Source: an uncultured Methanosarcinales archaeon (GTDB lineage Archaea; Nanobdellota; Nanobdellia; Woesearchaeales; JASKKU01). From it: DNA of 53,127 nucleotides. This document shows positions 1 to 53,127 of this stretch, in pieces. The notes beneath the pieces are model-generated. The model did not search any database and was not told the origin of the DNA. It saw nothing but the letters and a program-made list of their open reading frames with translations. The stretch is from contig CAYQFL010000001.1 of the NCBI GenBank assembly GCA_964416905.1, positions 39,520 to 92,646 of the forward strand. Reading direction: 5' to 3'. How positions within the stretch are numbered: position 1 is the first letter of the stretch; the number at the start of each line of letters is the position of its first letter. A program made the position numbers and the translations under genes.

Positions 1-2
1 AG

Positions 3-2666
3 TTTAACGGTCAGGACTGTGATAGCTTAGAAGCTATAGACTGTGAAATCATTGAGTATAATAAAACGGCTAAAAAATTAACTATAGCGATAGATAATCC
101 TGGAGAATATCGTGTAAAAGAAGGGCTTAATGGAGCTATTTCTTTAAAGATATACACTTTTAGAGATAACACTGAATCCACAGACATATATTATCAAGAA
201 CCTGTTTTCTTCAGAGCCAAATACACTTTACCAGTCTACTTTGAAGATTTTGAGAACATAAATTGCTCAATCATTGTTAAAAATGAAAGTGGCATGGTAG
301 TACTCAATGAAGATATGACCCTTAATGCAAGCTACCCAGACTCTAACTTATCCTATGCTATATTCCTAACAAACATTACTGATTCATATTTACCAGTAGG
401 AACATACCATACACAAACGACTTGCCGTCCAAAAAACGGTAGTGGCTACTTTTGGGATCCAAAGACAATTTACAAAGACTTTGAAGTTAAAACAATAAAA
501 ATAAGCGAGAGATACTGGAGCGATACAAAACCTGTACTGCTTTATGATATAACCCAGAGTGAAAACACTACTATGCTAGAGGAAGATGCTAAAAAATATT
601 CCATAAATTTAAATGAAGACGATGATAACAAGAAAACCCTCTATAATAACAACATTTCTTCAGTTTACATTGCTGTGTACCAAGATATTTCTTCTAACGA
701 TACTGTTCTTACACAAAGCAACACAATCAAAGAATTCGTGTGCAACATCTCCTGGGGAGACAACACCTCTGAAATTAAAGCACTAAATGAATCTTTAGAG
801 GAAATCACAATATTACACGAAGAAAAAGGAACAATAACGAATGTTTCCAAAATCAATATCTCAATACTCACTCATAAATATGATTGGCCCGGCGATTATG
901 ATACACATATTCACTGTTATGATCCCGAAGGCATTTATTGGGACTTTTTTGATCAAAAGGAAATAACTATCACTAACAGAAAACCTGTCCTTGCATACGA
1001 AATACCAGATGTAACTTGGTATAAGGACAGCGTTTATTCTCCATATAAATTGGATGATTATTTCTATGACCCTGATGGCGAGAACTTATCATATACTGCC
1101 TTAGAAGTACCAGAAATAGCAATCTATATCTCTAATGATTCTTCTGTTGTTCTTATGCCTGAGAAAGGCTTTGTAGGCTCAAGAATAACATTTTTCACTG
1201 CAATAGATAACTTCGATGCCGCTACCAACTCAAACCTTGTAAATTTAACCGTAATTGGTGAGGAAAAGGAAGAGTACAAAGAGTATGAAGAAGAAAAATC
1301 TTTGCCAGGAGAACCTCCTTTATTACCATTATGTCAGGAGCAGTGGAACTGTACTGAGTGGGGTAAATGTATGCCGTCAGGCATTCAAGTAAGGAAGTGT
1401 TACGATATCAACAACTGTAACACTACTTTCAATAAACCAATTGAATGGAGAACTTGTGTATATACGCCGACTTGCGATGACGGTCTAAAAAACCAAAACG
1501 AAACTGGAGTAGACTGCGGAGGACCTTGTCCGCCATGCCCTTCGTGTAATAATGGTTATCAAGATTGGAATGAAGAAGGCATAGATTGTGGCGGGTATTG
1601 CCCACCATGTCCTACCTGTTATGATGGACTACAAAATCAAGGTGAAGAAGGAATAGATTGTGGAGGACCTTGTCCACCCTGTAGAGAAGAACAGACTCCA
1701 GGAATAGTTCAAACGATTATCATAAACCATCTAAATGAGATAATTATTATTTCAGCTTTGTTAATTGTAACACTTTCATTCGCATCACTCTTATTCAAAA
1801 AAGTTTCTTCATTCAACAGGTTCATCGTTAAAATAGTCAACAAAATAATCTCAGCTCTATCAATCCCTTCATTCACTGAGCAGAACATTTATTCAGAACT
1901 CATCTTTAAAGTTAACAGATTAGAAAGGTTTGCAACAAGAGGCAAACTAAGTGTTATACTTGAGAGAGCAAACGAAATTTTCAAAGAGGTAATTAAGAAC
2001 TTTTTATTGATTGAGGAAGATAAAAGTTACGATGAACTGATAGAAGTAATCTCACACCTTCATTTAAATGAAGTCGATAAATTATTATTACAATATTTAG
2101 CATTAGAATTTGAAAAAGTCAAATTTAGTGATCAAAAAAGTATTTCCAGAAAGAAGTTAATCTCACTAATCAGGAAGATTAAATTGTTAATAGAAAGAAA
2201 CAAACACATTTTACTAGAAGTGCAGCTCAATAAAGAAATTGAGTCTCTTCAAAAAGACATCGAAGAATCATCCAAATCTGAACTTATTGAAAAACGTGTA
2301 CTGCTTAGCTTATTGAGAGAACTATTATTGATTAACGAAAAAATCAAGCAAAGGAAACTGAGAGATGCTATTAGAATCTATAAGAACATAAAGAGGTTGT
2401 ACTCACAACTAAACTTTTGGAACAGGGTCAAAGTATACAATAGAGTTTATGAAACTGTGTTGCGGTTGCAAAAGCTAATCAAAGAGTATAAAGAACTTAA
2501 CCGACAAATCAATACAATGTCCAAACCTCAGAAAGAAGTAACTGCACCAGCAATAACCAAAAGTCCTGAATTAATACAAAATGCATTTAAGGAAAAGTTT
2601 AAATTAAAAAGAATTGGTGAAAAAATAAAGCAGATTTTCAGAAAAAGAGAAAAATCAAAAAAATGA
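3..2666 (+). CDS. Large membrane-anchored surface protein, 5'-truncated by the window edge (Ig/cadherin-like modules, TSP1-like Cys motif, 3 Cys-rich repeats, one TM helix, cytoplasmic helical tail)
   Basis: Frame is open from base 3 (FNGQDCDSLEAIDC...) into the tracked ORF 294..2666, so the real start is outside the window. Contains NRKPVL...DYFYDPDGENLSYT cadherin-like module, CxxxWxCTEWGKC...RKC motif, TM IIIISALLIVTLSFASLLF. Confidence 0.85.
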   Translation, partial: FNGQDCDSLEAIDCEIIEYNKTAKKLTIAIDNPGEYRVKEGLNGAISLKIYTFRDNTESTDIYYQEPVFFRAKYTLPVYFEDFENINCSIIVKNESGMVVLNEDMTLNASYPDSNLSYAIFLTNITDSYLPVGTYHTQTTCRPKNGSGYFWDPKTIYKDFEVKTIKISERYWSDTKPVLLYDITQSENTTMLEEDAKKYSINLNEDDDNKKTLYNNNISSVYIAVYQDISSNDTVLTQSNTIKEFVCNISWGDNTSEIKALNESLEEITILHEEKGTITNVSKINISILTHKYDWPGDYDTHIHCYDPEGIYWDFFDQKEITITNRKPVLAYEIPDVTWYKDSVYSPYKLDDYFYDPDGENLSYTALEVPEIAIYISNDSSVVLMPEKGFVGSRITFFTAIDNFDAATNSNLVNLTVIGEEKEEYKEYEEEKSLPGEPPLLPLCQEQWNCTEWGKCMPSGIQVRKCYDINNCNTTFNKPIEWRTCVYTPTCDDGLKNQNETGVDCGGPCPPCPSCNNGYQDWNEEGIDCGGYCPPCPTCYDGLQNQGEEGIDCGGPCPPCREEQTPGIVQTIIINHLNEIIIISALLIVTLSFASLLFKKVSSFNRFIVKIVNKIISALSIPSFTEQNIYSELIFKVNRLERFATRGKLSVILERANEIFKEVIKNFLLIEEDKSYDELIEVISHLHLNEVDKLLLQYLALEFEKVKFSDQKSISRKKLISLIRKIKLLIERNKHILLEVQLNKEIESLQKDIEESSKSELIEKRVLLSLLRELLLINEKIKQRKLRDAIRIYKNIKRLYSQLNFWNRVKVYNRVYETVLRLQKLIKEYKELNRQINTMSKPQKEVTAPAITKSPELIQNAFKEKFKLKRIGEKIKQIFRKREKSKK
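1470..1685 (+). repeat. Three tandem 72-nt (24 aa) Cys-rich repeats, consensus (T/S)CxxGxxxxxExGxDCGGxCPPC
   Basis: TCDDGLKNQNETGVDCGGPCPPCP / SCNNGYQDWNEEGIDCGGYCPPCP / TCYDGLQNQGEEGIDCGGPCPPCR start at 1470, 1542 and 1614. Confidence 0.95.
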
Positions 2667-5600
2667 ATAATCTTAAGCTTTTTTCGGCGCTTGTAGCAGT
2701 TTTAGCATTAGTTTATGTTTTCACATATAGCTTACCCCCTAATGTCAAAGCAGACATATGGGATAGTTTCTTTAATGGATTCAATAGCATAACTGGATTT
2801 TTAACTGAAGAGGATTATCTTGGAACCTGTTCTGATCCTGTAGGGAATCAAACACCTTATTTTCCCTGCGTTTTACCATCGCAGATAAACCTAACACAGG
2901 GCGATAACTTTCTTTATCAGATATGTTATGCCGACCCGGAAAATGATCCTGTATTGATAAAAGCGGCGCCTGCGCCTGGCGAAGATTCCTGGAACAAGAT
3001 TATCAACAGCATGAACTATAGTGGTTTCATTAACATAACCTTAGACAACAGCGATGTAGGAATTCATAAAGTAATTTATCTTCTACAAGATGCGTGCCAT
3101 TCAGACGATCTAAATAATAAACAAATCATCTATTATGTAAACAACACAAATGATGTTCCAGTCATTGTTGATAAAGCGCCGAACCAAACAGGAGTTACAC
3201 TATTTGAAAATGAGACAGCCTTATTTTCAATAAATGCTACAGACCCCGACCTTTTTGTAGATCAAAGAGTCTTCAATGAAACTTTAAATTACACTTGGAC
3301 TTTAAACAGCTTGATCGTCAAAACAGAAAATGAAACTAAGAATACAAGCTCTAATTATAGCGCGTTCTTTGATTTCTGCAGTGCCGGAACTTGGCAACTA
3401 AGTATTGAAGTCAAAGATAAATCCGGAGAAAAAGATGAGTTCTTATGGACTATCCAAATTAATGATGTAAATAGAGTCCCATATCAAAATGAATCATTCC
3501 CCGAAAATATAACGTTAGATGAAGACAACCCAGCCCTGAATGCCCTAAACATGTACGACTATTTTACAGACCCTGATTTAGAAGAATGCGGAGCTTCAGA
3601 CACAGATTTAAACTTCACATCAGATGTACCTTGGGTTTTTGTAGATAATATCTCAAAGAACTTATCAATAATACCTCCTCAAGACTGGTTTGGAGTCATA
3701 AACGTAAGCTTTAATGTAACTGATGGAATTGCAGAAAACCAGAGTGAAAACCTAACAATAATTGTTAACCCAGTGCCCGATGCGCCAAGAATCGAAAACT
3801 TAACTAATGAAACAGCTGTTGCTAATTTTCCTTTCCATTACAAAATTGACGCCTACGACCCAGATGGAGACAACATCACTTTTTATGATAATACAAGTTT
3901 GTTTGAAATAGATTCAAACAGTGGAGAAATCAGTTTTACTCCGGACATTGCCGATGCAGGATTGCATCACATAAATATAACTGTTGTAGATAACACTAGC
4001 AGACAGACAAGTGCAATATTCAACCTAACAATCATAATAAATCAACCACCAGTTTTCACAAAATGTGAAAATATAACAACTTATGAGAATAACAATACCT
4101 TTGTAGAAGTAGAATACTTTGATCCTGAAGGTGATAATATTAGCGTTTCTGATAATTCAACCCTGTTCACAATAGCCAAAGTTAACAACACATATGCATC
4201 AGCTACGTTCACGCCAACAAATGATGATGTAGGCAACCATACTGTAAACATAACATTAACAGATAGTTGGAATTCTTCCTCGAGCTGTTTAATGGCTATA
4301 GAGATTATTGATGTGAACAATCCACCAGTACTTCAAGAAATAGAAAGCCCTCAGGAATTAAGAATCAATAAAAGTTATTATCTAAAGGTTAATGCTACGG
4401 ATGCTGATGATGATCCTCTAAACTTCTCAGATAATTCCACTGTAATAAACATAAGTGAAACAGGCATAATCAACATAACAAATGTTTCAATACCAGTTGG
4501 GGATTATTTAGTAAACATTAGCGTTTGCGATCCTTACGGATTATGTGATTGGCAGAACGTAATCTTCTCAGTTAAAATAAACCATCCACCACAGTTCATA
4601 GATTTAGATAAAGATTTCAGTTGTGAAGAAGACACACCTTGCTACATTGACTTCAATGCTACTGACCCCGAGAATGACGCAGTATATTTTAGCATTAATG
4701 ATTCTAGTATACTTATCAACAAAACAAGCGGCGAGGTTAACTTCACTAAAAGTGAACCTCAGTTATTGAATATAACGCTGACAGCTACTGATAACTGGAA
4801 TGACTCAAATTCCACTTCAGTTTTAATAAACATCACAGAGAAAAATGATCCCCCTTTAATCCTAGAAGAAAGCACATTAGATATAACTGCTGAAGTTAAT
4901 AGTTTAGTAATCGTTGAAATCTACCTTTATGACGAGGAAAACGACACAATAAACTTAACCCAAAACGATACAAGCCTCTTTAATTTAACCCAAATAAACA
5001 ACACGTATTATAATGCATCATTTGTCCCAACACTCAGTCAAATAGGAGTCCACAAGATTTTATTAAATGCTTCAGATTTAAAATCTAGTACTAGTAAAGT
5101 TTTAACAATAAACATAACACCTGAGAATCTACCTCCAACAATCAATAATAGAACACCGTCTCAATCCTCTCTTGGATTGTATGAAATGGACAGCATATTC
5201 TTTTCAGTGAATGCAAGTGATCCTGAAGGCGAAAATCTACAATATGCATATATCTTAGATAACAAAGTCGTTTCCACACAAAAGAATTATACATATAGAC
5301 CAGATTGGTATTCTGAAGGCACTCATAACTTACAGGTTAATGTTACCGATGAGCATAATAAAACAAATTCAACATCCTGGAGCATATATGTAACCAACCG
5401 TAATAGGAAGCCTATAATGCTAAAAAGGGTATTTAATTCTTCAATAGACCTCGATTGGATTAATGAAAGTATTTTAAATGATGTTGTCTTCAACAATGAA
5501 AATCTTCAGTTTGAATTAGAAAAAGTCAACGGCAATTATACAAGCAACGGCTCAATAATCTTCCCAATAATCTCCTTTAAAACTGATGCTTTCACTGAAC

Positions 5601-6922
5601 CAAGTATTGGAATACAAGCTGAAAACATTATGGTTTCTCCGAATTGCACAACCAATGTTACATACCAGTACAGATTTTCTACCAACAATCCGCCATTAGA
5701 GTTTATTGAAGACCTTGCATGGTCAGAGTGGAGTAGTGAAGATTCAGAGCTTAATGAGAAGACTTTAAATGTATCCACTAGTTCAAAATACTGGCAGATT
5801 AAAGTAAACCTAAGAACTAATTGCACCAACGAGAGCCCTAGAGTAAAAGGTGCTGTTTTTTCTTTCAAACCTGCAACAGTAGATGTATTTCAAGGCGTAG
5901 CTGAAGCTCAATGGATTTATCTACCTGATTTTGTATATGACCCAGATAAGGATGATAAGTTAAGTTATAACGCTTCTTCGGTCATTCCAGGCATAGAAGT
6001 TTTCCCAGACCCTGAAGAAGAGCCTTGGCCTAATACTGGCTGGCTCTACCTATCTACACCAGATTACTTTGCCGGGAAGACCAGCATAAATCTAAGTGTA
6101 AAAGATGACCATAATGATGAAGTAAACGATTTGTTCCCAATAAATGTATTAGAAAGACCTTCAGAGGTTGGTACAAGGATTGAATACAAAATAAAAACTA
6201 AGACCGAGATTCAATACGAAGAAAAGATTGTTGAAAAAGAAGTTCCAAGATATGAATCTTTTAATCTGATTGTTCCGGAAAAAATAACTTTGTATCCAAA
6301 CGATTCTATTGTTGTTCCAATTACTTTAGACAACTATGGCAACAAAACCTTGAACGAAGTCAGGCTTTATGCAAACAGTTCCAGAGATGACGTTGACATT
6401 TTCCTTACGCAAGATTACTTTAAAGTGATCAAATCAGAAAGCCAAGAGAAAACTGAATTAATAGTAACAACTAAAAATATATATGGAGGTTTTGATATTG
6501 TTGTAACTGCAGAAATACAAGACCCGCCATTCAACGATACTGCCAAAATAATAATGGCAACTTTAGAGAAAGGCGAACATAATTCTTCTCAACTTTACAC
6601 AAAAGTATCTTTTACCAGGGATTTACTTAAATCCAACGAACAATGTTTAGAACTAAATGAAATGGTTAAAGAAGCTGAAAACTTGATTTCCCAAGGCAAA
6701 TATTCTTCTGCAGAACAGCTATTACAATCAACTATTGAAGCCTGCAAATATTTAGTAAGTACTAAACAGAGTAAAGAGGAACTTAAAGTTGAGCAAAGAC
6801 CTATTAAGTTTGAGATCTCTTTGAAAAACAATACGTTCATCTTGATAACCATAATTAGTATTTCGTTCATATTGCTGGTAATTATACTATATTGGTTAAC
6901 AGTAGTTCCAAGAAAGAGATAA
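2663..6922 (+). CDS. Giant surface glycoprotein/adhesin (1419 aa) with tandem cadherin/Ig-like repeats and C-terminal TM anchor
   Basis: N-terminal signal peptide, about 10 modules bounded by N(x)PP / DP(D/E)xD motifs, more than 50 N-x-S/T sequons, C-terminal TM FILITIISISFILLVIILYWL followed by PRKR. ATGA overlap with the upstream stop. Confidence 0.85.
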   Translation: MNNLKLFSALVAVLALVYVFTYSLPPNVKADIWDSFFNGFNSITGFLTEEDYLGTCSDPVGNQTPYFPCVLPSQINLTQGDNFLYQICYADPENDPVLIKAAPAPGEDSWNKIINSMNYSGFINITLDNSDVGIHKVIYLLQDACHSDDLNNKQIIYYVNNTNDVPVIVDKAPNQTGVTLFENETALFSINATDPDLFVDQRVFNETLNYTWTLNSLIVKTENETKNTSSNYSAFFDFCSAGTWQLSIEVKDKSGEKDEFLWTIQINDVNRVPYQNESFPENITLDEDNPALNALNMYDYFTDPDLEECGASDTDLNFTSDVPWVFVDNISKNLSIIPPQDWFGVINVSFNVTDGIAENQSENLTIIVNPVPDAPRIENLTNETAVANFPFHYKIDAYDPDGDNITFYDNTSLFEIDSNSGEISFTPDIADAGLHHINITVVDNTSRQTSAIFNLTIIINQPPVFTKCENITTYENNNTFVEVEYFDPEGDNISVSDNSTLFTIAKVNNTYASATFTPTNDDVGNHTVNITLTDSWNSSSSCLMAIEIIDVNNPPVLQEIESPQELRINKSYYLKVNATDADDDPLNFSDNSTVINISETGIINITNVSIPVGDYLVNISVCDPYGLCDWQNVIFSVKINHPPQFIDLDKDFSCEEDTPCYIDFNATDPENDAVYFSINDSSILINKTSGEVNFTKSEPQLLNITLTATDNWNDSNSTSVLINITEKNDPPLILEESTLDITAEVNSLVIVEIYLYDEENDTINLTQNDTSLFNLTQINNTYYNASFVPTLSQIGVHKILLNASDLKSSTSKVLTINITPENLPPTINNRTPSQSSLGLYEMDSIFFSVNASDPEGENLQYAYILDNKVVSTQKNYTYRPDWYSEGTHNLQVNVTDEHNKTNSTSWSIYVTNRNRKPIMLKRVFNSSIDLDWINESILNDVVFNNENLQFELEKVNGNYTSNGSIIFPIISFKTDAFTEPSIGIQAENIMVSPNCTTNVTYQYRFSTNNPPLEFIEDLAWSEWSSEDSELNEKTLNVSTSSKYWQIKVNLRTNCTNESPRVKGAVFSFKPATVDVFQGVAEAQWIYLPDFVYDPDKDDKLSYNASSVIPGIEVFPDPEEEPWPNTGWLYLSTPDYFAGKTSINLSVKDDHNDEVNDLFPINVLERPSEVGTRIEYKIKTKTEIQYEEKIVEKEVPRYESFNLIVPEKITLYPNDSIVVPITLDNYGNKTLNEVRLYANSSRDDVDIFLTQDYFKVIKSESQEKTELIVTTKNIYGGFDIVVTAEIQDPPFNDTAKIIMATLEKGEHNSSQLYTKVSFTRDLLKSNEQCLELNEMVKEAENLISQGKYSSAEQLLQSTIEACKYLVSTKQSKEELKVEQRPIKFEISLKNNTFILITIISISFILLVIILYWLTVVPRKR

Positions 6923-6949
6923 ACTCTAATAAATTAAAACATCAAAACT

Positions 6950-7600
6950 TTATTTGTTTTGCTTGGCGCGTTTAATATCTAAGAACAAGTTTAAGATATC
7001 TCCTTTTACTTCCTTTTGATCATTCTCATCAAGTAATTCATAAGCTCGCTTTATTTTATTATAAAGTTTTTCTGCGTCCTGAACTCTGTTTAAATCCAGA
7101 TAAGAGTAAGCTTTTATGATCATTTTTTGTATATCTAACTTCGTGACTCTTTTACGTATTGCTTTCAAAAGAAGCAAAATTAAACTTTTTTTCTTTTTAG
7201 GTAAAGGATTACTACTCTTTTTGTTCGCTTCCCTATGTAAATGAAGCTGGTTCAAAATAACAAGTATTTCATCAATGATTGATAAAAGCGTGTTCTTATC
7301 CACCACTTCAGGAGCATATTCTATAGAGGTGATTCTTTCATTAAAGGAAATCATCTTTTGTTTTATTGCATAAGGAATGGTTTTTTTATTCTTTATTTCA
7401 TGATTGATTTCCTCAAAAGTTGTTGAGTACTTAACATGCAACAGTTTTGAATAAAATCTCCTAATAATATGAAACAAGTTTATTTTAAGTTGTTCAGAAT
7501 CTAGGTCTCTTGACCTTTTTTTTAAATCCGCTAACTCTAATGAGAATTTATTGAAAGGATCCTCTTTAGATTTAGAACGCGCAATTTTACGTTTAAACAT
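6950..7600 (-). CDS. Soluble all-helical protein, DUF4381/DUF4129-like, resembling the cytoplasmic tail of CDS 3..2666
   Basis: 216 aa ORF with ATG start, divergent from moxR. Motifs IIRRFY..STTFEEI...SIEYA and AEKLYNKIKRAYELL are mirrored in the ORF1 tail. Confidence 0.7.
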   Translation of the reverse strand: MFKRKIARSKSKEDPFNKFSLELADLKKRSRDLDSEQLKINLFHIIRRFYSKLLHVKYSTTFEEINHEIKNKKTIPYAIKQKMISFNERITSIEYAPEVVDKNTLLSIIDEILVILNQLHLHREANKKSSNPLPKKKKSLILLLLKAIRKRVTKLDIQKMIIKAYSYLDLNRVQDAEKLYNKIKRAYELLDENDQKEVKGDILNLFLDIKRAKQNK

Positions 7601-7695
7601 ACGTATTCTTCAGGGAAACTCATTTTTAAAAATTTGTTGTTTCTCGCTCGTTAAAAAACAGATTTAAAAGGGTTAAGAGTTTTAATATCACTCAT

Positions 7696-8685
7696 ATGGT
7701 TTTATCAATAACAAAAGAAGAAGCAAATAAAATCAAAAATGAGGTAGACTTAATAAAAAAAGAAATCAGTAAAGTTTTTATTGGTCAGCGCGAGATTATT
7801 GATGGTTTCATTACATGTTTATTATCAAATGGTTCTGTTCTGATTGAAGGTGTTCCGGGTTTAGGAAAAACTCTTTTGGCAAGAACAATTGCTAAAGTCT
7901 TGGGAGTACAATTCTCGAGGATTCAATTTACACCAGACCTTCTACCTACAGATATCATTGGTATTACAACTTATGAAGAGGGCAGAGGTTTCTATGTCTT
8001 AAAAGGACCAATCTTCGCAAACATTGTTCTGGCAGACGAAATCAACAGAGCTCCACCTAAAGTTCAATCTGCGTTGCTAGAAGCCATGCAGGAAAAACAG
8101 GCAACAATCTCTAAGGAAACGTTTGAATTACCAAAACCATTCTTTGTTCTGGCTACAGAGAACCCATTAGAAAGTTTGGGTACTTATCCACTACCTGATG
8201 CTCAGTTAGATAGATTCCTGTTTAAAATTTTCATAGGTTATCCTTCTCTTGAAGAAGAAAGGCGGATTCTAGATACAAACATCACTTCTAAAAAGTTTGA
8301 AGATTACGATCTTAAAGCGGTTTCCTCTGCTGACAGAATCCTTGAATTGCAGGAAAAGCTAAAGAATGTCTTTGTCGATGAAAAAATCAAAGAATATATT
8401 GTTAAAATTGTTGATGCTACCAGAAATCCTGATAAGTATAAGCTCAAATTAGGCAAATACATACAATACGGCGCATCCCCTAGGGCATCAATTGCTTTTT
8501 ATCTAAGCAGTAAAGTGGATGCTGTTACAGTTTTCGGAAAGAATTATGTAACCCCTTATAATGTAAAGAGGGTTGCAAAACACATTTTAAATCACAGAGT
8601 AGCTGTTAACTTCGAGGGCGAAACAAACAACATAAGCTCTTTTGACATAATTGAAGAGATTATCACCAAAATTCCAGTGCCATAA
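7696..8685 (+). CDS. moxR: MoxR family AAA+ ATPase
   Basis: GVPGLGKT, RIQFTPDLLPTDIIG, LADEINRAPPKVQSALLEAMQE, ATENPLE, GASPRAS. Confidence 0.95.
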   Translation: MVLSITKEEANKIKNEVDLIKKEISKVFIGQREIIDGFITCLLSNGSVLIEGVPGLGKTLLARTIAKVLGVQFSRIQFTPDLLPTDIIGITTYEEGRGFYVLKGPIFANIVLADEINRAPPKVQSALLEAMQEKQATISKETFELPKPFFVLATENPLESLGTYPLPDAQLDRFLFKIFIGYPSLEEERRILDTNITSKKFEDYDLKAVSSADRILELQEKLKNVFVDEKIKEYIVKIVDATRNPDKYKLKLGKYIQYGASPRASIAFYLSSKVDAVTVFGKNYVTPYNVKRVAKHILNHRVAVNFEGETNNISSFDIIEEIITKIPVP

Positions 8686-8727
8686 TAACCAAGCATCATT
8701 TTACTTAAAATAAACTAAGTGATTCTC

Positions 8728-9603
8728 ATGCTAAAAGAGATAAAGGCAAATCTGAAGCCTTTAATCAAAAAATTAGAAATCCAGAGCCAAAAAAGTGTTT
8801 TCGGGGAGTTTACTGGCGAATACAGAACACATTTTAAAGGTCGAGGTCTGGATTTTGATGGGTTTAGAGATTACCTGCCTTCTGATGATGCATCAATGAT
8901 AGATTGGAGGGCAAGCTTAAGAGCTCAACACCTGCTAGTAAGAGTGTATAAAGAAGAAAGGAACCTTGATGTTTATATTGTGTTTGACACCAGCACTAGC
9001 ATGTGTTTCTCTTCAACAGATAAATTAAAAGCTGAGTTTGCAGCAGAAGTTGTTGCGAACCTTGCGTTTGGAGCAATTCAAGTGGGGGACAACGTTAGCT
9101 TAATTATGTTCAATGATGAAGTTAAGGCTTTCCTTGCACCAAAGCAAGGCAAATCGCAGTTTAGCAAGATAATCTCCTTGCTATCAGACCCAAAAAATTA
9201 CTTTGGGAACCTTAACTTTGAAGCAGCTATTTCAAGTTTAAAAAGTGCAATGAGAAAACCAGGAGTAATAATTATTGTTTCAGATTTTATAGGTTTCCCT
9301 GAAAACTGGGACTCATTAATTGCAGGGTTTGCAAAGTATTCAAGGATTTTAGGGATCATGATACGAGATCCTAGAGATGATGAAATCCCAAAAGAGTTAG
9401 GCGAATTAGTGCTAAGCGGTCCATACAGCAAAGAAGTTGTCAAATTTAACTCATGGATTCTGGCTGAAAGATTCCGGGAAGAAGTAATCAAACAAAAAGA
9501 AGATATTTTTAAAAAAATAAAAGCGCTTGAAGGTTCAATCCTAGAAATTAAAACAACCGAACCATTCGATAAAAAGATAAGGTCCTTTTTCGCTAGAGGC
9601 TAA
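8728..9603 (+). CDS. DUF58 family (vWA-like) MoxR partner
   Basis: FKGRGLDFDGFRDYLPSDDASMIDWRASLR, EERNLDVYIVFDTSTSM, IIVSDF. ORF track starts at GTG 8719; ATG at 8728. Confidence 0.9.
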   Translation: MLKEIKANLKPLIKKLEIQSQKSVFGEFTGEYRTHFKGRGLDFDGFRDYLPSDDASMIDWRASLRAQHLLVRVYKEERNLDVYIVFDTSTSMCFSSTDKLKAEFAAEVVANLAFGAIQVGDNVSLIMFNDEVKAFLAPKQGKSQFSKIISLLSDPKNYFGNLNFEAAISSLKSAMRKPGVIIIVSDFIGFPENWDSLIAGFAKYSRILGIMIRDPRDDEIPKELGELVLSGPYSKEVVKFNSWILAERFREEVIKQKEDIFKKIKALEGSILEIKTTEPFDKKIRSFFARG

Positions 9604-9610
9604 TATAAAA

Positions 9611-10567
9611 ATGGTCCAAATTGTATTTCAGAATGCAGAATTTTTATGGTTCTTGATTATTTTAGTGTGGATCATAGTAACTCATTTATTTATTTCTATA
9701 AAAGTAAAACAGAAAGCATTCCTTTTTGCCAACTTCGAAGTCCTTAAAAAGGTTGTATTCGAAGATAAAACCGAACCAAAAACAAACAAAATCAATTTAT
9801 CTTTAGATATTCTATTTCTAAGATTATTGACACTTACTTTCTTAATATTGTCTCTATGTCATCCTGTTGTGTGGTATGAGGGGAATGTTGCAAACAGGAA
9901 TTATGTACTAGCCATAGACTCATCAAGTTCTATGCTAGCTGATGACTTAAATCCAAATAGATTTGAGGTTGCGAAAAGTCACAGCAAATTCTTGGTAAAC
10001 AGAATAAAATCATTAAATTCGAAAGTAGGTATAGTCTCATTTGCAGGTTCATCCTTAATTGTTTCTGAGTTATCTGATGATTATGAAAAATTATTATCAA
10101 AGATTGATTCTATGGACGTATTAAACATCCCGGGAACAGATTTAGGCGAAGCCATAATAACCTCAGTAAACATTCTTCAATCTGAAACAAAACCTGGAGC
10201 AGTCATTTTAATCACGGATGGAAGGTCAACAGTAGGAACAAACCTCGAACAGGCAGTTTATTATGCAAGGGAGCGTCAAATTCCTGTATACACAATAGGT
10301 GTAGGTACCAAAGAAGGCGGTAAATTCATACCTGCTGGGTTCACAAAGCTCGACGAAGATCAATTGAAACAGATTGCTGAACAAACCGATGGAAAGTTTT
10401 TCAGAGCTGAAACAAAAGAAGATTTAGGAGAAAGTCTAAAAGAGATTGTTGAAATTGAAAAAGGTAAAGTTCCTTTAGATTTATCGATACCATTTATGCT
10501 TATAGGCTTAATCTTACTAAGCATCGAATGGGGAGTTCTAAACACAAAACGTAGGACCTTGCCATAA
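9611..10567 (+). CDS. BatA-like membrane vWA domain protein
   Basis: N-terminal BatA-like TM (FQNAEFLWFL), MIDAS LAIDSSSSM, NRFEVAK, GTDLGEAI, LITDG, YTIGVG, C-terminal TM. Confidence 0.9.
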   Translation: MVQIVFQNAEFLWFLIILVWIIVTHLFISIKVKQKAFLFANFEVLKKVVFEDKTEPKTNKINLSLDILFLRLLTLTFLILSLCHPVVWYEGNVANRNYVLAIDSSSSMLADDLNPNRFEVAKSHSKFLVNRIKSLNSKVGIVSFAGSSLIVSELSDDYEKLLSKIDSMDVLNIPGTDLGEAIITSVNILQSETKPGAVILITDGRSTVGTNLEQAVYYARERQIPVYTIGVGTKEGGKFIPAGFTKLDEDQLKQIAEQTDGKFFRAETKEDLGESLKEIVEIEKGKVPLDLSIPFMLIGLILLSIEWGVLNTKRRTLP

Positions 10568-10629
10568 GTATAAAAATAAACAAAAAGATTTATAAATCAG
10601 TCGTGTCCTCTGAAAAAATATAAACTTAA

Positions 10630-10703
10630 GGGGCGGTAGCTCAGCCTGGGAGAGCACATGGCTGAAGACCATGGTGTCCGGGGTTCAAATCCCCGCTGCC
10701 CCA
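10630..10703 (+). tRNA. tRNA-Phe(GAA)
   Basis: GGGGCGG/CTGCCCC acceptor stem, CATGG-CTGAAGA-CCATG anticodon arm, GGTTCAAATCC T arm. No encoded CCA. Confidence 0.97.
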
Positions 10704-10726
10704 TGTTTTTCTAAGAATTTTAACAA

Positions 10727-12928
10727 TTACTCATTAGAAATCTGTTCTATATAATTACATTTTGGATATTTTGAACAGCCAAAGAAATAACCATGAGGTC
10801 CCTTCCTCAAAACTAATTCAGAACCACATTTTGGACATTTCTTTTGCTTGGCTTTCTCTCTTAAAAGCTTCTCTTCATTTTCAGACTTGATTTTGCTTGG
10901 ACAGTTGGGATTAATACATGAAAGTCTAGCTTTCTTTCTACCATACCTAAGTTTAACCAAAGGATAACCGCAGGCTTCACAAACCTTATCACTGGGTTTA
11001 ATTGTTGCATTCTTAGGAATGCTTAACGTGAACTTACAATTAGGGTAATTGCTACAAGCTAAAAATTTACCAAACTTGCCATCTCTCAAAACCAAAGTTC
11101 CATCTTCACAAGAAGGACATTTGCCAAAAGAGTTAGCTTTCCTATTTGTCTCAAACAAAGATTCTTTTAATTCTGTACCAATAACTTTTTCCTTCCCTTT
11201 AAAATCGTCAAGTATTTGTTCCAGAACAGTTTTTGATTCTTCAACAAGTTCATCTGCATCTTTTTTTCTCTCTCGAATCAATTCCATTTGCTCTTCTAAA
11301 TGACTAGTTAGCTTAACATCGACAATCTTAGGAGAATATTTCTCTAAGACCTTAACAGTAGCTATGCCAAAATCCGTTGCCACAATAGGATCATCCACAA
11401 TATAACCCCTTTGGTAAAGCGTATCAATTATCTGAGCCCTGGTTGCTTTCGTTCCCAAATTATGCTTTTCCATTTCTTTAATTAAAGAAGATTGGGTAAA
11501 CCTCTTAGGTGGTTTAGTTTCTTTCTCCTCAATTTCAACTTTTTTATTATGGAATACATCTCCTTTCTTAACATCAATAAAAGGAGATTCCTCCAAACGT
11601 AAAAATTTCTCATAGACTTTAAACCATCCCTTTTCTTTAGTATGCGTCGCACTAAAAGTAAACTGCTCGCCTTCAATATCAACAACCAATGATAAAGTTT
11701 CTCTTACAGCTGGTTCAGAAAAGGTTGCTAAAAACCTTCTAACAATCAAATCATAAAGTTTCATTAACTCTGGACTTAAATTCTTAGGGATAACCCCTGT
11801 AGGGTATATTGCTGGGTGAGCAGGGTCATCTTTCTTTCCATTACGAGGCCTTAAATTTTTCTGGCTTAAAAGCTTGCAAAACTCAGAGTAATCATTTATA
11901 GAAGACAAGTTCTTAATAATGGCTTTAAAGTTAATTGATGGTGGCAGTTTTTGAGAACTGGTTCTTGGATATGAAATATATGAGGAAAGGTAAAGCTGTT
12001 GCGCTAATTCCAATGTTTTCTTAGGGCTAAATCTATAAGCTGCATAAGCTTCAGTCTGCAATGTTGTCAAATCAAACGGTGTTGGTGGCAAAACCTTTTT
12101 GGTTTTAACATCAACTTCAGAAACAATACCATCTTTGTTCAGAATTTTGTTGTATATCTGTTCTACCTGTTGTTTATCATCAAATCTTTTGTTAACATGT
12201 TGAACTTTTATTTCTGTATTGGATAGCTCACCCAAAACGTATAACTCCCAATATTTCTGCGGTTTGAAGTTTTTGATTTGCTCTTCTCTATCAACAACAA
12301 GTTTCAAGGTTGGACCCTGAACTCGGCCTATGCTCATTACCTTAAAATAACCTGCCTTCCTAATAGAACTCATCAAAGCCCTTGACAGATTTATACCATA
12401 AAACCAATCAATTTTATGCCTAGCTAAACCAGCTAAAGCCTGACCCCAATCTAAAGAAGACATTGCGTTTTCAAAAGAAGACACAATTTCTTGCTTAGTT
12501 AAAGTAGAGAACTTCATTCGTTTTGCATCTTTTTGACCGCAAGCAAACCTAAGGATATTGTAACCAATTACCTCTCCTTCTACATCATAATCGCAAGCTA
12601 CAACAAAATCTGAAGCAGATTTAGCTAATTTCTTTATAACATTCAAAAACTGTTTCGTATGCTTCATCTGTTTGTTTATTTCGTAAAGCGGGAACCATTT
12701 AATATCAAACACAGGATAAGTCGTAGTTTTTTTAACCTCTGCCAACGAATACAAATGTCCAGCTGCTGCCACTACAATAATATTCTGTCCATTATGATTT
12801 AGCTTGTAATAAGAAACCTTACCTTCCTTAACAGTTTCAACCTTACCAGAAGACAGAAATGTTGCAATTTTCCTAGCGGCACTAGGTTTCTCTGCAATAA
12901 TCAAAGTGTAACTCATTATGAAAACCAT
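10727..12928 (-). CDS. topA: DNA topoisomerase IA with C-terminal Zn ribbons
   Basis: TOPRIM IIAEKPSAA, DYDVEGE, SIGRVQGPTL, catalytic YISYPRT, GTKATRA, three Cys4 zinc ribbons. Confidence 0.96.
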   Translation of the reverse strand: MVFIMSYTLIIAEKPSAARKIATFLSSGKVETVKEGKVSYYKLNHNGQNIIVVAAAGHLYSLAEVKKTTTYPVFDIKWFPLYEINKQMKHTKQFLNVIKKLAKSASDFVVACDYDVEGEVIGYNILRFACGQKDAKRMKFSTLTKQEIVSSFENAMSSLDWGQALAGLARHKIDWFYGINLSRALMSSIRKAGYFKVMSIGRVQGPTLKLVVDREEQIKNFKPQKYWELYVLGELSNTEIKVQHVNKRFDDKQQVEQIYNKILNKDGIVSEVDVKTKKVLPPTPFDLTTLQTEAYAAYRFSPKKTLELAQQLYLSSYISYPRTSSQKLPPSINFKAIIKNLSSINDYSEFCKLLSQKNLRPRNGKKDDPAHPAIYPTGVIPKNLSPELMKLYDLIVRRFLATFSEPAVRETLSLVVDIEGEQFTFSATHTKEKGWFKVYEKFLRLEESPFIDVKKGDVFHNKKVEIEEKETKPPKRFTQSSLIKEMEKHNLGTKATRAQIIDTLYQRGYIVDDPIVATDFGIATVKVLEKYSPKIVDVKLTSHLEEQMELIRERKKDADELVEESKTVLEQILDDFKGKEKVIGTELKESLFETNRKANSFGKCPSCEDGTLVLRDGKFGKFLACSNYPNCKFTLSIPKNATIKPSDKVCEACGYPLVKLRYGRKKARLSCINPNCPSKIKSENEEKLLREKAKQKKCPKCGSELVLRKGPHGYFFGCSKYPKCNYIEQISNE

Positions 12929-13095
12929 ATCTTAATGCGTTCTTTAAAAAGTTTTTTTATTATTTTTAAAATTTCTCCAATATCTTAAAGCAATCACTCA
13001 CCTTAAAGAATTAAAAAGAATTAAAAATAAAAAGGCTAATATTAAGAATAAAGTTTAAAACATCAACGCAAAGTAAATTTTTTTGGACAGATAAA

Positions 13096-15120
13096 ATGGC
13101 AAATTCAGAATCTGAATTAAAAAAATCTCTTAATTTACCTATTTTAATTATTCTCGCTATAACCTCAGTTGTTGGTTCAGGCATATTCTTTGTTCCAGCA
13201 ATTAGCGTTCAAATGAGCGGTGGAAGCGCTATTCTTGCTTGGACAATCCTTGCCATATTAAGTTTAATCATCATCTTATACTTTGCAGAATTAGCTAGCA
13301 TGTTCCCTTCTTTAGGTGGAGTTTACGAATTTGCTAAACAAGCATACAACAAATTCGCTGGCTTTTTAGTCGGTTGGACCGAATGGATCATTGGAAATTT
13401 GACAACGGCAATGCTTGTAGTTTCAGCGTTACAATTCATAATTCAACAGCAAACTGTTGTGATTTTAGGTTTGTCTTTAAGTAGTCAGCTTTTCAAAATC
13501 ATCTTGGGGATAACAATTATTGCAATCTTTAATTATGTAGCGTTTAGAGGTATTGAATTCAGTTCTAAATTTGTCATGACTTTCGGCATAATTCAGATGA
13601 TTCTGATTTTAGTGGTAATCTTCTTGGCATTCTTCTCAGGAAACTTTTCATTAAATAATTTCGAACCTTTCTTTTTATCTCAAGATACTCCACTAAATTT
13701 TACCAACTTGTTCATAACCTTAATCTTTATCTCTGATATTTTCTTGGGTATGGAAGGAATTTTCTCACTGTCTGAAGAAACAAAGAATCCTTCAAAAGTT
13801 GTACCAAAAGCAGTCATTATAGCTCAAATAATTCTTTCTCTTATATCCATAACCTCCTTAATTGCGATCATTGGGTTCTTTGGGGTTGAAAACTTAGTAA
13901 ACAACACTCTTGAATCTTCAACGAATCCAGGATGGGTTTACTTAAATATTGGTTATAGATTCTTCGGCGAAAACGGCGCTACTTTGTTTTCAGTTTTGAT
14001 TTTCCTTAGCATTATTGGTTCTGCTGCAGATTGGATAATAAGTGCACCAAGGTTGTTAATGGCAATGGCTAGAGATAAATTGTTCATTCCCCAATTAAAC
14101 AAAGTCCACAAAAAACATAAAACACCGTACAGAGCAATAATCTTTCAAACCATTATCATGAGCTTATTCACAGTCATTGGCTTAACAAAATCCGGTTATC
14201 AAACTCTAGTTCAGATTCTCATGCCATTAAGTTTTATGATAGTCATCTCAATGCTTTTTGCGGTAACCTATTTAAGATTTAGAAAACCACACATAGAAAG
14301 ACCTTTCAAAGCTCCGCTTGCTAAAGCTGGTCCAATCATCACAGCATTTATTCTTCTAATAATCCTAAGTGTCTGGATAAGATTTCAACCAAATGCAACA
14401 ACATTATTCGGAGTAGCTGCTTCTTTCGTGTTAATAGGATTCCCATTCTATTTATTAATGCAGTTTTATACTAATGAAAACATTAAGACGGCTTTTAATG
14501 AACATCTAACCAGAGCATACATACTCTTAGAATCAATAAATTTGCCAAAAAGACTGCGCAAAGAGATTTTAACATTAATGGGGGATTTAAGGAACAAAAC
14601 AGTAGTCGAATATGGTTGCGGCGTGGGCACGCTTACAAAAGAATTAGTCAAAGAAAGTAAAAATTCAACCAAGATTATAGCTGTTGATCAATCCATAAAG
14701 AACCTGAATATTGTTAAAAAGAGGATTAACAAAATCACAAACAAGAAGGGAATAGTAGTTAAACAGTTTCAAACACTGCTGGATCCTAAGCTTGAATTAA
14801 AATTTGATTCAAAAGCAGATATCTTAATTTTTAATGCCGTCCTCGATTCTATTCCTGACTTAGATAGCTTTCTTGTAAAAGTACGACAAAAACTCGCAAG
14901 TTCTGGACAGATTTATTTCATAGAGTTTTGCGACCTTTTCGGATTTTTACCAAATCCCCCTTATTTAGTTGACGAAAAAGAACTTGAAAACAAGTTTAAG
15001 AAACACGGTTTTGCTGTTAGGTTAATGAAAAGGCCTGGTCTTTTATGGAACTATCTCATAATCTATGGGTTTAAAGTAGACATCGAAAACACAGACAATA
15101 CAACTATCAGCGTAATCTAA
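13096..15120 (+). CDS. APC-family amino acid permease fused to a C-terminal class I SAM-dependent methyltransferase domain
   Basis: TM1 VVGSGIFF, GGVYEFA, EETKNPSK, about 12 TMs; then VVEYGCGVG (aa 505-511), IIAVDQS, DILIFNAVL, GQIYFIEF. Confidence 0.85.
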   Translation: MANSESELKKSLNLPILIILAITSVVGSGIFFVPAISVQMSGGSAILAWTILAILSLIIILYFAELASMFPSLGGVYEFAKQAYNKFAGFLVGWTEWIIGNLTTAMLVVSALQFIIQQQTVVILGLSLSSQLFKIILGITIIAIFNYVAFRGIEFSSKFVMTFGIIQMILILVVIFLAFFSGNFSLNNFEPFFLSQDTPLNFTNLFITLIFISDIFLGMEGIFSLSEETKNPSKVVPKAVIIAQIILSLISITSLIAIIGFFGVENLVNNTLESSTNPGWVYLNIGYRFFGENGATLFSVLIFLSIIGSAADWIISAPRLLMAMARDKLFIPQLNKVHKKHKTPYRAIIFQTIIMSLFTVIGLTKSGYQTLVQILMPLSFMIVISMLFAVTYLRFRKPHIERPFKAPLAKAGPIITAFILLIILSVWIRFQPNATTLFGVAASFVLIGFPFYLLMQFYTNENIKTAFNEHLTRAYILLESINLPKRLRKEILTLMGDLRNKTVVEYGCGVGTLTKELVKESKNSTKIIAVDQSIKNLNIVKKRINKITNKKGIVVKQFQTLLDPKLELKFDSKADILIFNAVLDSIPDLDSFLVKVRQKLASSGQIYFIEFCDLFGFLPNPPYLVDEKELENKFKKHGFAVRLMKRPGLLWNYLIIYGFKVDIENTDNTTISVI

Positions 15121-15173
15121 AATTCTTTTGTATTGAAAAAAGCTAAGAAGAATAAAAAACTGAATAAAAAAGT

Positions 15174-15776
15174 TTATCGAGAAGCATCAGCTTGCTTTTC
15201 TAACTCTACTTTCTTAGAGATTGCGAAAGAACTTTGATCTAATCTATATGCTGCTAAGAGCTCTTCAGCCAAACATTCTGCAAGGGTCTTCTTGGACTTA
15301 AAGCTCCTATTGTAAGTTCCAATGACAAAGTTCCTTAAAGCCAGATCAACCCTTCTCTGAGGAGCGCATTCAACAGCTTTAGGATACCTTGCTCCACCGT
15401 ATTCAATTGAAACAATCTCTTCTCTTGGAGCAGCGTTTTCAACTGCCTTAACAAGAACCTTTATAGGGTTCTCATTAGTTTTTTGCTCAAGGATCTCTAA
15501 AGCTTTATACACTGCATAATAAGCATTAGAGGTTTTACCTACAGCATGACCTGAGGTTAACTTATGTTTCTTACCTCTGTGTCCTGGAACAAAAAGCTTG
15601 TTGATTAATCTCTCAACGATGGATATTCTCGACTTATAGAATCTCCATCCCGCATATCTAGCTCCGGTCTTTGGAACAAATCTTGGAGTAAGAGTAATAT
15701 AACCTTTTAATCCAGGATCCTCAACCTCAATACCTTCAATACCCCATCTATTAAAAAACTTCACATCTGATGACAT
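15174..15776 (-). CDS. rps7: 30S ribosomal protein S7 (uS7)
   Basis: ISIVERLINKL, NPIKVLVKAVENAAPREE, APQRRVDLALR, KKVELEKQADASR. Confidence 0.97.
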   Translation of the reverse strand: MSSDVKFFNRWGIEGIEVEDPGLKGYITLTPRFVPKTGARYAGWRFYKSRISIVERLINKLFVPGHRGKKHKLTSGHAVGKTSNAYYAVYKALEILEQKTNENPIKVLVKAVENAAPREEIVSIEYGGARYPKAVECAPQRRVDLALRNFVIGTYNRSFKSKKTLAECLAEELLAAYRLDQSSFAISKKVELEKQADASR

Positions 15777-15881
15777 TTTCTGATTTGAACGGGTAAAAGC
15801 CAGATTTTTAAATTTTTTCTTTTTATTTCACCCAAAACTAACCCAAAATTTAATAAACTAAAAAAGGGTTCTGAGGAAAGT

Positions 15882-17183
15882 ATGAAAGAATTAAATGGTC
15901 CAAAAGGTACCCGGGATTTCCTACCTGGAGAGATGGAAGTAAGAAAAAAAGTAATCAGAATAATTGAAGAAACCTTCGAAAAAGCGAACTTCAAGAAATG
16001 GGAAGGGCCTGCAATAGAACATTTAGAGATATTAACCAAGAAAAGCGGTCCTGAAATTGAGAAAGAGATCTACAGCTTTGAAGATAAAGGCGGAAGAAAA
16101 CTTGGTTTAAGGTTTGAATTAACCTGTCAATTAGCTAGGATAATTGCTGCGCATCCTGAGTTAAAAAAGCCTGTAAAAGCCTATTCTTTTGGCAAAGTCT
16201 GGAGATATGAGAATCCTCAACAGGGCAGATACAGAGAATTCATGCAAATGGATATTGATATCTTTGGTTCTGAAAGCATGATGTGCGAAGTTGAGTTACT
16301 ATCAATAGCAAGCTCAGCGTTAACAAAATTGGGATTAAAAGATTTCACAATTTTCCTTAACAACCGTAAAATTCTCCAAGGCAGTTTGGAAGAGATAGGC
16401 ATCCAAAAGGAAGATATTCCAGCAGTTATACGAATTTTGGATAAGCTTAACAAGATTGGTGAAACTGGAGTCAAAAAAGAGTTTGCTGAAAACGGTTTTT
16501 CTGAGGACATCTTTGAAAAAATAAAAAGCATTCTTCCCATAGATGAACAGGACAATTTAAAAAAATTAGAATTGCTTGAAAAAACCGCAAAGAACAATCT
16601 TGTACTTGAAGGAGTTAATGAATTAAAAGAGATTCTTGACTTATCCAAAGAATTAGAGTTTTATAACAAAATAATTGTTGATTTAACTTTAGCGAGGGGG
16701 CTTGATTATTATACAGGTCCAATCTTCGAGATAAAATTAAACAACTTTAAAGAAATGGGTTCAATTAACGGGGGCGGCCGTTACGATTCTCTTATTGAAC
16801 TATTTTCAGGCCAAAGAACTCCTGCTGTAGGAATATCTTTTGGCATTGAAAGAATCATTGATATCATTAACAACTCTGAAGAATTAAAAAAGAATATTGT
16901 TGGTAAAGAACAAAAAGTTCTAGTATGCTACTTTAACGAATCTCAGATAAAAGATTGTCTAAAAGTTGTTAATGTTCTTAGAAAAAGAGGCATTACAACG
17001 GATATTGATTTAATGAAACGAAGTTTAAAGAAACAATTGAAGCTTGCTAACGACCAGGGATTCTCAAAAGTAGTCTTCTTAGAAGAAAACGGGAAAGTTA
17101 GTATTAAGGATTTATCTTCAGGCGAGCAGGTTAGCTTAGACCTTGATGAAGCTATAAAATCCTTAAAAGAACAAGAAGATTAA
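15882..17183 (+). CDS. hisS: Histidyl-tRNA synthetase
   Basis: PKGTRDFLP, LRFELT, RYENPQQGRYREFMQMDID, RGLDYYTG, GGGRYD, GISFGIERI. Confidence 0.97.
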   Translation: MKELNGPKGTRDFLPGEMEVRKKVIRIIEETFEKANFKKWEGPAIEHLEILTKKSGPEIEKEIYSFEDKGGRKLGLRFELTCQLARIIAAHPELKKPVKAYSFGKVWRYENPQQGRYREFMQMDIDIFGSESMMCEVELLSIASSALTKLGLKDFTIFLNNRKILQGSLEEIGIQKEDIPAVIRILDKLNKIGETGVKKEFAENGFSEDIFEKIKSILPIDEQDNLKKLELLEKTAKNNLVLEGVNELKEILDLSKELEFYNKIIVDLTLARGLDYYTGPIFEIKLNNFKEMGSINGGGRYDSLIELFSGQRTPAVGISFGIERIIDIINNSEELKKNIVGKEQKVLVCYFNESQIKDCLKVVNVLRKRGITTDIDLMKRSLKKQLKLANDQGFSKVVFLEENGKVSIKDLSSGEQVSLDLDEAIKSLKEQED

Positions 17184-17187
17184 ACAT

Positions 17188-18300
17188 CTACAAATCTTTA
17201 TTTCTTTGTTTTTTGTATTCCTCTATAATCTTAAAGACATTAGCATTCTCTTTAGTTTTCTTTTGAACTGCATCCTCTAAATCTTTAAGAGATAGTATTG
17301 CAAAAGTTTCAGTCTCATAATAGATTTTATCAATATAAATCAATGAATTTAATTTCCTGTTTTTTGTAAGGATGTAAACACCTTTCTCGTTTAAGGTTTG
17401 AATCAGTTTATCATTGCCCAAAAAATGGTTAATCAAAACGTACTTTCCTTTAATTTGGTTTTCATCTTTTAACGAATCCAGCTTGGGAACAACTATGAAA
17501 ACTCCTGAAGACAACAAATCAATTAGCTTTGAAAATTCTTTTTCCAAAGATTCTTTTTGCTCAGATAAAAACCTTATTGCTTGTTCTTTATCGTTTATAA
17601 TTTTCAACAGATCAGAATGCTTCTTCTCAACAATCTCATAAACTTTGTTTTTCTGATTTGCAAGCAAGGATTTTATTTCAGAATTCCTTTTTCTAAGTTT
17701 AGATTTAAGCTCAAACGTTTCAAATTTTAACAATCTTATCTGACTTTTAAGCTCAGTTATGCGATGACTTAATCTTTGAATCTCATCCTTGGTTCTTATT
17801 CTGATAGGTTTGTTTTCAAACTTTTTAACAGCTGTTTTCTTAGTTAAAGAATCTAAAACAGAAGCCAAGTTTTGTTCTTTGTTGATAACAGAAAACAAAA
17901 CTTTATCAAAATGTTCTTTTGGCGAATTCCTGATTACTTTATCAATTGTAGACTTTAATGCTTTGTAAGCAAAGAACGCAGCTGTTAAAGCATCCCTTTC
18001 ATGAGAATTTTTACAGATATTATCATAAAGCTTATTAACCTCATTCTTCTCAGTTAACAACAAATCATAACCTGGCGTAATAACCTTTAAACCAAGTCTA
18101 GAACTCAAGTTCTGGACATAAGTTGGAACTTTTAACTTATCAGTTGCCAACACAAGAGGTCTGCCAAACTCAAATATTTTGTCAATAACCTTCTTCAAAT
18201 CATGTTCTCTAAAACTATCTAAGTAAACAATTTCAGAATTCAAATCTAATATGGCTAAACCCAAAGTTGTTCCCGGGTCTAAACCAACAATGGTTAACAT
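17188..18300 (-). CDS. DUF460/COG2433 family protein (RNase H-like N-terminus plus coiled coil)
   Basis: IVGLDPGTTLGLAILDL, NSHERDALTAA, long coiled coil. Confidence 0.85.
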   Translation of the reverse strand: MLTIVGLDPGTTLGLAILDLNSEIVYLDSFREHDLKKVIDKIFEFGRPLVLATDKLKVPTYVQNLSSRLGLKVITPGYDLLLTEKNEVNKLYDNICKNSHERDALTAAFFAYKALKSTIDKVIRNSPKEHFDKVLFSVINKEQNLASVLDSLTKKTAVKKFENKPIRIRTKDEIQRLSHRITELKSQIRLLKFETFELKSKLRKRNSEIKSLLANQKNKVYEIVEKKHSDLLKIINDKEQAIRFLSEQKESLEKEFSKLIDLLSSGVFIVVPKLDSLKDENQIKGKYVLINHFLGNDKLIQTLNEKGVYILTKNRKLNSLIYIDKIYYETETFAILSLKDLEDAVQKKTKENANVFKIIEEYKKQRNKDL

Positions 18301-18312
18301 TGTAAAAAAGAA

Positions 18313-19923
18313 TTAATTTCTTTTGGCAGATTCGTTCTGCTCATCATCTTTGTTTAATCTCTTGCCTGCTGAAATAACATCATCAACTCTCAAAATCATG
18401 TTTGCGACTTCTGAAGCTGAATTGAATGCTTGAACCTTAATCTTTAAAGGTTCTAAGATTCCTGCTTCAAAACAATCAATAGCTTTTCCCGAATTAACAT
18501 CAAACCCATACCAAATCTTCCCTTTTTTGTGAACAGCTCTAAGCTCAGCAAGCTTATCAATAGAATCAAAACCCGAGTTTTCTGCAAGAGTTTTTGGAAC
18601 GATTTCCACAGCATTTGCAAAAGATTCTATGACTATCTGCTCCTTCCCTTTGAATTTAGAAGCAAACTCTTTTAGTCTTAAAGCTAATTCAATCTCGCAA
18701 GCACCAGCTCCGGCTACAACCTTACCACTTTTTATGACTGAAATGCAATCACCAACAGCGTCCTCTAAAGCTCGTTTAACCTCTTCAACAACCTGTTCTG
18801 TTGCTCCTCGCACTAAAATTGTGACAGCTTTAGGATTCTTGCATCCCTCAACAAAGATCATATTTTCGTCTCCAACTTTTTGTTCATAAACAACATCAGC
18901 GAACCCTAAGCTATCGCTATCAAGCTGCATAAGATTGTTTATAATAGGAGCATTAGTTGCCTTAGCTAAAAGTTCTAAATCGGTACGTTTTACTCTCCTA
19001 ACTGCAAGAATACCTTTCTTTGCTAACAAGAACTGAGCAATCTCATCTATACCTTTTTGGCAAAAGACTACATTTGCACCACTATCTACGATTTTCTGGA
19101 CCATATCACTTAAGATTTGTTCTTCCATACTTAAGAACTCTTGAATCTTTTCAGGTTCACTTATTTGAATCTTGGCATCGATATCCAAATCCCTAATTTC
19201 AAGAGGAGTATCTAAAAGCGCGATTTTTGCATTCTCGATTCTTTCAGGCATATCTGGATGAACTCTCTCCTTATCAATAACAATGCCAAAAACAGTTTTA
19301 GTATCAAGTATTGAATCGCCTTCTTTAGCAATTAATTTAACATTTTCTCGTTTTAACTCAGATGAATTAGATAAAAGTCTGACTGCTTTTACAACTTCCT
19401 TAGCTAAATATTCTTTAGCTAACTCAGCGCTCTTTCCAGTCATTGCTGTAACTGCGATTTTTGTAAGAAGTTTATCATCACTAACATCAACACCTTTAGA
19501 TATTTCGTTTAAATAAATTAAAGCCTGTTCCGTAGCTAACCTGTAACCATGTATTATTGCACTTGGATGAACATTCTGATCAATCAAGTCTAAAGCCTGT
19601 TTCAACAATTCTCCTGCAAAAATTACTGCTGTAGTGGTACCATCACCGATTTCTTCTTCTTGAGTTTTAGCAATATCAGCGATTATCTTCGCGGCAGGAT
19701 GTTCAATCTCCATTTCTTTAAGGATAGTAACTCCGTCGTTGGTGACAGTAATATTGCCTATAGAATCAACTAGCATCTTATCCATACCTTTAGGGCCAAG
19801 TGTTGTTCTTATAGTCTCAGCAACCTCGATTGCTGCAGCAATGTTATTACGTAAAGCATTTCTTCCACTCATCCTCTGATAACCTTCAGGCAAGATAAAA
19901 ATAGGTTGAAAAGGGTTTTCCAT
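18313..19923 (-). CDS. ths: Thermosome (group II chaperonin) subunit
   Basis: [45 protein letters not shown] precedes ATG at 19923. Confidence 0.97.
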
Positions 19924-19987
19924 AAACAATCACCTAAAATGTGAAAGATTGCTTAATTTAAGTTATTTGTGTTTTAGAAAAAAGTAG

Positions 19988-20112
19988 TGCCGGCGCGGGG
20001 CTTTGAACCCCGGACCTCTAGATGTCCCAGTTAGAGCTTTTATCATCGCAAAAAGCTCAGCACTCATAAAACTTATGAGTCTAGCGCTCTGACCAGGCTG
20101 AGCTACGCCGGC
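19988..20112 (-). tRNA. tRNA-Met(CAT), elongator type, with 50-nt canonical 37/38 intron (20024..20073)
   Basis: GCCGGCG/CGCCGGC acceptor stem. BHB: CTCA/TGGG central helix, bulges TAA and ACA, outer GTT/AAC helix. Mature length 75 nt. Met rather than Ile2 is inferred from the acceptor stem. Confidence 0.92.
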
Positions 20113-20221
20113 ATCACAAAAAATGCGCACAAAGAAAGTATTTAAAAGTTTTTGTTTTGAGAAACGGTGACAGACTTATAAAAAGTAGCTAATAACTAAA
20201 AGTAACAAAAATGCGTAAACG

Positions 20222-21439
20222 TTAAAATGAACTCTTTCGTTTCTGTAATGAATTCAAATACTCATCTAAAGGAGGCAGATTTTCAGATACTTCGTTCCTT
20301 AAAAGTTTTGATGCCCAGCTCCTTTCAGAATATTCGCACAAATCTTTAATATTTCTACCTGAAAAACCCTCAGATTGTTCTGCTAGTAAAATTCTATCAT
20401 CATAGCTTAAATGCTTTGCATAATTTTCAAATATTGCTGCTCTCTCCTCCAAATTTGGCAATCTGAAATAGATACTTACATCAAATCTACTTAATAATGC
20501 AGGATCTAAATCCTGTTTCCTGTTAGTAGAACCAATTAAAATAGTGTTCTCTGCAGAAGATTCCAACCCATCAATCTTTCTGAGCAAGACTGACAAAACT
20601 CGTCTCGTTGCTTCATGAATATTGCCGTCTCTAGAAGTTGCAAGGGAATCAATTTCATCTAAGAACATTATAGAATTTTCAAGTTCGCTACAAGCATCAA
20701 ATATCGCAGCAAGATTCCTCTCGCTTTCACCATACCATTTTGTCATTATACTTTCTATAGGAACATAAATTAAAGGAACACCTGTTTCAGAAGCAATAAT
20801 TCGTGCAGTAGTTGTTTTGCCCGTGCCAGGTGGACCTTCAAAAAGCACAGCTTTAGGACGAATGCTCTCTAACTTTTTCCTAGTGCCTTTAATAATTTCA
20901 TCATAGATCTCCGGGTGCTTTAATGGTAAGAGAACAGTATCCCTTATTTCATCTTTAATATCTTCATAGCCCGCAAGATAGTCCCAACTAATTTTTTCAC
21001 TAGAATCATATATTTTAACTCCATACTCTAATAATCTTTCTAAAGAATTATTCTGCGTTAGGAAATTACCTTTCACATAGGCTTCTATAATTGCATTTAG
21101 CTCATCACTTGAAAATTTCGGTTCTTTATGGAATCCACTTTTATGAAATGAAATAAGATGTCTATGAGGGAAATCTAGGAAACTTATATTACCTGTTTTG
21201 TAAGACAAGTAACTCCCGTCGTTTGAATATATTATCTTCATATCGCCAATGTTCTCAACAAAAGAGTTAATAAGCTCATATTTATCAGCACGACCGCTTA
21301 TATCAAAAGTTACGGTTATACCCATTGTATCTTTCTTAACTTTGATTTCTGACTGCGTGTTTACATTATATTTTTCACTAAGTTCTTCGATCTTTTTTTC
21401 CAGGAATTCTCTTGCTTCAGAATAACTAAACTCAGCCAT
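20222..21439 (-). CDS. Single-domain AAA+ ATPase (classical clade) with uncharacterised N-domain
   Basis: GPPGTGKT, pore loop TKWYGESER, FLDEID, STNRKQDLDPALLSRFD. Confidence 0.9.
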   Translation of the reverse strand: MAEFSYSEAREFLEKKIEELSEKYNVNTQSEIKVKKDTMGITVTFDISGRADKYELINSFVENIGDMKIIYSNDGSYLSYKTGNISFLDFPHRHLISFHKSGFHKEPKFSSDELNAIIEAYVKGNFLTQNNSLERLLEYGVKIYDSSEKISWDYLAGYEDIKDEIRDTVLLPLKHPEIYDEIIKGTRKKLESIRPKAVLFEGPPGTGKTTTARIIASETGVPLIYVPIESIMTKWYGESERNLAAIFDACSELENSIMFLDEIDSLATSRDGNIHEATRRVLSVLLRKIDGLESSAENTILIGSTNRKQDLDPALLSRFDVSIYFRLPNLEERAAIFENYAKHLSYDDRILLAEQSEGFSGRNIKDLCEYSERSWASKLLRNEVSENLPPLDEYLNSLQKRKSSF

Positions 21440-21546
21440 TCTAATTTAGAGAAAAAAATTATGATTTATAAAAGTTACTACGTTGTAAGAGTTACATGCT
21501 TTGAAAGAAAAATTTATAACTTAAACATTTTTCTTCAAAAATAGAT

Positions 21547-21620
21547 GGTGGCGGTGGTGTAACCTGGCAGCACGAGAGGTTGTGGCCCTCTTAGACCGGG
21601 TTCAAATCCCGGCTGCCACC
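21547..21620 (+). tRNA. tRNA-His(GTG) with genomically encoded G-1
   Basis: G(-1)GTGGCGG pairs with CTGCCAC-C73. AGAGG-TTGTGGC-CCTCT anticodon arm. Confidence 0.96.
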
Positions 21621-21711
21621 CTTCATATTTCTAAAGGTTATAGCTGTTTAAAAGAAGATAGAATGTTCTTTTTCTTAAAAGAAAAATTAAAAAGAAATAA
21701 AGAACTATGAA

Positions 21712-21785
21712 TGAGCCCTGGGGGCTTCGAACCCCCGACCTTCCGGTTAAGAGCCGGATGCTCTACCAAGCTAAGCTAAGGGCCC
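21712..21785 (-). tRNA. tRNA-Lys(CTT)
   Basis: GGGCCCT/AGGGCTC acceptor stem, TCCGG-CTCTTAA-CCGGA anticodon arm, GGTTCGAAGCC T arm. Confidence 0.96.
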
Positions 21786-21877
21786 CTTATCCTAGAAGCA
21801 AAAAGAACTGCTTTTTAAAGTTTTTTATTTTTAATAGTAATAGAAAATTTGATATAAAAACACAACAAAAAGAAAAA

Positions 21878-22087
21878 TTATATTATCTCGCCTATCTCAA
21901 CATCTTCGTTCTCATCCAATAAAAGGTCGTCAACCTGATCAACAACATCGTTAGTCACACTATCTTGAGTTTCTTGGTTTACTTCGTTTGACTCAGGTTG
22001 CTGCGTATTATTGGAACAGGACGTCAAAAACAAAGCACTAATTACCACTGCAAGTAAAGCTATGGTTAACAAACTTTTACGATTCAT
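21878..22087 (-). CDS. Small acidic predicted lipoprotein
   Basis: GAGGTGA RBS then ATG at 22087. Signal peptide ends in lipobox-like FLTSC, followed by an Asn/Gln/Asp/Glu-rich tail. Confidence 0.75.
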   Translation of the reverse strand: MNRKSLLTIALLAVVISALFLTSCSNNTQQPESNEVNQETQDSVTNDVVDQVDDLLLDENEDVEIGEII

Positions 22088-22187
22088 GAAAATCACCTCT
22101 TGATTTTTTGCATAAATGCAAATTCATAAACAGATATCAAATTAAAAAAAGAATATATAAAACTTTTCTTATCACTTGCTAGCCACA

Positions 22188-23057
22188 TCACTTTCTACGA
22201 GGCATAGATGCTTGGGCACCACCTTGCGGTCCAGGGCTTTGAGCTAATCTTGTATGCAACTTATCTAAAATTTTCTTTTGAACTGCATTTAATCTTTCTC
22301 TAACTCGCTCAGCAATATTAGCGTTCAACTGGTTAAGCTGCTGCTCATGAGCTGTCCTCATCTGTTTAACTCTTTCCTGGATTTGTTCAATCTGTTGAGC
22401 TTGATTTCTTATAACTTCTCTTAATTGATTCTTTAATTGTTCCTTGTTTGTTAATGCTGATTCATCAAATCTTACATCAGGTTTATTTAGCATAGCTCTA
22501 ACAATTTTTTCATTATGAGCTCTGACATGTTGTGTAATCATTTCCTTAACAGCTCTAATTTTTTCTTGGATTTTCTGTTGTGCGTTTTCATTAACTTTAG
22601 TTCTAATCTGAGCAAGCTCTTCTCCTGTAAAATCTTCATGCAAAATTGTGCTAAATTGTCTTATTAAAGACCTGCTCTCATTAAGCAAAATCACAAAATC
22701 TGATGCTAAATTTTGCAGAGTTTCTTGGTTTACTTCTTCAGGAATTGTTGACACAGTTTCATTAACCTGATCAGCTAAAGCTCTCATATTTTCAAGCATA
22801 AGCTCCAACTCAGAAGAATCGTAATCAGGTTTAACTTCCTTAATTGCATTTATTACTTCCTCGCCCTTAATAATCTGGGTTTCAAGATTCTTATTTAATT
22901 GTAACAACCTAACCTTTGCACCAAAACTTGTTGTGAATGCCTTTAAAGCTTCATCCTCAATAGCATTATCTTCTGCATAAACTGAAGGCATTATTGCTAT
23001 TGAAAACACCGCAAACAATGCAACCAGCATCAAAACAATATTCAATTTCTTTTTCAT
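22188..23057 (-). CDS. Secreted all-helical Gln/Glu-rich coiled-coil protein
   Basis: GGAGGTGA RBS before ATG at 23057. Signal peptide MKKKLNIVLMLVALFAVFSIAIMPSVYA, heptad-rich body. Confidence 0.8.
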   Translation of the reverse strand: MKKKLNIVLMLVALFAVFSIAIMPSVYAEDNAIEDEALKAFTTSFGAKVRLLQLNKNLETQIIKGEEVINAIKEVKPDYDSSELELMLENMRALADQVNETVSTIPEEVNQETLQNLASDFVILLNESRSLIRQFSTILHEDFTGEELAQIRTKVNENAQQKIQEKIRAVKEMITQHVRAHNEKIVRAMLNKPDVRFDESALTNKEQLKNQLREVIRNQAQQIEQIQERVKQMRTAHEQQLNQLNANIAERVRERLNAVQKKILDKLHTRLAQSPGPQGGAQASMPRRK

Positions 23058-23097
23058 GTTATTCACCTCCGAAAGATTTAAAACATCTCAAATCTAC

Positions 23098-23160
23098 TGT
23101 TCATATATAACCGGAACAATATAAATAATTTTGCCGGAAAGGTAGCGGAACGATGGGAAC
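23098..23160. promoter_or_regulatory. Divergent promoter region with (C/G)GGAA(C/A) repeats and a TGTTC-N11-GAACA inverted repeat around a TATA box
   Basis: CGGAA at 23112, 23135 and 23146, GGGAAC at 23155; TATATAA at 23104-23110. Confidence 0.45.
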
Positions 23161-23896
23161 GAAGCCTTATTTTAAAGCAATAACAACCTTTGCAATCATT
23201 TTTTTTGTCTCAATGAACTTTAGTTTAGCATATTTCGGCGATTTAACAATAGACATCAACCAAAAAGGAGAAGTAACAATAACTGGAGAAACTGATTGCG
23301 AAGAATTAAGCAACTTGAATAATGTTCTAAAATTCACTTCTATTAGAAACAACAAAATCTTGGTTAACATTTCCTCAAAATGTTTCTTTGAATCCATTTC
23401 TTACGAACTCATGCTACCTAAGAATGCTTTAGTGAATTATTTCAAATCTTCAACCAGATATGTAATAACCAGCGAAAAAGAAAGACTAATCATAAAAAGC
23501 TCAGATTCTTCAGAAACATTAGAGATTTTGGTACAATTCTCTACCACTAATGAAAACCAGCAAAATTATATCTTATTCTTTTTCATAACAACTACAATTA
23601 TCTCAATAATTATCATTATATGGCTAGTAATCAAACAGAAGAAATCTCTTACAATTATCAACGAAGAATTGAATGAGCGGCAAAAACAAATAATCAACAT
23701 TTTGCTCAAAGAAAAATCAATATCTCAAGCAGAATTAACAAAAAGGCTTAACCTTCCAAAGTCTTCAGTATCACGAAATGTAAACTCGTTATTGAGAAAG
23801 GGAATAATCATTAAAGAAAAGAAAACAAAAACGAACATCCTTAAACTAAATCCAGAATACCATAAAAATCAAAGAAAAGAAGAAAACAAAAATTAA
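23153..23896 (+). CDS. Membrane-anchored winged-helix transcription regulator (COG2512-like)
   Basis: Signal peptide, extracytoplasmic beta-rich domain, TM ILFFFITTTIISIIIIIWLVI, then wHTH LNERQKQIINILLKEKSISQAELTKRLNLPKSSVSRNVNSLLRKGII. Confidence 0.85.
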   Translation: MGTKPYFKAITTFAIIFFVSMNFSLAYFGDLTIDINQKGEVTITGETDCEELSNLNNVLKFTSIRNNKILVNISSKCFFESISYELMLPKNALVNYFKSSTRYVITSEKERLIIKSSDSSETLEILVQFSTTNENQQNYILFFFITTTIISIIIIIWLVIKQKKSLTIINEELNERQKQIINILLKEKSISQAELTKRLNLPKSSVSRNVNSLLRKGIIIKEKKTKTNILKLNPEYHKNQRKEENKN

Positions 23897-26595
23897 CTAA
23901 TAGTACATGCGCTCCAGCCACAACTGTGACAAGTTTTGCATCCAGACTCTGCTGTTAATTTGCTTCCACAAATAGGGCAAATGTCAACGCCTTTTTTTCC
24001 TTCTTCATTTAAAACAACTCTTGGGTTAAAAGAACCTGTTTTTTTACTTTGTTGAACATTCTTGTTCTCGGATGCAGATGAAAGAAACACATCTAAACTC
24101 TTGTTTGATCCTTCTGACTCTAATATCTCTGAAACATTCAAAAGCTCTCCAAGTTTAGGCTTCTGGTTGATTAATCCTTTTAACTTATCGCTTGAATATT
24201 TTGAAGGTCTCAACAAGAATCTCTGCTTTGAATCATCTCCTTCAACATTCAAAACCTGACCAAACTTACTACCATCTCTATAAACAGTTACACCCTTACA
24301 ATTAAGTTCATGAGCTAACAAATAGGCATACTTAATGTCATCAACGCTTACCCATTTCTTCATATTTATGGTTTTACTAATACTATCAGTAACCCATAAC
24401 TGCATTTCAGCTTGTGCTACCAGATGGTCTAACCAATGCAAGTCCATTGCTGTAACGAAAATCTCCTTTAAATCCTCAGGAATTTCATCAATATTCTGAA
24501 TACTGCCGCCATTAGCGCTTATTTTCTTCAACAACTCTTCACTATAAAGTCCTCTCTTCTTAAGTTCCTCCTCAAAAACTGGGTCAACGTAAAAGAAGTT
24601 GCCTACAGTGACCCTCTTCTCAAAAACTAATGCAAAAATCGGTTCTATGCCACTAGTAGTGTCAGCAATCATGCTAACTGAACCTGTAGGCGGACATGTT
24701 GATACCATACCGTTCCTTAAACCATTCTTCTGGATATCTTTAACTAAATTTTCCCAGTTTAATGTCCACAACTCTTTATGATAAAATCCTTCGATTGGCA
24801 AATCGCCATTAACATAGTTCGTTTTATCAAATAAGGGGAAAGGTCCTCTGTGCTTAGCTATTTCAACAGATTCAACATAGGCGTAATAAGTCAGATGTTC
24901 CAGAATCTTTCTCATAAAAGCAAAGCCTTCCTGACTATTATACTTTATCTTCATCATAAAAAGCGCTTCAGCTAAACCCATAACTCCTATTCCAATCCTT
25001 CTAGTCAATTTTGTTGCTCTATGAATTTTATCTAAAGGATAGTTGTTAACTTCCATCATGTTGTTTAGGTACCTAGTGACTTTTCTTACAACTTTATGGA
25101 AAGAATCCCAATCAAACTTACCATCAACAACAAACTTGTTCAAGCTAACGCTCGCCAAGTTACAGGATTCGTTAGGATACAAAGGTTCTTCTCCACAAGG
25201 ATTAGTTACTTTAATCTTATCTCCCTTTGCTGGCTCCAAAACATTACGCTTGTTAATGTTATCTAAGAACAAAACTCCGGGATCAGCAATAGACCAGGCA
25301 TAATAAGATATTAACTCAAACACTTCTTTAGCATCCTGCTTGTTAACCTCTTCCCCTGTCCTTGGGTTAATCAAAGGATACTTTTTATTTTCATACAAGG
25401 CATTCCAGAAATGGTCCCAGAGACCTACTGAGATATTAAAGTTTGATAACACACCATCCTTTTCTTTACATTTTATGAAATCGATAATGTCAGGGTGCCA
25501 GTCCTCTAAAATACCCATATTGGCTCCTCGTCTGACACCACCTTGCTTTATAACATCTGAAACTGAATCAATAAGTTTCATAAAAGACAAAGGACCAGAT
25601 GAAACGCCTCTTGTTGAGTCAACCACATCATCCTTTGGTCTAAGCTTAGAAAAGTTTATACCTGTTCCGCCACCGCATTTTTGAATAATTGCAACATCGT
25701 GAGCTAGTTGCATAATTGATTCCATGTCATCCTCAACATCTAACGTGAAACATGCAGAAAGCATACCTAACCTTCTGCCAGCATTAATTAAAGCAGGCGT
25801 ATTTGGCATGAAATATTTATTAGTCAAGAGTTCAAACGCTTCCTCAATCATCTGTTCATATTTATTAAAGTAGCCTTCGTTTAGCAACTTAAGAAACCCA
25901 TCAACACTAATTATAATATGACCTTCTTCAGCCAACTCTTTAAATAATGTTAACAACCTTTCAAACATATACTTATTTAAGCTAAACCTTCCAATCTTAA
26001 ACTTGGAATCATATTCCTCTGACAAAGCAATCAACTCATCAATCCTTTTAGTATCCTGCTTAAAATTGCCTTCTTTAGAATAAACCTTATCATCAAACAC
26101 TAATTCAGCTAAAACTGAAATAATGCTAACCCGCTCAAACAACTCTCTTGGACTTTCAACGATATTGTTGTTCTCATCCCTTATTAAATACCTGGAAGCA
26201 AGAACTCTCAAAGCATTTAAAGAAAATGATTTATCAATCTCATCAAGTTTTTCCTTGTTCAAAACAAGCTTTTTCTCATTCCTTTCATCTGTCTTCTTCT
26301 TTCTATATAAAATAAAAGCCTTAGCAACATCAAACAACCTCTTCCGCATTAAAGCTATTTCAATTATATCCTGAATCTCTTCAACATTAGGTTCTTTATC
26401 CTTAAATTGTATAGCAATAAGATTAAGAGCTTCATCAACAACTTCGTTCAACAATTTTTCATCAGCTTTGTTCTCTGCAAGCATCGCTTTCCAAACAGAA
26501 TTTTTTATTCTCGTTACATCAAACTCAGCTTTTCTACCATCACGCTTAACTACATATTTAGGTAAATTGTTATTTAAGATTTCTTCAGCCATCAT
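23893..26595 (-). CDS. nrdJ: Class II (adenosylcobalamin-dependent) ribonucleotide reductase with ATP cone, no inteins
   Basis: ATP cone VVKRDGRKAEFD, FMPNTP, LSACF, GGVRRGANM, TNPCGEEPL, CPPTGSVSM, C-terminal CPICG...GCKTCHSCGWSAC. ATG at 26595 or 26592. Confidence 0.95.
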   Translation of the reverse strand: MMAEEILNNNLPKYVVKRDGRKAEFDVTRIKNSVWKAMLAENKADEKLLNEVVDEALNLIAIQFKDKEPNVEEIQDIIEIALMRKRLFDVAKAFILYRKKKTDERNEKKLVLNKEKLDEIDKSFSLNALRVLASRYLIRDENNNIVESPRELFERVSIISVLAELVFDDKVYSKEGNFKQDTKRIDELIALSEEYDSKFKIGRFSLNKYMFERLLTLFKELAEEGHIIISVDGFLKLLNEGYFNKYEQMIEEAFELLTNKYFMPNTPALINAGRRLGMLSACFTLDVEDDMESIMQLAHDVAIIQKCGGGTGINFSKLRPKDDVVDSTRGVSSGPLSFMKLIDSVSDVIKQGGVRRGANMGILEDWHPDIIDFIKCKEKDGVLSNFNISVGLWDHFWNALYENKKYPLINPRTGEEVNKQDAKEVFELISYYAWSIADPGVLFLDNINKRNVLEPAKGDKIKVTNPCGEEPLYPNESCNLASVSLNKFVVDGKFDWDSFHKVVRKVTRYLNNMMEVNNYPLDKIHRATKLTRRIGIGVMGLAEALFMMKIKYNSQEGFAFMRKILEHLTYYAYVESVEIAKHRGPFPLFDKTNYVNGDLPIEGFYHKELWTLNWENLVKDIQKNGLRNGMVSTCPPTGSVSMIADTTSGIEPIFALVFEKRVTVGNFFYVDPVFEEELKKRGLYSEELLKKISANGGSIQNIDEIPEDLKEIFVTAMDLHWLDHLVAQAEMQLWVTDSISKTINMKKWVSVDDIKYAYLLAHELNCKGVTVYRDGSKFGQVLNVEGDDSKQRFLLRPSKYSSDKLKGLINQKPKLGELLNVSEILESEGSNKSLDVFLSSASENKNVQQSKKTGSFNPRVVLNEEGKKGVDICPICGSKLTAESGCKTCHSCGWSACTIS

Positions 26596-26600
26596 AGACA

Positions 26601-26648
26601 CCACAAGATATTGTGTTATTAACTAGTTAAAACAACAACATTATGTCC
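26601..26648. promoter_or_regulatory. Tandem NrdR-box-like operators upstream of nrdJ
   Basis: Box 1 CCACAAGATATTGTGT (26601-26616) matches acaCwAtATaTwGtgt at 14/16. Box 2 CAACAACATTATGTCC (26633-26648) is weaker. Starts are 32 bp apart with a 16-bp linker. Confidence 0.7.
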
Positions 26649-26655
26649 TTTTTGA

Positions 26656-26663
26656 TATTTAAA
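26656..26663 (-). promoter_or_regulatory. TATA box of nrdJ (TTTAAATA)
   Basis: Canonical archaeal TATA octamer on the minus strand just upstream of box 2. Confidence 0.55.
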
Positions 26664-26807
26664 TAGATTTTGATACTTCAAAAATACAAATTAAATAAAT
26701 CAGTTAACAAATATATTTCATAAATCAGAAATCGTTTAAAAACACTTTAAAAACACAACTAAGAGTAGGAATACAAAATTAGAAACAAGAAAAATAAAAT
26801 GTAAAAC

Positions 26808-28706
26808 TTATTTTAATCGTATACTCTCAAGATTCTTAGGCAAATTCGTCTCAACTTTGTAAGTGCGGTGTATAGAACTTGCTAAATTCAAAGCCCTGCT
26901 AACCTCACCATGCACTAGGATTACTTTCTTGGGCTTAGGATTTAAAGAGCCGACGAAAGCCATTAACTGCTTCCTGTCACTGTGACCGCTTAAACCTTCA
27001 ATAGTAATTACATTCATTCTAAGATTAAGAACCTCATGTTTATTACCACCGGTTGCAAAGTATATCTCTCGTTCGCCGTTCTGAATTCTTCGTCCTAAAG
27101 AACCTTCGCCCTGGTAAGACACAAAGATTAAGGTGTTATTTGGATTATCTCCAAGATTCCTAAGATACTCTACACTGGGTCCACCGACAAGCATACCGGA
27201 TGTAGCTAAGATAATACACGGTCCTCCTTCAATAACTTGTTGTCGCTCCTTGCCTGAACCCACTGTCTTAAAATGTTCTGAAAGGAACGGATTATGTCCC
27301 TCAGTGAATATCATCTTCTTAAGGTTCTTATTAAAAAACTCAGGATAAACAGAATAAACCGCAGTGATGTCCCAGACCATTCCGTCTATGTAGACAGGAA
27401 CTTCAGGCAGTTCTCCGTTCCTGATTGCATTCTCTATCAGAACCATTACCTCTTGAGCTCTTCCAGAACCAAGAACTGGGATCAAAACTTTGCCTTTTTT
27501 ATCAAGGGTTTCTTTAACTGCGTTAAGCAACAGCTCTTCGCTCTGTTTTCGCGAAGGCATAACATTATCTTTTCCACCATAAGTGCTTTCCATAATCAAA
27601 GTTTCTAATCTCTGAAAATTAGTTGGTGGCGGATCTAACAATAAAGTCCTTGCAAACTTAATGTCTCCTGTATACATAAAGTTATGAAGGCCATTGCCAA
27701 CATTAATATGCGCCATTGCACTACCAAGAATATGTCCTGCATTATGTAAAGTTAATCTAACATCTGGAGTTATATCTGTAACAGTATCATAATCTAAAGT
27801 TATTGTGTGTTTTATGAATTCTTTGACATCATCTATTGTAAATATAGGGTCCTGCCGTTTCTCCATCATTACTTTAATAAAATCAATCAATAGAAGAGCT
27901 CCTACATCCCTTGTTGGTTCAGTGCAGTATACTGGTCCTCGATAACCAAACTTAAACAAGTAAGGTACCAAACCAATATGATCTAAATGAGAATGCGTTA
28001 TTATAACCGCATCCAACTCATTTATCCTAAACTCAGGCGCTTCAAGAAAAGGGTAAGGTCTAGAAGAATCAGTAACATCTATACCGCAATCAAGTAAAAC
28101 TCTAGATTCAGGAGTCTGTAGAAGCAAACTGCTCTTACCAACCTGCCTTGCGCCGCCTAAAAAGCTTATCCTAACCCATTCTTCTTTCTTGTTTTTAGTC
28201 CACCCTTCATAGATTCTCCTTCCAACCTTATTCAAAAAGTCTCTTCTATATTCTGATTCAAGAAACAAAACCTTTCTTATGTCTTCAACAATTTTGGATT
28301 TAACTGGTGGAGCTCGCCTAACGCCTGGAGTCCAGAGAGTTTTCCGCTTTATACTCTTTAATATGGAACCTTCTTTTCCAATAACTGCGCCGGGTTTATG
28401 TGCTTCAATTATAACCACTGACCTAGCAGGGTCAAACAGAATATCATTTATTTGAGCTTCCTCAGGAACCAATTGATGAATTACATCCGTAACGTTTTCA
28501 GGACTTGCAATTATTGCAGGGTCCGCCCTTAACTCAATCCTCTTTTTTAGAGCGTTAACTGCTTCTTTAAGATAACCGTTTGAGTTCAAAAAAAACTCCG
28601 CATCCTTCGTGTACAAAACAATGTTTGCTCCTTCAAAAAACACTTGACTTATTTTGTTCTCAGGTAAAATCTCAAAAAGTTCTTTAATAATTGGCAAATC
28701 TTTCAT
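26808..28706 (-). CDS. fttA: aCPSF1/FttA KH-beta-CASP ribonuclease (transcription termination factor)
   Basis: N-terminal KH domains (PGAVIGKEG), ITHSHLDHIG, NAGHILGS, METLIMESTYGG-type motif (LIMESTYGG), SGHSD, VHGE. Confidence 0.95.
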   Translation of the reverse strand: MKDLPIIKELFEILPENKISQVFFEGANIVLYTKDAEFFLNSNGYLKEAVNALKKRIELRADPAIIASPENVTDVIHQLVPEEAQINDILFDPARSVVIIEAHKPGAVIGKEGSILKSIKRKTLWTPGVRRAPPVKSKIVEDIRKVLFLESEYRRDFLNKVGRRIYEGWTKNKKEEWVRISFLGGARQVGKSSLLLQTPESRVLLDCGIDVTDSSRPYPFLEAPEFRINELDAVIITHSHLDHIGLVPYLFKFGYRGPVYCTEPTRDVGALLLIDFIKVMMEKRQDPIFTIDDVKEFIKHTITLDYDTVTDITPDVRLTLHNAGHILGSAMAHINVGNGLHNFMYTGDIKFARTLLLDPPPTNFQRLETLIMESTYGGKDNVMPSRKQSEELLLNAVKETLDKKGKVLIPVLGSGRAQEVMVLIENAIRNGELPEVPVYIDGMVWDITAVYSVYPEFFNKNLKKMIFTEGHNPFLSEHFKTVGSGKERQQVIEGGPCIILATSGMLVGGPSVEYLRNLGDNPNNTLIFVSYQGEGSLGRRIQNGEREIYFATGGNKHEVLNLRMNVITIEGLSGHSDRKQLMAFVGSLNPKPKKVILVHGEVSRALNLASSIHRTYKVETNLPKNLESIRLK

Positions 28707-28861
28707 TTACAACAACCTCACAAACCAAAATCTCATTAAAGTCTATCCATAAAACAATTAGTTAACAGATTCAAAGCCATCATTGAAATGACGAAAACAA
28801 TACTCACATATCCAAATCATAGCTTAAAATAAGATACAAACAAAAACCTTGTTAAAGTGTT

Positions 28862-29518
28862 TTAAAGTGTTTCTTTCTCTAATCTTTCAATAGTAAATAC
28901 CTTATTTACCTCTGTGTTCACACCTTTATCTGTAATGCTCACAATTTCAATTCCATTTCCAGAAGCAATATCTCTGTTTAATGCGGCATACAATGCGTCA
29001 TACGCAAGCTTGACACCTTCGCTAACAGTAATATCCTTCTTATATCTCGCTTCAAGAACACCTAAAGCCATAACACTTCCACTGCCTGTTGAAAAGAAAT
29101 CATCTATTTTTGTTATAGAACCATCAGGGTACAAATCATACAACTCAAAACCGTTAACATCTTTTCCTCCCAAAATAAACTGAGTAATTGCAGGAATCGC
29201 AGAAAGAGACCTAATCTTATTATAAACTATTAATCCAAGAACATTAACAACTTCGCTAACAGTAGGCGCTCTATTAGTCCTAAGCTTAAATAGCTTAATC
29301 TCTGCAGAAATCAATTTGATAAACATCTGCGCATCGGATACAGAACCGGCTATGGTCAAAGCCAAAGCATCATCAATCTTGTGTATCTTCTGTGCTTTTT
29401 TATCAGCAATCAAATAACCGGAGGTTGCCCTCTTATCAGCACCTAATATAATGCCGTCTTTACACATTAAAGCAACCGTCGTTGTGCCTGTTTTAAGAAC
29501 ATTTTCTTCCTTAATCAA
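28862..29518 (-). CDS. psmB: Proteasome beta subunit
   Basis: KTG|TTTVALMCKDGIILGADKRAT, TGSGS, RDIASGNG. Likely TTG start at 29518 after GGGTG. Confidence 0.96.
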   Translation of the reverse strand: MIKEENVLKTGTTTVALMCKDGIILGADKRATSGYLIADKKAQKIHKIDDALALTIAGSVSDAQMFIKLISAEIKLFKLRTNRAPTVSEVVNVLGLIVYNKIRSLSAIPAITQFILGGKDVNGFELYDLYPDGSITKIDDFFSTGSGSVMALGVLEARYKKDITVSEGVKLAYDALYAALNRDIASGNGIEIVSITDKGVNTEVNKVFTIERLEKETL

Positions 29519-29628
29519 TTTAAAACACCCAGAACAAATTAATATTTTAAGTATCACTGCAACGGATTTAAATATTTTTCTGTTTTAGAGTCATCTCAAA
29601 TAAAAATGAGTTCTTTAACCTTAGAAAA

Positions 29629-29898
29629 TCAGCCCAGAAACGAGAAAACAATCTTTTGAAGCAAGTAAATACAAGAAAGCACTGTAAGAAATGTGCTTGA
29701 AAGACCAAAAATCATAAACACCAAATAAACTCCTACAAGCGCATCAAGAAAACTTGCAACGTCTTGAAAGATAATAAACTTCGTTATAAAAAAAGTAGCT
29801 ACGCCTATTAAGGGTCTTAGTGGTTGAATATTAAAAAAAGACAAAATCAGCATAAAAACCCCTAGCAGATCAAAAAAAGCCAAAATTTTAACTAACAT
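29629..29898 (-). CDS. Small hydrophobic membrane protein (3-4 TMs)
   Basis: 89 aa, almost entirely hydrophobic, ATG start, fills the gap between psmB and hef. Confidence 0.7.
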   Translation of the reverse strand: MLVKILAFFDLLGVFMLILSFFNIQPLRPLIGVATFFITKFIIFQDVASFLDALVGVYLVFMIFGLSSTFLTVLSCIYLLQKIVFSFLG

Positions 29899-29953
29899 GA
29901 TTTCACTACCTTAAACAAAATTTATATAAATTTCGCAAAAAGCTAACAAAACG

Positions 29954-32218
29954 ATGTACAATATTAAGTTCAAACCAAGATTATATCAAGAAACAATTTT
30001 TCATACGTGTTCGCAAAAGAATACTTTGGTAGTTCTCCCAACCGGATTGGGAAAAACAAACATCTTTGTAATGTTGGCTGTGCAGAGGTTAAACCTATAT
30101 TCAAAATCAAAAGTTGTACTTCTAGGTCCAACAAAACCTTTAGTGGACCAGTACCTAAAAGTTTTCCTAAAACACACAGACATTCCTGAAGAAAACATGA
30201 CTGTCTTGACAGGAAAAATAAGTCCTGACAAACGCGCTAAACTCTGGGAAGAAAAACAAGTAATATTTTCAACTCCGCAAGGTCTTGAGAATGATATCTT
30301 AACATCGAGAATCAGTTTAGAAAACGTTTCATTACTAGGTTTTGATGAAGCGCACAGAGCTGTCGGAGATTATTCTTACGTCTGGATTGCCAAACAGTAC
30401 AATAAAAGTTCAAGATTCTCCAGAATAATAGCAATGACTGCCAGCCCGGGCTCAGACCTTGAAAAAATACAAGAAATATGCAACAACCTATTCATTGAAG
30501 CTGTTGAAGTAAGAACTGATGAAGATCCTGATGTAAAGCCCTATGTTAAGGAAAAGAAGATAAATTGGGTCTACATAGACTTACCAGAAAATTTCGAGAA
30601 AGCCAAAACGTTTCTTGAAAAGAGTTATCTAAGCAAACTTGAAAAAGTGGCTGATTTTGGAATAATTGAGAAAGAGAAAATAAAAGATTTAAGGAAAAAA
30701 GAGCTCTTAGGTTTGCAGGCTGAGATAAGAAAACAGGTTTCTGAAGGTGATAAAGGCTTTGAAAACCTGCAAGCATTATCGCTTTTAGCTGAAGCGATGA
30801 AGGTTGAACACGCTATAGAATTACTTGAAACACAGGACATTTCATCAGTAAAAAACTATTTTGATAAACTTTACAACGAATCCTTAAAAACTAACATAAA
30901 AGCGTCCAAGAATCTATTCAAAGACCCTTACTTTAATTCAGCGCATCATCTTATTGAACTAATGTACGAAAATGGCGAAAAACATCCTAAATTAGAAAAA
31001 CTGAAAGAGTTAGTAGAAAAAATCAGAAAAAATAATCCTGATTCGAAAATCATCATCTTTTCTCAGTATAGAGATTCTGTATCTAAAATTGTTAACGAAT
31101 TAAAAGGACTCGCCAGAACACAACTGTTTGTCGGACAAGCTAAAAAGAACGGTGTTGGTTTATCCCAGAAAGAACAAAAAGAAATCATCAATAAGTTTTC
31201 CAAAGGCGAGTTTGATATTCTTGTGGCCACTTCCGTTGCAGAAGAAGGCCTGGATTTGCCTTCTGTAGATTACGTTATCTTTTATGAACCTGTGCCCAGC
31301 GCCATAAGATATATTCAACGAAAAGGGCGAACAGGTAGACAAGATTTAGGTCATGTTTACATATTTGTTGCAAGGAAAACTAGAGATGAGGCTTACAGAT
31401 GGAGCGCTTACCATAAAGAAAGAAGAATGTACAGGACGCTTGCCGAGATTAAAAAAAGCCTAAGAAAACTAGTTTTCAACAATTCACAGAAAAAAACGGA
31501 TAATAATGTTAACCTAACAAAGTTCATTCAGAAATCTTCTGAAGACAAAAATGAAGCAAAGCAAACAAATAAAATAAAGATTGTTGCAGATTATCGTGAG
31601 AAAGCCTCTCCTGTAATCAAAGAACTATTCTCTAACAATGATGTTGCTATTGAAATGACCAACTTAGATATTGGAGATTACGTTGTGTCTGAAGATGTCT
31701 GCATTGAATTCAAAACAAAAGAAGATTTCGTAAATTCGCTCATAGACGGCAGATTATTTAACCAGGCGATAAATTTAAGAAATAAATACAAAAAACCTTT
31801 GATAATTGTTCAAGGGCTAGAAGACTTGTTTTCTGTAAGGAACCTCAACGAGAATTCTATAAGGGGCTTACTTATTTCTTTAGCTGTGGACTACAAGATT
31901 CCTGTAATCTTCACTAAAAATCCTAAAGATACTGCAGCTTATCTTTTACTAATCGCCAAAAAGGAACAAATTGAGAACAAAAAAAGCATTGCTTTACATA
32001 CAAAGAAGCCGAGGACTATAAAAGAAATACAGGAATATATCGTGGCTTCGTTACCAAACATCGGCTCAATATTATCAAAGCCTTTGTTAAACCATTTCAA
32101 AACTATTAGAAATCTAGCCAATGCCAGCATAGATGAACTTCTTAAAGTAGAGAATATTGGACCGGAGAAAGCCAAAACTATCTACGATGTGTTCAACAAA
32201 AAATACAAAGAGAAATAG
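29954..32218 (+). CDS. hef: Hef helicase-nuclease (FANCM/ERCC4-like)
   Basis: LPTGLGKT, DEAH, TASPG, EEGLDLP, QRKGRTGR; nuclease ADYRE, GDY, EFKT; HhH tail. Confidence 0.95.
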   Translation: MYNIKFKPRLYQETIFHTCSQKNTLVVLPTGLGKTNIFVMLAVQRLNLYSKSKVVLLGPTKPLVDQYLKVFLKHTDIPEENMTVLTGKISPDKRAKLWEEKQVIFSTPQGLENDILTSRISLENVSLLGFDEAHRAVGDYSYVWIAKQYNKSSRFSRIIAMTASPGSDLEKIQEICNNLFIEAVEVRTDEDPDVKPYVKEKKINWVYIDLPENFEKAKTFLEKSYLSKLEKVADFGIIEKEKIKDLRKKELLGLQAEIRKQVSEGDKGFENLQALSLLAEAMKVEHAIELLETQDISSVKNYFDKLYNESLKTNIKASKNLFKDPYFNSAHHLIELMYENGEKHPKLEKLKELVEKIRKNNPDSKIIIFSQYRDSVSKIVNELKGLARTQLFVGQAKKNGVGLSQKEQKEIINKFSKGEFDILVATSVAEEGLDLPSVDYVIFYEPVPSAIRYIQRKGRTGRQDLGHVYIFVARKTRDEAYRWSAYHKERRMYRTLAEIKKSLRKLVFNNSQKKTDNNVNLTKFIQKSSEDKNEAKQTNKIKIVADYREKASPVIKELFSNNDVAIEMTNLDIGDYVVSEDVCIEFKTKEDFVNSLIDGRLFNQAINLRNKYKKPLIIVQGLEDLFSVRNLNENSIRGLLISLAVDYKIPVIFTKNPKDTAAYLLLIAKKEQIENKKSIALHTKKPRTIKEIQEYIVASLPNIGSILSKPLLNHFKTIRNLANASIDELLKVENIGPEKAKTIYDVFNKKYKEK

Positions 32219-32244
32219 TAAAAACAAAAAATAGCGTTAAAAAC

Positions 32245-32418
32245 TTACTTCTTAAACTCTGTGTAACCGCATTTACCGCAAGAGAACCTATTCTTATGCT
32301 CAGCCAAGAACACTCCTGGACCGCACTTAGGACAGGTCTTCTTCTTTAGCTTACCGTTTTCATAAAAAGTATAAGCCTTAGGAGTCACGTTTGGTTTCTT
32401 GTTCTTTTTCTTTGCCAT
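32245..32418 (-). CDS. rps27ae: 30S ribosomal protein S27ae (eS31), absent from the ORF track
   Basis: Manual translation: [57 protein letters not shown]. Confidence 0.97.
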
Positions 32419-32419
32419 T

Positions 32420-32719
32420 TTAACCCTCTTCCTCCGTTGATGGTTTAGTATCTCTCTTCAAAAGATGTTCCTTAGCCAAAGCTTTAAACGCATCTTCATC
32501 GTCATAAACATAAAATGAAACCTTAGCAGAACTCTCTCCAAAAGAATTCGCTATCTTTAAGATAACCATTAAGTTTTGATCAAATCCAAACTTCTCAGCT
32601 AACTGTTGCTTAAGCTCTTCTCTAGAAGGAGTAACACCTTCAAAAATAACCTTCGCTACAAAAAACTTTCTTTTATAAACACTCTCAGGTTTCTCTTCAA
32701 GAATCTTTATGTCTTTCAT
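32420..32719 (-). CDS. rps24e: 30S ribosomal protein S24e
   Basis: [26 protein letters not shown]; located between spt4 and rps27ae. Confidence 0.9.
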
Positions 32720-32905
32720 TTATCTCACCTTCAAAGCGTACTCTCCCGGTACACTTATTTCCAGCTCTTTTCCAATCTTTGAGCGATTAACATCAATAAT
32801 TGAGACTAATCCATAATATGTTTCAGTGAAAGCGTTCCCTCCACAGATTGGACATGAATTTCCAACTACAAGCAATTTGCATTTTTTACAAAATTTCTTT
32901 TTCAT
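32720..32905 (-). CDS. spt4: Transcription elongation factor Spt4 (RpoE'')
   Basis: CKKC...CPICG, SKIGKELEISVPGEYALKVR. Confidence 0.95.
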   Translation of the reverse strand: MKKKFCKKCKLLVVGNSCPICGGNAFTETYYGLVSIIDVNRSKIGKELEISVPGEYALKVR

Positions 32906-33447
32906 TGTTTACCCTCTTCCTGAGAATATATCCAATCAAGCCTTCCAAGATAAGGCTGCCTCATGGTTAATCCAATCTTTATATTCTCAATATCCCTAAA
33001 GCTAATTGCAATAATTCTAGCTTTGCATATGTCACCTACGCTAAGAGTCCTCTTGGTTTCTTTACCTTGTAATACGCCATCTTTAGAAAATGAAACAAAG
33101 TCGTCCATTGCTTGCGAAATATGAATCATTCCGTCAATCGGACCAATATCTAAAAATACGCCAAACTCTTCAACTTTCCTAACAACACCCATTAAAACTT
33201 CCTTCATCTTTGGAACGAAAGTGAAAAGCTCAAAAGTTACTTTGTGATAAGTGCCGCCATCTTCAGGTAAAATCTTGCCTTCACTGATCTCAAGCAAATC
33301 GCCGACAGCAATCACTATACCAAGGTCTTGAGAAACATAACCCACATACTTGTTATTCAATTCTTTAACCGCGCTCTCTTCAAGCGGATAACCAAACAAA
33401 GACGGGTCAATACGAATAACATCCTTTAAAACCATCTTATAAAACAT
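32902..33447 (-). CDS. rpo7: RNA polymerase subunit Rpo7 (E')
   Basis: EDGGTYHKVTF, FGVFLDIGPIDGMIHISQ, KIGLTMRQPYLGRLDW. Confidence 0.97.
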   Translation of the reverse strand: MFYKMVLKDVIRIDPSLFGYPLEESAVKELNNKYVGYVSQDLGIVIAVGDLLEISEGKILPEDGGTYHKVTFELFTFVPKMKEVLMGVVRKVEEFGVFLDIGPIDGMIHISQAMDDFVSFSKDGVLQGKETKRTLSVGDICKARIIAISFRDIENIKIGLTMRQPYLGRLDWIYSQEEGKQ

Positions 33448-33569
33448 TTAGTTCACCTTTTTTGTTCACTCTGAAAACCACAACCCAAAAAAGTATGGTT
33501 ACTAATTTATTTTTAAGGGTTGTTATTTTATTTTTAAAAGCCTATCTCTAAAATCATCAAAACTAAAAA

Positions 33570-33992
33570 TTAAAGCACAATTAGCCTATTGCTCCTCAAA
33601 GTAACAACAGGAACGCCGTTTTTAGTCAAATTATCTATCAACTCTTGGTCTAATGTTCCCACAGCAAAGCCGTGTTCTTTCGCAACCTTGAGAATCACTT
33701 CATCACAATAACCGCTTTTACAATTGGAGCTCCAATCTAAAGTATTATCAAGGTCGTGGTAATGATGTTCATTTATAACTTTTTTGTTTTTAAATTCAAC
33801 AATTTTAGGGTCTAAGGAAAGCAATATTTTTCGCGCAAAAAGCTTCTCAGATTCCGTTCTATTAAACAATTCAAACAGACATTCTTTAGGAACAACGAAG
33901 TTTATGAAGCCCAACCTCATAAGTTCGTGCTCTAAATTAAACGAATACCTCATAGGTGCTAAGATAAAATTGGCATCCAAAATTAAATCCAT
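33570..33992 (-). CDS. PIN-domain protein (Fcf1/Utp24-like)
   Basis: LILDANF, VPKECLFEL, DEVIL, VGTLDQEL, VTLRSNRL; usual position upstream of rpo7. Confidence 0.8.
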   Translation of the reverse strand: MDLILDANFILAPMRYSFNLEHELMRLGFINFVVPKECLFELFNRTESEKLFARKILLSLDPKIVEFKNKKVINEHHYHDLDNTLDWSSNCKSGYCDEVILKVAKEHGFAVGTLDQELIDNLTKNGVPVVTLRSNRLIVL

Positions 33993-34048
33993 TTCTTTTT
34001 TAATGAAAATCACAATATTTAAAAATTATCCTATCTTCAATTCTAAGT

Positions 34049-35026
34049 ATGAATTCTACAGAATCACAGGAACACGCTGTATGGACTGAAAAGTACAGAC
34101 CAAAAGATTTCGATGAAATTATCGGACAGGAGGAAATAGTAAAACGAGTTAAGGCGTTCGTGGAAAAAAAGAATCTGCCAAACTTGCTATTTTCAGGTCC
34201 GCCGGGCATAGGAAAAACAACCATGGCTTTGGTCATAGCCAGAAAGCTTTATGGCGATGCTTGGAAAGAAAATCTTCTAGAGTTAAATGCTTCTGATGAA
34301 CGTGGCATTGATGTAATCAGGGTAAAGGTTAAAGATTTCGCAAGAACTAAAGCTTTAAGCGATGTTCCGTTTAAATTAGTTTACTTAGACGAAAGTGACG
34401 CATTAACAAAAGAAGCTCAGCAAGCTTTAAGAAGAGTAATGGAAGATTTCACAAAAACCTGCAGATTCATCTTATCCTGCAATTATTCATCTAAAATAAT
34501 TGAACCAATACAATCAAGAACTGTTTTCTTCAGATTCAAACCATTAAAAAAAGAAGATATCTTTAAACTGATTGACAAAATCGCCAAGAGCGAAGGATTA
34601 ACAGTAACTGAAGATGGAAAGGAAGCGCTTTATGAAGTAAGCGAAGGCGACTGCAGGAAGCTTGAAAATATCATGCAAGCCTGTTCAGTCATATCAAACA
34701 AAATTGATGAAGACACTGTTAACAAGATAACAGCTAACATAAGCAAAACTGACATCAAGAAAATCTTTGATTTAATCCAGAGAAGAGACATACTTAACGC
34801 CAGAAAAGAACTAATTCGAACTTTGCTTGAGAATGGTTTATCTGGCCAAGACCTTATAAAAGAGATTTACAGATACATAACTAATTTAGATTTGGATGAT
34901 ATCAAGAAACTAAAATGTATTGAGGCTTGTGGCGAGATTGAGTTTAGATTAACTGAAGGCTCAGACACAATCATCCAATTAGAAGCGTTATTAGCCAGAA
35001 TTGCCAGAATCATCCTTGAAGAATAA
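34049..35026 (+). CDS. rfcS: Replication factor C small subunit
   Basis: WTEKYRP, GPPGIGKTT, ELNASDERGIDVIR, LDESD, IIEPIQSR. No intein. Confidence 0.97.
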   Translation: MNSTESQEHAVWTEKYRPKDFDEIIGQEEIVKRVKAFVEKKNLPNLLFSGPPGIGKTTMALVIARKLYGDAWKENLLELNASDERGIDVIRVKVKDFARTKALSDVPFKLVYLDESDALTKEAQQALRRVMEDFTKTCRFILSCNYSSKIIEPIQSRTVFFRFKPLKKEDIFKLIDKIAKSEGLTVTEDGKEALYEVSEGDCRKLENIMQACSVISNKIDEDTVNKITANISKTDIKKIFDLIQRRDILNARKELIRTLLENGLSGQDLIKEIYRYITNLDLDDIKKLKCIEACGEIEFRLTEGSDTIIQLEALLARIARIILEE

Positions 35027-35047
35027 ATCATAAAAGATAAAACAACC

Positions 35048-35287
35048 ATGGCAACAAATGATGATCTAAAAGATAAGGTAATTGAAGAATTAAGAAGGTA
35101 TTCTTTAGAGTTAGAAAAAACACTAAAAGAAAAAGAAATCGAGATTTCTCTGCTTAAAGAAAAGTTAACGCAAATTAGCCTTGAGTTGGAAAAACTAAAC
35201 AAACAAGAAACCACTCAAAACAAACTAAGAGAACAGAACGATAACAAAAAATCAAAACTTTTCAATTGGTTTAAAAGAAAGAAGTAG
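35048..35287 (+). CDS. Small coiled-coil protein with basic amphipathic C-terminus
   Basis: 79 aa leucine heptads, ends KKSKLFNWFKRKK; downstream of rfcS. Confidence 0.7.
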   Translation: MATNDDLKDKVIEELRRYSLELEKTLKEKEIEISLLKEKLTQISLELEKLNKQETTQNKLREQNDNKKSKLFNWFKRKK

Positions 35288-35297
35288 AAAACAAAAT

Positions 35298-36284
35298 TTA
35301 ACCTGTTTCTACGTGCTTAATTGCTACCTCTTTGATTAATTGTTCTTTATACTGATAATAAACATCTATGTTCAATGGTTTTACATAATTTCCTTTGAGC
35401 GTATAACTTATTGGTATCTCACAAGTCACTAGGGCAGTTGTTTTATCATAGAGCTTGACAAATCCACTTTTACCATTCAAAGGATTACATCTAATAGTTC
35501 CCCACTGATTTTCCGGATCAACTTTTACATAAACGTAATCAACCTTATCAAAATCTATATCTGCTGCATCGCAGTTTGATGAAGAGAACCTATCATTATT
35601 GGGTCTAATCAATGTACCTTTGCCATTAAAGGTTATCTCAAACTCAACCCTGATTTTATCCTTTGTTGCAGATTCTGTAACTTTTGAAACCTTAACAGGA
35701 GATGACGAGGCAAATACTTGCTTCTCAGCGTTTACCTCACAAACATCATTAGATGATGGTCTCAACAGATTCTCAGTAACACACAATAAAGTTGTCGCAC
35801 TGCTCTTATAAAGATAACAAACATCAACTCCTATAGGTAATTTCAACTCTCCACTTCCGCTAATAGAACTTTTATAAGCTAAATTTCCTGTTCTTGGCAA
35901 AGTAACATATGTTTCGCCACCAGGCCTAACTGTACCATCTTGAGATTTTGATTTAGGTTCTAAATCTGTATCCAAGCTATTAACAGTCAAAGCTGAGGCT
36001 GTTGAACCAAAATCTGAAGGTGAAAAACCTGTTGCTTTTATTATAATATTATTTTTAGCAACCTTAAATTCACCGTCATTTTTAACCTTGAGAACTATAT
36101 TAAAAGGCCTGTTTCCATTATCATAAATCTCATCCGGCGGATTGTTAGGCATAAACTCTATTTTTAAACCATTGTCTCCTCCAATGTATGGCGAAGAGAA
36201 AGTTGTAGAGCCATTATCTGAGCTACAACTAGTCATAAAAAACAGAACCGCAAACGCTAAAATGAAATATATCGCTTTTTTCAT
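35298..36284 (-). CDS. Predicted lipoprotein, beta-rich with paired Cys
   Basis: AGGAGG RBS, signal peptide with FMTSC lipobox-like motif, YIGGDNGLKIEFMPNNPPDEIYD. Confidence 0.8.
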   Translation of the reverse strand: MKKAIYFILAFAVLFFMTSCSSDNGSTTFSSPYIGGDNGLKIEFMPNNPPDEIYDNGNRPFNIVLKVKNDGEFKVAKNNIIIKATGFSPSDFGSTASALTVNSLDTDLEPKSKSQDGTVRPGGETYVTLPRTGNLAYKSSISGSGELKLPIGVDVCYLYKSSATTLLCVTENLLRPSSNDVCEVNAEKQVFASSSPVKVSKVTESATKDKIRVEFEITFNGKGTLIRPNNDRFSSSNCDAADIDFDKVDYVYVKVDPENQWGTIRCNPLNGKSGFVKLYDKTTALVTCEIPISYTLKGNYVKPLNIDVYYQYKEQLIKEVAIKHVETG

Positions 36285-36532
36285 AAAACATCTCCTCCTT
36301 TAACGAATTTTGAGCAAAACCAAAAGCATAAAAATAAAAACAAAGCCTATCTAAGCTAAAACACTCTCTACCTCTCAAAACACATATATAAATCTTTCTT
36401 TTTAAAAGTTTAGCAACTGCTTAAAAGTGTTGACTGTCCTCTAGTCTCTAAAGTATTGTGTACGCATCGTAATTAATAAAAAACAGCAAAACAAATAATT
36501 TTAAATATTCATAACATCTCAAATTAGGCAAA

Positions 36533-37165
36533 ATGGTGTATGATGAAAATATCGAAAAAGACCAAGAAAGGCTCATTTTTAGGAAAGAACTAGATCAATA
36601 CTTAAGTCAAAGAAGGCAGATAATCAAAAAAGGAAAGAGAGCGGAGCCAAAAGAAATGCAAAACAAAGATTCAAAGAAAGTGACTCTTGAAATCTACGAC
36701 GAAATGGAAGATGATAATAAGCCAATTTCATTCATTATGCGAATCAAGTCCTTATTCTTACGAAGAAAAAACGAAACTGTGAGTGAAGAGTATGTTGAAG
36801 AAGAAGTAATTGACGAAGAGCCTATTGAATCAGAAGAAGAGAGTTTTAATGAAGAATTTGAAGAGTTAGAGGACGAAAGAAGTTCTTCAGGATTCTTCTC
36901 AAGAATTTGGGAAGCAATCAAAGGGATTTTTGTAAAAGAGGACTATGACGAAGAAATTGATGAAAGTGAGGAAAAAGAGTCAAAACCAGAGGTTAGCGTT
37001 GAGGAATTAGAAAACGATTTAAAGACAACTTTCAAGCTTGTGAAAGCAATACTCACAAATATTCCCTCAAGATACGTCTTAAAGATTAAGGAACTACCAG
37101 AGTTTAAAGAGTATAAAGAAGTTATCAACAGATACAACGAGAGACACAAGAAAATCAAACAATAA
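36533..37165 (+). CDS. Hypothetical protein with highly acidic tracts and amphipathic segments
   Basis: 210 aa ORF with Glu/Asp runs flanking SFIMRIKSLF and GFFSRIWEAIKGIF. Confidence 0.75.
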   Translation: MVYDENIEKDQERLIFRKELDQYLSQRRQIIKKGKRAEPKEMQNKDSKKVTLEIYDEMEDDNKPISFIMRIKSLFLRRKNETVSEEYVEEEVIDEEPIESEEESFNEEFEELEDERSSSGFFSRIWEAIKGIFVKEDYDEEIDESEEKESKPEVSVEELENDLKTTFKLVKAILTNIPSRYVLKIKELPEFKEYKEVINRYNERHKKIKQ

Positions 37166-37202
37166 ATTCTTTTCTTGATTTTTCATACTCATTAGTTAAA
37201 AA

Positions 37203-37766
37203 ATGAAAAAATGCGATTTCTGTAGGAAAAGAGAAGCAATTATAAAACTGCCTTTTAATCCAGGTTTTTTTTGTAAGGATTGTTTTACAACATTCTTGGA
37301 AAAAAAGATATTAAAAAACATCAGAAAAGGCAAACTGTTAAAAGCGTCCGTCATAAAAGTTTATGAAGAAGACAGAATAGAAAAAAAGGTCTTAATCCAT
37401 ATCCTCAAAAAATACTTTTCTAAATCAAATAAATTAATCTTTGTTGATTCAAAGTCAAAAGAGAATATATCTGCAATCACTGTTGAAGAAGGTGCAATCA
37501 AATTCTTAGAAAGCATGTTGAAAGATAAAGAATTATTCTTTCCACCAGAAAGAAACCTGTTGGATGACGTTTCAATATTTGAACTGGAAGAGTACGCTAA
37601 AATAGAAAACATTCCGTTCAAAGAACCGGATTTTGGACAGATTTATCAAAAGCTTAAAGAAATCTACTTAAAAAGGCCATCAATTTTCTTTTCAACATAT
37701 CAAAGTGCAAAAAAAATACAAAAAAGAATCGGCAGACAACAATCCAATCAAAAACAGGATTGTTGA
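37203..37766 (+). CDS. Degenerate TtuA/Ncs6(Ctu1)-like protein lacking the PP-loop
   Basis: N-terminal CDFC...FCKDCF..LEKKILKNIRK zinc finger as in TtuA/Ncs6. No SGGKDS and no Fe-S Cys motifs. Confidence 0.65.
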   Translation: MKKCDFCRKREAIIKLPFNPGFFCKDCFTTFLEKKILKNIRKGKLLKASVIKVYEEDRIEKKVLIHILKKYFSKSNKLIFVDSKSKENISAITVEEGAIKFLESMLKDKELFFPPERNLLDDVSIFELEEYAKIENIPFKEPDFGQIYQKLKEIYLKRPSIFFSTYQSAKKIQKRIGRQQSNQKQDC

Positions 37767-38718
37767 AGGTCTAACGATAACAATAGTTCTTTTTCTCATA
37801 ATTAAGCATTACAATGTTTTAGAAATCGTCCCAGCTTACTATCAAGATGAGGTTACAGATTACTTTATTGGGTTCTGTCCTGGATGTAAAACTGAATTTC
37901 TAACAATCTTAAATCAATCTAAAGAAGTAAAGTGCGCATTTTATTCCTTAAATGACCCAGATGTTATTAAGGTATTATATTCAAAAAATGGAGAAGTAAA
38001 AGTATTCCATTCAAATTTCAAAAGCATGTTGGATTTAGTAAAGAACCTTAACGAATCAAACACAACAGTAAAGTATATTCCAGTTTATTCTTATGGTTTG
38101 ATGCACCATAAATTCTGTATATTAGATAATAGATATATCATCTTGGGCTCACTCAACCCAACACAAACAGGATTCGAACAAAGCAATGATTTTTTAGTTA
38201 TTCCGTCTGAAAGACTCGTAAAAGAATTAAACAAAGAATACTTGTATTTAGGTAACACTTTTTACAGACAGGATTATGTAAACAAATTAATAGCGTTGTT
38301 ATATTTTAAACGTAAAGAGCTTCTTATCTGCAGAAAAGATTTGTGTAAAGAGAGGTTAATGTATGAGATTAGTAACGCTAAAGACCGAATCTGGTTTGCC
38401 CAATTCTTAATAACAGACAATGATGTTGCTGAACTTTTGATTGAAAAATCTCAAACTTTAGATGTTAAAGGAATCATCAATAAAGAAAATATTAATCTAA
38501 AAGGAAGCGATTATTATAAGATTAAAAACTTTACAAAACCCTGTAAAGATATCCACCTAAAAATCTGGATCATCGACAACAAAACAATAACTGGTTCTTT
38601 AAACCCTTCAGAGAATGGTTTTACTAAGAACGATGAACTCATGTTTATAATTAAAAACAAAGAAGCTGTTAACGAATACACTTCACAGTTTATTGAATTG
38701 TTCAACAAAATCTGTTAA
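37705..38718 (+). CDS. Membrane-anchored phospholipase D superfamily protein with two HKD motifs
   Basis: HHKFCILD...GSLN (38104) and HLKIWIID...GSLN (38554); N-terminal TM. Start codon uncertain (GTG overlapping the upstream gene). Confidence 0.85.
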   Translation: MQKKYKKESADNNPIKNRIVEGLTITIVLFLIIKHYNVLEIVPAYYQDEVTDYFIGFCPGCKTEFLTILNQSKEVKCAFYSLNDPDVIKVLYSKNGEVKVFHSNFKSMLDLVKNLNESNTTVKYIPVYSYGLMHHKFCILDNRYIILGSLNPTQTGFEQSNDFLVIPSERLVKELNKEYLYLGNTFYRQDYVNKLIALLYFKRKELLICRKDLCKERLMYEISNAKDRIWFAQFLITDNDVAELLIEKSQTLDVKGIINKENINLKGSDYYKIKNFTKPCKDIHLKIWIIDNKTITGSLNPSENGFTKNDELMFIIKNKEAVNEYTSQFIELFNKIC

Positions 38719-40545
38719 TTATTTAAGCACATAAACTACATCCCTGACAAAAACACCTAAGGAAACACCTAAAAGAAGGGCAAGGATATAAACATTCAGA
38801 TGGAATGTTTTTTGTTGATTTATAAACAAATCCATTTTTGATAATTCTATAGCATACTCTGAGAACAAGATTGCTAAAGAAACATCTCCCTGTTCAGCCA
38901 GTTGTTTAGCATAAGTGTAATAACTGTAAGCAACAATCGGGAAATAACCTTTAGCAGTTTGTTTCCTAATCTCAGTTAACGCTGCATCCAATTTCTTTGA
39001 TATAGTTTCATTAAACCTTTCGTTGTTAACAAACAGATAAGTGTTATAAACATTAATCGTTGCTCTGGTTTTAAGCGCTTCAAATAAGCACAGGTCATAC
39101 TTGCCTTGTTCGAAATAACTCTGAGGTGTTTCCAAATCGATAGATGCTATAGTTGATTGCGGCAGATAAAACTTAAGTAATTCTTTCATAGAGTTAAGTT
39201 CATGAATCCTGTCTAAACATTGCCTTTCGAGATAACTCTCGTCAAAATCCAGCTTATTTTTATCCAAAGAATAGAACTTCGACCACAACACTGCGCTATA
39301 AACCCTTTCAAAAGCATAAGCTAAGGAAAACATATTACTCTGATTGGATTCATAATTTTGCAACTCTTTCTTAGCTTCCTGTATTCTAGAATTAACTACG
39401 CCCTTGATCTGCAAATCTCCAAGAGTTTGAGCTTTTTGTTTTAAGAGATTTTGTTCAAAAAACATAATCTTATCTTCAACAAACTTTGCAATTGATTCAA
39501 CATCTTGAGGACTTTTGTCTTTAAAGAGCAAATAAGACAATCTAGGATTGGCACTAAAACAGAAACTTGCTGCAGCATAATAATTGCCGTTTTCTTTAGC
39601 TACAAGCGAATCGTTATAAAACTCAACAGCAAGCTCAAAATAATCCTTATTTTCATCAGCAACCTTCGATGAATTGACTTGTTCAAGCAAACTCCTTGTA
39701 CGTTCACACAATCTTTGGGAAACCTCTCTCATAACTTGCTCGTATTGATAATCCGATGCGTTTACGACATTTTCTTCGTCAAATCTTTTTCCTGTAAAGT
39801 ATTCAAGAGCATCATACAAACTAGTAAGTTCCACTACCTTTTTTCCGTGTTCTTTACCATACTTGACTAAATCAACCGTTTGATTGTTATGTTCTACAAT
39901 AGATTGACCAAAAGGTATTAGGATTGTATCTATATCTGTGCCAAAAGTGGATTGCACTTTTTCAAACAATCCAGCGACAGGACCTATTAAATAACCCGAG
40001 TTTATTGTTCCTGTGACTGTAACCTCGTCATCTATATCTAAATCCTTAAGTGCAGCCACTGTAAGAACTGCAATGGCCATGCTTGCGCTTGGCCCACTAA
40101 CCAAGAAACTGCTGGCATCAACTCGGTAAAAGAAATCATACTTTGAACAATCCTCACTTAAAAACTCGCAGGCTAAATGATTCGAGTACCTTATAGACGC
40201 CTGCAAATCCACACTACTCATCGGAGATGTATCAACAAAAACATTGCCATTACCATCTCTCAACCAAAGATAAATCTTTGCAGTACTGCCTCTGGCAAAC
40301 TCAGTGTTTGCTCCGCTAACAGCCAATGCATTTATTGAATAAACCTTTGAGTACCTTATAACTGAATGAAAGAAAATCGTTAAAAGAAGCATAAAAATCA
40401 AGAATTCTACAAGAATCACAATTAGTGAAGTTCTAGAGATTTTCTTTTCAGAGAATACATTAAAAGATAATTTGGGTATTAATTTCCTGAAAAAATTAGC
40501 ATTCTTTTTCTTTGATTTTTTATTCTGAGTTTTTTTGTTAACCAT
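38719..40545 (-). CDS. Membrane-anchored Lon-like (S16) Ser-Lys protease without AAA domain (COG1750-like)
   Basis: SGPSASMAIA (catalytic Ser), TGTINSGYLIGPVAGLFEK (catalytic Lys), N- and C-terminal TMs, helical C-half. Likely ATG at 40545. Confidence 0.85.
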   Translation of the reverse strand: MVNKKTQNKKSKKKNANFFRKLIPKLSFNVFSEKKISRTSLIVILVEFLIFMLLLTIFFHSVIRYSKVYSINALAVSGANTEFARGSTAKIYLWLRDGNGNVFVDTSPMSSVDLQASIRYSNHLACEFLSEDCSKYDFFYRVDASSFLVSGPSASMAIAVLTVAALKDLDIDDEVTVTGTINSGYLIGPVAGLFEKVQSTFGTDIDTILIPFGQSIVEHNNQTVDLVKYGKEHGKKVVELTSLYDALEYFTGKRFDEENVVNASDYQYEQVMREVSQRLCERTRSLLEQVNSSKVADENKDYFELAVEFYNDSLVAKENGNYYAAASFCFSANPRLSYLLFKDKSPQDVESIAKFVEDKIMFFEQNLLKQKAQTLGDLQIKGVVNSRIQEAKKELQNYESNQSNMFSLAYAFERVYSAVLWSKFYSLDKNKLDFDESYLERQCLDRIHELNSMKELLKFYLPQSTIASIDLETPQSYFEQGKYDLCLFEALKTRATINVYNTYLFVNNERFNETISKKLDAALTEIRKQTAKGYFPIVAYSYYTYAKQLAEQGDVSLAILFSEYAIELSKMDLFINQQKTFHLNVYILALLLGVSLGVFVRDVVYVLK

Positions 40546-40692
40546 CTTAAACACTAAACTGTATTGATGAAAACCTAAAGAGATAAACATAAAGCTGTTG
40601 TCACTCTTTAGATAACTCTGAGTTTTATAAAGTTATTTATTTGTAAGTTTTTATCTATTATCTTGTTTTATTAGTTTTGAACAAAAAAGGCA

Positions 40693-42294
40693 TCAGAAAT
40701 CGTTAAGTGATGATTGTTTATGGTTTCCTAGGTTGTTCTTAGATTCCCGCCTATTTCTATTAACAGGCTTTTTGCGCGGTTCGTGATTTTTTGGGTTTTT
40801 ATTAACTAACTCTTCATTCACTTCTACATTCAACTGCTCAAGAATCTTTAAAGTTAGTTTTTCTCCAAGCAAAGCTTTCAACTTTGAAAACCCTGCTTTC
40901 TTCACATCTCCAAGGTTCTTTATGCCTTTAGAATAAAGCAATCTGGCCCTCTGTTTACCTATGCCTTTTAATTGAAGCAAAGGTATTAATTCTTCTTTCG
41001 CCCCATACTTCAAACGAAGCCTTAATCTAAATAAGCTATTAATCAGCTTGTTTTTATTCAGGACTTTTGCCAATTCAATCAAAGCATAAATCAACCAGTC
41101 AACTAACTCAAGTTTGACCCTTAATTCTCCAGGCCTGATGTTGTATTTCTCTAACAAACTTTCTTCATCCATCTCGTTTATCCAGTCGTTTAGCAAAGCT
41201 GCAAATTTAACTGCTCTAAGGAAATCTTCAAAGTCATAATCAAATTCGGAAGGGACATCAAACAAGAAATCATCATAATTCTCTTGAATTAATGCAAAGA
41301 TATCCTCTATCTCGCGCTTGTAAACTGAAGGCAAAGGTCTTAATTCCAAAGATTTCGAGATTAAAACCAGCACAGGGAAAGCCTCAAACTTAGAAATGTT
41401 ATTTAACCCTTGGATAAAATCATAAGCGGTTAAAGGATCTAGATAGAGTTCAGCAACCCGCTTGCCTAAATCTGTGGCAGCATAGCTCCCGTCTTTTAAT
41501 ACCAAGAAGCTTTTTTCAATAAGTTCTTTCGCAATTTCTTGAATCATAAATTTAATCTTATCTAAGTCCTTAAATTGATAAGACCAGAACGTTTTAGCAA
41601 AAAAATCCATAAGCTCATTTTCTTTCCTGAAAAAGCCACCGGCAATTAATGATAGAACAAAAGTTCTAAGTATTGGTTCAACAGCGAGTTTGGAAAAGAT
41701 GTCCTCAGGAATACCTAAAATGTAATCATTAAGCACCTTTTCTCTTTCAGAATTGCTTGAAACAACAACAATTGCTTCACCAACATTATCATACTTTGGT
41801 CTTCCTGCTCTACCTGCCTGCTGCATGTATTCCATGACAGGGATATAAGATAACCTTCCTTTGGAGTATCTCTTTAAATCCCTAATAACAACACGGTAAG
41901 CGGGCAAATCAACCCCTGCAGCAAGAGTAGGTGTAGCCACAATTACTTTAATCAAACCTTTCCTGAAGCTGTTCTCAATAAGTTCTCTTTGTTCAGGCAA
42001 CAATCCCGAATGATGAAAAGCTACGCCTTGTTTAGTAGCTTCAGCTAAACGCAGACACTGAACAGTAGGTCTTTCAAGAACAGATTGTATTCTTTCTGAG
42101 ATTTTTTCAAGCTCTTCAAAAGATAGATTAAATATGCTCTTATTTTTATCTATGAACTTCGAGATATCTAACGCAACTTTCTCTGCACTTCTTTTAGCAT
42201 TAACAAAAATCAAAGCTTGTTTGTTCTTTTTCAGAGTGTCCACAATAATGTTTATGATCGTATCTCTAGACAAAGGGTCAACTTTCAAACTCAT
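40693..42294 (-). CDS. hel308: Hel308/Hjm (Ski2-like) helicase, C-terminal part only (RecA2, WH, ratchet, HhH)
   Basis: QALIFVN, GVAFHHSGL, VATPTLAAGVDLPA, QQAGRAGRP, KYGAKEELIPLLQLKGIG. No Walker A or DExH. In-frame TAA at 42319-42321. Confidence 0.85.
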   Translation of the reverse strand: MSLKVDPLSRDTIINIIVDTLKKNKQALIFVNAKRSAEKVALDISKFIDKNKSIFNLSFEELEKISERIQSVLERPTVQCLRLAEATKQGVAFHHSGLLPEQRELIENSFRKGLIKVIVATPTLAAGVDLPAYRVVIRDLKRYSKGRLSYIPVMEYMQQAGRAGRPKYDNVGEAIVVVSSNSEREKVLNDYILGIPEDIFSKLAVEPILRTFVLSLIAGGFFRKENELMDFFAKTFWSYQFKDLDKIKFMIQEIAKELIEKSFLVLKDGSYAATDLGKRVAELYLDPLTAYDFIQGLNNISKFEAFPVLVLISKSLELRPLPSVYKREIEDIFALIQENYDDFLFDVPSEFDYDFEDFLRAVKFAALLNDWINEMDEESLLEKYNIRPGELRVKLELVDWLIYALIELAKVLNKNKLINSLFRLRLRLKYGAKEELIPLLQLKGIGKQRARLLYSKGIKNLGDVKKAGFSKLKALLGEKLTLKILEQLNVEVNEELVNKNPKNHEPRKKPVNRNRRESKNNLGNHKQSSLNDF

Positions 42295-42343
42295 TAGAAA
42301 CAAGGAACTTGCTTTAAGTTAAAAAGATTTTGAGAAAACTCGC

Positions 42344-43123
42344 TTAATGAAATTCTTTAATAAGGTTATATGGGAAAACTCCTGAATTTCTAAGATTAGA
42401 ATCCATTAAAAAAAGATTAAATTTATTTTCCTCAAAAAACTTTCTCAATCTAAAAGCGTCATCAAAAAGTAAAACATTTTTATCAGATACAAAAAATCTC
42501 AAATGCTTTAATGTTGATTCCTCAGGCTTAACCTCAAAAAAATTGGATCTAGCTTTTATTTTTTTCACATTAAAGAAAGAAGCACTTTTGTCATTAAATA
42601 ATAAAGCATCCTTCAGAATAAGGTCAGGGTTCATAAACAAATATTTTTTATTATCAACAGACAATATCCTAAAAACATCAACCAAATCAAAATCCGGACA
42701 TCTTATACCAATAACCTTACTGAAAAACTTCCTCTTGGCAACTAAGCGTCTAAACAAGAAAGTTCCTGCGTCTGAGTTAACTTTTTCATTGAGTCCTATA
42801 AAAATTGTGTCCCCATAAACCAAGAAATTATTCGAATCTAAATAGATATAGTCGGGTAACTCCAGAAGAATATGCAACTTTAATTGCTTAACAAACCGTA
42901 CGAGAGCGTCTCTATGCTCAACTTCTTTCATATAACCGATTATTAGACCATACTTTGTAGTCAAGATGTGATCTTTAACTCCTTGAATGGTGTGGCTATC
43001 ATTATTCTTATCTAGAAAAAACACTTCCTGATTCAAACTTTTTAATGTTGCAATAAACGTTGATATCTTTGGATAAACGTTTGTATCAAAATCCGGAAAC
43101 TGATTAAAAACTACAAAAGCCAT
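42344..43123 (-). CDS. Degenerate amidinotransferase/pentein-fold protein
   Basis: LDSNNFLVYGDTIFIGLNEKVN resembles LEGGDxxxxGxxxxxGxSxRTN; FDLVDVF resembles HLD; no C-terminal GGxxC. Confidence 0.5.
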   Translation of the reverse strand: MAFVVFNQFPDFDTNVYPKISTFIATLKSLNQEVFFLDKNNDSHTIQGVKDHILTTKYGLIIGYMKEVEHRDALVRFVKQLKLHILLELPDYIYLDSNNFLVYGDTIFIGLNEKVNSDAGTFLFRRLVAKRKFFSKVIGIRCPDFDLVDVFRILSVDNKKYLFMNPDLILKDALLFNDKSASFFNVKKIKARSNFFEVKPEESTLKHLRFFVSDKNVLLFDDAFRLRKFFEENKFNLFLMDSNLRNSGVFPYNLIKEFH

Positions 43124-43177
43124 ATTTTGTTTCTAATCCAAAAACATTTATAAATTTATTTGTATATTAAAAGGAGC

Positions 43178-43906
43178 ATGAACAAAAATAAAACAAAAAA
43201 TACAAGAAACAAAGTTCTGCTTATCATAAACCTTAAAACTTATTTAGAAGGTTCTGGCAGGAATGCTGTTAAGCTCGCAAAAATTTGTGCTAAAATTCAA
43301 AAAGAATACAAAAATTGCGAGATAATGCTTGCAGCTCAAGCGGCAGACATTTTCAGGATAACAAAAGATTACAAAATAAAAGTGCTTGCGCAACATGTTG
43401 ATAATATTGACGCTGGAGCTCACACAGGCAAAGTTCTTATCCAAACTATTAAAGATAATGGCGCAGCTGGAACACTAATAAACCATTCTGAAAACCAGCT
43501 TAAACTAAAAGATATTGAAAATACAATTAAAAGATGTAAAGAAAACAAAATGTTCTCTGTAGTCTGCGCAACAAACGAAAGAATTGGAAAAGCAATAGCA
43601 ACATTAAATCCGGATGTAATTGCAATAGAACCACCAGAATTAATTGGAACAAAGAATTCTGTTTCTAAAACAAAACCTGAGCTTATCAAACAAAGTGTTA
43701 AGGCAATTAAAGAAACAAATCCGAACATAAAAGTGCTATGCGGAGCAGGAATAAACACTATGATGGATGTATATAAAGCTTTAGAGCTCGGTTCTGAAGG
43801 CATACTTGTAGCTTCTGCGATTGTAAAAGCCAAAGACCCTGAAAAAAAGATTAGACAATTCTGCGATGCTGTTAATAAATTTTTAAACAAAAAGAAAAAA
43901 TATTAA
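43178..43906 (+). CDS. tpiA: Triosephosphate isomerase, archaeal type
   Basis: IINLKTY, AQH, GAHTG, LINHSE, AIEPPELIG, LCGAGI, ILVASA. GGAG precedes ATG at 43178. Confidence 0.96.
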   Translation: MNKNKTKNTRNKVLLIINLKTYLEGSGRNAVKLAKICAKIQKEYKNCEIMLAAQAADIFRITKDYKIKVLAQHVDNIDAGAHTGKVLIQTIKDNGAAGTLINHSENQLKLKDIENTIKRCKENKMFSVVCATNERIGKAIATLNPDVIAIEPPELIGTKNSVSKTKPELIKQSVKAIKETNPNIKVLCGAGINTMMDVYKALELGSEGILVASAIVKAKDPEKKIRQFCDAVNKFLNKKKKY

Positions 43907-43940
43907 AATAAGCTCTTTTGTCTTTAAGTTAATAAATCAT

Positions 43941-44013
43941 GGAGGCGTGGCCCAGCGGCTACGGCGGTCGGCTGCAGACCGACTATTCCTGGGTTCAAGT
44001 CCCAGCGCCTCCT
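43941..44013 (+). tRNA. tRNA-Cys(GCA)
   Basis: GGAGGCG/CGCCTCC acceptor stem, GTCGG-CTGCAGA-CCGAC anticodon arm, U73 discriminator. Confidence 0.96.
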
Positions 44014-44024
44014 TTTTTCTTTTT
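44013..44024 (+). terminator. Oligo-T terminator after tRNA-Cys
   Basis: TTTTTTCTTTTT immediately 3' of the tRNA. Confidence 0.5.
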
Positions 44025-44027
44025 GAT

Positions 44028-46472
44028 TCATTTTGGTATGAAACCCGAGAGAGAACTCTGTTTTGAATCGTTGAGAATATCTTCCTCAGAGATACCAACA
44101 ACGTCTATAATAGTTTTAACTGCAGGAACTATTTGATTATTAATATAATATTGATGGTCATAATCCTTAACATTACATTCGTTCGGCAATCTAATTTTCT
44201 CAGCCAGTTTAGAACCATATTTTGAAACAATATAAGAAATAATCATGCCAGGATAAACATCTATGCCCTTTTGCACTAACCTTTCTGCCGCGACAACATG
44301 CGGTCCTTTAGATTCATAAAGGTCAAGGTTCTTTTTTAGTTGAGTCATTAAAATTAGTTTATCTAAAGCAACTTCGTGATTCTTAACCTTTTTAATCATA
44401 TCTTTAAGATAAGCTACAATCTTCTCTTTCGGTTCATTTCTTAATATCATCTGCAAGGTATTTTCTTGAATCTCTTTTGCAATAGGCGACCAATCTCGTC
44501 TAATTGTCTCGAAACCTTTAACTATGAGGTTACCATTTTCCTCCAACAAAGCGTATTTCTTTTTCGCGCCCGTTGAAGAATCTTTTGCCGAAACAAAAAT
44601 AGCTGATTTGTAGAATCCTTGCAATTCCAATTTCATTATACCAGGCAACTTCTTGTTTATCCCTTCAACAAGATTAAGCACTTTTTCTCTAGATTTACCT
44701 TTTATAGTAACAAATATGGAATCGGTATCTGAATAAAGAACCAAGTAACCTGCTTTTAGAAACCTATCAATAATCTGCTTAATGTACATCCGTCCAAAAG
44801 AGGTTATGCTCTTTGCGCATTCATAACAATACCACATTGATAAGGGATAACCTAAATAACCATAAATTGAATTTGCTACAGTTTTAAGCGCATACTGTCT
44901 TGCGTATAAAATATCTTTATCGGCATCCTTTGCCTTTTTCATTATCTCTTTTATGTTTGACCTACGTGTTATCAAGTCCTCTAAAATATAAGGAACAAAA
45001 CCTTTCTTCTCCTGACAGAACCAAACAGATTTATCCGGGGAATAAATCTTTTTTTTGCATTTAGCATTACATGTTTCTGGAGAGATGTTGTGAGATACAA
45101 TTATCGTTGGATACAGACTTTTGAAATCAAAAACAGCTATGTCTTCATAAAAACCAGGCTCAGGTTGATAAACAAAAGCGCCTTCATAAGTTCGACTATG
45201 CCTTTTAGCAATTTCTGACTCATCAGGCCTGTTTGGAGAAATCATGTTGTATTCTTTTTCTCTTTTAAGGAAATACGCTTCAACTAACGAAGAGTAATTA
45301 CTTCTACAAACAAAAAACACTGGTAAAGAAACTAGCTTTCCCAATTCATCCATAGTTGAAAACAATTTTTTCATCAATAAAAAACACAACTCTGAATCCC
45401 TGAGGTTATACTTAGCAAAAGCATCTAAGTCACTATTGTTTTCCCAGGAAGTAGATAAATTGTCGAGATTAACATCAACTTTCTCTTTTCCTAACAACTC
45501 TCTAGAAACCTCGTTTAAAGAATAGGATTCTACATTCAAAGAAGCCCTAAGCACACCTCTTACGAATCTGTAAACGTCAATATGAACAATTCCTTTTATC
45601 TTAGCTTGTTTAAGAGAGGAACCCGTTATAACTATTCCTGAACGGTCTACTCCAAAATCAAAATTTATGCCCAAAACTTTAGCTCTCTTATGTAAATAAG
45701 GCAAATCAAATCCATCTGAAAAGAATCCTACTAACAAGTCAGGATCAATCTCTTTAATATAATAATTGAATTTTCTAAGCATATCTTCTTCAGAATCAAG
45801 CACTTCAACGAAGTCAGCTTTAAACTCAACTTTTCTATGAGTTAGTACTTTCTTAAAGTTTTTGCCGTATAGTGAAATAAACAGAATTGGATTTTTCTGT
45901 GGATTTATTTCTCTATTCTCTGAGTAGGTTTCTATATCAACAGCTAAGGTTTTTGGTTCGTAAGGTTCAGAATCTTGAGACAGTTCGATTGATTTTAGAA
46001 GATAAACAGGAGTTCTATATTCCCTGAAGAAATCAAGCATTGTCTCTTCATCTATATCAACATTGTAATAAGAAAAAGTAACGAAATCATTATCAAACAA
46101 AAACCTCTTAACATAAGGTATGTTTGATTCATAACTGTGAACAAAACCCGGAAACTTTTGCTTAATTAATTCCTTGATTGGCTTAACACCTCTTGGAGAA
46201 TTTACATAAATCTTATAGAGATTCTTTTCTTCGTTAAGCAAAAGCTTTTTTTCTCTAATAGTATTAACAACATAAAAATCGTTAATGCTTATCCCTAAAA
46301 GCTCCTCTGGAGAGGGTTTCTTTTCATCTTCAAACTCAACATAAAAATAAGGCAAAAATTTAGAGTAAAGCAAAGTTACTTTCTTACCTTTAATTCTTCC
46401 GTAGAGCTCTAAATAAGTTTTGCCTTCAACAACTCTATAATTCAAGTCTATTAAAAAAAACCGCGATTTCAT
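44028..46472 (-). CDS. polB: Family B DNA polymerase
   Basis: ExoI VDIET, ExoII FSDGFDLPYL, ExoIII YNLRD; polymerase DFKSLYP, QYALKTVANSIYGY, YSDTDS, KKKYA. No intein. Confidence 0.96.
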   Translation of the reverse strand: MKSRFFLIDLNYRVVEGKTYLELYGRIKGKKVTLLYSKFLPYFYVEFEDEKKPSPEELLGISINDFYVVNTIREKKLLLNEEKNLYKIYVNSPRGVKPIKELIKQKFPGFVHSYESNIPYVKRFLFDNDFVTFSYYNVDIDEETMLDFFREYRTPVYLLKSIELSQDSEPYEPKTLAVDIETYSENREINPQKNPILFISLYGKNFKKVLTHRKVEFKADFVEVLDSEEDMLRKFNYYIKEIDPDLLVGFFSDGFDLPYLHKRAKVLGINFDFGVDRSGIVITGSSLKQAKIKGIVHIDVYRFVRGVLRASLNVESYSLNEVSRELLGKEKVDVNLDNLSTSWENNSDLDAFAKYNLRDSELCFLLMKKLFSTMDELGKLVSLPVFFVCRSNYSSLVEAYFLKREKEYNMISPNRPDESEIAKRHSRTYEGAFVYQPEPGFYEDIAVFDFKSLYPTIIVSHNISPETCNAKCKKKIYSPDKSVWFCQEKKGFVPYILEDLITRRSNIKEIMKKAKDADKDILYARQYALKTVANSIYGYLGYPLSMWYCYECAKSITSFGRMYIKQIIDRFLKAGYLVLYSDTDSIFVTIKGKSREKVLNLVEGINKKLPGIMKLELQGFYKSAIFVSAKDSSTGAKKKYALLEENGNLIVKGFETIRRDWSPIAKEIQENTLQMILRNEPKEKIVAYLKDMIKKVKNHEVALDKLILMTQLKKNLDLYESKGPHVVAAERLVQKGIDVYPGMIISYIVSKYGSKLAEKIRLPNECNVKDYDHQYYINNQIVPAVKTIIDVVGISEEDILNDSKQSSLSGFIPK

Positions 46473-46511
46473 TTTTATTATTAATATAAAACAAACTGAA
46501 GCTCAAAGACC

Positions 46512-47348
46512 TTAATCCAAAGACAAGTATTCTCTCTTAAGCAACAGAGCATCTTCTTCAATATTCGGACTTTCGTTAATTAATACACCTTTAACATCAA
46601 AAAGCTTCATTGCTTTAAGCAAGTCCTTGTAATTAAAATCTGACTCCAATAAAGGCAGATGATTCTTCTCACCTTTTTCAGAATATTGAATCCCTGAAAT
46701 GTGCATATGCATATCATGCAAAACGTCTTTACCAAGCTCCTGTTGAATTGTTTTAAACATCTCAACAAATTCTTCAAAAGTGTTGAATTTTCCATTATTC
46801 CTTGCATGGCAGTGAGCAAAATCAATGCAAGGCAGCACTAAATCGAGTTCCTTACTTAATCTTATCAACTCATTCAAATCGCCAAATTGTGTGGGTTTAC
46901 CAGTAAGCTCTGGCCTAACCTGAACCTTAATGTTGTTTTCCTTAAGTTCGGAAACAATTCTCTGTAATGCGAGTTTTACTTGTTCGTAAACTTTCTCTTT
47001 CGGATCCTTCATATAATACGCTGCATGGAAAGTTATAGAATGTCCGCCGCACAAATACAGCTTATATGCTGTGTCTAAAATTCTTTTAATACTCGCTTCA
47101 ACTTTTTCAGGTTCTCTGGAATTCAAGTTGATATAATAAGGTGCGTGAGCCGTAAGCTTAAGCCCTAGCTTCTTAGCAACATGATTAACTTCTTTAGCAA
47201 GATCATCACTCATTCGAACTCCTCTAACAAACTCGATCTCCATGCCATCTAAGCCCAATTCTTTCAATCGATACAATCCATTTATAATTCCAGGTTTAGA
47301 ACTTAAAGGAACCCCTGCAGTAAAAAAGTTGAGTCTATCAAAGAGCAT
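46512..47348 (-). CDS. nfo: Endonuclease IV (AP endonuclease family 2)
   Basis: LTAHAPYYINLNS, TFHAAYY, RPELTGK, CIDFAHCHAR, HMHISGI, NESP. Confidence 0.92.
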   Translation of the reverse strand: MLFDRLNFFTAGVPLSSKPGIINGLYRLKELGLDGMEIEFVRGVRMSDDLAKEVNHVAKKLGLKLTAHAPYYINLNSREPEKVEASIKRILDTAYKLYLCGGHSITFHAAYYMKDPKEKVYEQVKLALQRIVSELKENNIKVQVRPELTGKPTQFGDLNELIRLSKELDLVLPCIDFAHCHARNNGKFNTFEEFVEMFKTIQQELGKDVLHDMHMHISGIQYSEKGEKNHLPLLESDFNYKDLLKAMKLFDVKGVLINESPNIEEDALLLKREYLSLD

Positions 47349-47457
47349 AGTCTTAAGAAAGTAGTTTTTGTATTTAATACTTTTCTTAATTTCACAATTA
47401 AAGCAACTTGGAGAATCAGTAAAATTTAAAAAGAAATATTCAAAACCTTATCATTAC

Positions 47458-47564
47458 GCCGAGGTCGCATAGCCTGGTCAGTGCGGAGGATTGCTAATCC
47501 TCTGTCCTTTGGACACGGGGGTTCAAAACGCTCAACAAGGGGTGTGAAAATCCCCCCCTCGGCG
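47458..47564 (+). tRNA. tRNA-Ser(GCT) with non-canonical 23-nt intron in the T-loop (59/60; 47528..47550)
   Basis: GCCGAGG/CCTCGGC acceptor stem, GAGGA-TTGCTAA-TCCTC, long variable arm TGTCC-TTT-GGACA, G73. Insert forms a strict BHB. Mature length 84 nt. Confidence 0.93.
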
Positions 47565-47654
47565 TACCCGTCTTTTTCTCAGAAAACGAGCAGGATAAAA
47601 ACTAAAGAATGCAATAAAAAAGCTTTTAAAAAAAGCTGAAAACCTAAACATATT

Positions 47655-48323
47655 ATGAAAGCCTTAAAAACATCATTTAATGGAAATCCTAATGTAGGTT
47701 CATTGTTATTTGTTAACAACAAATTTGGTATAATCTCTCCGAGATACTTCAAGAAGTATAAACGGGATTTAGAAGAAACCTTCAGTGTACCTTTTTATTC
47801 ATTAACCATTTCTGGCACAGATCTTTTAGGCATATTTATTGCAGGAAATGACGATTTTATGATAATCCCTGAAATTGCGTTCAAAGAAGAAATTGAAATG
47901 CTAAAGGAAATCTGCAAAAAACACGAAACAGGGATAATAATTAGCAATGACAAGGCTACTGCGTTAGGGAACCTAATATTAATGAACAAGAACTCAATAA
48001 TACTCTCGCAAGAGGTTAACGAAAAAACTGTCAAACAAATACTAGAAAAAACTAAACTAAAAGGAGTCCATTTAAGCCAAGACCTTTTAATCGGTTCTCT
48101 TGCCAGAATAAATAATCAAAAAGGTATTGTTAGTCCTTTAATTGATGAGGAACAAACAAGTTTAATCCAAGAAACTTTAAAGATTGAAACCGTTCAAATG
48201 ACTACAAACTTCGGTAACAATTTCATAAGTTCAGGTATTGCATTAAATGATTCTGGCTATATTGTTGGTAACTTGTGTTCCCCTGTTGAATTGTACGAGA
48301 TTGACCAATTCTTAAGAGAATGA
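47655..48323 (+). CDS. eif6: Translation initiation factor 6 (aIF6)
   Basis: FNGNPNVG, TISGTDLLGIF, TALGNLIL, LIGSLA..NNQKGIVSP, TTNFG..FISSGIALND; position before pfdA. Confidence 0.9.
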   Translation: MKALKTSFNGNPNVGSLLFVNNKFGIISPRYFKKYKRDLEETFSVPFYSLTISGTDLLGIFIAGNDDFMIIPEIAFKEEIEMLKEICKKHETGIIISNDKATALGNLILMNKNSIILSQEVNEKTVKQILEKTKLKGVHLSQDLLIGSLARINNQKGIVSPLIDEEQTSLIQETLKIETVQMTTNFGNNFISSGIALNDSGYIVGNLCSPVELYEIDQFLRE

Positions 48324-48697
48324 AAAACGAAACAAATGCAAAAGAGGAGTATTATTTCAATCTTATTAATCAACTTCAAGAAGAATATAATCAAGTTGTA
48401 GATAGCTTAAACGAAGTGAATTATTCAATTTATTGTCTTGAAGAGTTACAAAACGTAAAAGACGAAAAAGAGGTCTTATTCCCTGTTTTAAACGGCATAT
48501 TGATTGAAGGAAAGATTAACAAAATCAACTCTGTAAAAATGAATGTTGGTGCAGGAGTAATTGTAACAAAAAGTGTTGAAGAAGCAATAGATTTCTTAAA
48601 AGAGAAACAAAAAAAGTTAATAGCTGGTGCAGAAGAAATCAAAACTCAAATTGATGCAATTATTCCGTTAATTGAAAATCAAAGCAATCGTGATTAA
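48320..48697 (+). CDS. pfdA: Prefoldin alpha subunit
   Basis: Coiled coils flanking EVLFPV...VKMNVGAGVIVTKS. Confidence 0.9.
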   Translation: MKNETNAKEEYYFNLINQLQEEYNQVVDSLNEVNYSIYCLEELQNVKDEKEVLFPVLNGILIEGKINKINSVKMNVGAGVIVTKSVEEAIDFLKEKQKKLIAGAEEIKTQIDAIIPLIENQSNRD

Positions 48698-48699
48698 AA

Positions 48700-49797
48700 A
48701 TGTTCAAGTTATTCAAAAAAAAGATTAAGGATAGCCTAAAAGCTTTCTCAAAGAAAGTTGAGGAAGAAGCAGAGCCTGTTAACGAACCAGAGTTAACAGA
48801 AGAAACAAAAGAGGAAAGCACAAAATCCAAAGGATTAAATGTTGAGCAAGAAGAAAGTGTTGAAGAGATTGAAGAAACTGAGCAAAAAGAAAGTTCTGAT
48901 AAACAAAAAGATGAACGTAAAAAAGGTTTCTTCTCAAAGATAAAAGAAGGTTTCCAAAAAACAAAAATTAGTGAAGATAAGTTTGAAGACCTTTTCTTTG
49001 ACCTGGAATTAGTGCTCTTAGAGAACAATGTAGCTTTAGAAGTGGTTGAAAAAATAAAAGAGGAACTTAAGGATAAAATAGTTAATAAACCTATTGAAAG
49101 GAGAAAGTTAAGCCAGACTATAGAGGACACTTTAAAGAATGCAATTGATGAAGTTCTAAGTTTTGAACCAATAAATTTAATTGAAAAGATTAAGAATTCT
49201 GAAAAGCCTTTCAAAATAGCTTTTTTCGGAATCAACGGTTCAGGTAAAACTACTACCATCGCTAAAGTTGCAGCCTTGTTAAAAAAGAATAACTTATCAT
49301 GTATACTTGCAGCTTCAGATACGTTCAGAGCTGCTGCTATAGACCAGTTAGAAGAACATGCCAAAAACCTTAACATAAAACTTATCAAACACCAATATGG
49401 CTCAGACCCAACAGCTGTAGCTTTTGACGCAGTCAATTATGCTAAATCAAAAAACATAGACGTCGTACTAATAGACACGGCAGGAAGGTTACATTCAAAC
49501 AAGAACCTTATGGATGAATTAAAGAAACTAAAAAGAGTAATTAAACCTGATTTAAACATATTTGTCGGCGAAAGCATAACTGGTAACGATTGTATCGAAC
49601 AGGTTAAAAAATTCGATGAAGAAATTGGTATAGATGCAATTATTTTAACAAAGAGCGATGTTGATGAAAAAGGCGGTACAGCCATCTCAGTATCTTACAT
49701 AACGGGTAAACCAATTCTGTTCCTAGGCACAGGCCAAGGTTATTCTGATCTAAAAGAATTTAACAAGCAAGAAATTCTTGAGAGTTTATGGGCTTAA
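48700..49797 (+). CDS. ftsY: Signal recognition particle receptor FtsY
   Basis: Acidic N-region, GINGSGKTTT, DTFRAAA, DTAGR, TKSD, GTGQGY. Confidence 0.97.
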   Translation: MFKLFKKKIKDSLKAFSKKVEEEAEPVNEPELTEETKEESTKSKGLNVEQEESVEEIEETEQKESSDKQKDERKKGFFSKIKEGFQKTKISEDKFEDLFFDLELVLLENNVALEVVEKIKEELKDKIVNKPIERRKLSQTIEDTLKNAIDEVLSFEPINLIEKIKNSEKPFKIAFFGINGSGKTTTIAKVAALLKKNNLSCILAASDTFRAAAIDQLEEHAKNLNIKLIKHQYGSDPTAVAFDAVNYAKSKNIDVVLIDTAGRLHSNKNLMDELKKLKRVIKPDLNIFVGESITGNDCIEQVKKFDEEIGIDAIILTKSDVDEKGGTAISVSYITGKPILFLGTGQGYSDLKEFNKQEILESLWA

Positions 49798-50318
49798 GGT
49801 TTTAGATGAGTTGCATGAAAACCTTTCATAAACAATGTAAATTTATTAGAGTTGTAGTTTAATCGAATGTCTCCTTGTTCAATCAATTTGTGTATCAATC
49901 CTAAGTTATCTACATCTTGAATTATATTAACCAAAGTCTTGCCTTTCAGATAGATTACTAAATCAGGATCATCAAAAGTCGCTTCTTCACCAACCTTAAA
50001 AAAATTGGAAGTGAAAGTAGCGTAAAAAACCTGATTAGAATCAAAAATCACAAGCTTAACTTTAGCAGGTTGCAAATCAAAAAGATTACTGTGTAATTTA
50101 TAGAACTTTAAACCCTTAAAAAAATACTCTATGTGCTCTAATTCAAAATAAGGGATTCCTTCTTCAACTTTGATTGGAGGCAGATCAAGATAATCGGGCT
50201 GAGCTTGCTGATGTATTGAGAATCCTGCAACTAAAATAAATAAAATAAAAATCGATAAAACCGACAACAAAAAAACCTGCAAAATTGGGCTTTTAGTTTT
50301 ATGTTTCTTAGATGGCAT
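49794..50318 (-). CDS. Membrane-anchored hypothetical protein, possible SCP2-like fold
   Basis: N-terminal TM, then ...FKVGEEATFDDPDLVIYL...LIEQGDIRL pattern reminiscent of SCP2. Confidence 0.55.
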   Translation of the reverse strand: MPSKKHKTKSPILQVFLLSVLSIFILFILVAGFSIHQQAQPDYLDLPPIKVEEGIPYFELEHIEYFFKGLKFYKLHSNLFDLQPAKVKLVIFDSNQVFYATFTSNFFKVGEEATFDDPDLVIYLKGKTLVNIIQDVDNLGLIHKLIEQGDIRLNYNSNKFTLFMKGFHATHLKP

Positions 50319-50505
50319 TTGACTTTACTTTGAAAGGAAGTAGCCCTTTCTCAAATTCCATTTTTGCAATCTTTGCTGGGTCATAATTTATCTTTTTCAA
50401 ATCTTCTTCTGAAAGTTTTATCAACATTGGTGCGCCCATTGAGAGCTGCAAGGTTCTAGCACCTAGAATTCTTGCAACTTCAAATCGTGTATACTTTCTT
50501 TTCAT
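50308..50505 (-). CDS. rpo6: RNA polymerase subunit Rpo6 (K)
   Basis: YTRFEVARILGARTLQLSMGAP, AKMEFEKGLLPF. Confidence 0.96.
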   Translation of the reverse strand: MKRKYTRFEVARILGARTLQLSMGAPMLIKLSEEDLKKINYDPAKIAKMEFEKGLLPFKVKSNAI

Positions 50506-51290
50506 TGGGTCACCCCCTTAGCAATCTTAAGCAATTCCTCAAACTTTTCTTTTGAAAGAACCAGCATCTTTTCAATATCTTCTTTCTTCAATGGATAATC
50601 TCCGCCTTTTTGTATGGCACAGATTTTTCCGTCATCTCTTCTAGTTAAAGTTAGCCTTGCCTCTGCCAACTCAAACTCTTCAACAATTGGGTCAATGAAA
50701 AGATATTTATCTATCTTAAATACTGTCGTCGGAAGAACTATGTGCTTAATTGGCAACTTCTCATCAGTCAACTCATGATAATCAACCTTGTCATCAACAA
50801 CTTTTGGGAATCTTGCATTCATTAAAGCCAGCATAGCTGCAAATCCTGCTACATCAATCAGGTTACCATCATCATTAATAACAACAATGTCAACGCTAAC
50901 ATTCCAAACTGCTTCACCTTCTTTAATACAAAGCTTCTCAAAATCTAATGCTGGAGCTTCCCTTAAACCTCTATCAACAACTCTTGAAAACTCAACAGCG
51001 TCAATATCTGGAGGACCAGGCATATACTCTTCAGAAGCTAAAGGCGATAGAGACACTTCAACCATCAGGTTACCTTTATTAGGTGTATCGGGATATGGTT
51101 GATCTATCGAAAGCTTAACTCCTGCAATTACATGAGTACCTCCAAACTTTACAGATGCTGAGCCTTCAGCAGTTTTTACCACATTAAGTTCATACTCAAT
51201 ATTTCTATAATCAGTCAATCCTCGACCATCATAACGAAGATTATTTTCAAAATACCTTAAAATATGATGTGCCTCATCATTTCCTCTCAT
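50502..51290 (-). CDS. rrp42: Exosome subunit Rrp42
   Basis: RYDGRGLTDYR, AEGSASV, EFSRVVDRGLRE, DDGNLID. Confidence 0.96.
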   Translation of the reverse strand: MRGNDEAHHILRYFENNLRYDGRGLTDYRNIEYELNVVKTAEGSASVKFGGTHVIAGVKLSIDQPYPDTPNKGNLMVEVSLSPLASEEYMPGPPDIDAVEFSRVVDRGLREAPALDFEKLCIKEGEAVWNVSVDIVVINDDGNLIDVAGFAAMLALMNARFPKVVDDKVDYHELTDEKLPIKHIVLPTTVFKIDKYLFIDPIVEEFELAEARLTLTRRDDGKICAIQKGGDYPLKKEDIEKMLVLSKEKFEELLKIAKGVTQ

Positions 51291-51999
51291 TGGAATCACC
51301 TACCTTCTTAAATTTCTCAAGTAAAGCCTGTTTTTGGACTTCATAAACCTTTAAAGCAGCATCTCTTGCAAGATCCACTAACTTAATCAAATTCTCGTCA
51401 TCAATAATTCCGTCCATCTGAAGAAGAGATACTTCACCGGTATTATGTATAAAAGCGAAAGGTATATCTGAAACCTCTCCTTCAAAAGCTTCCTCTTCAT
51501 ATCTTAAATCTACAAGCAACTTGTCATCAACTTTGCCTACAGCTACAGCACTCACTAAATCTTTCATAGGGATACCCGCATCCGCTAAGGCTAAGGCCGC
51601 TGCAGTAATGCCTGCACACCTGGATCCTGCATCAGTTTGCGGCAATTCTATAAATACATCCACAACCGAATTAGGAAAATGATCTAAAAGTACTACAGGC
51701 AATAATGCCTTTTCAGTTACCATTGAAATCTCTTTAGACCTTCTATTGCCTCCAGGTCTTATCCTTTCTCCAACACCTGAGAAGGGCAACATATTATAAT
51801 TACATCTCAAAACTCCTTTCTTAGGATTTTGCTTAAATCTTGGAACTAACTCTCTTGGACCGTAAACTGCTGCATAAGCAACAGTGTCGCCCATTCTAAA
51901 ATAAGCACTACCATCAGCTTTTTCAATCACGCCTACTTTGGCTTCCATAGGCCTAAGGTCTAAAAGGCCTCGTCCATCAACTCTTTTATCAAAACTCAT
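51277..51999 (-). CDS. rrp41: Exosome subunit Rrp41
   Basis: RVDGR, ADGSA, YGPRE, RRSKEIS, DAGSRCA, LLQMDG. Confidence 0.96.
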   Translation of the reverse strand: MSFDKRVDGRGLLDLRPMEAKVGVIEKADGSAYFRMGDTVAYAAVYGPRELVPRFKQNPKKGVLRCNYNMLPFSGVGERIRPGGNRRSKEISMVTEKALLPVVLLDHFPNSVVDVFIELPQTDAGSRCAGITAAALALADAGIPMKDLVSAVAVGKVDDKLLVDLRYEEEAFEGEVSDIPFAFIHNTGEVSLLQMDGIIDDENLIKLVDLARDAALKVYEVQKQALLEKFKKVGDSNERK

Positions 52000-52003
52000 A
52001 TGA

Positions 52004-52702
52004 TCACCCCAATTTTTGACCTGTTTCTTTCTCTAAGAATTCTTTAACTCTGTCCGTTAAACCAGAGGTATGAGCTTCCTCATCTATCTTTTTTATGACT
52101 TTTGTCAACAAAAGCTCCTGGTTAGGTTTACCATCAATCCAGATGTAACCGTTCTTTCCAACATAAATTTTACACTGAGTAGCTTTCTTAAGCATAGTAA
52201 TCATTGACGCATTCTTACCAATTATCCTGGGCACTTTCACAGGAGGAAATTTAATTATTCTTCCACCAACAAGTTTTGTTAAACCTTTGTCCCTAAGAGT
52301 TAAATCAATCAACATCTGAGATGTAACTCTTGAAATCTTTGCAAAAAGAACATCCCCGATATCAAAATACTTTGTCAAGTCTTCCCCTCGCTTAATAAAC
52401 TCATTAACCGCATCCTTTATAGGCAGAACAGCACTATAAGCTCCCCCCAAATCAACTCTCCATCCAGAAACCAAGATATCACTCACGACACCAACAACTG
52501 TGTCTCCTTCTCTTGGCACATACGATCCACTTAATGGGATCACTTTTATAACTCGTTTATTTATTTCAACAAGTCCTAATCTTTTAGAATAGACCTTGTC
52601 ATCTTCTCGATATGCATCCCCAGTTGGCACAAAATCCATGCCTTCAGCAAGAAGCTGTCCTGGGATAACAATTTCTTTGTCTTTGACTTTTACTACACCC
52701 AT
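52004..52702 (-). CDS. rrp4: Exosome cap subunit Rrp4
   Basis: VIPGQLL, YVPREGDTVVG (S1), KVPRIIGK (KH), GKNGYIW, HTSGLTD. Confidence 0.96.
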   Translation of the reverse strand: MGVVKVKDKEIVIPGQLLAEGMDFVPTGDAYREDDKVYSKRLGLVEINKRVIKVIPLSGSYVPREGDTVVGVVSDILVSGWRVDLGGAYSAVLPIKDAVNEFIKRGEDLTKYFDIGDVLFAKISRVTSQMLIDLTLRDKGLTKLVGGRIIKFPPVKVPRIIGKNASMITMLKKATQCKIYVGKNGYIWIDGKPNQELLLTKVIKKIDEEAHTSGLTDRVKEFLEKETGQKLG

Positions 52703-52739
52703 ATATTCACCTCTCTAAAATATAAACATAAAACCTAAA

Positions 52740-53126
52740 TCACTTTGACTCAAGAATTTTGACATCAACAGAACCATGAGTCAAATTATTCAACTTATCA
52801 ATCACATCGTTGACTCGTCCAGCAGGAATAGTCATATTGCAAATGAAAGACCCGTCAGACAACCATTCCTCTTTGCCAAGCTCGCCTAATTCTTTCAAAA
52901 CACCATAAACCTTAGCTGCATATGTTGAAGGTAGAGAAACTTGCAACACCTTTTTCTCAAACCTCAAAGGCATGATTATCTTAATCTTATTCACAACCTC
53001 GTTCAAGAGCGCATCTACTTTTTTAGTTAAATCTAGATGGATTTTAGCTTCTTTTATGGCTGCCTCAATTCTAGCAGGCGGTATTGGCAAACCTGTCCTT
53101 GGATCTATTGCATTCGTATGGATCAA
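52740..53126 (-). CDS. sbds: Ribosome maturation factor SBDS, 5'-truncated by the window edge
   Basis: NAIDPRTGLPIPPARIEAA, MPLRFE, EEWLSDGS, THGSVD; position before rrp4. Confidence 0.93.
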   Translation of the reverse strand: MIHTNAIDPRTGLPIPPARIEAAIKEAKIHLDLTKKVDALLNEVVNKIKIIMPLRFEKKVLQVSLPSTYAAKVYGVLKELGELGKEEWLSDGSFICNMTIPAGRVNDVIDKLNNLTHGSVDVKILESK

Positions 53127-53127
53127 A

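Follow-up and report, generated by a model that had tools for sequence, protein, structure and literature searches.

The six-gene cluster g1-g2, g3 (divergent) and moxR-DUF58-batA lies at the left end of the window, that is, the whole stretch of 53,127 nt that was analysed and to which all positions refer. There is about an even chance that this cluster of Woesearchaeota-type DPANN is an archaeal derivative of the bacterial Bat/MoxR(MRP)-DUF58-BatA envelope system, with g1 and g2 as built-in surface subunits or dedicated clients. The new elements are the homology between g3 and the cytoplasmic tail of g1, the remote relation of both to DUF4381 and the unannotated C-terminal module of g2 (g2C). 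The general theme was already foreshadowed in 2015 (PMC5898192). Every gene described in an earlier, sequence-only reading of this DNA was found where it had been placed, and the assignment of the source organism to the DPANN holds, the nearest relatives being Woesearchaeota/Nanoarchaeota MAGs.

The linkage of the surface-protein genes with moxR-DUF58-vWA, proposed in that reading, was present in a synteny check across DPANN genomes and is strongly kept in both search directions; the outer flanks are not. Of the 25 species-representative DPANN loci whose upstream DNA reaches at least 3 kb, 22 have a g2-like gene when the search starts from MoxR, mostly in the order g1-g2-(g3)-moxR-DUF58-batA. 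When it starts from the g2C motif alone, moxR lies downstream in 37 of the 48 metagenome loci with at least 3.5 kb of downstream DNA (35 of those with the full trio), and g1 is present in 31/35 loci with sufficient upstream DNA; the metagenome loci were counted without de-duplication (L096 equals L150 in gene map, and L108 equals L112 over the common genes). Unbiased clustering recovers the six families in 68-109 of 113 loci, the next commonest family occurring in 27. The topA, permease and rpS7 genes are kept only in L001, a 92%-identical relative, and the six genes remain together over an evolutionary distance at which the outer flanks have been reshuffled. Through inversions the cluster is kept as a unit or in adjacent pieces (L017, L095). 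The gap between g2 and moxR measures 10-90 nt in one sub-clade, which implies a single operon, and L089 carries a collinear, topologically consistent fusion of g1 and g2. Each locus has one copy of the cluster, which is found in most sampled species. The arrangement is far beyond chance: dozens of independent genomes and contigs show it. The linkage is strong, not absolute: no g2 is found upstream of moxR in L005, L020 and L032, no moxR within 10 kb of g1/g2 in L096/L150, L102, L129, L149 and L161, and L167 has g1-g2-batA without moxR and DUF58. The genes form three transcription units in the window (g1-g2; g3; moxR-DUF58-batA). The cluster sits amid housekeeping genes and its architecture is stable.

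The g1 gene (3-2666; forward strand, as are all the genes and domains except g3) encodes a type-I membrane glycoprotein, according to the TM prediction. The left window edge truncates the gene, whose reading frame is already open at nt 3. The ORF list gives it as 294-2666, at least 887 aa are encoded in the window, and the L001 orthologue has 1140 aa with an N-terminal signal/anchor sequence. The ectodomain, which holds 21 of the 21 NxS/T sequons, is followed by a TM helix (1716-1802, Kyte-Doolittle maximum 2.73) and a cytoplasmic tail of ~290 aa. An Ig-like (Big_9/cadherin-like) domain at 975-1277 gives a weak Big_9 match in the window protein and clear Big_9/Cadherin_5 matches in the homologues; it lies inside the most conserved ectodomain stretch (q~296-490 across loci, 82-90% identity to L001). 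The membrane-proximal Cys-rich region (1323-1700), delimited by a regular expression and the Cys positions, has no Pfam match. It contains three tandem repeats, C..G......E.G.DCGG.C..C, at 1473-1538, 1545-1610 and 1617-1682, and is kept in the homologues at q~440-560. Within the tail, a DUF4381-like domain, the same as in g3, was located at 1956-2483 by jackhmmer, hhalign and reciprocal HMM ranking.

The two giant membrane-protein genes are coupled as had been described (g1 being incomplete in the window), for the g2 ATG overlaps the g1 stop as ATGA. The g2 gene (2663-6922) encodes a surface glycoprotein of 1419 aa, recognised from Pfam, NCBIfam and sequons, with a signal/anchor (2663-2740), Ig/cadherin/PKD-like repeats, a conserved C-terminal module and a TM anchor. 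Its 84 sequons correspond to 59 per 1000 aa, against a median of ~5 in the other window proteins. The Pfam matches are Big_9 (2e-19), Cadherin_4, He_PIG and PKD, and NCBIfam gives the tandem-95 repeat. For the earlier label "cadherin-like", generic bacterial Ig-like repeats are the best reading. Species differ considerably in the N-terminal regions and in how many Ig repeats there are and of what kind. Judging by its matches, the constant part of g2 is the unannotated membrane-proximal module g2C (6215-6919), not the Ig/cadherin repeats. Domain-level matches to g2C occur in all loci at q~1191-1412 (E 1e-17 to 1e-32), with 90% identity to L001. The module consists of a beta-sandwich, a helical hairpin (6584-6793) and a TM helix (6830-6904). 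The hairpin carries the motif F.RDLL..N.(E/Q)C.EL and two invariant Cys, and the invariant residues in alignment A2 are F133, D136, L137, C144, E146, L147 and C177. The AlphaFold model (pLDDT 68.6) has beta strands at residues 16-119, then helices and the TM segment. Foldseek returned generic Ig/macroglobulin-like matches only; g2C has no Pfam match, and a relation to BatD could not be detected. A short paralogue of g2C (355 aa), with the acidic hairpin motif retained, lies in a MoxR-less cassette (f215-f407-f215-f407-f150-g2C), so that g2C has no intrinsic need for MoxR or BatA.

The g3 gene (6950-7600, reverse strand) encodes a soluble, all-helical protein of 216 aa (AlphaFold pLDDT 82, nine helices) and is divergent to moxR-DUF58-batA, as the sequence-only reading had it. 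The 95-bp spacer between g3 and moxR (7601-7695), read directly from the sequence, is AT-rich, with TATA-like runs ~25-30 nt upstream of both start codons, and is presumed to be a bidirectional promoter region. The protein has a DUF4381-like N-domain (7211-7558) and, in its C-terminal part, a TPR-like helical hairpin (6956-7141); no TM helix, Pfam match or PDB fold match was found for it. Its family comprises 734 cluster representatives, all unannotated, with TPR matches in a few members, and shares the motif LVR.FF...L...YEFTYEEL.

The idea of an adaptor domain put forward earlier has substance, since one domain is common to g3 and the g1 tail. The jackhmmer profile seeded on g3 matches g1 aa 652-827 (5e-20), and hhalign relates the g1 tails to the g3 family with 99.2% (E 8e-20). 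On this profile evidence the two are homologous, g3 being a paralogue of the g1 tail. The archaeal proteins escape the DUF4381 model of Pfam itself, and a first, shallow hhalign run against DUF4381 gave 17% only. The two independent runs of g3 against DUF4381 (74.8%, E 2.6e-5) and of the g1 tails against the bacterial DUF4381 tails (85.3%, E 5.9e-6) share the same register. Furthermore, reciprocal HMM searches of 3572 archaeal ORFs ranked only members of the family in the first 20 places (best E 9e-9). By profile comparison the domain, which has a near-invariant T-x-E-E motif, is a remote homologue of bacterial DUF4381.

The three Pfam assignments made earlier for moxR, DUF58 and batA are solid. 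The moxR product (7696-8685) is an AAA+ ATPase of the MoxR-proper type (AAA_3 1.6e-59, AAA_lid_2) with Walker A at 7849-7872, and also matches Pfam bpMoxR (3.8e-11); 81 archaeal homologues conserve Walker A/B, sensor-1 and the Arg residue at 98-100%. The DUF58 protein (8719-9603; DUF58 1.8e-41, VWA_2 4e-9) is a cytoplasmic VWA-fold protein with no predicted TM helix. Its MIDAS-like DTSTS lies at 8986-9000 (D90 100%, S92 94% and S94 89% conserved). The BatA-type membrane protein (9611-10567) consists of two N-terminal TM helices (BatA_N, 30.7 bits against a cut-off of 25.9), a VWA domain (9905-10432; 1.8e-19) with the MIDAS DSSSS at 9917-9931 (97-100% conserved) and a C-terminal TM helix, and also matches NCBIfam VWA_BatA_Lepto (1.8e-31). 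Hence the catalytic and both MIDAS motifs are intact, with Walker A/B, sensor, Arg and MIDAS residues 89-100% conserved. The TM prediction and the positive-inside rule place the BatA-type VWA domain outside the cell together with the ectodomains of g1 and g2; MoxR, DUF58, g3 and the g1 tail are predicted to be cytoplasmic. The VWA domain of the BatA homologue BB0173 was experimentally shown to be exposed to the periplasm (PMC5700661). The archaeal system, unlike the bacterial one, has neither outer membrane nor periplasm, and all the ectodomains would therefore be exposed at the cell surface.

The bacterial Bat (Bacteroides aerotolerance-type) operon has the order MoxR(MRP)-DUF58-[BatD-like ectodomain-TM-DUF4381]-BatA-BatB-BatC-BatD-BatE. 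The order of the MoxR-proper ATPase (~50% identical to that of the bacterial loci compared), DUF58 and the BatA-type membrane VWA protein is common to both systems, and in both the BatA VWA lies outside the cytoplasmic membrane (PMC5700661; predicted for the archaeal side). Both also have a protein that crosses the membrane once, between a beta-rich ectodomain and a DUF4381-type domain in the cytoplasm, and a further membrane-anchored protein of beta-sandwich repeats, BatD in bacteria and g2 in the archaeal locus. On the other hand, the DUF4381-type gene is placed between DUF58 and BatA in bacteria, whereas g1 lies upstream of moxR and its ectodomain is much larger, Cys-rich and Ig-containing. 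The archaeal locus also has the extra soluble paralogue g3 and a single BatA-type gene, and lacks BatB and the BatC/BatE TPR-SH3 proteins. No BatD homologue was detectable in the cluster; g2 is two to three times the size of BatD, with an unrelated conserved anchor module. The view that the surface proteins are archaeal substrates newly added to a Bat module does not stand, because in bacterial Bat operons, too, the DUF4381 protein is built as [beta ectodomain]-TM-[DUF4381]. By this layout and the DUF4381 homology, g1 probably corresponds to a standard Bat subunit whose ectodomain has been enlarged. Given the homology of g3 with the g1 tail, the DUF4381 relation and g2C, g1 and g2 are more likely to be built-in subunits or clients of a Bat-like machine than separate substrates.

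The linkage and the Bat-related cytoplasmic domain suggest a single machine across the membrane by which a structure on the cell surface is built or reshaped. The inferred physical contacts, direction of action and biological role would be as follows. In the cytoplasm, a MoxR hexamer would act through its VWA-fold partner DUF58, whose MIDAS site would engage the DUF4381-like domain in the g1 tail, a domain that is also encoded as the free paralogue g3; the T-x-E-E motif is a candidate acidic MIDAS ligand. The g3 protein may then be a soluble adaptor, or a competitor that tunes the engagement of the g1 tail by DUF58. Outside, the MIDAS-bearing VWA domain of BatA may bind the membrane-proximal part of g1 (the Cys-rich repeats) and/or of g2 (the beta-sandwich and the disulfide-stapled hairpin). 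Intracellular ATP hydrolysis would thereby be coupled to a process in which a g1-g2 surface structure with heavy N-glycosylation, possibly an attachment fibre or an envelope layer, is assembled, anchored or conformationally remodelled. A mechanistic template is provided by NorQ/NorD and CbbQ/CbbO, in which the MoxR hexamer is paired with a VWA/MIDAS adaptor docking on an acidic patch of a dedicated target. By the established MoxR/VWA principle, as in NorQD, a finger of the VWA protein sits inside the AAA+ pore, with the MIDAS bound to an acidic patch of the membrane-protein target, NorB (PMC9976466), and MoxR-DUF58 could act on T-x-E-E likewise. This analogy is a mechanistic inference only: these pairs are of other MoxR subfamilies, they act on enzymes in need of metal insertion or inhibitor release instead of on surface proteins, and a further VWA protein outside the cell is absent.

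A core envelope or S-layer-like structure fits just as well as a putative host adhesin, on account of the ordinary divergence, the extreme sequon density and the near-universal single-copy presence. It is accordingly possible, though clearly below an even chance, that g1 and g2 form a general S-layer-like glycoprotein coat and that MoxR-DUF58-BatA serves envelope biogenesis or maintenance, with the same machine but no host-specific adhesins. The signal peptide, Ig-like repeats, membrane-proximal helical stalk and C-terminal TM anchor of g2, and its sequon density of ~10x that of the other window proteins, agree with a coat. So does the identity of g1, g2 and g3 to L001 (70-78%, against 79% for topA and 72% for the permease), in which the arms-race variability expected of host-contact adhesins is not seen. 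The single copy per locus in most sampled species and the link that Makarova et al. 2015 (PMC5898192) drew for other archaea between MoxR/vWA and predicted S-layer and Ig-like proteins point the same way. However, the variation of the N-terminal regions and Ig repeats among species is compatible with ligand diversification, and g1/g2 and the MoxR module each occur without the other in some loci. These linkage exceptions in both directions, the three transcription units and the occurrence of g2C elsewhere without MoxR would also suit neighbouring, perhaps co-regulated envelope genes that shared ancestry keeps together in small genomes, with no physical coupling. This is quite unlikely, as the six genes stay together where the outer flanks are reshuffled, the cluster outlasts inversions whole or in adjacent pieces (L017, L095), g1 bears a domain standard in bacterial Bat operons, and the sub-clade operon fusion and the g1-g2 gene fusion point to functional coupling.

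An outside-in sensor is unlikely too: its ectodomains would detect contact or a ligand and signal to MoxR/DUF58 by way of the TM helix and DUF4381-like tail of g1, with g3 as soluble output or regulator and no assembly involved. The large g1 ectodomain, single TM helix and conserved cytoplasmic domain with a divergently encoded free paralogue would suit such a role, sensing has been proposed for a Borrelia BatA-like pair (PMC5700661), and the bifidobacterial PFNA cluster has MoxR-DUF58 beside a kinase and an FN3 surface protein (PMC8430577). Nevertheless, family clustering of the loci gave no kinase, transcription factor or other output domain that recurs in the cluster, and the MoxR/VWA pairs characterised to date are remodelling or maturation chaperones, not signal transducers (PMC9976466). 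The bpMoxR match recalls the described MoxR-vWA conflict systems (PMC7159879), but a ternary defence system with the surface proteins as invader sensors is already disfavoured and has hardly any probability left. The AAA_3 match is far stronger (1.6e-59 against 3.8e-11), no beta-propeller, effector or NTPase-sensor gene is present in the cluster, PADLOC gives generic P-loop noise only, and the surroundings are housekeeping genes around a stable architecture.

Returning to the Bat-like machine, the same general idea as in the earlier reading was expressed for the predicted arCOG01314-associated secretion/membrane-remodelling complex (Makarova, Galperin & Koonin 2015, PMC5898192). The six cluster proteins have no Pfam match to its arCOG01314/DUF4350 GldG-like, DUF1616/pfam07760 or secreted Ig+vWA fusion components, and the vWA proteins of the present cluster are of the DUF58 and BatA types. 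That work precedes most DPANN genomes, and the g1, g2C and g3 families lie outside its coverage. The PFNA cluster, pkb2-fn3-aaa-atp(MoxR)-duf58-tgm (PMC8430577), likewise has a gene for a large secreted/surface beta-sandwich (FN3) glycoprotein directly upstream of MoxR(MRP)-DUF58, and its authors speculate on help from MoxR in the folding of the FN3 protein and on a role of the cluster in mediating host interaction (PMC8430577). It belongs to another domain of life, has a Ser/Thr kinase and a transglutaminase-like membrane protein instead of the BatA-type protein, and lacks a DUF4381-like subunit; the surface proteins are alike in type, with no claim of homology. By analogy only, the parts also resemble those of eukaryotic integrins: an extracellular MIDAS VWA/I-domain, membrane-adjacent Cys-rich repeats, an Ig-like stalk, single-pass TM helices and a short/adaptor-binding cytoplasmic tail under control from inside. 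The archaeal parts are spread over three polypeptides, with homology claimed for the VWA fold at most, and control would come from an AAA+ motor instead of talin or kindlin.

The cluster opens with g1, the first of two giant surface glycoprotein genes, listed at 294..2666 (+). Its reading frame is open from nucleotide 3, so that the gene is cut by the window edge; the orthologue in L001, the locus of the closest relative, encodes 1140 aa and starts with a signal/anchor sequence. The second giant gene, g2 (2663..6922, +; 1419 aa), has its start codon inside the g1 stop as ATGA. The 216-aa gene g3 (6950..7600, −) is convergent with g2 and divergent from moxR across 95 bp. The moxR (7696..8685, +), DUF58 (8719..9603, +) and BatA_N+VWA (9611..10567, +) genes follow, each with a strong Pfam match and separated by 33 nt and 7 nt, respectively. 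A tRNA-Phe (10630..10703) and the convergent topA form the cluster boundary. The genes described in the sequence-only reading are all borne out, except that g1 is incomplete at the edge.

The moxR product matches the Pfam families AAA_3 (200 bits, cut-off 27) and AAA_lid_2 (36.3 bits, cut-off 22.7). The Walker A motif GxPGxxKT, the Walker B DE, the sensor-1 N156 and the arginine R263 are 98-100% conserved across 81 archaeal homologues, the window protein included. The protein is a MoxR-proper AAA+ ATPase, genetically paired with a VWA-fold partner. The DUF58 protein (PF01882, 142 bits against a cut-off of 23.4) contains a DTSTS (DxSxS) motif that is 89-100% conserved. The BatA-type protein matches BatA_N at 30.7 bits (cut-off 25.9) and VWA at 71 bits, its NCBIfam BatA match lies below the cutoff, and the full MIDAS (DxSxS...T...D; D103, S105, S107, T176 and D203) is 97-100% conserved. 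Motif conservation of the three proteins, computed over 66-81 archaeal homologues, is 89-100% overall. Transmembrane (TM) prediction, read with the positive-inside rule, puts MoxR, DUF58, g3 and the g1 tail in the cytoplasm, and the BatA VWA domain together with the g1 and g2 ectodomains outside. The same orientation, with the VWA domain exposed outside the cytoplasmic membrane, was found by experiment for the bacterial BatA-like BB0173 (PMC5700661). The MoxR-vWA-beta-propeller ternary conflict system (Kaur et al. 2020) was considered and rejected, with a bpMoxR score of only 42.9 bits against 200 for AAA_3. Propeller or effector genes were not found at the cluster, and a reading as a defence system was discarded, PADLOC being negative.

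The relatives of the window MoxR, drawn from a species-representative genome set, fall into three groups. The nearest is L001 (92% identical), followed by 32 proteins at 53-62% identity from MAGs of Woesearchaeota/Nanoarchaeota; bacterial proteins, at about 50% or less, and one from a Hydrothermarchaeota archaeon (L039, 51%) make up the rest. The g3-family members bearing names are Woesearchaeota or Nanoarchaeota, and their phylum belongs to the kingdom Nanobdellati, which we take to be the current name for DPANN. Together these placements uphold the DPANN attribution of the sequence-only reading. The records of L001, L005, L006, L007, L015, L016, L028 and L036 include MAGs titled ‘uncultured Methanosarcinales archaeon’ or ‘Alphaproteobacteria bacterium’ whose gene content is clearly woesearchaeal; such labels in public records are probably taxonomic mislabels.

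The proposal that surface-protein genes recur beside moxR-DUF58-vWA across DPANN was followed in both directions, and the linkage is found in each. Anchored on MoxR, a g2-like gene is present in 22 of the 25 DPANN loci for which at least 3 kb of upstream sequence was available, the usual order being g1-g2-(g3, divergent)-moxR-DUF58-batA. A g2-like gene was found neither at the Hydrothermarchaeota locus nor at any bacterial MoxR locus examined. Anchored on the g2 C-terminus motif alone, and with metagenome loci counted without de-duplication, moxR is found in 37 of 48 loci with at least 3.5 kb downstream (the full trio in 35), and g1 in 31 of the 35 loci having enough upstream DNA. Unbiased clustering of all ORFs places the six families of the cluster in 68-109 of 113 loci, the next commonest family occurring in 27. 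The neighbouring topA, permease and rpS7 genes recur only in L001, which indicates that the cluster was retained while its surroundings were reshuffled. Inversions leave the pieces adjacent (e.g. L017, L095). In one sub-clade g3 is absent and the gap between g2 and moxR is 10-90 nt, which implies a single operon. Exceptions occur on both sides: the MoxR module is present without g2 in L005, L020 and L032, and g1/g2 are present with moxR absent within 10 kb in L096/L150, L102, L129, L149 and L161.

Several loci show unusual arrangements. In L167 (2842-11657), batA comes straight after g1 and g2, and the 10 kb downstream contains neither moxR nor DUF58; the locus hints at a membrane and surface core of the system made up of g1, g2 and BatA. 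In L089 (808-7863), one ORF of 2351 aa is a collinear g1-g2 fusion running from signal, ectodomain, TM helix and DUF4381-like tail to a second TM helix (equivalent to the g2 signal-anchor), Ig repeats, the conserved g2 C-terminal module (g2C) and a final TM helix. The fusion is topologically consistent; it may be genuine, of the Rosetta-stone kind, or may reflect a one-base assembly error at the place where the two genes usually overlap by ATGA. Directly downstream of batA, a gene for a multi-TM protein of ~140 aa, resembling by eye a divergent PAP2/DUF212-type protein, occurs in 14 loci (including L009 6750-7175, L016 4519-4932 and L099 13900-14322); it is absent from the window, where tRNA-Phe and topA come after batA. 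Farther away, 0.5-5 kb downstream of batA, 13-18 loci carry an ATPase gene, by eye of ABC-transporter type, together with a gene for a beta-rich protein of ~415 aa with a signal peptide and a C-terminal TM anchor (e.g. L006 8827-10966, L007 13807-15789, L022 15920-17907). The pair may represent a further envelope module, or simply the synteny of a sub-clade.

The main new result concerns the g3 family. In archaeal loci, a g3-seeded profile finds only two kinds of ORF: one is the divergent gene lying upstream of moxR, the other the g1-like genes, whose products match in their cytoplasmic tail (aa 652-827 in the window g1). Direct BLAST of g3 against g1 returned a 20-aa motif only (E 0.2) and the homology emerged only with profiles, the g1 tails matching a 66-member g3 alignment at 99.2% (hhalign, E 8e-20). 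By these profiles, g3 and the g1 tail are the same domain, and g3 is a soluble paralogue of the g1 cytoplasmic domain. The family comprises 734 cluster representatives at E ≤1e-3, and the few members checked are unannotated or ‘hypothetical protein’. AlphaFold gives g3 a confident all-helical fold of two lobes, for which a fold search found no PDB counterpart (best E 0.2). In many species the g3 homologue is far longer (600-840 aa) and carries three or four tandem C-terminal TPR-like hairpins after a single DUF4381-like N-domain, as in L006 3378-5630, L008 3475-5751, L015 7404-9464, L135 8366-10774 and L144 9312-11831; TPR scores at the C-terminal hairpin in only 2 of the 66 members.

DUF4381 is the cytoplasmic domain of a standard Bat-operon protein, whose gene lies between those of DUF58 and BatA in the bacterial loci. 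This bacterial protein has a signal peptide and a BatD-like beta ectodomain, which a TM helix joins to the cytoplasmic DUF4381. The archaeal ‘Y.LVR.FF..yL..YEFTYEEL’ aligns with the bacterial ‘Y..LS.IlR.YL.RF..a.E.TTEEF’, and ‘LS..EY’ with ‘DLVKFA’, in one register throughout. The hhalign support against DUF4381 grows with alignment depth, from 17% for a first shallow alignment to 74.8% for g3 (E 2.6e-5) and 85.3% for the g1 tails (E 5.9e-6). In a reciprocal profile test on decoy-rich ORF sets, the top 20 of 3572 archaeal ORFs found by the bacterial DUF4381 profile are all g3/g1-tail members (best E 9e-9), and of the 10 best of 3319 bacterial ORFs found by the g1-tail profile, 8 are DUF4381 genes, compared with 0.8% in the background. 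The Pfam DUF4381 model (PF14316) matches neither g3, nor the 66 family members, nor six g1 homologues, even at relaxed E-values. Pfam and NCBIfam, searched at relaxed thresholds across 23 and 66 family members, return nothing for g1 or g3. The relationship at the profile level is thus one of remote homology, not Pfam membership. The position typical of DUF4381, directly cytoplasmic to a single TM helix that follows a beta-rich ectodomain, is occupied by the g1 tail and not by the soluble g3. Because its tail is homologous to DUF4381, g1 is the archaeal counterpart of the standard Bat-operon subunit, with a greatly enlarged ectodomain. The adaptor domain suggested by the sequence-only reading is therefore real as the domain shared by g3 and g1, whereas the surface proteins, called ‘substrates’ there, are better described as integral Bat-type subunits or clients, g1 carrying the DUF4381-type tail.

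The conserved core of g1 comprises, besides the TM helix and the tail, an Ig-like domain and a Cys-rich region in which the repeat C..G......E.G.DCGG.C..C occurs three times. In g2, Ig/cadherin/PKD-type repeats differ in number and sequence among species; the window protein matches Big_9 (70.7 bits, three stretches), Cadherin_4 (37.7 bits) and a tandem-95 repeat (1.6e-21). The domain matches thus give repeated Ig-like domains (Big_9, Cadherin_4/5, He_PIG, PKD) in a secreted protein, and ‘adhesin’ is a label that g1/g2 take from domain type only. The constant part of g2 is its final ~220 aa, recovered in every locus (E 1e-17 to 1e-32). This g2C module has a beta-sandwich, then a helical hairpin, in which F, D, L, C, E, L and C (two cysteines among them) are invariant, and a TM anchor. 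Its AlphaFold model is of moderate quality (pLDDT 68.6), Foldseek returns generic Ig/macroglobulin-like sandwiches only, and Pfam and NCBIfam have no match for the g2 C-terminus even at relaxed thresholds. A BatD Pfam match (PF13584) was found in neither g1 nor g2, and homology of g2C to BatD was rejected, as hhalign against 29 bacterial BatD proteins reached 0.9% with only TM helices aligned.

The g2C module also occurs away from the motor. In about 15 of 27 loci, three families (~215, ~407 and ~150 aa) are encoded ahead of g1 and in its orientation (L003 104-1754, L012 2-2920, L018 529-3312, L096 136-2705). By eye, in one example of each, they show an apparent N-terminal hydrophobic anchor and a beta-rich body, and they are without precomputed Pfam annotation in L081-L086. 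The same families and a 355-aa g2C protein form a MoxR-less cassette, f215-f407-f215-f407-f150-g2C (L081 6384-11071, L084 1508-6281, L086 1496-6168, also L158 and L163). A strict tie between g2C and MoxR is rejected, given this 355-aa paralogue. The g2C-type proteins thus resemble the terminal parts of an older cassette of surface proteins, relative to which the MoxR-linked version appears to have gained g1, g3 and the motor. In L001, the 1.5 kb available ahead of g1 showed none of the three families, which may therefore be absent from the lineage of the window too.

Among known systems, the bacterial Bat operon is the closest, sharing the MoxR, DUF58 and BatA core and the DUF4381-type subunit. 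The latter is encoded upstream of moxR, as g1, in the archaeal cluster and between DUF58 and BatA in bacteria, and the archaeal protein is recognised only by custom profiles. BatB, BatC, BatD and BatE are absent from the archaeal cluster (each archaeal locus examined has only one BatA-like gene and no second VWA protein, and TPR or SH3 genes of the BatC/BatE type were not found), whereas g2, g3 and the giant ectodomains are new there. In other archaea, a MoxR/GvpN ATPase and vWA proteins have been linked with Ig-like and S-layer-like membrane proteins, and a part in assembling and regulating complexes was suggested for them (Makarova, Galperin & Koonin 2015, PMC5898192). The defining parts of that arCOG01314 system, DUF4350 (GldG-like) and DUF1616, differ from those of the DPANN cluster, whose six proteins have no Pfam match to either. 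In bifidobacteria, the PFNA cluster has an FN3 surface protein beside MoxR-DUF58 (PMC8430577). Literature searches combining DPANN or Woesearchaeota with MoxR, von Willebrand and cadherin, or on DUF4381, found no description of the DPANN cluster.

The template for the mechanism is the established principle of MoxR/VWA pairs, exemplified by NorQD: the VWA ‘finger’ occupies the pore of the AAA+ protein, and through its MIDAS the partner docks on an acidic patch of its dedicated target, in some cases a membrane protein (PMC9976466). By analogy, MoxR-DUF58 would engage the DUF4381-like domain, the T-x-E-E motif of which is its most conserved feature from bacteria to archaea, and g3 would modulate this engagement. 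On the other face of the membrane, the external BatA MIDAS may hold membrane-proximal parts of g1 and/or g2. ATP hydrolysis would thereby be coupled to assembly, anchoring or remodelling of the glycosylated g1-g2 surface structure. The L089 fusion and the L167 g1-g2-batA locus offer hints in support of this mechanism.

What the surface structure does for the cell is a separate question. Adhesion during host attachment is a candidate role of g1/g2. On the other hand, several features argue for a core envelope or S-layer-like coat, namely near-universal single-copy presence, an extreme glycosylation potential (both ectodomains are very rich in sequons, with 59 per 1000 aa in g2 where the other proteins of the window have a median near 5) and ordinary rates of divergence, since the surface genes are 70-78% identical to those of L001, compared with 79% for topA and 72% for the permease. 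The divergence figures speak against fast-evolving adhesins, a reading that was rejected. However, the N-termini and repeat arrays vary among species, which leaves room for ligand diversification. A more elaborate form of the adhesion role, which we regard as improbable, is an ATP-powered, integrin-like ‘inside-out’ switch. MoxR-DUF58 would grip the g1 tail, g3 would act as a soluble decoy or adaptor, and the motor, acting across the membrane and via the BatA MIDAS domain, would toggle the conformation or anchoring of the giant g1-g2 fibres. If true, an episymbiotic Woesearchaeon could attach to and release its host on demand, and the remodelling of surface proteins across the membrane would emerge as the long-sought generic function of Bat/MoxR-proper systems.

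DPANN archaea depend on cell-cell contact and, to our knowledge, their surface machinery is almost wholly uncharacterised. The cluster identifies a conserved, motor-linked surface structure in these organisms and defines three unannotated families, the g3/g1-tail domain, the g2C anchor module and the g1 Cys-rich core. MoxR-proper/DUF58/BatA (‘Bat’) systems are, as far as we know, among the most widespread prokaryotic AAA+ modules without a known client. The DPANN variant may provide an unusually clear candidate, because the module is genomically linked to two giant surface proteins, one of which is joined to it by the shared DUF4381-type cytoplasmic domain. This linkage and the common domain make the client question directly testable.

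The remaining genes of the window are archaeal housekeeping genes (e.g. thermosome, FttA, proteasome, Hef, RNR and HisRS), amid which a 292-aa ORF without a Pfam match lies at 22188-23066 (−). The 674-aa ORF at 13096-15120 (+) has an unusual architecture, kept in L001, in which AA_permease_2 (1.2e-43) is fused to a C-terminal SAM-methyltransferase domain (Methyltransf_23/31). A 125-nt Rfam tRNA match (55 bits) at 19988-20112 (−), uncalled by ARAGORN, is presumably an intron-containing archaeal tRNA.

Follow-up and report, generated by a model that had tools for sequence, protein, structure and literature searches.

Profile comparisons confirmed that the cytoplasmic tail of a large surface protein (ORF1) and a free-standing 216-aa protein encoded beside a MoxR-type AAA+ ATPase share one two-module helical domain, a relationship visible at profile level only. 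The two are very distant copies, ancient paralogs of one uncharacterised domain. Few AAA+ gene clusters are as common in prokaryotes as MoxR-DUF58-VWA operons, for which few clients are known; DPANN archaea depend on attachment to a host, and for the assembly or control of their huge surface proteins we know of no account. With a conserved cytoplasmic domain both on the tail of an adhesin and free beside the ATPase, the locus names a candidate adhesin-ATPase link, and the pairing yields a short list of pairwise interactions that can be tested.

Layout of the locus and topology of its products

The window, that is the whole 53-kb stretch of DNA analysed, carries the following features, each given with its strand and the evidence used.

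3..2666, plus strand: ORF1, apparent large type I surface protein (open frame, orthologs, sequon and Cys counts)
1473..1682, plus strand: Cys-rich repeats C.DG..N..E.G.DCGG.CP.C, adjoining the membrane on the outside (regular expression on the translation; kept in orthologs)
1716..1796, plus strand: TM helix of ORF1, IIINHLNEIIIISALLIVTLSFASLLF, followed by KK (hydropathy scan, sequence)
1884..2447, plus strand: helical domain of the ORF1 tail, the tethered copy (HMM, shuffles, hhalign, soluble-only HMM)
2663..6922, plus strand: ORF2, surface protein of 1419 aa with Ig-like/cadherin-like repeats, anchored by a C-terminal TM helix (Pfam, NCBIfam, sequons, TM)
6950..7600, minus strand: soluble free copy of the domain, 216 aa (orthologs, codon pattern, no TM, AF2)
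7601..7695, no strand: A/T-rich divergent intergenic region of 95 bp between the 216-aa gene and MoxR (direct sequence reading)
7696..8685, plus strand: MoxR-type AAA+ ATPase, MRP subfamily-like (Pfam AAA_3 1.6e-59, AAA_lid_2 4.7e-9)
8719..9603, plus strand: DUF58 protein, VWA-like, with a DTSTS MIDAS motif (Pfam DUF58 1.8e-41, motif, hydropathy)
9611..10567, plus strand: membrane VWA protein of the BatA type, MIDAS motif DSSSS (Pfam VWA 1.8e-19, BatA 4.4e-7; NCBIfam BatA 1.8e-31)

The frame of ORF1 is already open at base 3 and its N-terminus is missing from the window; its orthologs are 1095-1141 aa long and carry an N-terminal signal or anchor sequence. The protein comprises a sequon-rich and Cys-rich ectodomain, one TM helix and a 289-aa tail, which opens with basic residues directly past the membrane. 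While the ectodomain holds 21-30 N-X-S/T sequons and 24-28 Cys, the tail has 0-2 sequons and no Cys. ORF1 thus resembles a type I surface protein whose helical domain faces the cytoplasm; a Pfam scan of it gave no match. The start of ORF2 overlaps the ORF1 stop codon (ATGA), and its product matched Pfam Big_9 (2e-19) and Cadherin_4 (3e-9) and the NCBIfam tandem-95 repeat (1.6e-21), with 84 sequons and a C-terminal TM helix.

The 216-aa gene is divergent from MoxR-DUF58-BatA, an orientation on the opposite strand that the original prediction did not mention. The 95 bp between the 216-aa gene and MoxR contain the TATA-like runs TTTTTAAAAATTT and GATTTAAAAGG and would form a putative promoter region. 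Orthologs of the 216-aa protein occur in the same position at 71%, 69%, 44% and 34% identity, and substitutions are distributed over the codon positions as 48/30/116, mostly on the third, a pattern by which the gene is judged to be under purifying selection. Because the orthologs are conserved and the substitutions biased towards third positions, we regard this minus-strand ORF as a real gene, and a spurious ORF was ruled out on the same grounds. Its product lacks a TM segment and no upstream extension is possible, in agreement with the earlier description of a soluble, free-standing copy. An AF2 model of the protein has nine helices (pLDDT 81). The helices of the single-sequence AF2 model of the ORF1 tail, itself of low confidence (pLDDT 60), line up with these at a constant offset of 17. 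Foldseek searches of the 216-aa model against the PDB gave nothing below E 0.17, and matches to HEPN-like and 14-3-3-like bundles were too weak and were disregarded.

The DUF58 protein has an intact DxSxS motif and, since it lacks a TM segment, is predicted to be cytoplasmic, while the VWA domain of BatA is predicted from hydropathy and K/R distribution to lie between TM2 and TM3 and to face outwards. The gene next to BatA, on the other strand and convergent with it, encodes topoisomerase IA, as in loci L001 and L005, and the whole locus is set among core genes (topoisomerase, S7, HisRS) with conserved synteny.

Homology of the tethered and the free copy

The tail and the 216-aa ORF, correctly located in the original prediction, had been aligned there by eye, and this alignment held at the level of profiles and failed at the level of single sequences. 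The two share about 10% identity, and their Smith-Waterman score of 76, against 62.5+/-9.8 for shuffled sequences, was not above chance (z 1.4; 97 of 1000 shuffles as high). BLASTP returned only two HSPs of about 20 residues (E 0.02 and 0.05), and hhalign of three-sequence profiles of either protein gave a probability of 5.5%. Word-indexed searches with the tail, either as a single sequence or as an alignment, returned nothing, probably because low-complexity words swamped them.

In contrast, a family HMM derived from 93 domain instances, remote homologs of the 216-aa protein, matched the ORF1 tail with E 2.2e-6 over HMM positions 14-201 (nt 1884-2447), while no ORF of the 53-kb window besides these two scored better than E 0.17. 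The tail scored 24.7 bits against -16.7+/-3.5 for its shuffles (maximum -0.8; none of 2000 as high), about 12 SD apart; none of a further 2000 sequences shuffled within 20-aa windows reached the score (0/4000 for both shuffle types), and the reversed tail scored -15.2 bits. The tails of ORF1 orthologs were matched with E 1e-7, 9e-7 and 6e-14, the last of them with a lower bias than the window tail. Alignment of four tails with the family profile by hhalign gave a probability of 96.6% (E 6e-10) over 181 columns, and an HMM built from TM-less members only still found the tails, with E from 7e-6 (ORF1 tail) to 8.5e-12. It is scarcely credible that the likeness is merely one of K/L/E/I-rich helical composition between unrelated sequences, a reading that could draw on the pairwise scores, the shallow profile comparison and a high HMMER bias term (27.8 bits) and that the family HMM, shuffle, ortholog, hhalign and soluble-only HMM results, with the signature motifs in register, refute. 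The pair is thus an example of true homology at about 10% identity that was missed by pairwise comparison and recovered by family profiles.

The HMM match spans both blocks in the register read by eye, so that the two-block architecture proposed earlier for both copies was recovered. In the ORF1 tail (plus strand) the N-module comprises S-Y-D-E-L (2022-2051) and block 1 (1968-2180), and the C-module, with A..Y..I...Y..L, corresponds to block 2 (2358-2438). In the 216-aa protein (minus strand) the N-module has Y-S-T-T-F-E-E-I at 7394-7429, with block 1 at 7265-7477 and block 2, the C-module, at 7007-7084. The aligned columns of the tail keep S-Y-D-E-L, K-F-S and A-I-R-I-Y-K-N-I-K-R-L-Y-S-Q-L, which are family signature positions.

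The domain family and its recurrence beside MoxR

The family set comprises 70 representatives (library-wide E<=1e-3). Within the family E64 never varies, and Y58 and Y180 reach at least 90% conservation; the alignment has no conserved stretch of 7-10 columns. A helical bundle that bears the signature [YF]-x-[FY]-[TS]-[YF]-[DE]-E-[LI] ... [YF]-[SG] makes up the N-module, and the C-module consists of one or more TPR-like hairpins, A..Y..I...Y..L....K..vY, which are multiplied in some homologs. Three forms occur, namely a free TM-less form, an N-anchored form and the cytoplasmic tail of single-pass surface proteins, in which the ectodomain before the TM helix and the domain can be Big_9/cadherin (Ig-like) or an alpha/beta hydrolase. 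Nearly all MAGs in which the domain was found carry the label Woesearchaeota, Nanoarchaeota or Pacearchaeota (DPANN).

Searches of Pfam, PDB, NCBIfam and PADLOC gave no match of note to the domain. Matches to BRWD1_N, PCRF and PknD lay far below their cutoffs, and the family profile found among PDB sequences only designed helical bundles and weak J-domain matches. The A..Y..I...Y..L pattern of the C-module resembles a TPR helix pair, with weak matches to ANAPC3 (E 0.11) and, in one member, to TPR_6 (0.004), and a helix-III-like hairpin weakly matches the DnaJ J-domain (E about 0.1), while the C-module lacks the HPD motif. As none of these reaches a curated threshold, we read them as a likeness of helical hairpins and not as membership.

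Conservation is far lower in tails (mean identity 14%) than in free copies (24%). The nearest neighbours of free copies and of tails are mostly of their own kind and tail and free copy share 7-25% identity within a locus; therefore the duplication is old, with both copies retained.

A survey of one genome per species, in which 8-kb loci were collected by a degenerate DNA motif scan, gave 91 family ORFs on 76 loci. Since the survey was seeded by a motif, its frequencies are not unbiased, and it does not give the share of DPANN MoxR operons that lack the domain. The free form is usually divergent (head-to-head) from MoxR: this holds for 25 of 41 free copies, 23 of them within 400 bp and two at 414 and 589 bp, while only five of the 41 have adequate flanking sequence and yet no MoxR. 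The free copy also lies beside MoxR-DUF58-BatA in L001, L005, L009, L011, L013 and L015, and conserved synteny ties the pair to this operon. A copy on a type I tail and a second copy, free or N-anchored, occur together on 12 of the 76 loci, and tethered and free forms were also found together in four independent metagenome lineages (five loci). The order ORF1-ORF2-(free copy)-MoxR is kept at 34% identity in L009 and with a different surface-protein lineage in L011, and the two-copy order recurs in L001, L005, L009, L011, L031, L032, L057, L061, L063, L064 and L082, where the copies typically lie on opposite strands with some 5 kb between them. On the 8-kb loci of many tail-type members no MoxR is visible, which is uninformative and not contrary because the giant ORF2 often fills such a locus. 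The recurrence of tethered and free pairs across DPANN archaea hints at a link between adhesin and intracellular ATPase.

The first block had also been said to recall DUF4381 or DUF4129, the latter being a helical domain that is common beside MoxR/DUF58 and forms the C-terminal end of membrane proteins, TgpA-type transglutaminase-like ones among them. The Pfam models did not bear this out. DUF4129 (PF13559) matched neither window protein, nor 72 family members at E<=0.01, nor 31 members at E<=10, while a genuine DUF4129 member scores 28.8 bits against it; DUF4381 (PF14316) matched no window protein or family member at E<=10, and was absent from the third genes of the Bacteroides and Leptospira operons and from MoxR neighbours in Cupriavidus and Photobacterium. 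A tblastn search with the DUF4129 domain gave only two records. A five-sequence haloarchaeal DUF4129 profile aligned with the family over 54 columns in the expected register (P 0.036, probability 1.4%); single genuine DUF4129 sequences also aligned in this register (P 0.03-0.2). In this register T-P-x-E ... (R/E)-Y-G-G of DUF4129 faces f-T-y-e-E-L ... i-E-Y-s-g of the DPANN domain, and the helices break at matching points. Both are short helical domains on the cytoplasmic side, straight after a TM helix (in the ORF1 tail and the N-anchored forms), and both occur in a DUF58/MoxR neighbourhood, the haloarchaeal loci L019, L106, L107 and L108 having a DUF4129 protein in the DUF58 operon opposite MoxR. 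In contrast, the DPANN domain, with about 190 aa, has roughly three times the length of DUF4129 (69 aa), adds an N-terminal helix pair and a TPR-like C-module, and occurs also as a TM-less free protein. Kinship with DUF4129 is plausible from register, TM position and neighbourhood, at a P of about 0.04 that does not support it statistically; if true, it would extend the idea to many bacterial and archaeal MoxR loci.

A candidate link between adhesin and ATPase

On balance we favour the domain as a fourth component of the MoxR-DUF58-BatA system, in which it would most likely give the MoxR AAA+/DUF58 (VWA) machine a site for docking or recognition on the cytoplasmic side. Through its tethered copy the ORF1-ORF2 adhesin complex would be connected to MoxR/DUF58 across the membrane, either directly or through pairing of the tail with the free copy, and ATP-driven remodelling inside the cell could then control assembly or activity of the surface complex. 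Synteny hints at a possible adaptor, decoy or hetero-oligomer mechanism. While the data show the homology, the domain architectures, the likely topology and the conserved neighbourhood, a physical interaction of the copies and the ATPase, its direction and a part played by the invariant Glu are inferred; with so little identity between the window copies, no conserved interface common to both stands out.

We consider it rather unlikely, and still the strongest of the alternatives, that both copies are clients: the domain would be a self-associating cytoplasmic scaffold that clusters or anchors surface proteins, MoxR-DUF58 a chaperone that assembles or dismantles the lattice, and the free copy a subunit that fills or caps it, or else a competitive decoy. 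Proteins with unrelated ectodomains (Ig-like, alpha/beta hydrolase) carry the domain behind their TM helix, the C-module hairpins are multiplied in some homologs, the free copies are more conserved than the tails, as expected of a common subunit, and MoxR ATPases are described as assembly and maturation chaperones with VWA partners (review text, PMC8430577). However, Foldseek matched no known lattice or filament protein (best E 0.17), and the data fit client and adaptor alike.

A bolder form of the docking reading, which we hold to be improbable, makes the domain a DPANN-specific transmembrane coupling device in which ORF1 and ORF2, perhaps with the outward BatA VWA domain, are wired through the tail and the free paralog to MoxR/DUF58, and in which it would also be the ligand long sought for DUF58 and a far-diverged DUF4129. 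If true, this would amount to ATP-driven, integrin/talin-like 'inside-out' control of host attachment in episymbiotic archaea, and the association of DUF4129, DUF58 and MoxR across bacteria and archaea would thereby gain a role.

It is a little less probable still that the two copies are functionally unrelated and that a common cytoplasmic module is present twice by coincidence. The family is sizeable and architecturally diverse, and both forms were seen on only 12 of the 76 motif-selected loci; however, 8-kb loci are mostly too short to show both copies, the only two matching ORFs of the 53-kb window flank one gene, and the same order recurs on the loci listed above.

That the locus is a 'ternary' MoxR-vWA system of conflict or defence, with the 216-aa protein as a VMAP-like third component and the surface proteins as sensors, is very improbable. 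MoxR, vWA and a third protein are indeed the layout of such systems (PMC10907252), and the window MoxR also matches Pfam bpMoxR above cutoff (3.8e-11, 42.9 bits). However, it fits AAA_3 far better (200 bits), it is partnered by DUF58 and BatA like the MoxR of housekeeping Bat-type operons, none of the family members showed an effector domain such as a peptidase, TIR or nuclease, PADLOC found no match to DUF58, BatA or either window copy of the domain, and the surroundings are the syntenic core genes described above.

The window carries the Bat-type core of MoxR (AAA_3), DUF58 and BatA (N-terminal TM pair and VWA) in one operon, with the same order and MIDAS-bearing VWA proteins as the MoxR-DUF58-BatA triad of the Bacteroides aerotolerance operon and the Leptospira Bat locus. 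In contrast to these, it has no BatB, BatC (TPR), BatD or BatE downstream, and the bacterial operons examined lack the divergent helical gene and an adhesin pair with a matching tail. In the bifidobacterial PFNA cluster, pkb2-fn3-aaa-atp-duf58-tgm (aaa-atp being MoxR), a large Ig-fold (FN3) surface protein adjoins MoxR, DUF58 and a membrane transglutaminase-like protein (PMC8430577). This cluster, compared through the text of that paper and not by sequence, differs in being bacterial, in its Ser/Thr kinase and transglutaminase, which were not found among the proteins scanned in the window's cluster, and in that no tethered/free paralog pair is described there; common to both are an adhesin, MoxR/DUF58 and a membrane partner.

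Gene content of the locus

The window region is archaeal and of low GC content (about 34%), and 99% of its DNA is present in a hydrothermal-vent metagenome run. Among named homologues, the closest to the 216-aa protein belongs to a 'Candidatus Woesearchaeota archaeon' MAG. The genes of the locus are arranged as follows.

Features of the locus (window coordinates)
3-2666, plus strand: ORF1, an open frame with its N-terminus cut by the window edge
2663-6922, plus strand: ORF2, 1419 aa, Big_9/cadherin-like/tandem-95 repeats and a C-terminal TM
6950-7600, minus strand: 216-aa ORF, the free copy of the domain
Between the 216-aa ORF and MoxR: A/T-rich spacer of 95 bp
7696-8685, plus strand: MoxR (AAA_3, 1.6e-59)
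8719-9603: DUF58 (1.8e-41), DTSTS MIDAS, without TM
9611-10567: BatA, BatA N-terminal domain and VWA, DSSSS MIDAS
After BatA, convergent: topoisomerase IA gene

The frame of ORF1 is open as early as base 3, the gene being cut off by the window start, and the ATG at 294 is internal; full-length orthologues measure 1095-1141 aa and begin with a signal or anchor. The ectodomain carries 21-30 N-X-S/T sequons and 24-28 Cys, whereas the 289-aa tail beyond the TM (nt 1716-1796) is devoid of Cys, has 0-2 sequons and starts with basic residues, and ORF1 thus most likely has the topology of a type I surface protein, its tail lying in the cytoplasm. Outside the membrane, next to the TM, lie Cys-rich repeats of the form C.DG..N..E.G.DCGG.CP.C (1473-1682; two exact-pattern copies with a looser copy in between), which are kept in the orthologues and had no match in Pfam. 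The ORF1 stop overlaps the ORF2 start (ATGA, 2663-2666), a 4-nt overlap also found in the related loci L005 and L009, which suggests that the two genes may be translationally coupled. The layout of BatA (TM, K-rich loop, TM, VWA, TM, KRR) predicts that its VWA/MIDAS domain faces outward, on the same side as the adhesins.

Beyond the helical domain, the ORF1 C-terminus (2580-2663) consists of a variable linker and a basic motif, K-E-K-F-K-L-K, invariant in the tails of three close orthologues. On the 3' side of the locus (10727-17183), core-gene synteny is kept with L001 and L005, and includes topoisomerase IA (with Zn ribbons), a 674-aa amino-acid-permease/methyltransferase fusion, ribosomal protein S7 and histidyl-tRNA synthetase.

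The original prediction had described the 216-aa ORF as a free-standing, soluble gene, and this was borne out, although the gene lies on the minus strand, opposite to ORF1, a point on which the prediction was silent. Positional orthologues were found at 71%, 69%, 44% and 34% identity, and differences from two of them were dominated by third codon positions (48/30/116 and 51/31/121 changes by codon position, with 72-78 synonymous codon changes). The stop-to-stop frame reaches just three codons 5' of the ATG. A search of the protein for a hydrophobic segment found none. On these features the gene is judged to be real and its product is predicted to be soluble.

Relationship between the ORF1 tail and the 216-aa protein

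The tail of ORF1 and the 216-aa protein had been proposed to share one domain in a common two-block register, and the sequences quoted in support were present where they had been placed. Direct comparison of the two was not significant. The Smith-Waterman score was 76 against 62.5+/-9.8 for shuffles, 97 of 1000 of which did as well; BLASTP returned just two HSPs of ~20 residues each (E 0.02 and 0.05); and hhalign of two three-sequence profiles aligned a 22-residue 'A..Y..I...Y..L' stretch alone, at 5.5% probability. Pairwise alignment with shuffling was one of the checks named by the original prediction, and its non-significant outcome is one which the prediction had itself counted against the relationship.

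An exhaustive HMMER search of 1.84 billion representatives, using the 216-aa family (3 sequences) as query, yielded 70 proteins at a library-wide E<=1e-3. Many of these were TM-less and 200-360 aa long, while in others the domain followed directly after a TM: some had it behind an N-terminal anchor, and in proteins of 400-800 aa with a signal peptide and an ectodomain of Big_9/cadherin-like or alpha/beta-hydrolase type it formed the C-terminal tail. A family HMM of 93 domain instances from these matches, run on all six-frame ORFs of the window, ranked the 216-aa protein first and the ORF1 tail second (E 2.2e-6, HMM 14-201 = nt 1884-2447), the next ORF scoring E 0.17. Its alignment reproduced the predicted two-block register residue for residue, with about 10% identity between the two copies at HMM-aligned positions. 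The tail scored 24.7 bits as compared with -16.7+/-3.5 (maximum -0.8) for 2000 global shuffles; 2000 shuffles within 20-residue windows scored similarly, so that none of 4000 was as good, and the reversed tail gave -15.2. Tails of ORF1 orthologues were also recovered (L001 1e-7, L005 9e-7, L009 6e-14 with low bias), and hhalign of four tails against the family gave 96.6% probability and E 6e-10 over 181 columns. An HMM built from TM-less members only recovered every tail (window 7e-6, L009 8.5e-12), and the link is thus independent of tail-type training sequences. AF2 modelled both sequences as all-helical, and their helices matched in register once a constant offset of 17 was allowed for (pLDDT 81 for the 216-aa protein and 60 for the tail, the latter from a single sequence). 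A compositional artefact was rejected on the strength of the family HMM, the shuffle and reversal controls and hhalign, and we consider homology of the tail with the free protein very probable.

The domain comprises two parts. The N-module (residues about 15-130 of the 216-aa protein) has five helices and a motif [YF]-x-[FY]-T-[YF]-[DE]-E-[LI], most commonly YEFTYEEL, which reads YSTTFEEI in the 216-aa protein and DKSYDELI in the ORF1 tail, with i-E-Y-s-g about 30 residues further on. The C-module (about 150-215) consists of TPR-like hairpins, A..Y..I...Y..L....K..vY. E64 never varies across the family, and Y58 and Y180 are conserved in at least 90%. The C-module occurs two or three times in some homologues and the N-module sometimes alone (L011 15837-16889; family proteins P0006, P0007, P0011, P0017, P0037, P0066), and the modules are separable units. 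Searches of the domain against Pfam, NCBIfam and PADLOC models gave no match, Foldseek against the PDB reached a best E of 0.17, and a profile search of PDB sequences found designed helical bundles and, weakly, J-domain helix-III-like sequences, but nothing else. The family is undescribed, with no Pfam, NCBIfam, PDB or PADLOC counterpart.

Genomic context in related genomes

In all longer contigs examined (L001/L002, L005, L009, L011, L013, L015) the free copy stood head-to-head with MoxR-DUF58-BatA. L009 keeps the whole order, namely an ORF1-like protein (1095 aa), an ORF2-like protein (1489 aa), a free copy 34% identical to that of the window, MoxR, DUF58 and BatA. In L011 the same logic recurs with surface proteins of another lineage: a Big_9 protein of 801 aa with a strong family tail (1.5e-52) comes first, next to it an Ig-like giant of 1665 aa, and then a free copy of 350 aa encoded on the other strand (2.4e-72), MoxR and DUF58.

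In L001/L002, from one MAG lineage, a ~4-kb island (10677-14510) of glycosyltransferase, methyltransferase and small genes lies between the free-copy gene and the ORF2 orthologue, and the free copy remains beside MoxR, apart from the adhesins.

A degenerate DNA motif scan of one genome per GTDB species gave 82 stretches in 80 loci; as the survey was motif-seeded and its loci span 8 kb, the counts show recurrence and are not unbiased frequencies. A family ORF was present in 76 of the 80, the other four being bacterial and resembling chance matches. Labels were 31 Woesearchaeota, 6 Nanoarchaeota/Nanoarchaeia, 1 Pacearchaeota, 1 Micrarchaeota and 5 unclassified archaea; a further 31 loci (within L024-L103) are labelled 'uncultured Methanosarcinales archaeon' or 'Methanosarcinales archaeon', and in L026, labelled Alphaproteobacteria, the family ORF adjoins MoxR-DUF58. 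The Methanosarcinales genomes and L026 carry a DPANN-type locus, and their labels or binning look unreliable.

The 91 family ORFs of the survey comprised 41 TM-less copies, 34 type-I tails and 16 N-anchored forms. Twenty-five TM-less copies were in divergent orientation to MoxR, 23 of them at no more than 400 bp, and just five had no MoxR despite enough flank. A type-I tail occurred together with a second copy, free or N-anchored, in 12 loci, and in seven of these the partner was, as in the window, a free copy about 5 kb off on the other strand. Nearest neighbours of free copies and of tails were mostly of their own kind and paired copies shared 7-25% identity within a locus, so that the duplication is old and both copies were retained.

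In L030, L044 and L059 two tandem membrane-anchored family genes, divergent beside MoxR, replace the single free copy. The full domain is found in one of them, whose TM lies near residue 45-60, and the other, with its TM near residue 220, carries the N-module only. L091 shows the half-domain gene only.

Possible function and comparison with DUF4129

MRP-type MoxR AAA+ ATPases work as assembly or maturation chaperones together with VWA/MIDAS partners, and their clients in Bat-type operons are still obscure (PMC8430577). MoxR, DUF58, the ORF1 tail and the 216-aa protein are predicted to be cytoplasmic, and the VWA domain of BatA, like the ectodomains of both ORF1 and ORF2, to lie outside. Read most simply, the conserved pairing would mean that the helical domain is the piece recognised by the MoxR/DUF58 machine. 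The tethered copy would then turn the ORF1-ORF2 surface complex into a membrane-spanning partner or client, while the free copy could serve as a bridge, co-subunit or competitor, and the invariant Glu is, speculatively, a candidate MIDAS ligand. We lean slightly towards the view that the domain is functionally coupled to MoxR/DUF58; as for the free copy, each of its specific roles, be it adaptor, decoy or co-assembling subunit, is doubtful when taken singly. That the locus is instead a defence 'ternary conflict system' is unlikely, given that the family members showed no effector domains, that PADLOC was negative, and that the locus has Bat-type partners and a core-gene neighbourhood which is conserved.

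The MoxR-DUF58-BatA core is an already known arrangement, and the bifidobacterial PFNA cluster, with an Ig-fold adhesin beside MoxR/DUF58, offers a bacterial parallel. In the literature searched, no paper tied Woesearchaeota to MoxR, and few named both DPANN and MoxR, none of them on this locus; nor did we find an earlier description of a tethered/free paralogue pair bracketing adhesin genes.

The original prediction had also likened the first block to DUF4381/DUF4129. Pfam does not support this: with its models, neither the window proteins nor 31 family domains gave a hit at E<=10, and 72 family members gave none at E<=0.01. For DUF4129, genuine proteins were taken from MoxR/DUF58 loci of haloarchaea, namely Halomicrobium (Pfam 1.3e-6), two Halomarina, Haloarcula and Salinibaculum (a TgpA); their domain lies behind a TM and has the pattern '...AW..m......T-P-x-E......G......L...F..V-R-Y-G-G...'. 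In every alignment, by hhalign as by HMMER, T-x-x-E fell on f-T-y-e-E-L, and Y-G-G on E-Y-s-g. The two domains thus agree in motif register, and they also agree in lying after a TM and in having MoxR/DUF58 as neighbours, but significance was poor (P 0.036 with a five-sequence profile, 0.03-0.2 with single sequences, 0.005 with one Catenovulum protein), and membership, as judged from these alignments, is not demonstrated. A true relationship may be masked by how extremely haloarchaeal and DPANN proteins differ in composition. The interest of the locus is at present moderate, and would rise if either the coupling or the DUF4129 link were confirmed.

Four haloarchaeal plasmid loci (L019, L106, L107, L108) are alike in having MoxR on one strand and, facing it on the other, an operon of DUF4129, DUF7269 or a hypothetical gene, DUF58 and a further hypothetical gene. 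In L019 an adhesin-annotated gene (5029-6879) lies before MoxR.

What the first reader, a model, noticed from the sequence alone, without database searches (positions are those of the whole stretch)
13096..15120. APC amino-acid permease fused to a SAM-dependent methyltransferase domain
One uninterrupted ORF joins a roughly 12-TM APC transporter to a complete class I Rossmann MTase: motif I VEYGCGVG at 14605-14628, acidic end of beta-2 (AVDQ), and motif IV/V region. With an even TM count the domain would be cytoplasmic. I know of no characterised transporter with this architecture. Options are a SAM-sensing regulatory domain gating Met/SAM or amino-acid uptake, or vectorial import-and-methylate. 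Relevant for an auxotrophic symbiont.
Basis: partly seen in the sequence, partly recalled or inferred. Interest (0 to 1): 0.75.

Follow-up and report, generated by a model that had tools for sequence, protein, structure and literature searches.

The report
Amino-acid transporter fused to methyltransferase domain
A tiny symbiotic archaeon (Woesearchaeota) makes one protein that joins a 12-helix amino-acid transporter to an intracellular SAM-binding methyltransferase-type domain; the fusion is real, conserved across this archaeal group and uncharacterised, so it may be a new way of tying nutrient transport to the cell's methyl-donor status.

Summary
Window 13096-15120 (+) is one uninterrupted 674-aa ORF. 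Residues 16-440 match Pfam AA_permease_2 (1e-43). The predicted fold is 12-TM SLC7/LAT-like (TM-score 0.85 to BasC). Residues 483-612 match class I methyltransferase (MTase) Pfam models, with the glycine motif GCGVG and the β2 acidic residue D531 intact. The positive-inside rule places the domain in the cytoplasm.

The fusion is not an assembly artefact. All 80 best species-representative genome loci carry one continuous frame across both halves. About 110 representatives at 50% identity carry the same domain, most of them 600-700 aa with it C-terminal. Two apparent stand-alone genes were truncated fusions.

The MTase domain belongs to no characterised enzyme family, gene context gives no clue, and I found no paper on this architecture.

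A large sister clade has an N-terminal pore-less voltage-sensor domain. It has lost the SAM motifs but keeps the C-terminal domain.

My best reading is a SAM-binding cytoplasmic module that is mechanically coupled to the transporter and gates it (0.42). The main rival is methylation of the transported substrate (0.33). Neither was tested. This is a new variant of a known kind. Interest is 0.65.

The parts
12929..13095 (+). AT-rich intergenic region between the divergent topA gene and the fusion gene; presumed promoter region
   Evidence: Both neighbouring genes lie on the opposite strand, so the gene is monocistronic. No promoter was tested.
13096..15120 (+). Whole fusion ORF, 674 aa plus stop codon
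   Evidence: ORF; both Pfam domains; AF2 pLDDT 88, pTM 0.83.
13096..14472 (+). APC / SLC7-LAT-type 12-TM transporter half (aa 1-459)
   Evidence: Pfam AA_permease_2, 1.2e-43. PDB sequence hits xCT, BasC and LAT1 at E about 1e-23. Foldseek BasC 9h76 TM-score 0.85 normalised to target length. K+R inside/outside 546/68.
13174..13188 (+). TM1 motif G27-S-G-I-F31, the unwound-helix substrate carboxylate site of SLC7/APC transporters
   Evidence: G27 and G29 are at least 90% conserved in the family. The motif aligns to xCT 'GAGIF'. Its role is inferred from established SLC7 structures.
14473..14595 (+). Helical linker from TM12 to the MTase core (aa 460-500), containing the conserved 'LPKxxRKEIL' stretch
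   Evidence: Four short helices in the model, pLDDT 79-93. E479 and P484 are invariant in alignment A3. Mean pairwise identity is 0.40.
14596..15078 (+). Class I (seven-beta-strand) MTase core (aa 501-661)
   Evidence: Pfam Methyltransf_23, _31, _12, _11 and Ubie. Seven strands in the AF2 models. Foldseek probability 1.0 to UbiG, 3dh0, Coq5 and CouO, TM-score 0.6-0.7.
14605..14628 (+). Motif I, V-E-Y-G507-C-G509-V-G511 (SAM-binding glycine loop)
   Evidence: Read directly from the sequence. G507 is present in 289 and G511 in 288 of 317 aligned domains, about 297 of which are ungapped at these columns.
14686..14688 (+). D531, the acidic residue at the end of beta-2 (SAM ribose hydroxyl ligand in class I MTases)
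   Evidence: D or E in 265 of 305 ungapped domains. Its role is inferred from established class I MTase structures.
14950..14955 (+). P619-N620 in the post-beta-5 loop, nearly invariant and kept even in the SAM-dead sister clade
   Evidence: Candidate structural or interface element (inference).
15046..15054 (+). W651-N652-Y653 at the beta-6/beta-7 turn, conserved together with the SAM motifs
   Evidence: W is present in 234 of 275 ungapped domains. The motif is replaced by K(T/E)E in most members of the voltage-sensor clade, which has also lost motif I.
15079..15117 (+). C-terminal tail (aa 662-674) ending ...I-S-V-I-COOH
   Evidence: 121 of 158 family tails of at least 6 residues end phi-x-phi-(V/I/L). 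112 of 199 tails are exactly 8 residues long. The tail has low pLDDT (53-60) in the model.

Best explanation
What it is: the gene encodes one polypeptide. An SLC7/LAT-type 12-TM amino-acid transporter continues from TM12, through a roughly 40-residue helical linker, into a cytoplasmic class I methyltransferase-fold domain with an intact SAM-binding site.

Proposed mechanism: I think this domain is a SAM-binding module held against the cytoplasmic face of the transporter. Its ligand state (SAM, SAH or empty) would set how readily the transporter cycles. That would make amino-acid uptake or exchange, most plausibly of methionine or related amino acids, responsive to the cell's methyl-donor status. 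This would be a ligand-gated secondary transporter. It may still transfer a methyl group.

Shown: the single ORF, both folds, the cytoplasmic location, intact and conserved SAM motifs, co-evolution of the two halves, and order-wide conservation in Woesearchaeota.

Inferred: SAM binding, physical coupling of the domains, the gating function and the substrate.
For: 1. The domain is fixed to the transporter and evolves with it. The two halves have equal mean pairwise identity (0.48 against 0.50) and their divergence is correlated (r=0.87). The linker carries invariant residues. The full-length model has pTM 0.83.

2. The SAM site is kept. 250 of 298 informative domains retain G507, G511 and D/E531, and the window protein has all three.

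3. A large sister clade keeps the C-terminal domain but has lost the SAM site. All 119 voltage-sensor-bearing members that match the MTase-domain profile lack canonical motif I, and nearly all lack WNY. Of 145 members without a voltage sensor, 126 are intact. This clade has an N-terminal S1-S4 voltage-sensor domain. The domain is therefore retained for a reason that does not need SAM, which implies structural or allosteric coupling. Loss of the SAM input coincides with the presence of a bona fide regulatory module.

4. Within that clade the C-terminal domain's constraint is much lower than the transporter's (0.45 against 0.78). The extra constraint in the intact clade is therefore tied to the SAM site.

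5. No neighbouring genes suggest a pathway that would use a methylated product.

6. A conserved hydrophobic C-terminal tail is a candidate plug.

7. From established knowledge, most cytoplasmic domains fused to secondary carriers are regulatory (STAS, CBS, RCK, USP, CNBD). SAMTOR shows that an MTase fold can serve as a pure SAM sensor (PMC10883374).
Against: No binding, transport or structural experiment exists.

I could not inspect the model's coordinates or its inter-domain error estimates, so the orientation of the SAM pocket relative to the transport pathway is unknown.

The acceptor-side loops (post-beta-4, post-beta-5, the beta-6/7 turn) are among the most conserved parts of the domain. 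That pattern is typical of an active enzyme with a defined substrate.

All close structural relatives are catalytically active small-molecule MTases. MTase-fold sensors are rare.

A dead domain can also persist in a paralogue simply because it is needed for folding.

The window protein and its 70%-identical relative differ from the family consensus in the post-beta-4 loop (FNAVLDSIPD against S-x-G-x-L-G-Y-x-Q-D). They also lack the His/Asp cluster after beta-3. Family-level inferences may therefore transfer imperfectly to this protein.
Confidence: 0.42

Rival explanations
1. Substrate channelling. The domain is an active small-molecule MTase that methylates the amino acid or amine carried by its own transporter. 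It would act either on arrival (import-and-methylate, a metabolic trap) or before exit (methylate-and-export, or precursor/product exchange through an obligatory LAT-type exchanger).
For: SAM motifs are intact and conserved. The acceptor-face loops with aromatic and acidic residues (Y585, D588, D613, W623, W651-N-Y653) are highly conserved. W651-N-Y653 is lost together with motif I in the sister clade, which suggests it is part of the same active site. The closest folds are active small-molecule MTases such as UbiG, Coq5, CouO and PEAMT. The closest transporters are SLC7/BasC-type exchangers. From memory, enzyme-transporter fusions and pairs exist, for example Acr3-ArsC, AdiA/AdiC and TehA/TehB.
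Against: There is no match to any specific enzyme family; all NCBIfam hits are far below cut-off. No pathway genes are nearby. Spending SAM on every transported molecule is costly for a reduced symbiont. The SAM-dead sister clade shows the domain is kept without catalysis.
Confidence: 0.33
2. Membrane-anchored MTase with an unrelated substrate. The transporter half mainly tethers the enzyme at the membrane, where it methylates a lipid head-group, a quinone-like lipid or a membrane or peripheral protein. Transport and methylation would be functionally independent.
For: The best structural hits include the membrane-associated lipid-substrate enzymes UbiG and Coq5. There are weak hits to phosphoethanolamine and phospholipid N-MTases. 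One source names a homologue 'amino acid transporter/phospholipid N-methyltransferase'.
Against: Those hits are generic: 12-20% identity, and the PEAMT score is inflated by its two tandem domains. The tight co-evolution of the halves and the retention of all transporter substrate-site motifs argue for a working transporter, not an anchor. Woesearchaeota are not known to make quinones (from memory, not tested here).
Confidence: 0.1
3. Artefact. The fusion arises from a lost stop codon, a frameshift or a chimeric assembly of two adjacent genes.
For: None found.
Against: All 80 genome loci have an uninterrupted frame. The same architecture occurs in independent JGI, ENA, TARA and NCBI assemblies. 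About 110 representatives at 50% identity carry the domain. No verified split version exists. The model is confident across the junction.
Confidence: 0.01

Closest known systems
SLC7/LAT-type APC exchangers: bacterial BasC (PDB 9h76, 6f2g), human LAT1, xCT, SLC7A10, y+LAT1
   Same: 12-TM LeuT-fold core. The TM1 G-S-G-I-F motif and the TM6-loop 'LSEETKNP' motif are present. PDB sequence E is about 1e-23. Foldseek TM-score normalised to target length is 0.83-0.85. N- and C-termini are cytoplasmic.
   Different: Only 18-22% identity. Below the cut-off of every NCBIfam APC subfamily or equivalog (158 bits against 557 for TIGR00909). No heavy-chain partner. Carries a 215-residue C-terminal MTase-fold domain that no solved APC transporter has.
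Small-molecule class I SAM MTases: UbiG (5dpm, 4kdr), Aquifex 3dh0, Coq5, CouO/NovO, MenG/UbiE, BioC, plant and nematode phosphoethanolamine N-MTases
   Same: Seven-strand Rossmann-like fold, motif I GxGxG, beta-2 acid, Methyltransf_11/23/25/31 profiles.
   Different: 12-20% identity and TM-score 0.6-0.7. All NCBIfam scores are 17-41 bits against cut-offs of 44-600. Has its own conserved P-N and W-N-Y motifs and a phi-x-phi-(V/I) C-terminal tail. Always covalently attached to a transporter.
SAMTOR, an MTase-fold SAM sensor of mTORC1 signalling (PMC10883374)
   Same: Functional analogy only: a class I MTase fold used to report SAM levels rather than to methylate.
   Different: No specific sequence or structural relationship was seen; it is absent from the top PDB hits. 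SAMTOR is a soluble eukaryotic protein that signals through protein-protein interaction, not a transporter domain.
[quoted passage not shown]
   Same: A secondary transporter covalently joined to channel-type and ligand-binding regulatory domains. The sister clade found here (voltage sensor + APC + degenerate MTase domain) has a comparable three-part layout.
   Different: Different transporter superfamily (CPA against APC), different domain order (the sensor is N-terminal here), archaeal rather than metazoan, and an MTase fold in place of the cyclic-nucleotide-binding domain. The window protein itself has no voltage sensor.
GadC C-plug and enzyme-transporter fusions such as Acr3-ArsC (both recalled from memory, not checked here)
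   Same: GadC is an APC antiporter whose C-terminal segment plugs the cytoplasmic pathway, an analogy for the conserved tail. Acr3-ArsC is an enzyme fused to the transporter of its product, an analogy for the channelling rival.
   Different: No homology of the extra domains. Neither involves a methyltransferase fold.

Membership tests
APC superfamily, AA_permease_2 (PF13520) | Score above Pfam gathering threshold | tested here: met
   150.1 bits against a cut-off of 27, aa 16-440.
APC superfamily, AA_permease_2 (PF13520) | 12-TM LeuT-type fold with both termini cytoplasmic | tested here: met
   12 helical TM segments. Foldseek TM-score 0.85 (normalised to target) to BasC. K+R inside/outside 546/68.
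APC superfamily, AA_permease_2 (PF13520) | TM1 G-(S/T)-G and TM6 substrate-site motifs | tested here: met
   G27-S-G-I-F31 and G218-x-E220...L-S-E-E-T-K-N-P are conserved.
Curated APC subfamilies (TIGR00909 ABT, TIGR00905 APA, TIGR00911 LAT, BcaP, YjeH, EAT) | Score above NCBIfam curated cut-off | tested here: not met
   The best hit is 158 bits against 556.8; all others are further below their cut-offs. It is not filed under any named subfamily.
APC transporter | Transport or exchange of a defined amino acid | not testable with these tools
   Needs proteoliposome or whole-cell uptake assays.
Class I SAM-dependent methyltransferase (Methyltransf_23/31/11/12) | Score above Pfam gathering threshold | tested here: met
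   PF13489 44.2 against 27, PF13847 41.8 against 27, PF01209 30.9 against 20.1, PF08241 27.2 against 21.2.
Class I SAM-dependent methyltransferase | Seven-stranded beta-sheet Rossmann-like fold | tested here: met
   Seven strands in both AF2 models. Foldseek probability 1.0 to many class I MTases.
Class I SAM-dependent methyltransferase | Motif I GxGxG and an acidic residue at the end of beta-2 | tested here: met
   G507-C-G509-V-G511 and D531. Conserved in 250 of 298 informative family members.
Class I SAM-dependent methyltransferase | SAM binding and methyl transfer | not testable with these tools
   Needs ITC or DSF with SAM/SAH and activity assays.
Specific MTase enzymes (UbiG, UbiE/MenG, BioC, PmtA, ArsM, PEAMT) | Score above NCBIfam curated cut-off, or close structural match | tested here: not met
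   17-41 bits against cut-offs of 44-600. Foldseek identity 12-20%.
SAMTOR-type MTase-fold SAM sensor | Homology to SAMTOR | tested here: not met
   Not among the top hits of the PDB profile search or the fold search. This is an analogy of mechanism only.
Voltage-sensor domain (sister clade only, not the window protein) | S1-S4 with basic residues every third position in S4, plus F-x-x-D (S2) and D (S3) of the charge-transfer centre, and no pore domain | tested here: met
   Pfam Ion_trans positions 8-119 of 241, 25.6 bits against a cut-off of 25 for one member and 23.6 for another. All 17 PDB profile hits are voltage sensors, best the isolated KvAP sensor at 3.9e-4. 112 of 121 members have at least 5 basic residues in register. 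'IFAIDLYYRW' and 'LDIIATIPF' are conserved. Support is moderate and voltage sensitivity is untested.

The most novel reading that the evidence does not exclude
Woesearchaeota have built a modular family of regulated SLC7-type transporters. In one clade, which includes the window protein, a fused MTase-fold domain makes transport depend on SAM, by gating or by methyl transfer to the cargo. In the sister clade that domain has become a SAM-blind pseudo-enzyme and an N-terminal voltage-sensor domain takes over. That would be the first SAM-gated transporter and the second known class of voltage-sensor-regulated secondary transporter, after SLC9C1.
Probability: 0.3. Interest if true: 0.85.

Novelty: new variant of a known kind. 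Interest (0 to 1): 0.65.

Why it matters
SLC7/APC transporters are intensively studied as nutrient carriers, drug targets and models of LeuT-fold mechanics. As far as I could find, none is known to carry a methyltransferase-fold domain.

If the domain gates transport in response to SAM or SAH, it would be a new principle linking one-carbon status directly to amino-acid uptake. It would also explain how genome-reduced DPANN symbionts, which must import their amino acids, regulate that import without elaborate signalling.

If instead it methylates the cargo, it would be a rare example of group-translocation-like chemistry on a secondary carrier.

The sister clade with a pore-less voltage sensor on the same scaffold matters independently. 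SLC9C1 is currently described as the only transporter known to be regulated by voltage-sensing domains (PMC10620092).

Both clades are abundant, compact and prokaryotic, so they should be tractable for cryo-EM and proteoliposome work.

Tried and rejected
1. Misassembly or a lost stop codon: rejected.

2. Stand-alone MTase homologues as evidence for a split system: P0124 and P0162 looked stand-alone. Their upstream in-frame sequence encodes TM11-TM12. In L086/L087 it stays open to the contig edge, and in L085 it is broken by stop codons on a 1.5-kb contig. There is no verified split form.

3. Operon context as a clue: the neighbours are housekeeping genes. They differ between clades: topA/rpS7/hisS here, Alba/RNase P/proteasome/exosome in L002, and enolase and others in L001. 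Only the window's own subclade shares topA-fusion-rpS7 synteny.

4. Assignment to phosphoethanolamine N-MTases: the top PDB profile hit (9e-20) is inflated by two tandem domains, with the best single stretch at 42 bits. The single-domain proteins 3mgg and 3dh0 score 63-65 bits. Rejected as a specific relationship.

5. NCBIfam assignment of either half: everything is below cut-off.

Repeated with the narrower full-length alignment A3.

7. Literature: four searches for the fusion and one for voltage sensor plus amino-acid transporter found nothing relevant. The DPANN protein-family paper PMC8204110 does not mention it.

8. SAM or methionine metabolism genes, or a paralogue, in the window: no paralogue was found. 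Of the 41 ORFs, 31 were scanned against Pfam and none is a SAM or methionine metabolism gene.

9. Inter-domain geometry: model coordinates and error maps are not exposed by the tools, so the orientation of the active site could not be analysed.
Full report
OBSERVATION. The window carries a single ORF at 13096..15120 on the + strand. It is 674 aa long, starts with ATG and has no internal stop. Pfam finds AA_permease_2 over residues 16-440 (E=1.2e-43, 150 bits against a cut-off of 27). It finds several class I methyltransferase models over residues 480-614 (Methyltransf_23 2.3e-11, Methyltransf_31 1.1e-10, Ubie_methyltran 2.2e-7). There are twelve hydrophobic/helical segments.

IS THE FUSION REAL? 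The first homology search returned about 75 clusters at 90% identity covering 89-100% of the query at 29-70% identity. Nearly all have both Pfam domains. The score then falls sharply from 230 to 130 bits, where ordinary unfused APC permeases of about 430 aa begin. One homologue (P0007) occurs in 74 blocks of the collection, from JGI, TARA and ENA assemblies. A profile of the MTase domain alone, scored against 1.84 billion representatives, finds 110 proteins at E<=1e-30. Most are 600-700 aa with the domain at the C-terminus. Those whose N-terminal half was compared with the window's APC half mostly matched it. A scan of GTDB species-representative genomes found 452 stretches encoding a relative. 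The best 80 loci all match query residues about 1-660, and all 80 have one stop-free frame of 609-736 codons across both halves. Two hits of about 200 aa that looked like stand-alone MTases are truncated fusions. The in-frame sequence upstream of each called start encodes TM11-TM12 (…GIPVYFLLELYYDP…). In L086/L087 it runs open to the contig edge, and in L085 it is broken by stop codons on a 1.5-kb contig. Misassembly and 'always separate genes' are therefore both excluded.

ORGANISM AND CONTEXT. The window has about 34% GC. It encodes archaeal housekeeping genes: topoisomerase I, ribosomal protein S7, HisRS, thermosome, proteasome subunit, RFC, family B DNA polymerase, aCPSF1/FttA, Hef and ribonucleotide reductase. 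Homologues are labelled Woesearchaeota, Nanoarchaeota or Nanobdellota. By my count of the table, 23 of the 80 genome loci carry an 'uncultured Methanosarcinales' or 'Methanosarcinales' label. Two of these (L007, L008) share the window's topA-fusion-rpS7 synteny, with 61-79% (TopA) and 73-94% (S7) identical neighbours, just as the Woesearchaeota-labelled L005 and L006 do. I treat that label as unreliable. Both neighbours of the gene are on the opposite strand, so it is monocistronic. Context differs in other clades and gives no functional clue. The window holds no paralogue of either half.

THE TRANSPORTER HALF. The closest solved sequences are xCT, BasC and LAT1 at E about 1e-23. The full-length model (pLDDT 88, pTM 0.83) superposes on BasC, LAT1, SLC7A10 and y+LAT1 with TM-scores of 0.83-0.85 normalised to the target. 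The TM1 G-S-G-I-F motif and the TM6-loop G-x-E…LSEETKNP motif are conserved. In SLC7 structures these hold the substrate's alpha-carboxylate and alpha-amino groups, so an alpha-amino-acid substrate is likely (inference). No NCBIfam subfamily cut-off is reached; the best is 158 bits against 557. The substrate is therefore unknown. Across 45 family members the predicted inside loops hold 546 K+R and the outside loops 68. This places both termini, and hence the MTase domain, in the cytoplasm.

THE MTASE HALF. Modelled alone, the domain has pLDDT 89 and the canonical seven strands. Foldseek finds only generic small-molecule class I MTases: UbiG, Aquifex 3dh0, Coq5, CouO/NovO and others, at TM-score 0.6-0.7 and 12-20% identity. 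The family profile's top PDB hit is plant phosphoethanolamine N-MTase at 9e-20, but this is inflated by two tandem domains. The best single-domain hits are the uncharacterised 3mgg and 3dh0. Every NCBIfam hit is far below cut-off. It is a class I MTase but belongs to no named enzyme family. Of 298 informative family domains, 250 keep G507, G511 and D/E531, and the window protein has all of them. The loops on the methyl-acceptor face are also highly conserved: after beta-4 S-x-G-x-L-G-Y-x-Q-D, after beta-5 D-x-F-x-x-x-P-N-x-x-W, and at the beta-6/7 turn W-N-Y. The window protein and its 70% relative deviate in the post-beta-4 loop and lack a His/Asp-rich 'HDEH…H' stretch found after beta-3 in most members.

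COUPLING OF THE HALVES. In the MTase-intact clade the two halves are equally conserved (mean pairwise identity 0.48 and 0.50) and their divergence is correlated (r=0.87). The linker has invariant residues and is confidently modelled. A conserved C-terminal tail ends phi-x-phi-(V/I/L)-COOH in 121 of 158 members with tails of at least 6 residues, and 112 of 199 tails are exactly 8 residues long. The window protein ends ISVI.

AN UNEXPECTED SISTER CLADE. Five long homologues in the first alignment had lost motif I, and all but one had also lost the beta-2 acid. They carry a roughly 150-residue N-terminal extension. The extension matches the S1-S4 part of Pfam Ion_trans at 8e-6 (25.6 bits against 25). 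All 17 PDB profile hits are voltage-sensor domains, best the isolated KvAP sensor at 3.9e-4. Its S4 has basic residues at every third position. The charge-transfer-centre residues are conserved: F-x-x-D in S2 and D in S3. A dedicated search found more than 120 clusters of this type, about 770 aa long, from the same archaeal group. All 119 voltage-sensor proteins that match the MTase-domain profile lack the canonical first glycine of motif I, and nearly all have K(T/E)E in place of W-N-Y. Of 145 proteins without a sensor, 126 are fully intact. Within the sensor clade the C-terminal domain is far less constrained than the transporter (0.45 against 0.78), yet it still keeps the L-G-Y and P-N loops.

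MECHANISM. The C-terminal domain is retained across a large clade without a SAM site. It must therefore contribute something that does not need SAM. The simplest possibility is a structural or allosteric contact with the transporter's cytoplasmic face, probably through the elements both clades keep (P-N, L-G-Y). In the clade containing the window protein, the additional and equally strong constraint maps to the SAM site and W-N-Y. Loss of that site coincides with the presence of a classical regulatory module, the voltage sensor.

The most economical story is that the domain is a regulatory module whose input is SAM or SAH. That makes the window protein a SAM-responsive amino-acid transporter (confidence 0.42). 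SAMTOR is a precedent for an MTase fold acting as a pure SAM sensor (PMC10883374). SLC9C1 is a precedent for a secondary carrier with covalently attached sensor domains (PMC10620092, PMC6052114).

The main rival is that the domain is an active enzyme that methylates the cargo (0.33). It is supported by the conserved acceptor-face loops and by the fact that every close structural relative is an active enzyme. The two readings are not mutually exclusive. A membrane-anchored MTase with an unrelated lipid or protein substrate gets 0.10, and artefact 0.01. None of the functional steps (SAM binding, transport substrate, coupling) has been shown.

NOVELTY. Both domains are ordinary; the combination is not. 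No PDB chain has both halves. No paper on the architecture was found in open-access literature. Database names are simply 'amino acid permease' or 'APC family permease'. The sequences themselves are abundant in public data, so this is an uncharacterised, order-wide family rather than a unique gene. I rate it a new variant of a known kind.

LIMITS. I could not access model coordinates or inter-domain error maps. The taxonomy rests on submitters' labels. The count of 452 refers to matching stretches, not genomes, and includes both paralogue types. The voltage-sensor identification rests on moderate E-values plus motif logic.

Noticed in passing
Not in the window; homologues P0064, P0068, P0069, P0071, P0073 and P0268-P0383 (residues 1-150 of P0068): A large sister clade (more than 120 clusters, about 770 aa, Woesearchaeota/Nanoarchaeota labels) has a pore-less S1-S4 voltage-sensor domain fused N-terminally to the same APC transporter. 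Its C-terminal MTase domain has lost motif I in all 119 profile-matched members, and nearly all have lost W-N-Y. SLC9C1 is currently described as the only transporter regulated by voltage-sensing domains (PMC10620092), so this deserves its own follow-up.
   Followed up: partly
window 15079-15117 (aa 662-674) and the equivalent tails of homologues: The family has a conserved extreme C-terminal tail, typically 8 residues ending (I/V)-P-(Y/F)-(I/V)-COOH; the window protein ends I-S-V-I. It could be an autoinhibitory plug or pseudo-substrate, by analogy with the GadC C-plug. Its function is unknown.
   Followed up: partly
Homologues P0126, P0146, P0147, P0180 (827-858 aa): Some family members have about 200 extra residues after the MTase domain. 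In P0126 this region gives a DUF3108 Pfam hit (3.5e-7). It is a third, unexplained module.
   Followed up: no
Homologues P0174, P0184, P0187, P0189, P0192, P0205, P0210, P0215, P0242: A divergent clade (602-689 aa) carries the same C-terminal MTase domain, but its N-terminal half gives only very weak AA_permease_2 hits or none. It may be a highly diverged APC or a different membrane domain.
   Followed up: partly
Family alignment positions equivalent to window aa 562-572 (nt 14779-14811): Most family members have a His/Asp/Glu-rich stretch 'I-H-D-E-H-Q-x-N-R-V-H-P' between beta-3 and beta-4 (H562 in 188, H565 in 129 and H571 in 184 of 317 domains). This looks like a possible metal site. The window protein and its closest relatives lack it (LLDPKLELKFD).
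   Followed up: no
L016 (NJBN01000005.1, end of a 306-kb contig labelled candidate division LCP-89 bacterium); also 23 loci labelled Methanosarcinales: A full-length fusion gene sits at the very end of a contig assigned to a bacterium. The locus has 34% GC, like the archaeal loci, which suggests a chimeric contig, mis-binning or lateral transfer. The 'Methanosarcinales' labels are contradicted by synteny with Woesearchaeota MAGs for L007 and L008.
   Followed up: partly
window 294-6922 (+): Two very large adjacent ORFs. One is 790 aa with no Pfam hit. The other is 1419 aa with Big_9 and cadherin-like repeats. They are probably cell-surface or adhesion proteins of the kind expected in an episymbiont.
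   Followed up: no
window 7696-10567 (+): A MoxR-type AAA ATPase, a DUF58/VWA protein and a BatA/VWA protein lie in a row, which is a MoxR-VWA cassette.
   Followed up: no
window 6950-7600, 22188-23057, 35298-36284, 36533-37165, 37203-37766, 42344-43123: Six ORFs of 187-328 aa with no Pfam match (E<=0.001 for the first, E<=1e-5 for the rest). The 623-aa ORF at 38719-40590 has only a weak Lon_C hit.
   Followed up: no

Follow-up and report, generated by a model that had tools for sequence, protein, structure and literature searches.

[quoted passage not shown] The requirements for an NrdR box are known in some detail. [quoted passage not shown] The published NrdR-box surveys that we found cover bacterial genomes. 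In the searchable literature we found no experimental test of an archaeal NrdR, no characterized archaeal NrdR box, and no paper that connects NrdR to DPANN or to archaeal TATA promoters.

Here, we describe a box pair in an archaeal window, i.e., the whole 53-kb stretch of DNA that was analyzed. With a probability of about 0.85, judged from sequence comparisons, the pair (26601–26648) is a functional NrdR operator of the class II ribonucleotide reductase (RNR) gene nrdJ, the repressor gene nrdR being predicted elsewhere in this Woesearchaeota-like genome.

The box pair upstream of nrdJ

The window has a GC content of 34% and carries the archaeal marker genes Rpb7, Spt4, S24e, S27e, Hef, a proteasome subunit, and aCPSF1. 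The closest genome is a Candidatus Woesearchaeota MAG (identity 78% for NrdJ and 92% for aCPSF1), hence the label "DPANN archaeon" given in the initial annotation is reasonable. Elsewhere in the window, at 19988–20112 (minus strand), Rfam yields a 125-nt tRNA match for which ARAGORN made no call; this is presumably an intron-containing archaeal tRNA.

The features of the nrdJ region are as follows (distances are from the nrdJ ATG).

23153–23896, plus strand: wHTH gene (247 aa), convergent with nrdJ, with a 4-bp overlap with its stop codon
23893–26595, minus strand: nrdJ, class II RNR (900 aa), by Pfam and TIGR02504
26595..26590, minus strand: start codons ATGATG of nrdJ, the second in-frame ATG being at 26592
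26616..26601, minus strand: NrdR box 1 (proximal), ACACAATATCTTGTGG, at −21..−6
26632..26617, minus strand: 16-bp linker, TTTTAACTAGTTAATA, at −37..−22
26648..26633, minus strand: NrdR box 2 (distal), GGACATAATGTTGTTG, at −53..−38
26808–28706, minus strand: aCPSF1-like gene, 5′ neighbor of nrdJ

The nrdJ gene is the sole RNR gene within the 53-kb window. Its product comprises an N-terminal ATP-cone, Ribonuc_red_lgN, and Ribonuc_red_lgC (Pfam), scores 708 bits against TIGR02504 (NrdJ_Z; cutoff 400), and is assigned by these matches to the adenosylcobalamin-dependent class II ribonucleotide reductases. The nearest named proteins are Thermococcales NrdJ (59% identity). The 212-bp spacer between the aCPSF1-like gene and nrdJ holds the box pair, a 48-bp element that ends 5 nt before the nrdJ start codon.

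Box 1 matches the NrdR consensus ACACWATATATWGTGT at 14/16 positions, including all six key positions, while box 2 matches it at 9/16 positions only and retains five of the six key positions, with A6 replaced by T. In vitro, the A6T change is neutral for the E. coli NrdR and causes a 3-fold loss for the S. coelicolor NrdR (PMC13584703). In both boxes, 8 bp lie between C4 and G13, and 7/8 of these are A/T (ACAC-AATATCTT-GTGG in box 1 and GGAC-ATAATGTT-GTTG in box 2). Box 2 starts exactly 32 bp from the start of box 1. Hence, the recomputed values reproduce the initial annotation, which had given 14/16 matches with all core positions for box 1, and for box 2 a 32-bp register with a 16-bp linker, both exact in the sequence. 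Overall, the element combines the features of an NrdR operator: paired 16-bp boxes, the C4/G13 spacing, at least 63% A/T, a linker of 15–16 bp, and the location at an RNR promoter.

The published loose regular expression for box pairs matches this site as well, but it also yields ~3 matches per simulated window at 34% GC. As it is unspecific in DNA of this composition, it was replaced with a strict pair criterion that combines key-position and consensus scoring.

Conservation of the boxes and association with nrdR

The search of the genome collection with NrdJ yielded one close relative, the locus L002 from the Woesearchaeota MAG JASKKU01; another locus considered here, L012, is a JGI metagenome contig. 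Both show the same aCPSF1–nrdJ–wHTH synteny as the window at ~75% nucleotide identity, and both keep the two boxes, the exact 16-bp linker, and the distance to the start codon. In these loci, box 1 reads ACACAATAT[A/G]TTGTGG and box 2 reads [C/T]AACAGAATATTGTTG. Box 2 of both carries A6G; in vitro, A6G in both boxes lowers the affinity 4–10-fold (PMC13584703). Across the three sequences, 15/16 positions of box 1 and 12/16 positions of box 2 are invariant (27/32 in total), versus 6/16 in the linker and 84/176 in the remaining spacer (Fisher p = 8e-5, boxes versus linker plus remaining spacer). Conserved boxes at a fixed spacing, with a free linker sequence, are the pattern predicted by NrdR biochemistry.

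Two further blocks of the spacer, TTTTTAAAC[G/A]ATTTCTGA (26725–26742) and AAATATATTTGTTAA (26704–26718), both on the minus strand, equal the NrdR boxes in their conservation across L002 and L012. These blocks have no Rfam match and could be another promoter, the site of a second regulator, or a 3′-end signal of aCPSF1. Compared with the window, a contig from ENA (L001) shows 3 mismatches over 16.6 kb (99.98% identity); the mismatch at 26639 falls on position 10 of box 2 (minus-strand G to A) and brings the box closer to the consensus.

A check suggested with the initial annotation was the search for box pairs in related nrdJ upstream regions; the pair is conserved in L002 and L012, as described above, and patchy elsewhere. 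No box pair is seen in the nrdJ promoters of L007 (75%-identical NrdJ, different synteny) and L009, and the pair of L008 does not pass the strict criterion; hence, the regulon is unevenly distributed in this group, and its loss is conceivable. The L008 locus (56%-identical nrdJ) has, at 9961–9976, the 16-mer TTGCAAAATTTTGTTT with 6/6 key positions, directly 3′ of the TATA-like TTTTTAAAT; its partner GGAAAAAATATGGCTA, with 5/6 key positions, covers the start codon 31 bp further downstream and is recognized by the loose criterion only. In L007, nrdJ is flanked by a serpin gene upstream and a cob(I)alamin adenosyltransferase gene downstream (3440–3620; 6342–6857), and an ACATAA-N13-TTATGT inverted repeat is found upstream of nrdJ in place of the NrdR boxes, which suggests loss or rewiring of the regulon within the group.

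The window itself holds no nrdR, as the initial annotation had stated: none was found with an NrdR HMM (built from 14 real NrdRs) in all six-frame ORFs, or with Pfam in ten small ORFs, and a phmmer search of the window with an approximate E. coli NrdR sequence, a test of low sensitivity, gave no match either. In the search for an nrdR of the same sample, three candidates (P0139, P0208, and P0238) proved to be located on bacterial contigs and were rejected. One reading of this result is that the lineage has lost NrdR and that the boxes are decaying leftovers of an operator without present function, with which the deviation of box 2 at one key position and the lack of boxes in the close relative L007 would also agree. 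We consider such a relic quite improbable: three lineages of ~75% identity retain 27/32 box positions and an unaltered spacing despite changes at 10/16 linker positions, and boxes and spacing retained next to a diverged linker indicate selection rather than decay. By analogy with L093, a Woesearchaeota MAG in which nrdR stands alone, unlinked to RNR genes, the organism of the window probably has an unlinked nrdR elsewhere in its genome.

In related archaea, the boxes are associated with nrdR itself. In L011, found via P0120 (NrdJ 55% identical), a 152-aa protein with Zn_ribbon_NrdR and ATP-cone domains is encoded immediately upstream of nrdJ, and the operon is preceded by ACACAATATGTTGTGG-N16-ACACAATATATTGTGT. 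The chaperonin of L011 is a thermosome (NF041082, 710 bits; cutoff 450), and the locus is therefore archaeal. The NrdR HMM applied to the fetched loci revealed nrdR-nrdJ operons on two short, putatively archaeal contigs (L015 and L020), each preceded by a box pair. An NCBI Candidatus Woesearchaeota MAG (L101) has an nrdR-nrdJ operon with the synteny of L011, and upstream of it a single canonical box with a shortened palindrome after it. A linker of 16 bp is seen in the window, L002, L012, L011, and L015, and one of 15 bp in L020. The shortened palindrome of L101, CCACTATATGTGG (region 5937–5981), is centered ~30.5 bp from the first box; it may exemplify the non-standard C–G distance that is tolerated in one of the boxes (PMC13584703).

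The NrdR proteins of relatives score well above the TIGR00244 cutoff of 124.65 bits: 185.6 for P0121 (L011), 196.6 for the L015 NrdR, and 204.6 for P0162. Several of the homology matches are named NrdR by NCBI, in MAGs of Woesearchaeota, Nanoarchaeota, and Micrarchaeia. The DNA-contact residues of NrdR have been described, D15 and R17 being the specificity residues (PMC9110341); the archaeal NrdRs compared keep the Zn-ribbon CxxC cysteines, D15, R17, RRRR26–29, and R37. The proposal of the initial annotation, a tandem NrdR operator at an archaeal nrdJ, is thus supported by the site statistics given below, by the footprint in close relatives, by the boxes preceding nrdR-nrdJ operons, and by TIGR00244-type NrdR in Woesearchaeota.

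The resemblance of the palindromes to NrdR boxes might also be superficial, the protein that binds them being another archaeal regulator. A candidate is the wHTH protein encoded at 23153–23896, with a C-terminal winged helix (residues 173–227; HTH_24/MarR_2/TrmB) and an N-terminal part of ~170 aa in which Pfam finds no known domain. The window, L001, L002, and L012 all have its gene in synteny with nrdJ, and the proteins of L002 and L012 are, respectively, 59 and 74% identical to the window copy. However, the gene is absent near the nrdR-nrdJ operons, which have the same boxes at 31–32 bp phasing; the same motif, with 31-bp phasing, precedes bacterial nrdJ genes in two Elusimicrobia loci (L003 and L004); and the boxes of the window match all the experimentally critical features of NrdR boxes. 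Binding by such a regulator in place of NrdR is therefore highly improbable, even more so than a relic operator.

Predicted promoter layout and repression

Three elements on the minus strand are relevant for the promoter of nrdJ.

26663..26655, minus strand: candidate TATA box (P1), TTTAAATAT, centered at −64, 8/9 matches to TTTAWAAAT
26624..26617, minus strand: weak TATA-like GTTAATAA, in the 3′ part of the linker, centered at −25
26602..26599, minus strand: Shine–Dalgarno-like GGTG, sharing two bases with the 3′ end of box 1 and separated from the second ATG by 6 nt

The promoter consensus of the genome, derived from the upstream regions of ~20 genes, is TTTAWAAAT, with the best matches centered at −26 to −32 from the start codons; given this clustering, most first genes are leaderless or nearly so. 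Internal or leadered genes of the window have GGTG 5–6 nt before the ATG. The nrdJ gene is atypical, as it has a good TATA match as far out as −64. The P1 TATA box is conserved in L002 and L012, although its distance from the boxes is 17 bp greater in L002; GGTG is also conserved in both, with a spacing of 6–7 nt. A scan for sigma-70 promoters scored below chance.

In archaea, the distance from the center of the TATA box to the start site is usually ~26 bp, which for P1 predicts transcription to begin at the 3′ end of box 2. Two layouts can be considered. The somewhat better one has box 2 between the TATA box and the start, and box 1 over the ribosome-binding site (RBS) in a leader of ~37 nt. 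The other, not far behind it, has the weak TATA-like GTTAATAA in the linker between the boxes and a leaderless mRNA, which is the standard geometry of this genome; the L015 operon suits this layout, with TTAATAAAA centered 26.5 nt before the ATG. The initial annotation had placed a TATA box at 26656–26663, and the TATA-like TTTAAATAT is indeed present there, at 26655–26663; the repressor layout that it had drawn from this fits the best TATA match and the conserved GGTG, yet it has to compete with the TATA-in-linker alternative and depends on a predicted start site. Under either layout, bound NrdR would overlap the region needed by the pre-initiation complex.

A further variant is rather unlikely: either the TATA/BRE is inside the linker and TBP is excluded by an NrdR-bent loop, or the clade lacks nrdR and another protein occupies the boxes. 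In the first case, an NrdR tetramer on both boxes would wrap the TBP/TFB site into sharply bent DNA and thereby exclude TBP. A TATA-in-linker operator, if true, would be a geometry unseen in bacteria.

The overlap of box 1 with GGTG also allows for an RNA element, namely, a box 1 hairpin in the 5′ leader that masks the Shine–Dalgarno sequence; box 1 would indeed be transcribed, if the start is set by the distal TATA box. Nevertheless, this explanation deserves very little credence: the leader is not predicted to fold better than shuffled sequences do (z = 0.24), no Rfam match is found at E ≤ 1, conservation is at the NrdR key positions without compensatory changes, and box 2 and the fixed phasing are left unexplained.

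Returning to the NrdR operator with box 2 between the P1 TATA box and the start, the following mechanism can be proposed. NrdR, a repressor with a Zn ribbon and an ATP-cone, would monitor the balance between dATP and ATP. If it behaves like its S. coelicolor and E. coli counterparts, it would respond to an increase in dATP by occupying both boxes as a tetramer loaded with dATP and ATP. With the boxes three helical turns apart, the tetramer would, again by analogy, kink the DNA sharply at each of them; for the S. coelicolor NrdR, the kink is ~90° at each box (PMC9110341). The operator would span the predicted start (~26 bp past the TATA box at 26655–26663), and the first ~35 nt of the leader with the RBS, and as it covers both start and RBS, bound NrdR should block either recruitment of RNA polymerase or promoter escape. 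Thus, nrdJ transcription from the TBP/TFB promoter would be shut down, and NrdR loaded with ATP only would be released from the DNA.

Specificity of the box pair and relation to known systems

Box 1 is the sole site of the 53-kb window with at most 3 mismatches to ACACWATATATWGTGT, and the core CACWA-N4-TWGTG occurs in the window once, with 0.26 occurrences expected. That the boxes are chance palindromes of A/T-rich intergenic DNA, as the low GC content and the frequent matches of the loose expression might suggest, has next to no probability, as there is one strict pair in 53 kb versus 0.047 expected by chance, its score was matched by 0/150 window-sized first-order Markov simulations, and the site is located at the sole RNR gene of the window, is conserved in relatives, and recurs with nrdR. 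Over 901 kb (the window and 100 loci), the strict criterion selects 10 pairs, and each of them immediately precedes an RNR gene or an nrdR-RNR operon, in archaeal as well as bacterial loci; ~70 other nrdJ upstream regions have no strict pair. In practice, the criterion, being fully specific over 0.9 Mb, may be used for regulon annotation in MAGs.

The operator would extend dNTP-sensing transcriptional control of DNA-precursor synthesis to Woesearchaeota-like DPANN with an archaeal-type nrdJ. It is mildly interesting in that a bacterial-type repressor would act on a Thermococcales-like nrdJ and that the operator reaches the RBS of a TBP/TFB-driven gene; being conserved, it provides a concrete case for studying the action of a Zn-ribbon/ATP-cone repressor on a TBP/TFB promoter. 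The advance is incremental, given that bacterial-type proteins make up the majority of archaeal transcription factors, that NrdR is present in 22% of archaeal genomes, and that it is annotated automatically in these lineages. The initial annotation overstated the novelty of archaeal NrdR control, given this share of archaeal genomes (PMC13584703) and the name NrdR that NCBI has assigned to proteins of Woesearchaeota and Nanoarchaeota MAGs. The site is a real but unsurprising further instance of a system known from other archaea.

Among the closest known systems are the nrdR-nrdJ operons of L011, L015, L020, and L101, whose NrdJ belongs to the same subfamily as that of the window (54–55% identity). 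Their boxes are near-identical to those of the window, ACACAATAT[ACG]TTGTGG, with 31–32 bp phasing and an A/T-rich linker. The difference is that in these operons the boxes precede nrdR, hence the repressor is autoregulated and co-transcribed with nrdJ, whereas in the clade of the window nrdJ stands alone behind aCPSF1 and the distal box is more degenerate.

The archaeal repressors MDR1, LrpA, and Phr have their binding sites at the TATA box or downstream of it and prevent the recruitment of RNA polymerase. They share with the predicted layout an operator over the start-site region of a TBP/TFB promoter. Unlike them, NrdR would bind as a pair of Zn-ribbon dimers on two phased boxes, with sharp kinks, and would respond to ATP/dATP via the ATP-cone.

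The bacterial operators of S. coelicolor (nrdRJ, nrdAB) and E. coli (nrdAB, nrdHIEF, nrdDG) likewise have paired, partially palindromic 16-bp boxes with C4/G13 and an A/T-rich center, and likewise a linker of 15–16 bp with free sequence, at the promoter of an RNR operon (PMC9110341, PMC13584703). In contrast to these, the target in the window is an archaeal-type nrdJ with a TATA-box promoter instead of −35/−10; the boxes are at or downstream of the predicted start and reach the RBS; and nrdR is unlinked. Finally, haloarchaea also have an archaeal NrdR with RNR genes, in nrdR-nrdA-nrdB or nrdR-nrdB-nrdA operons; there, the whole class I operon, including nrdR, was horizontally transferred from bacteria (PMC3019208), whereas in the window a bacterial-type repressor has apparently been wired to an archaeal-type class II gene.
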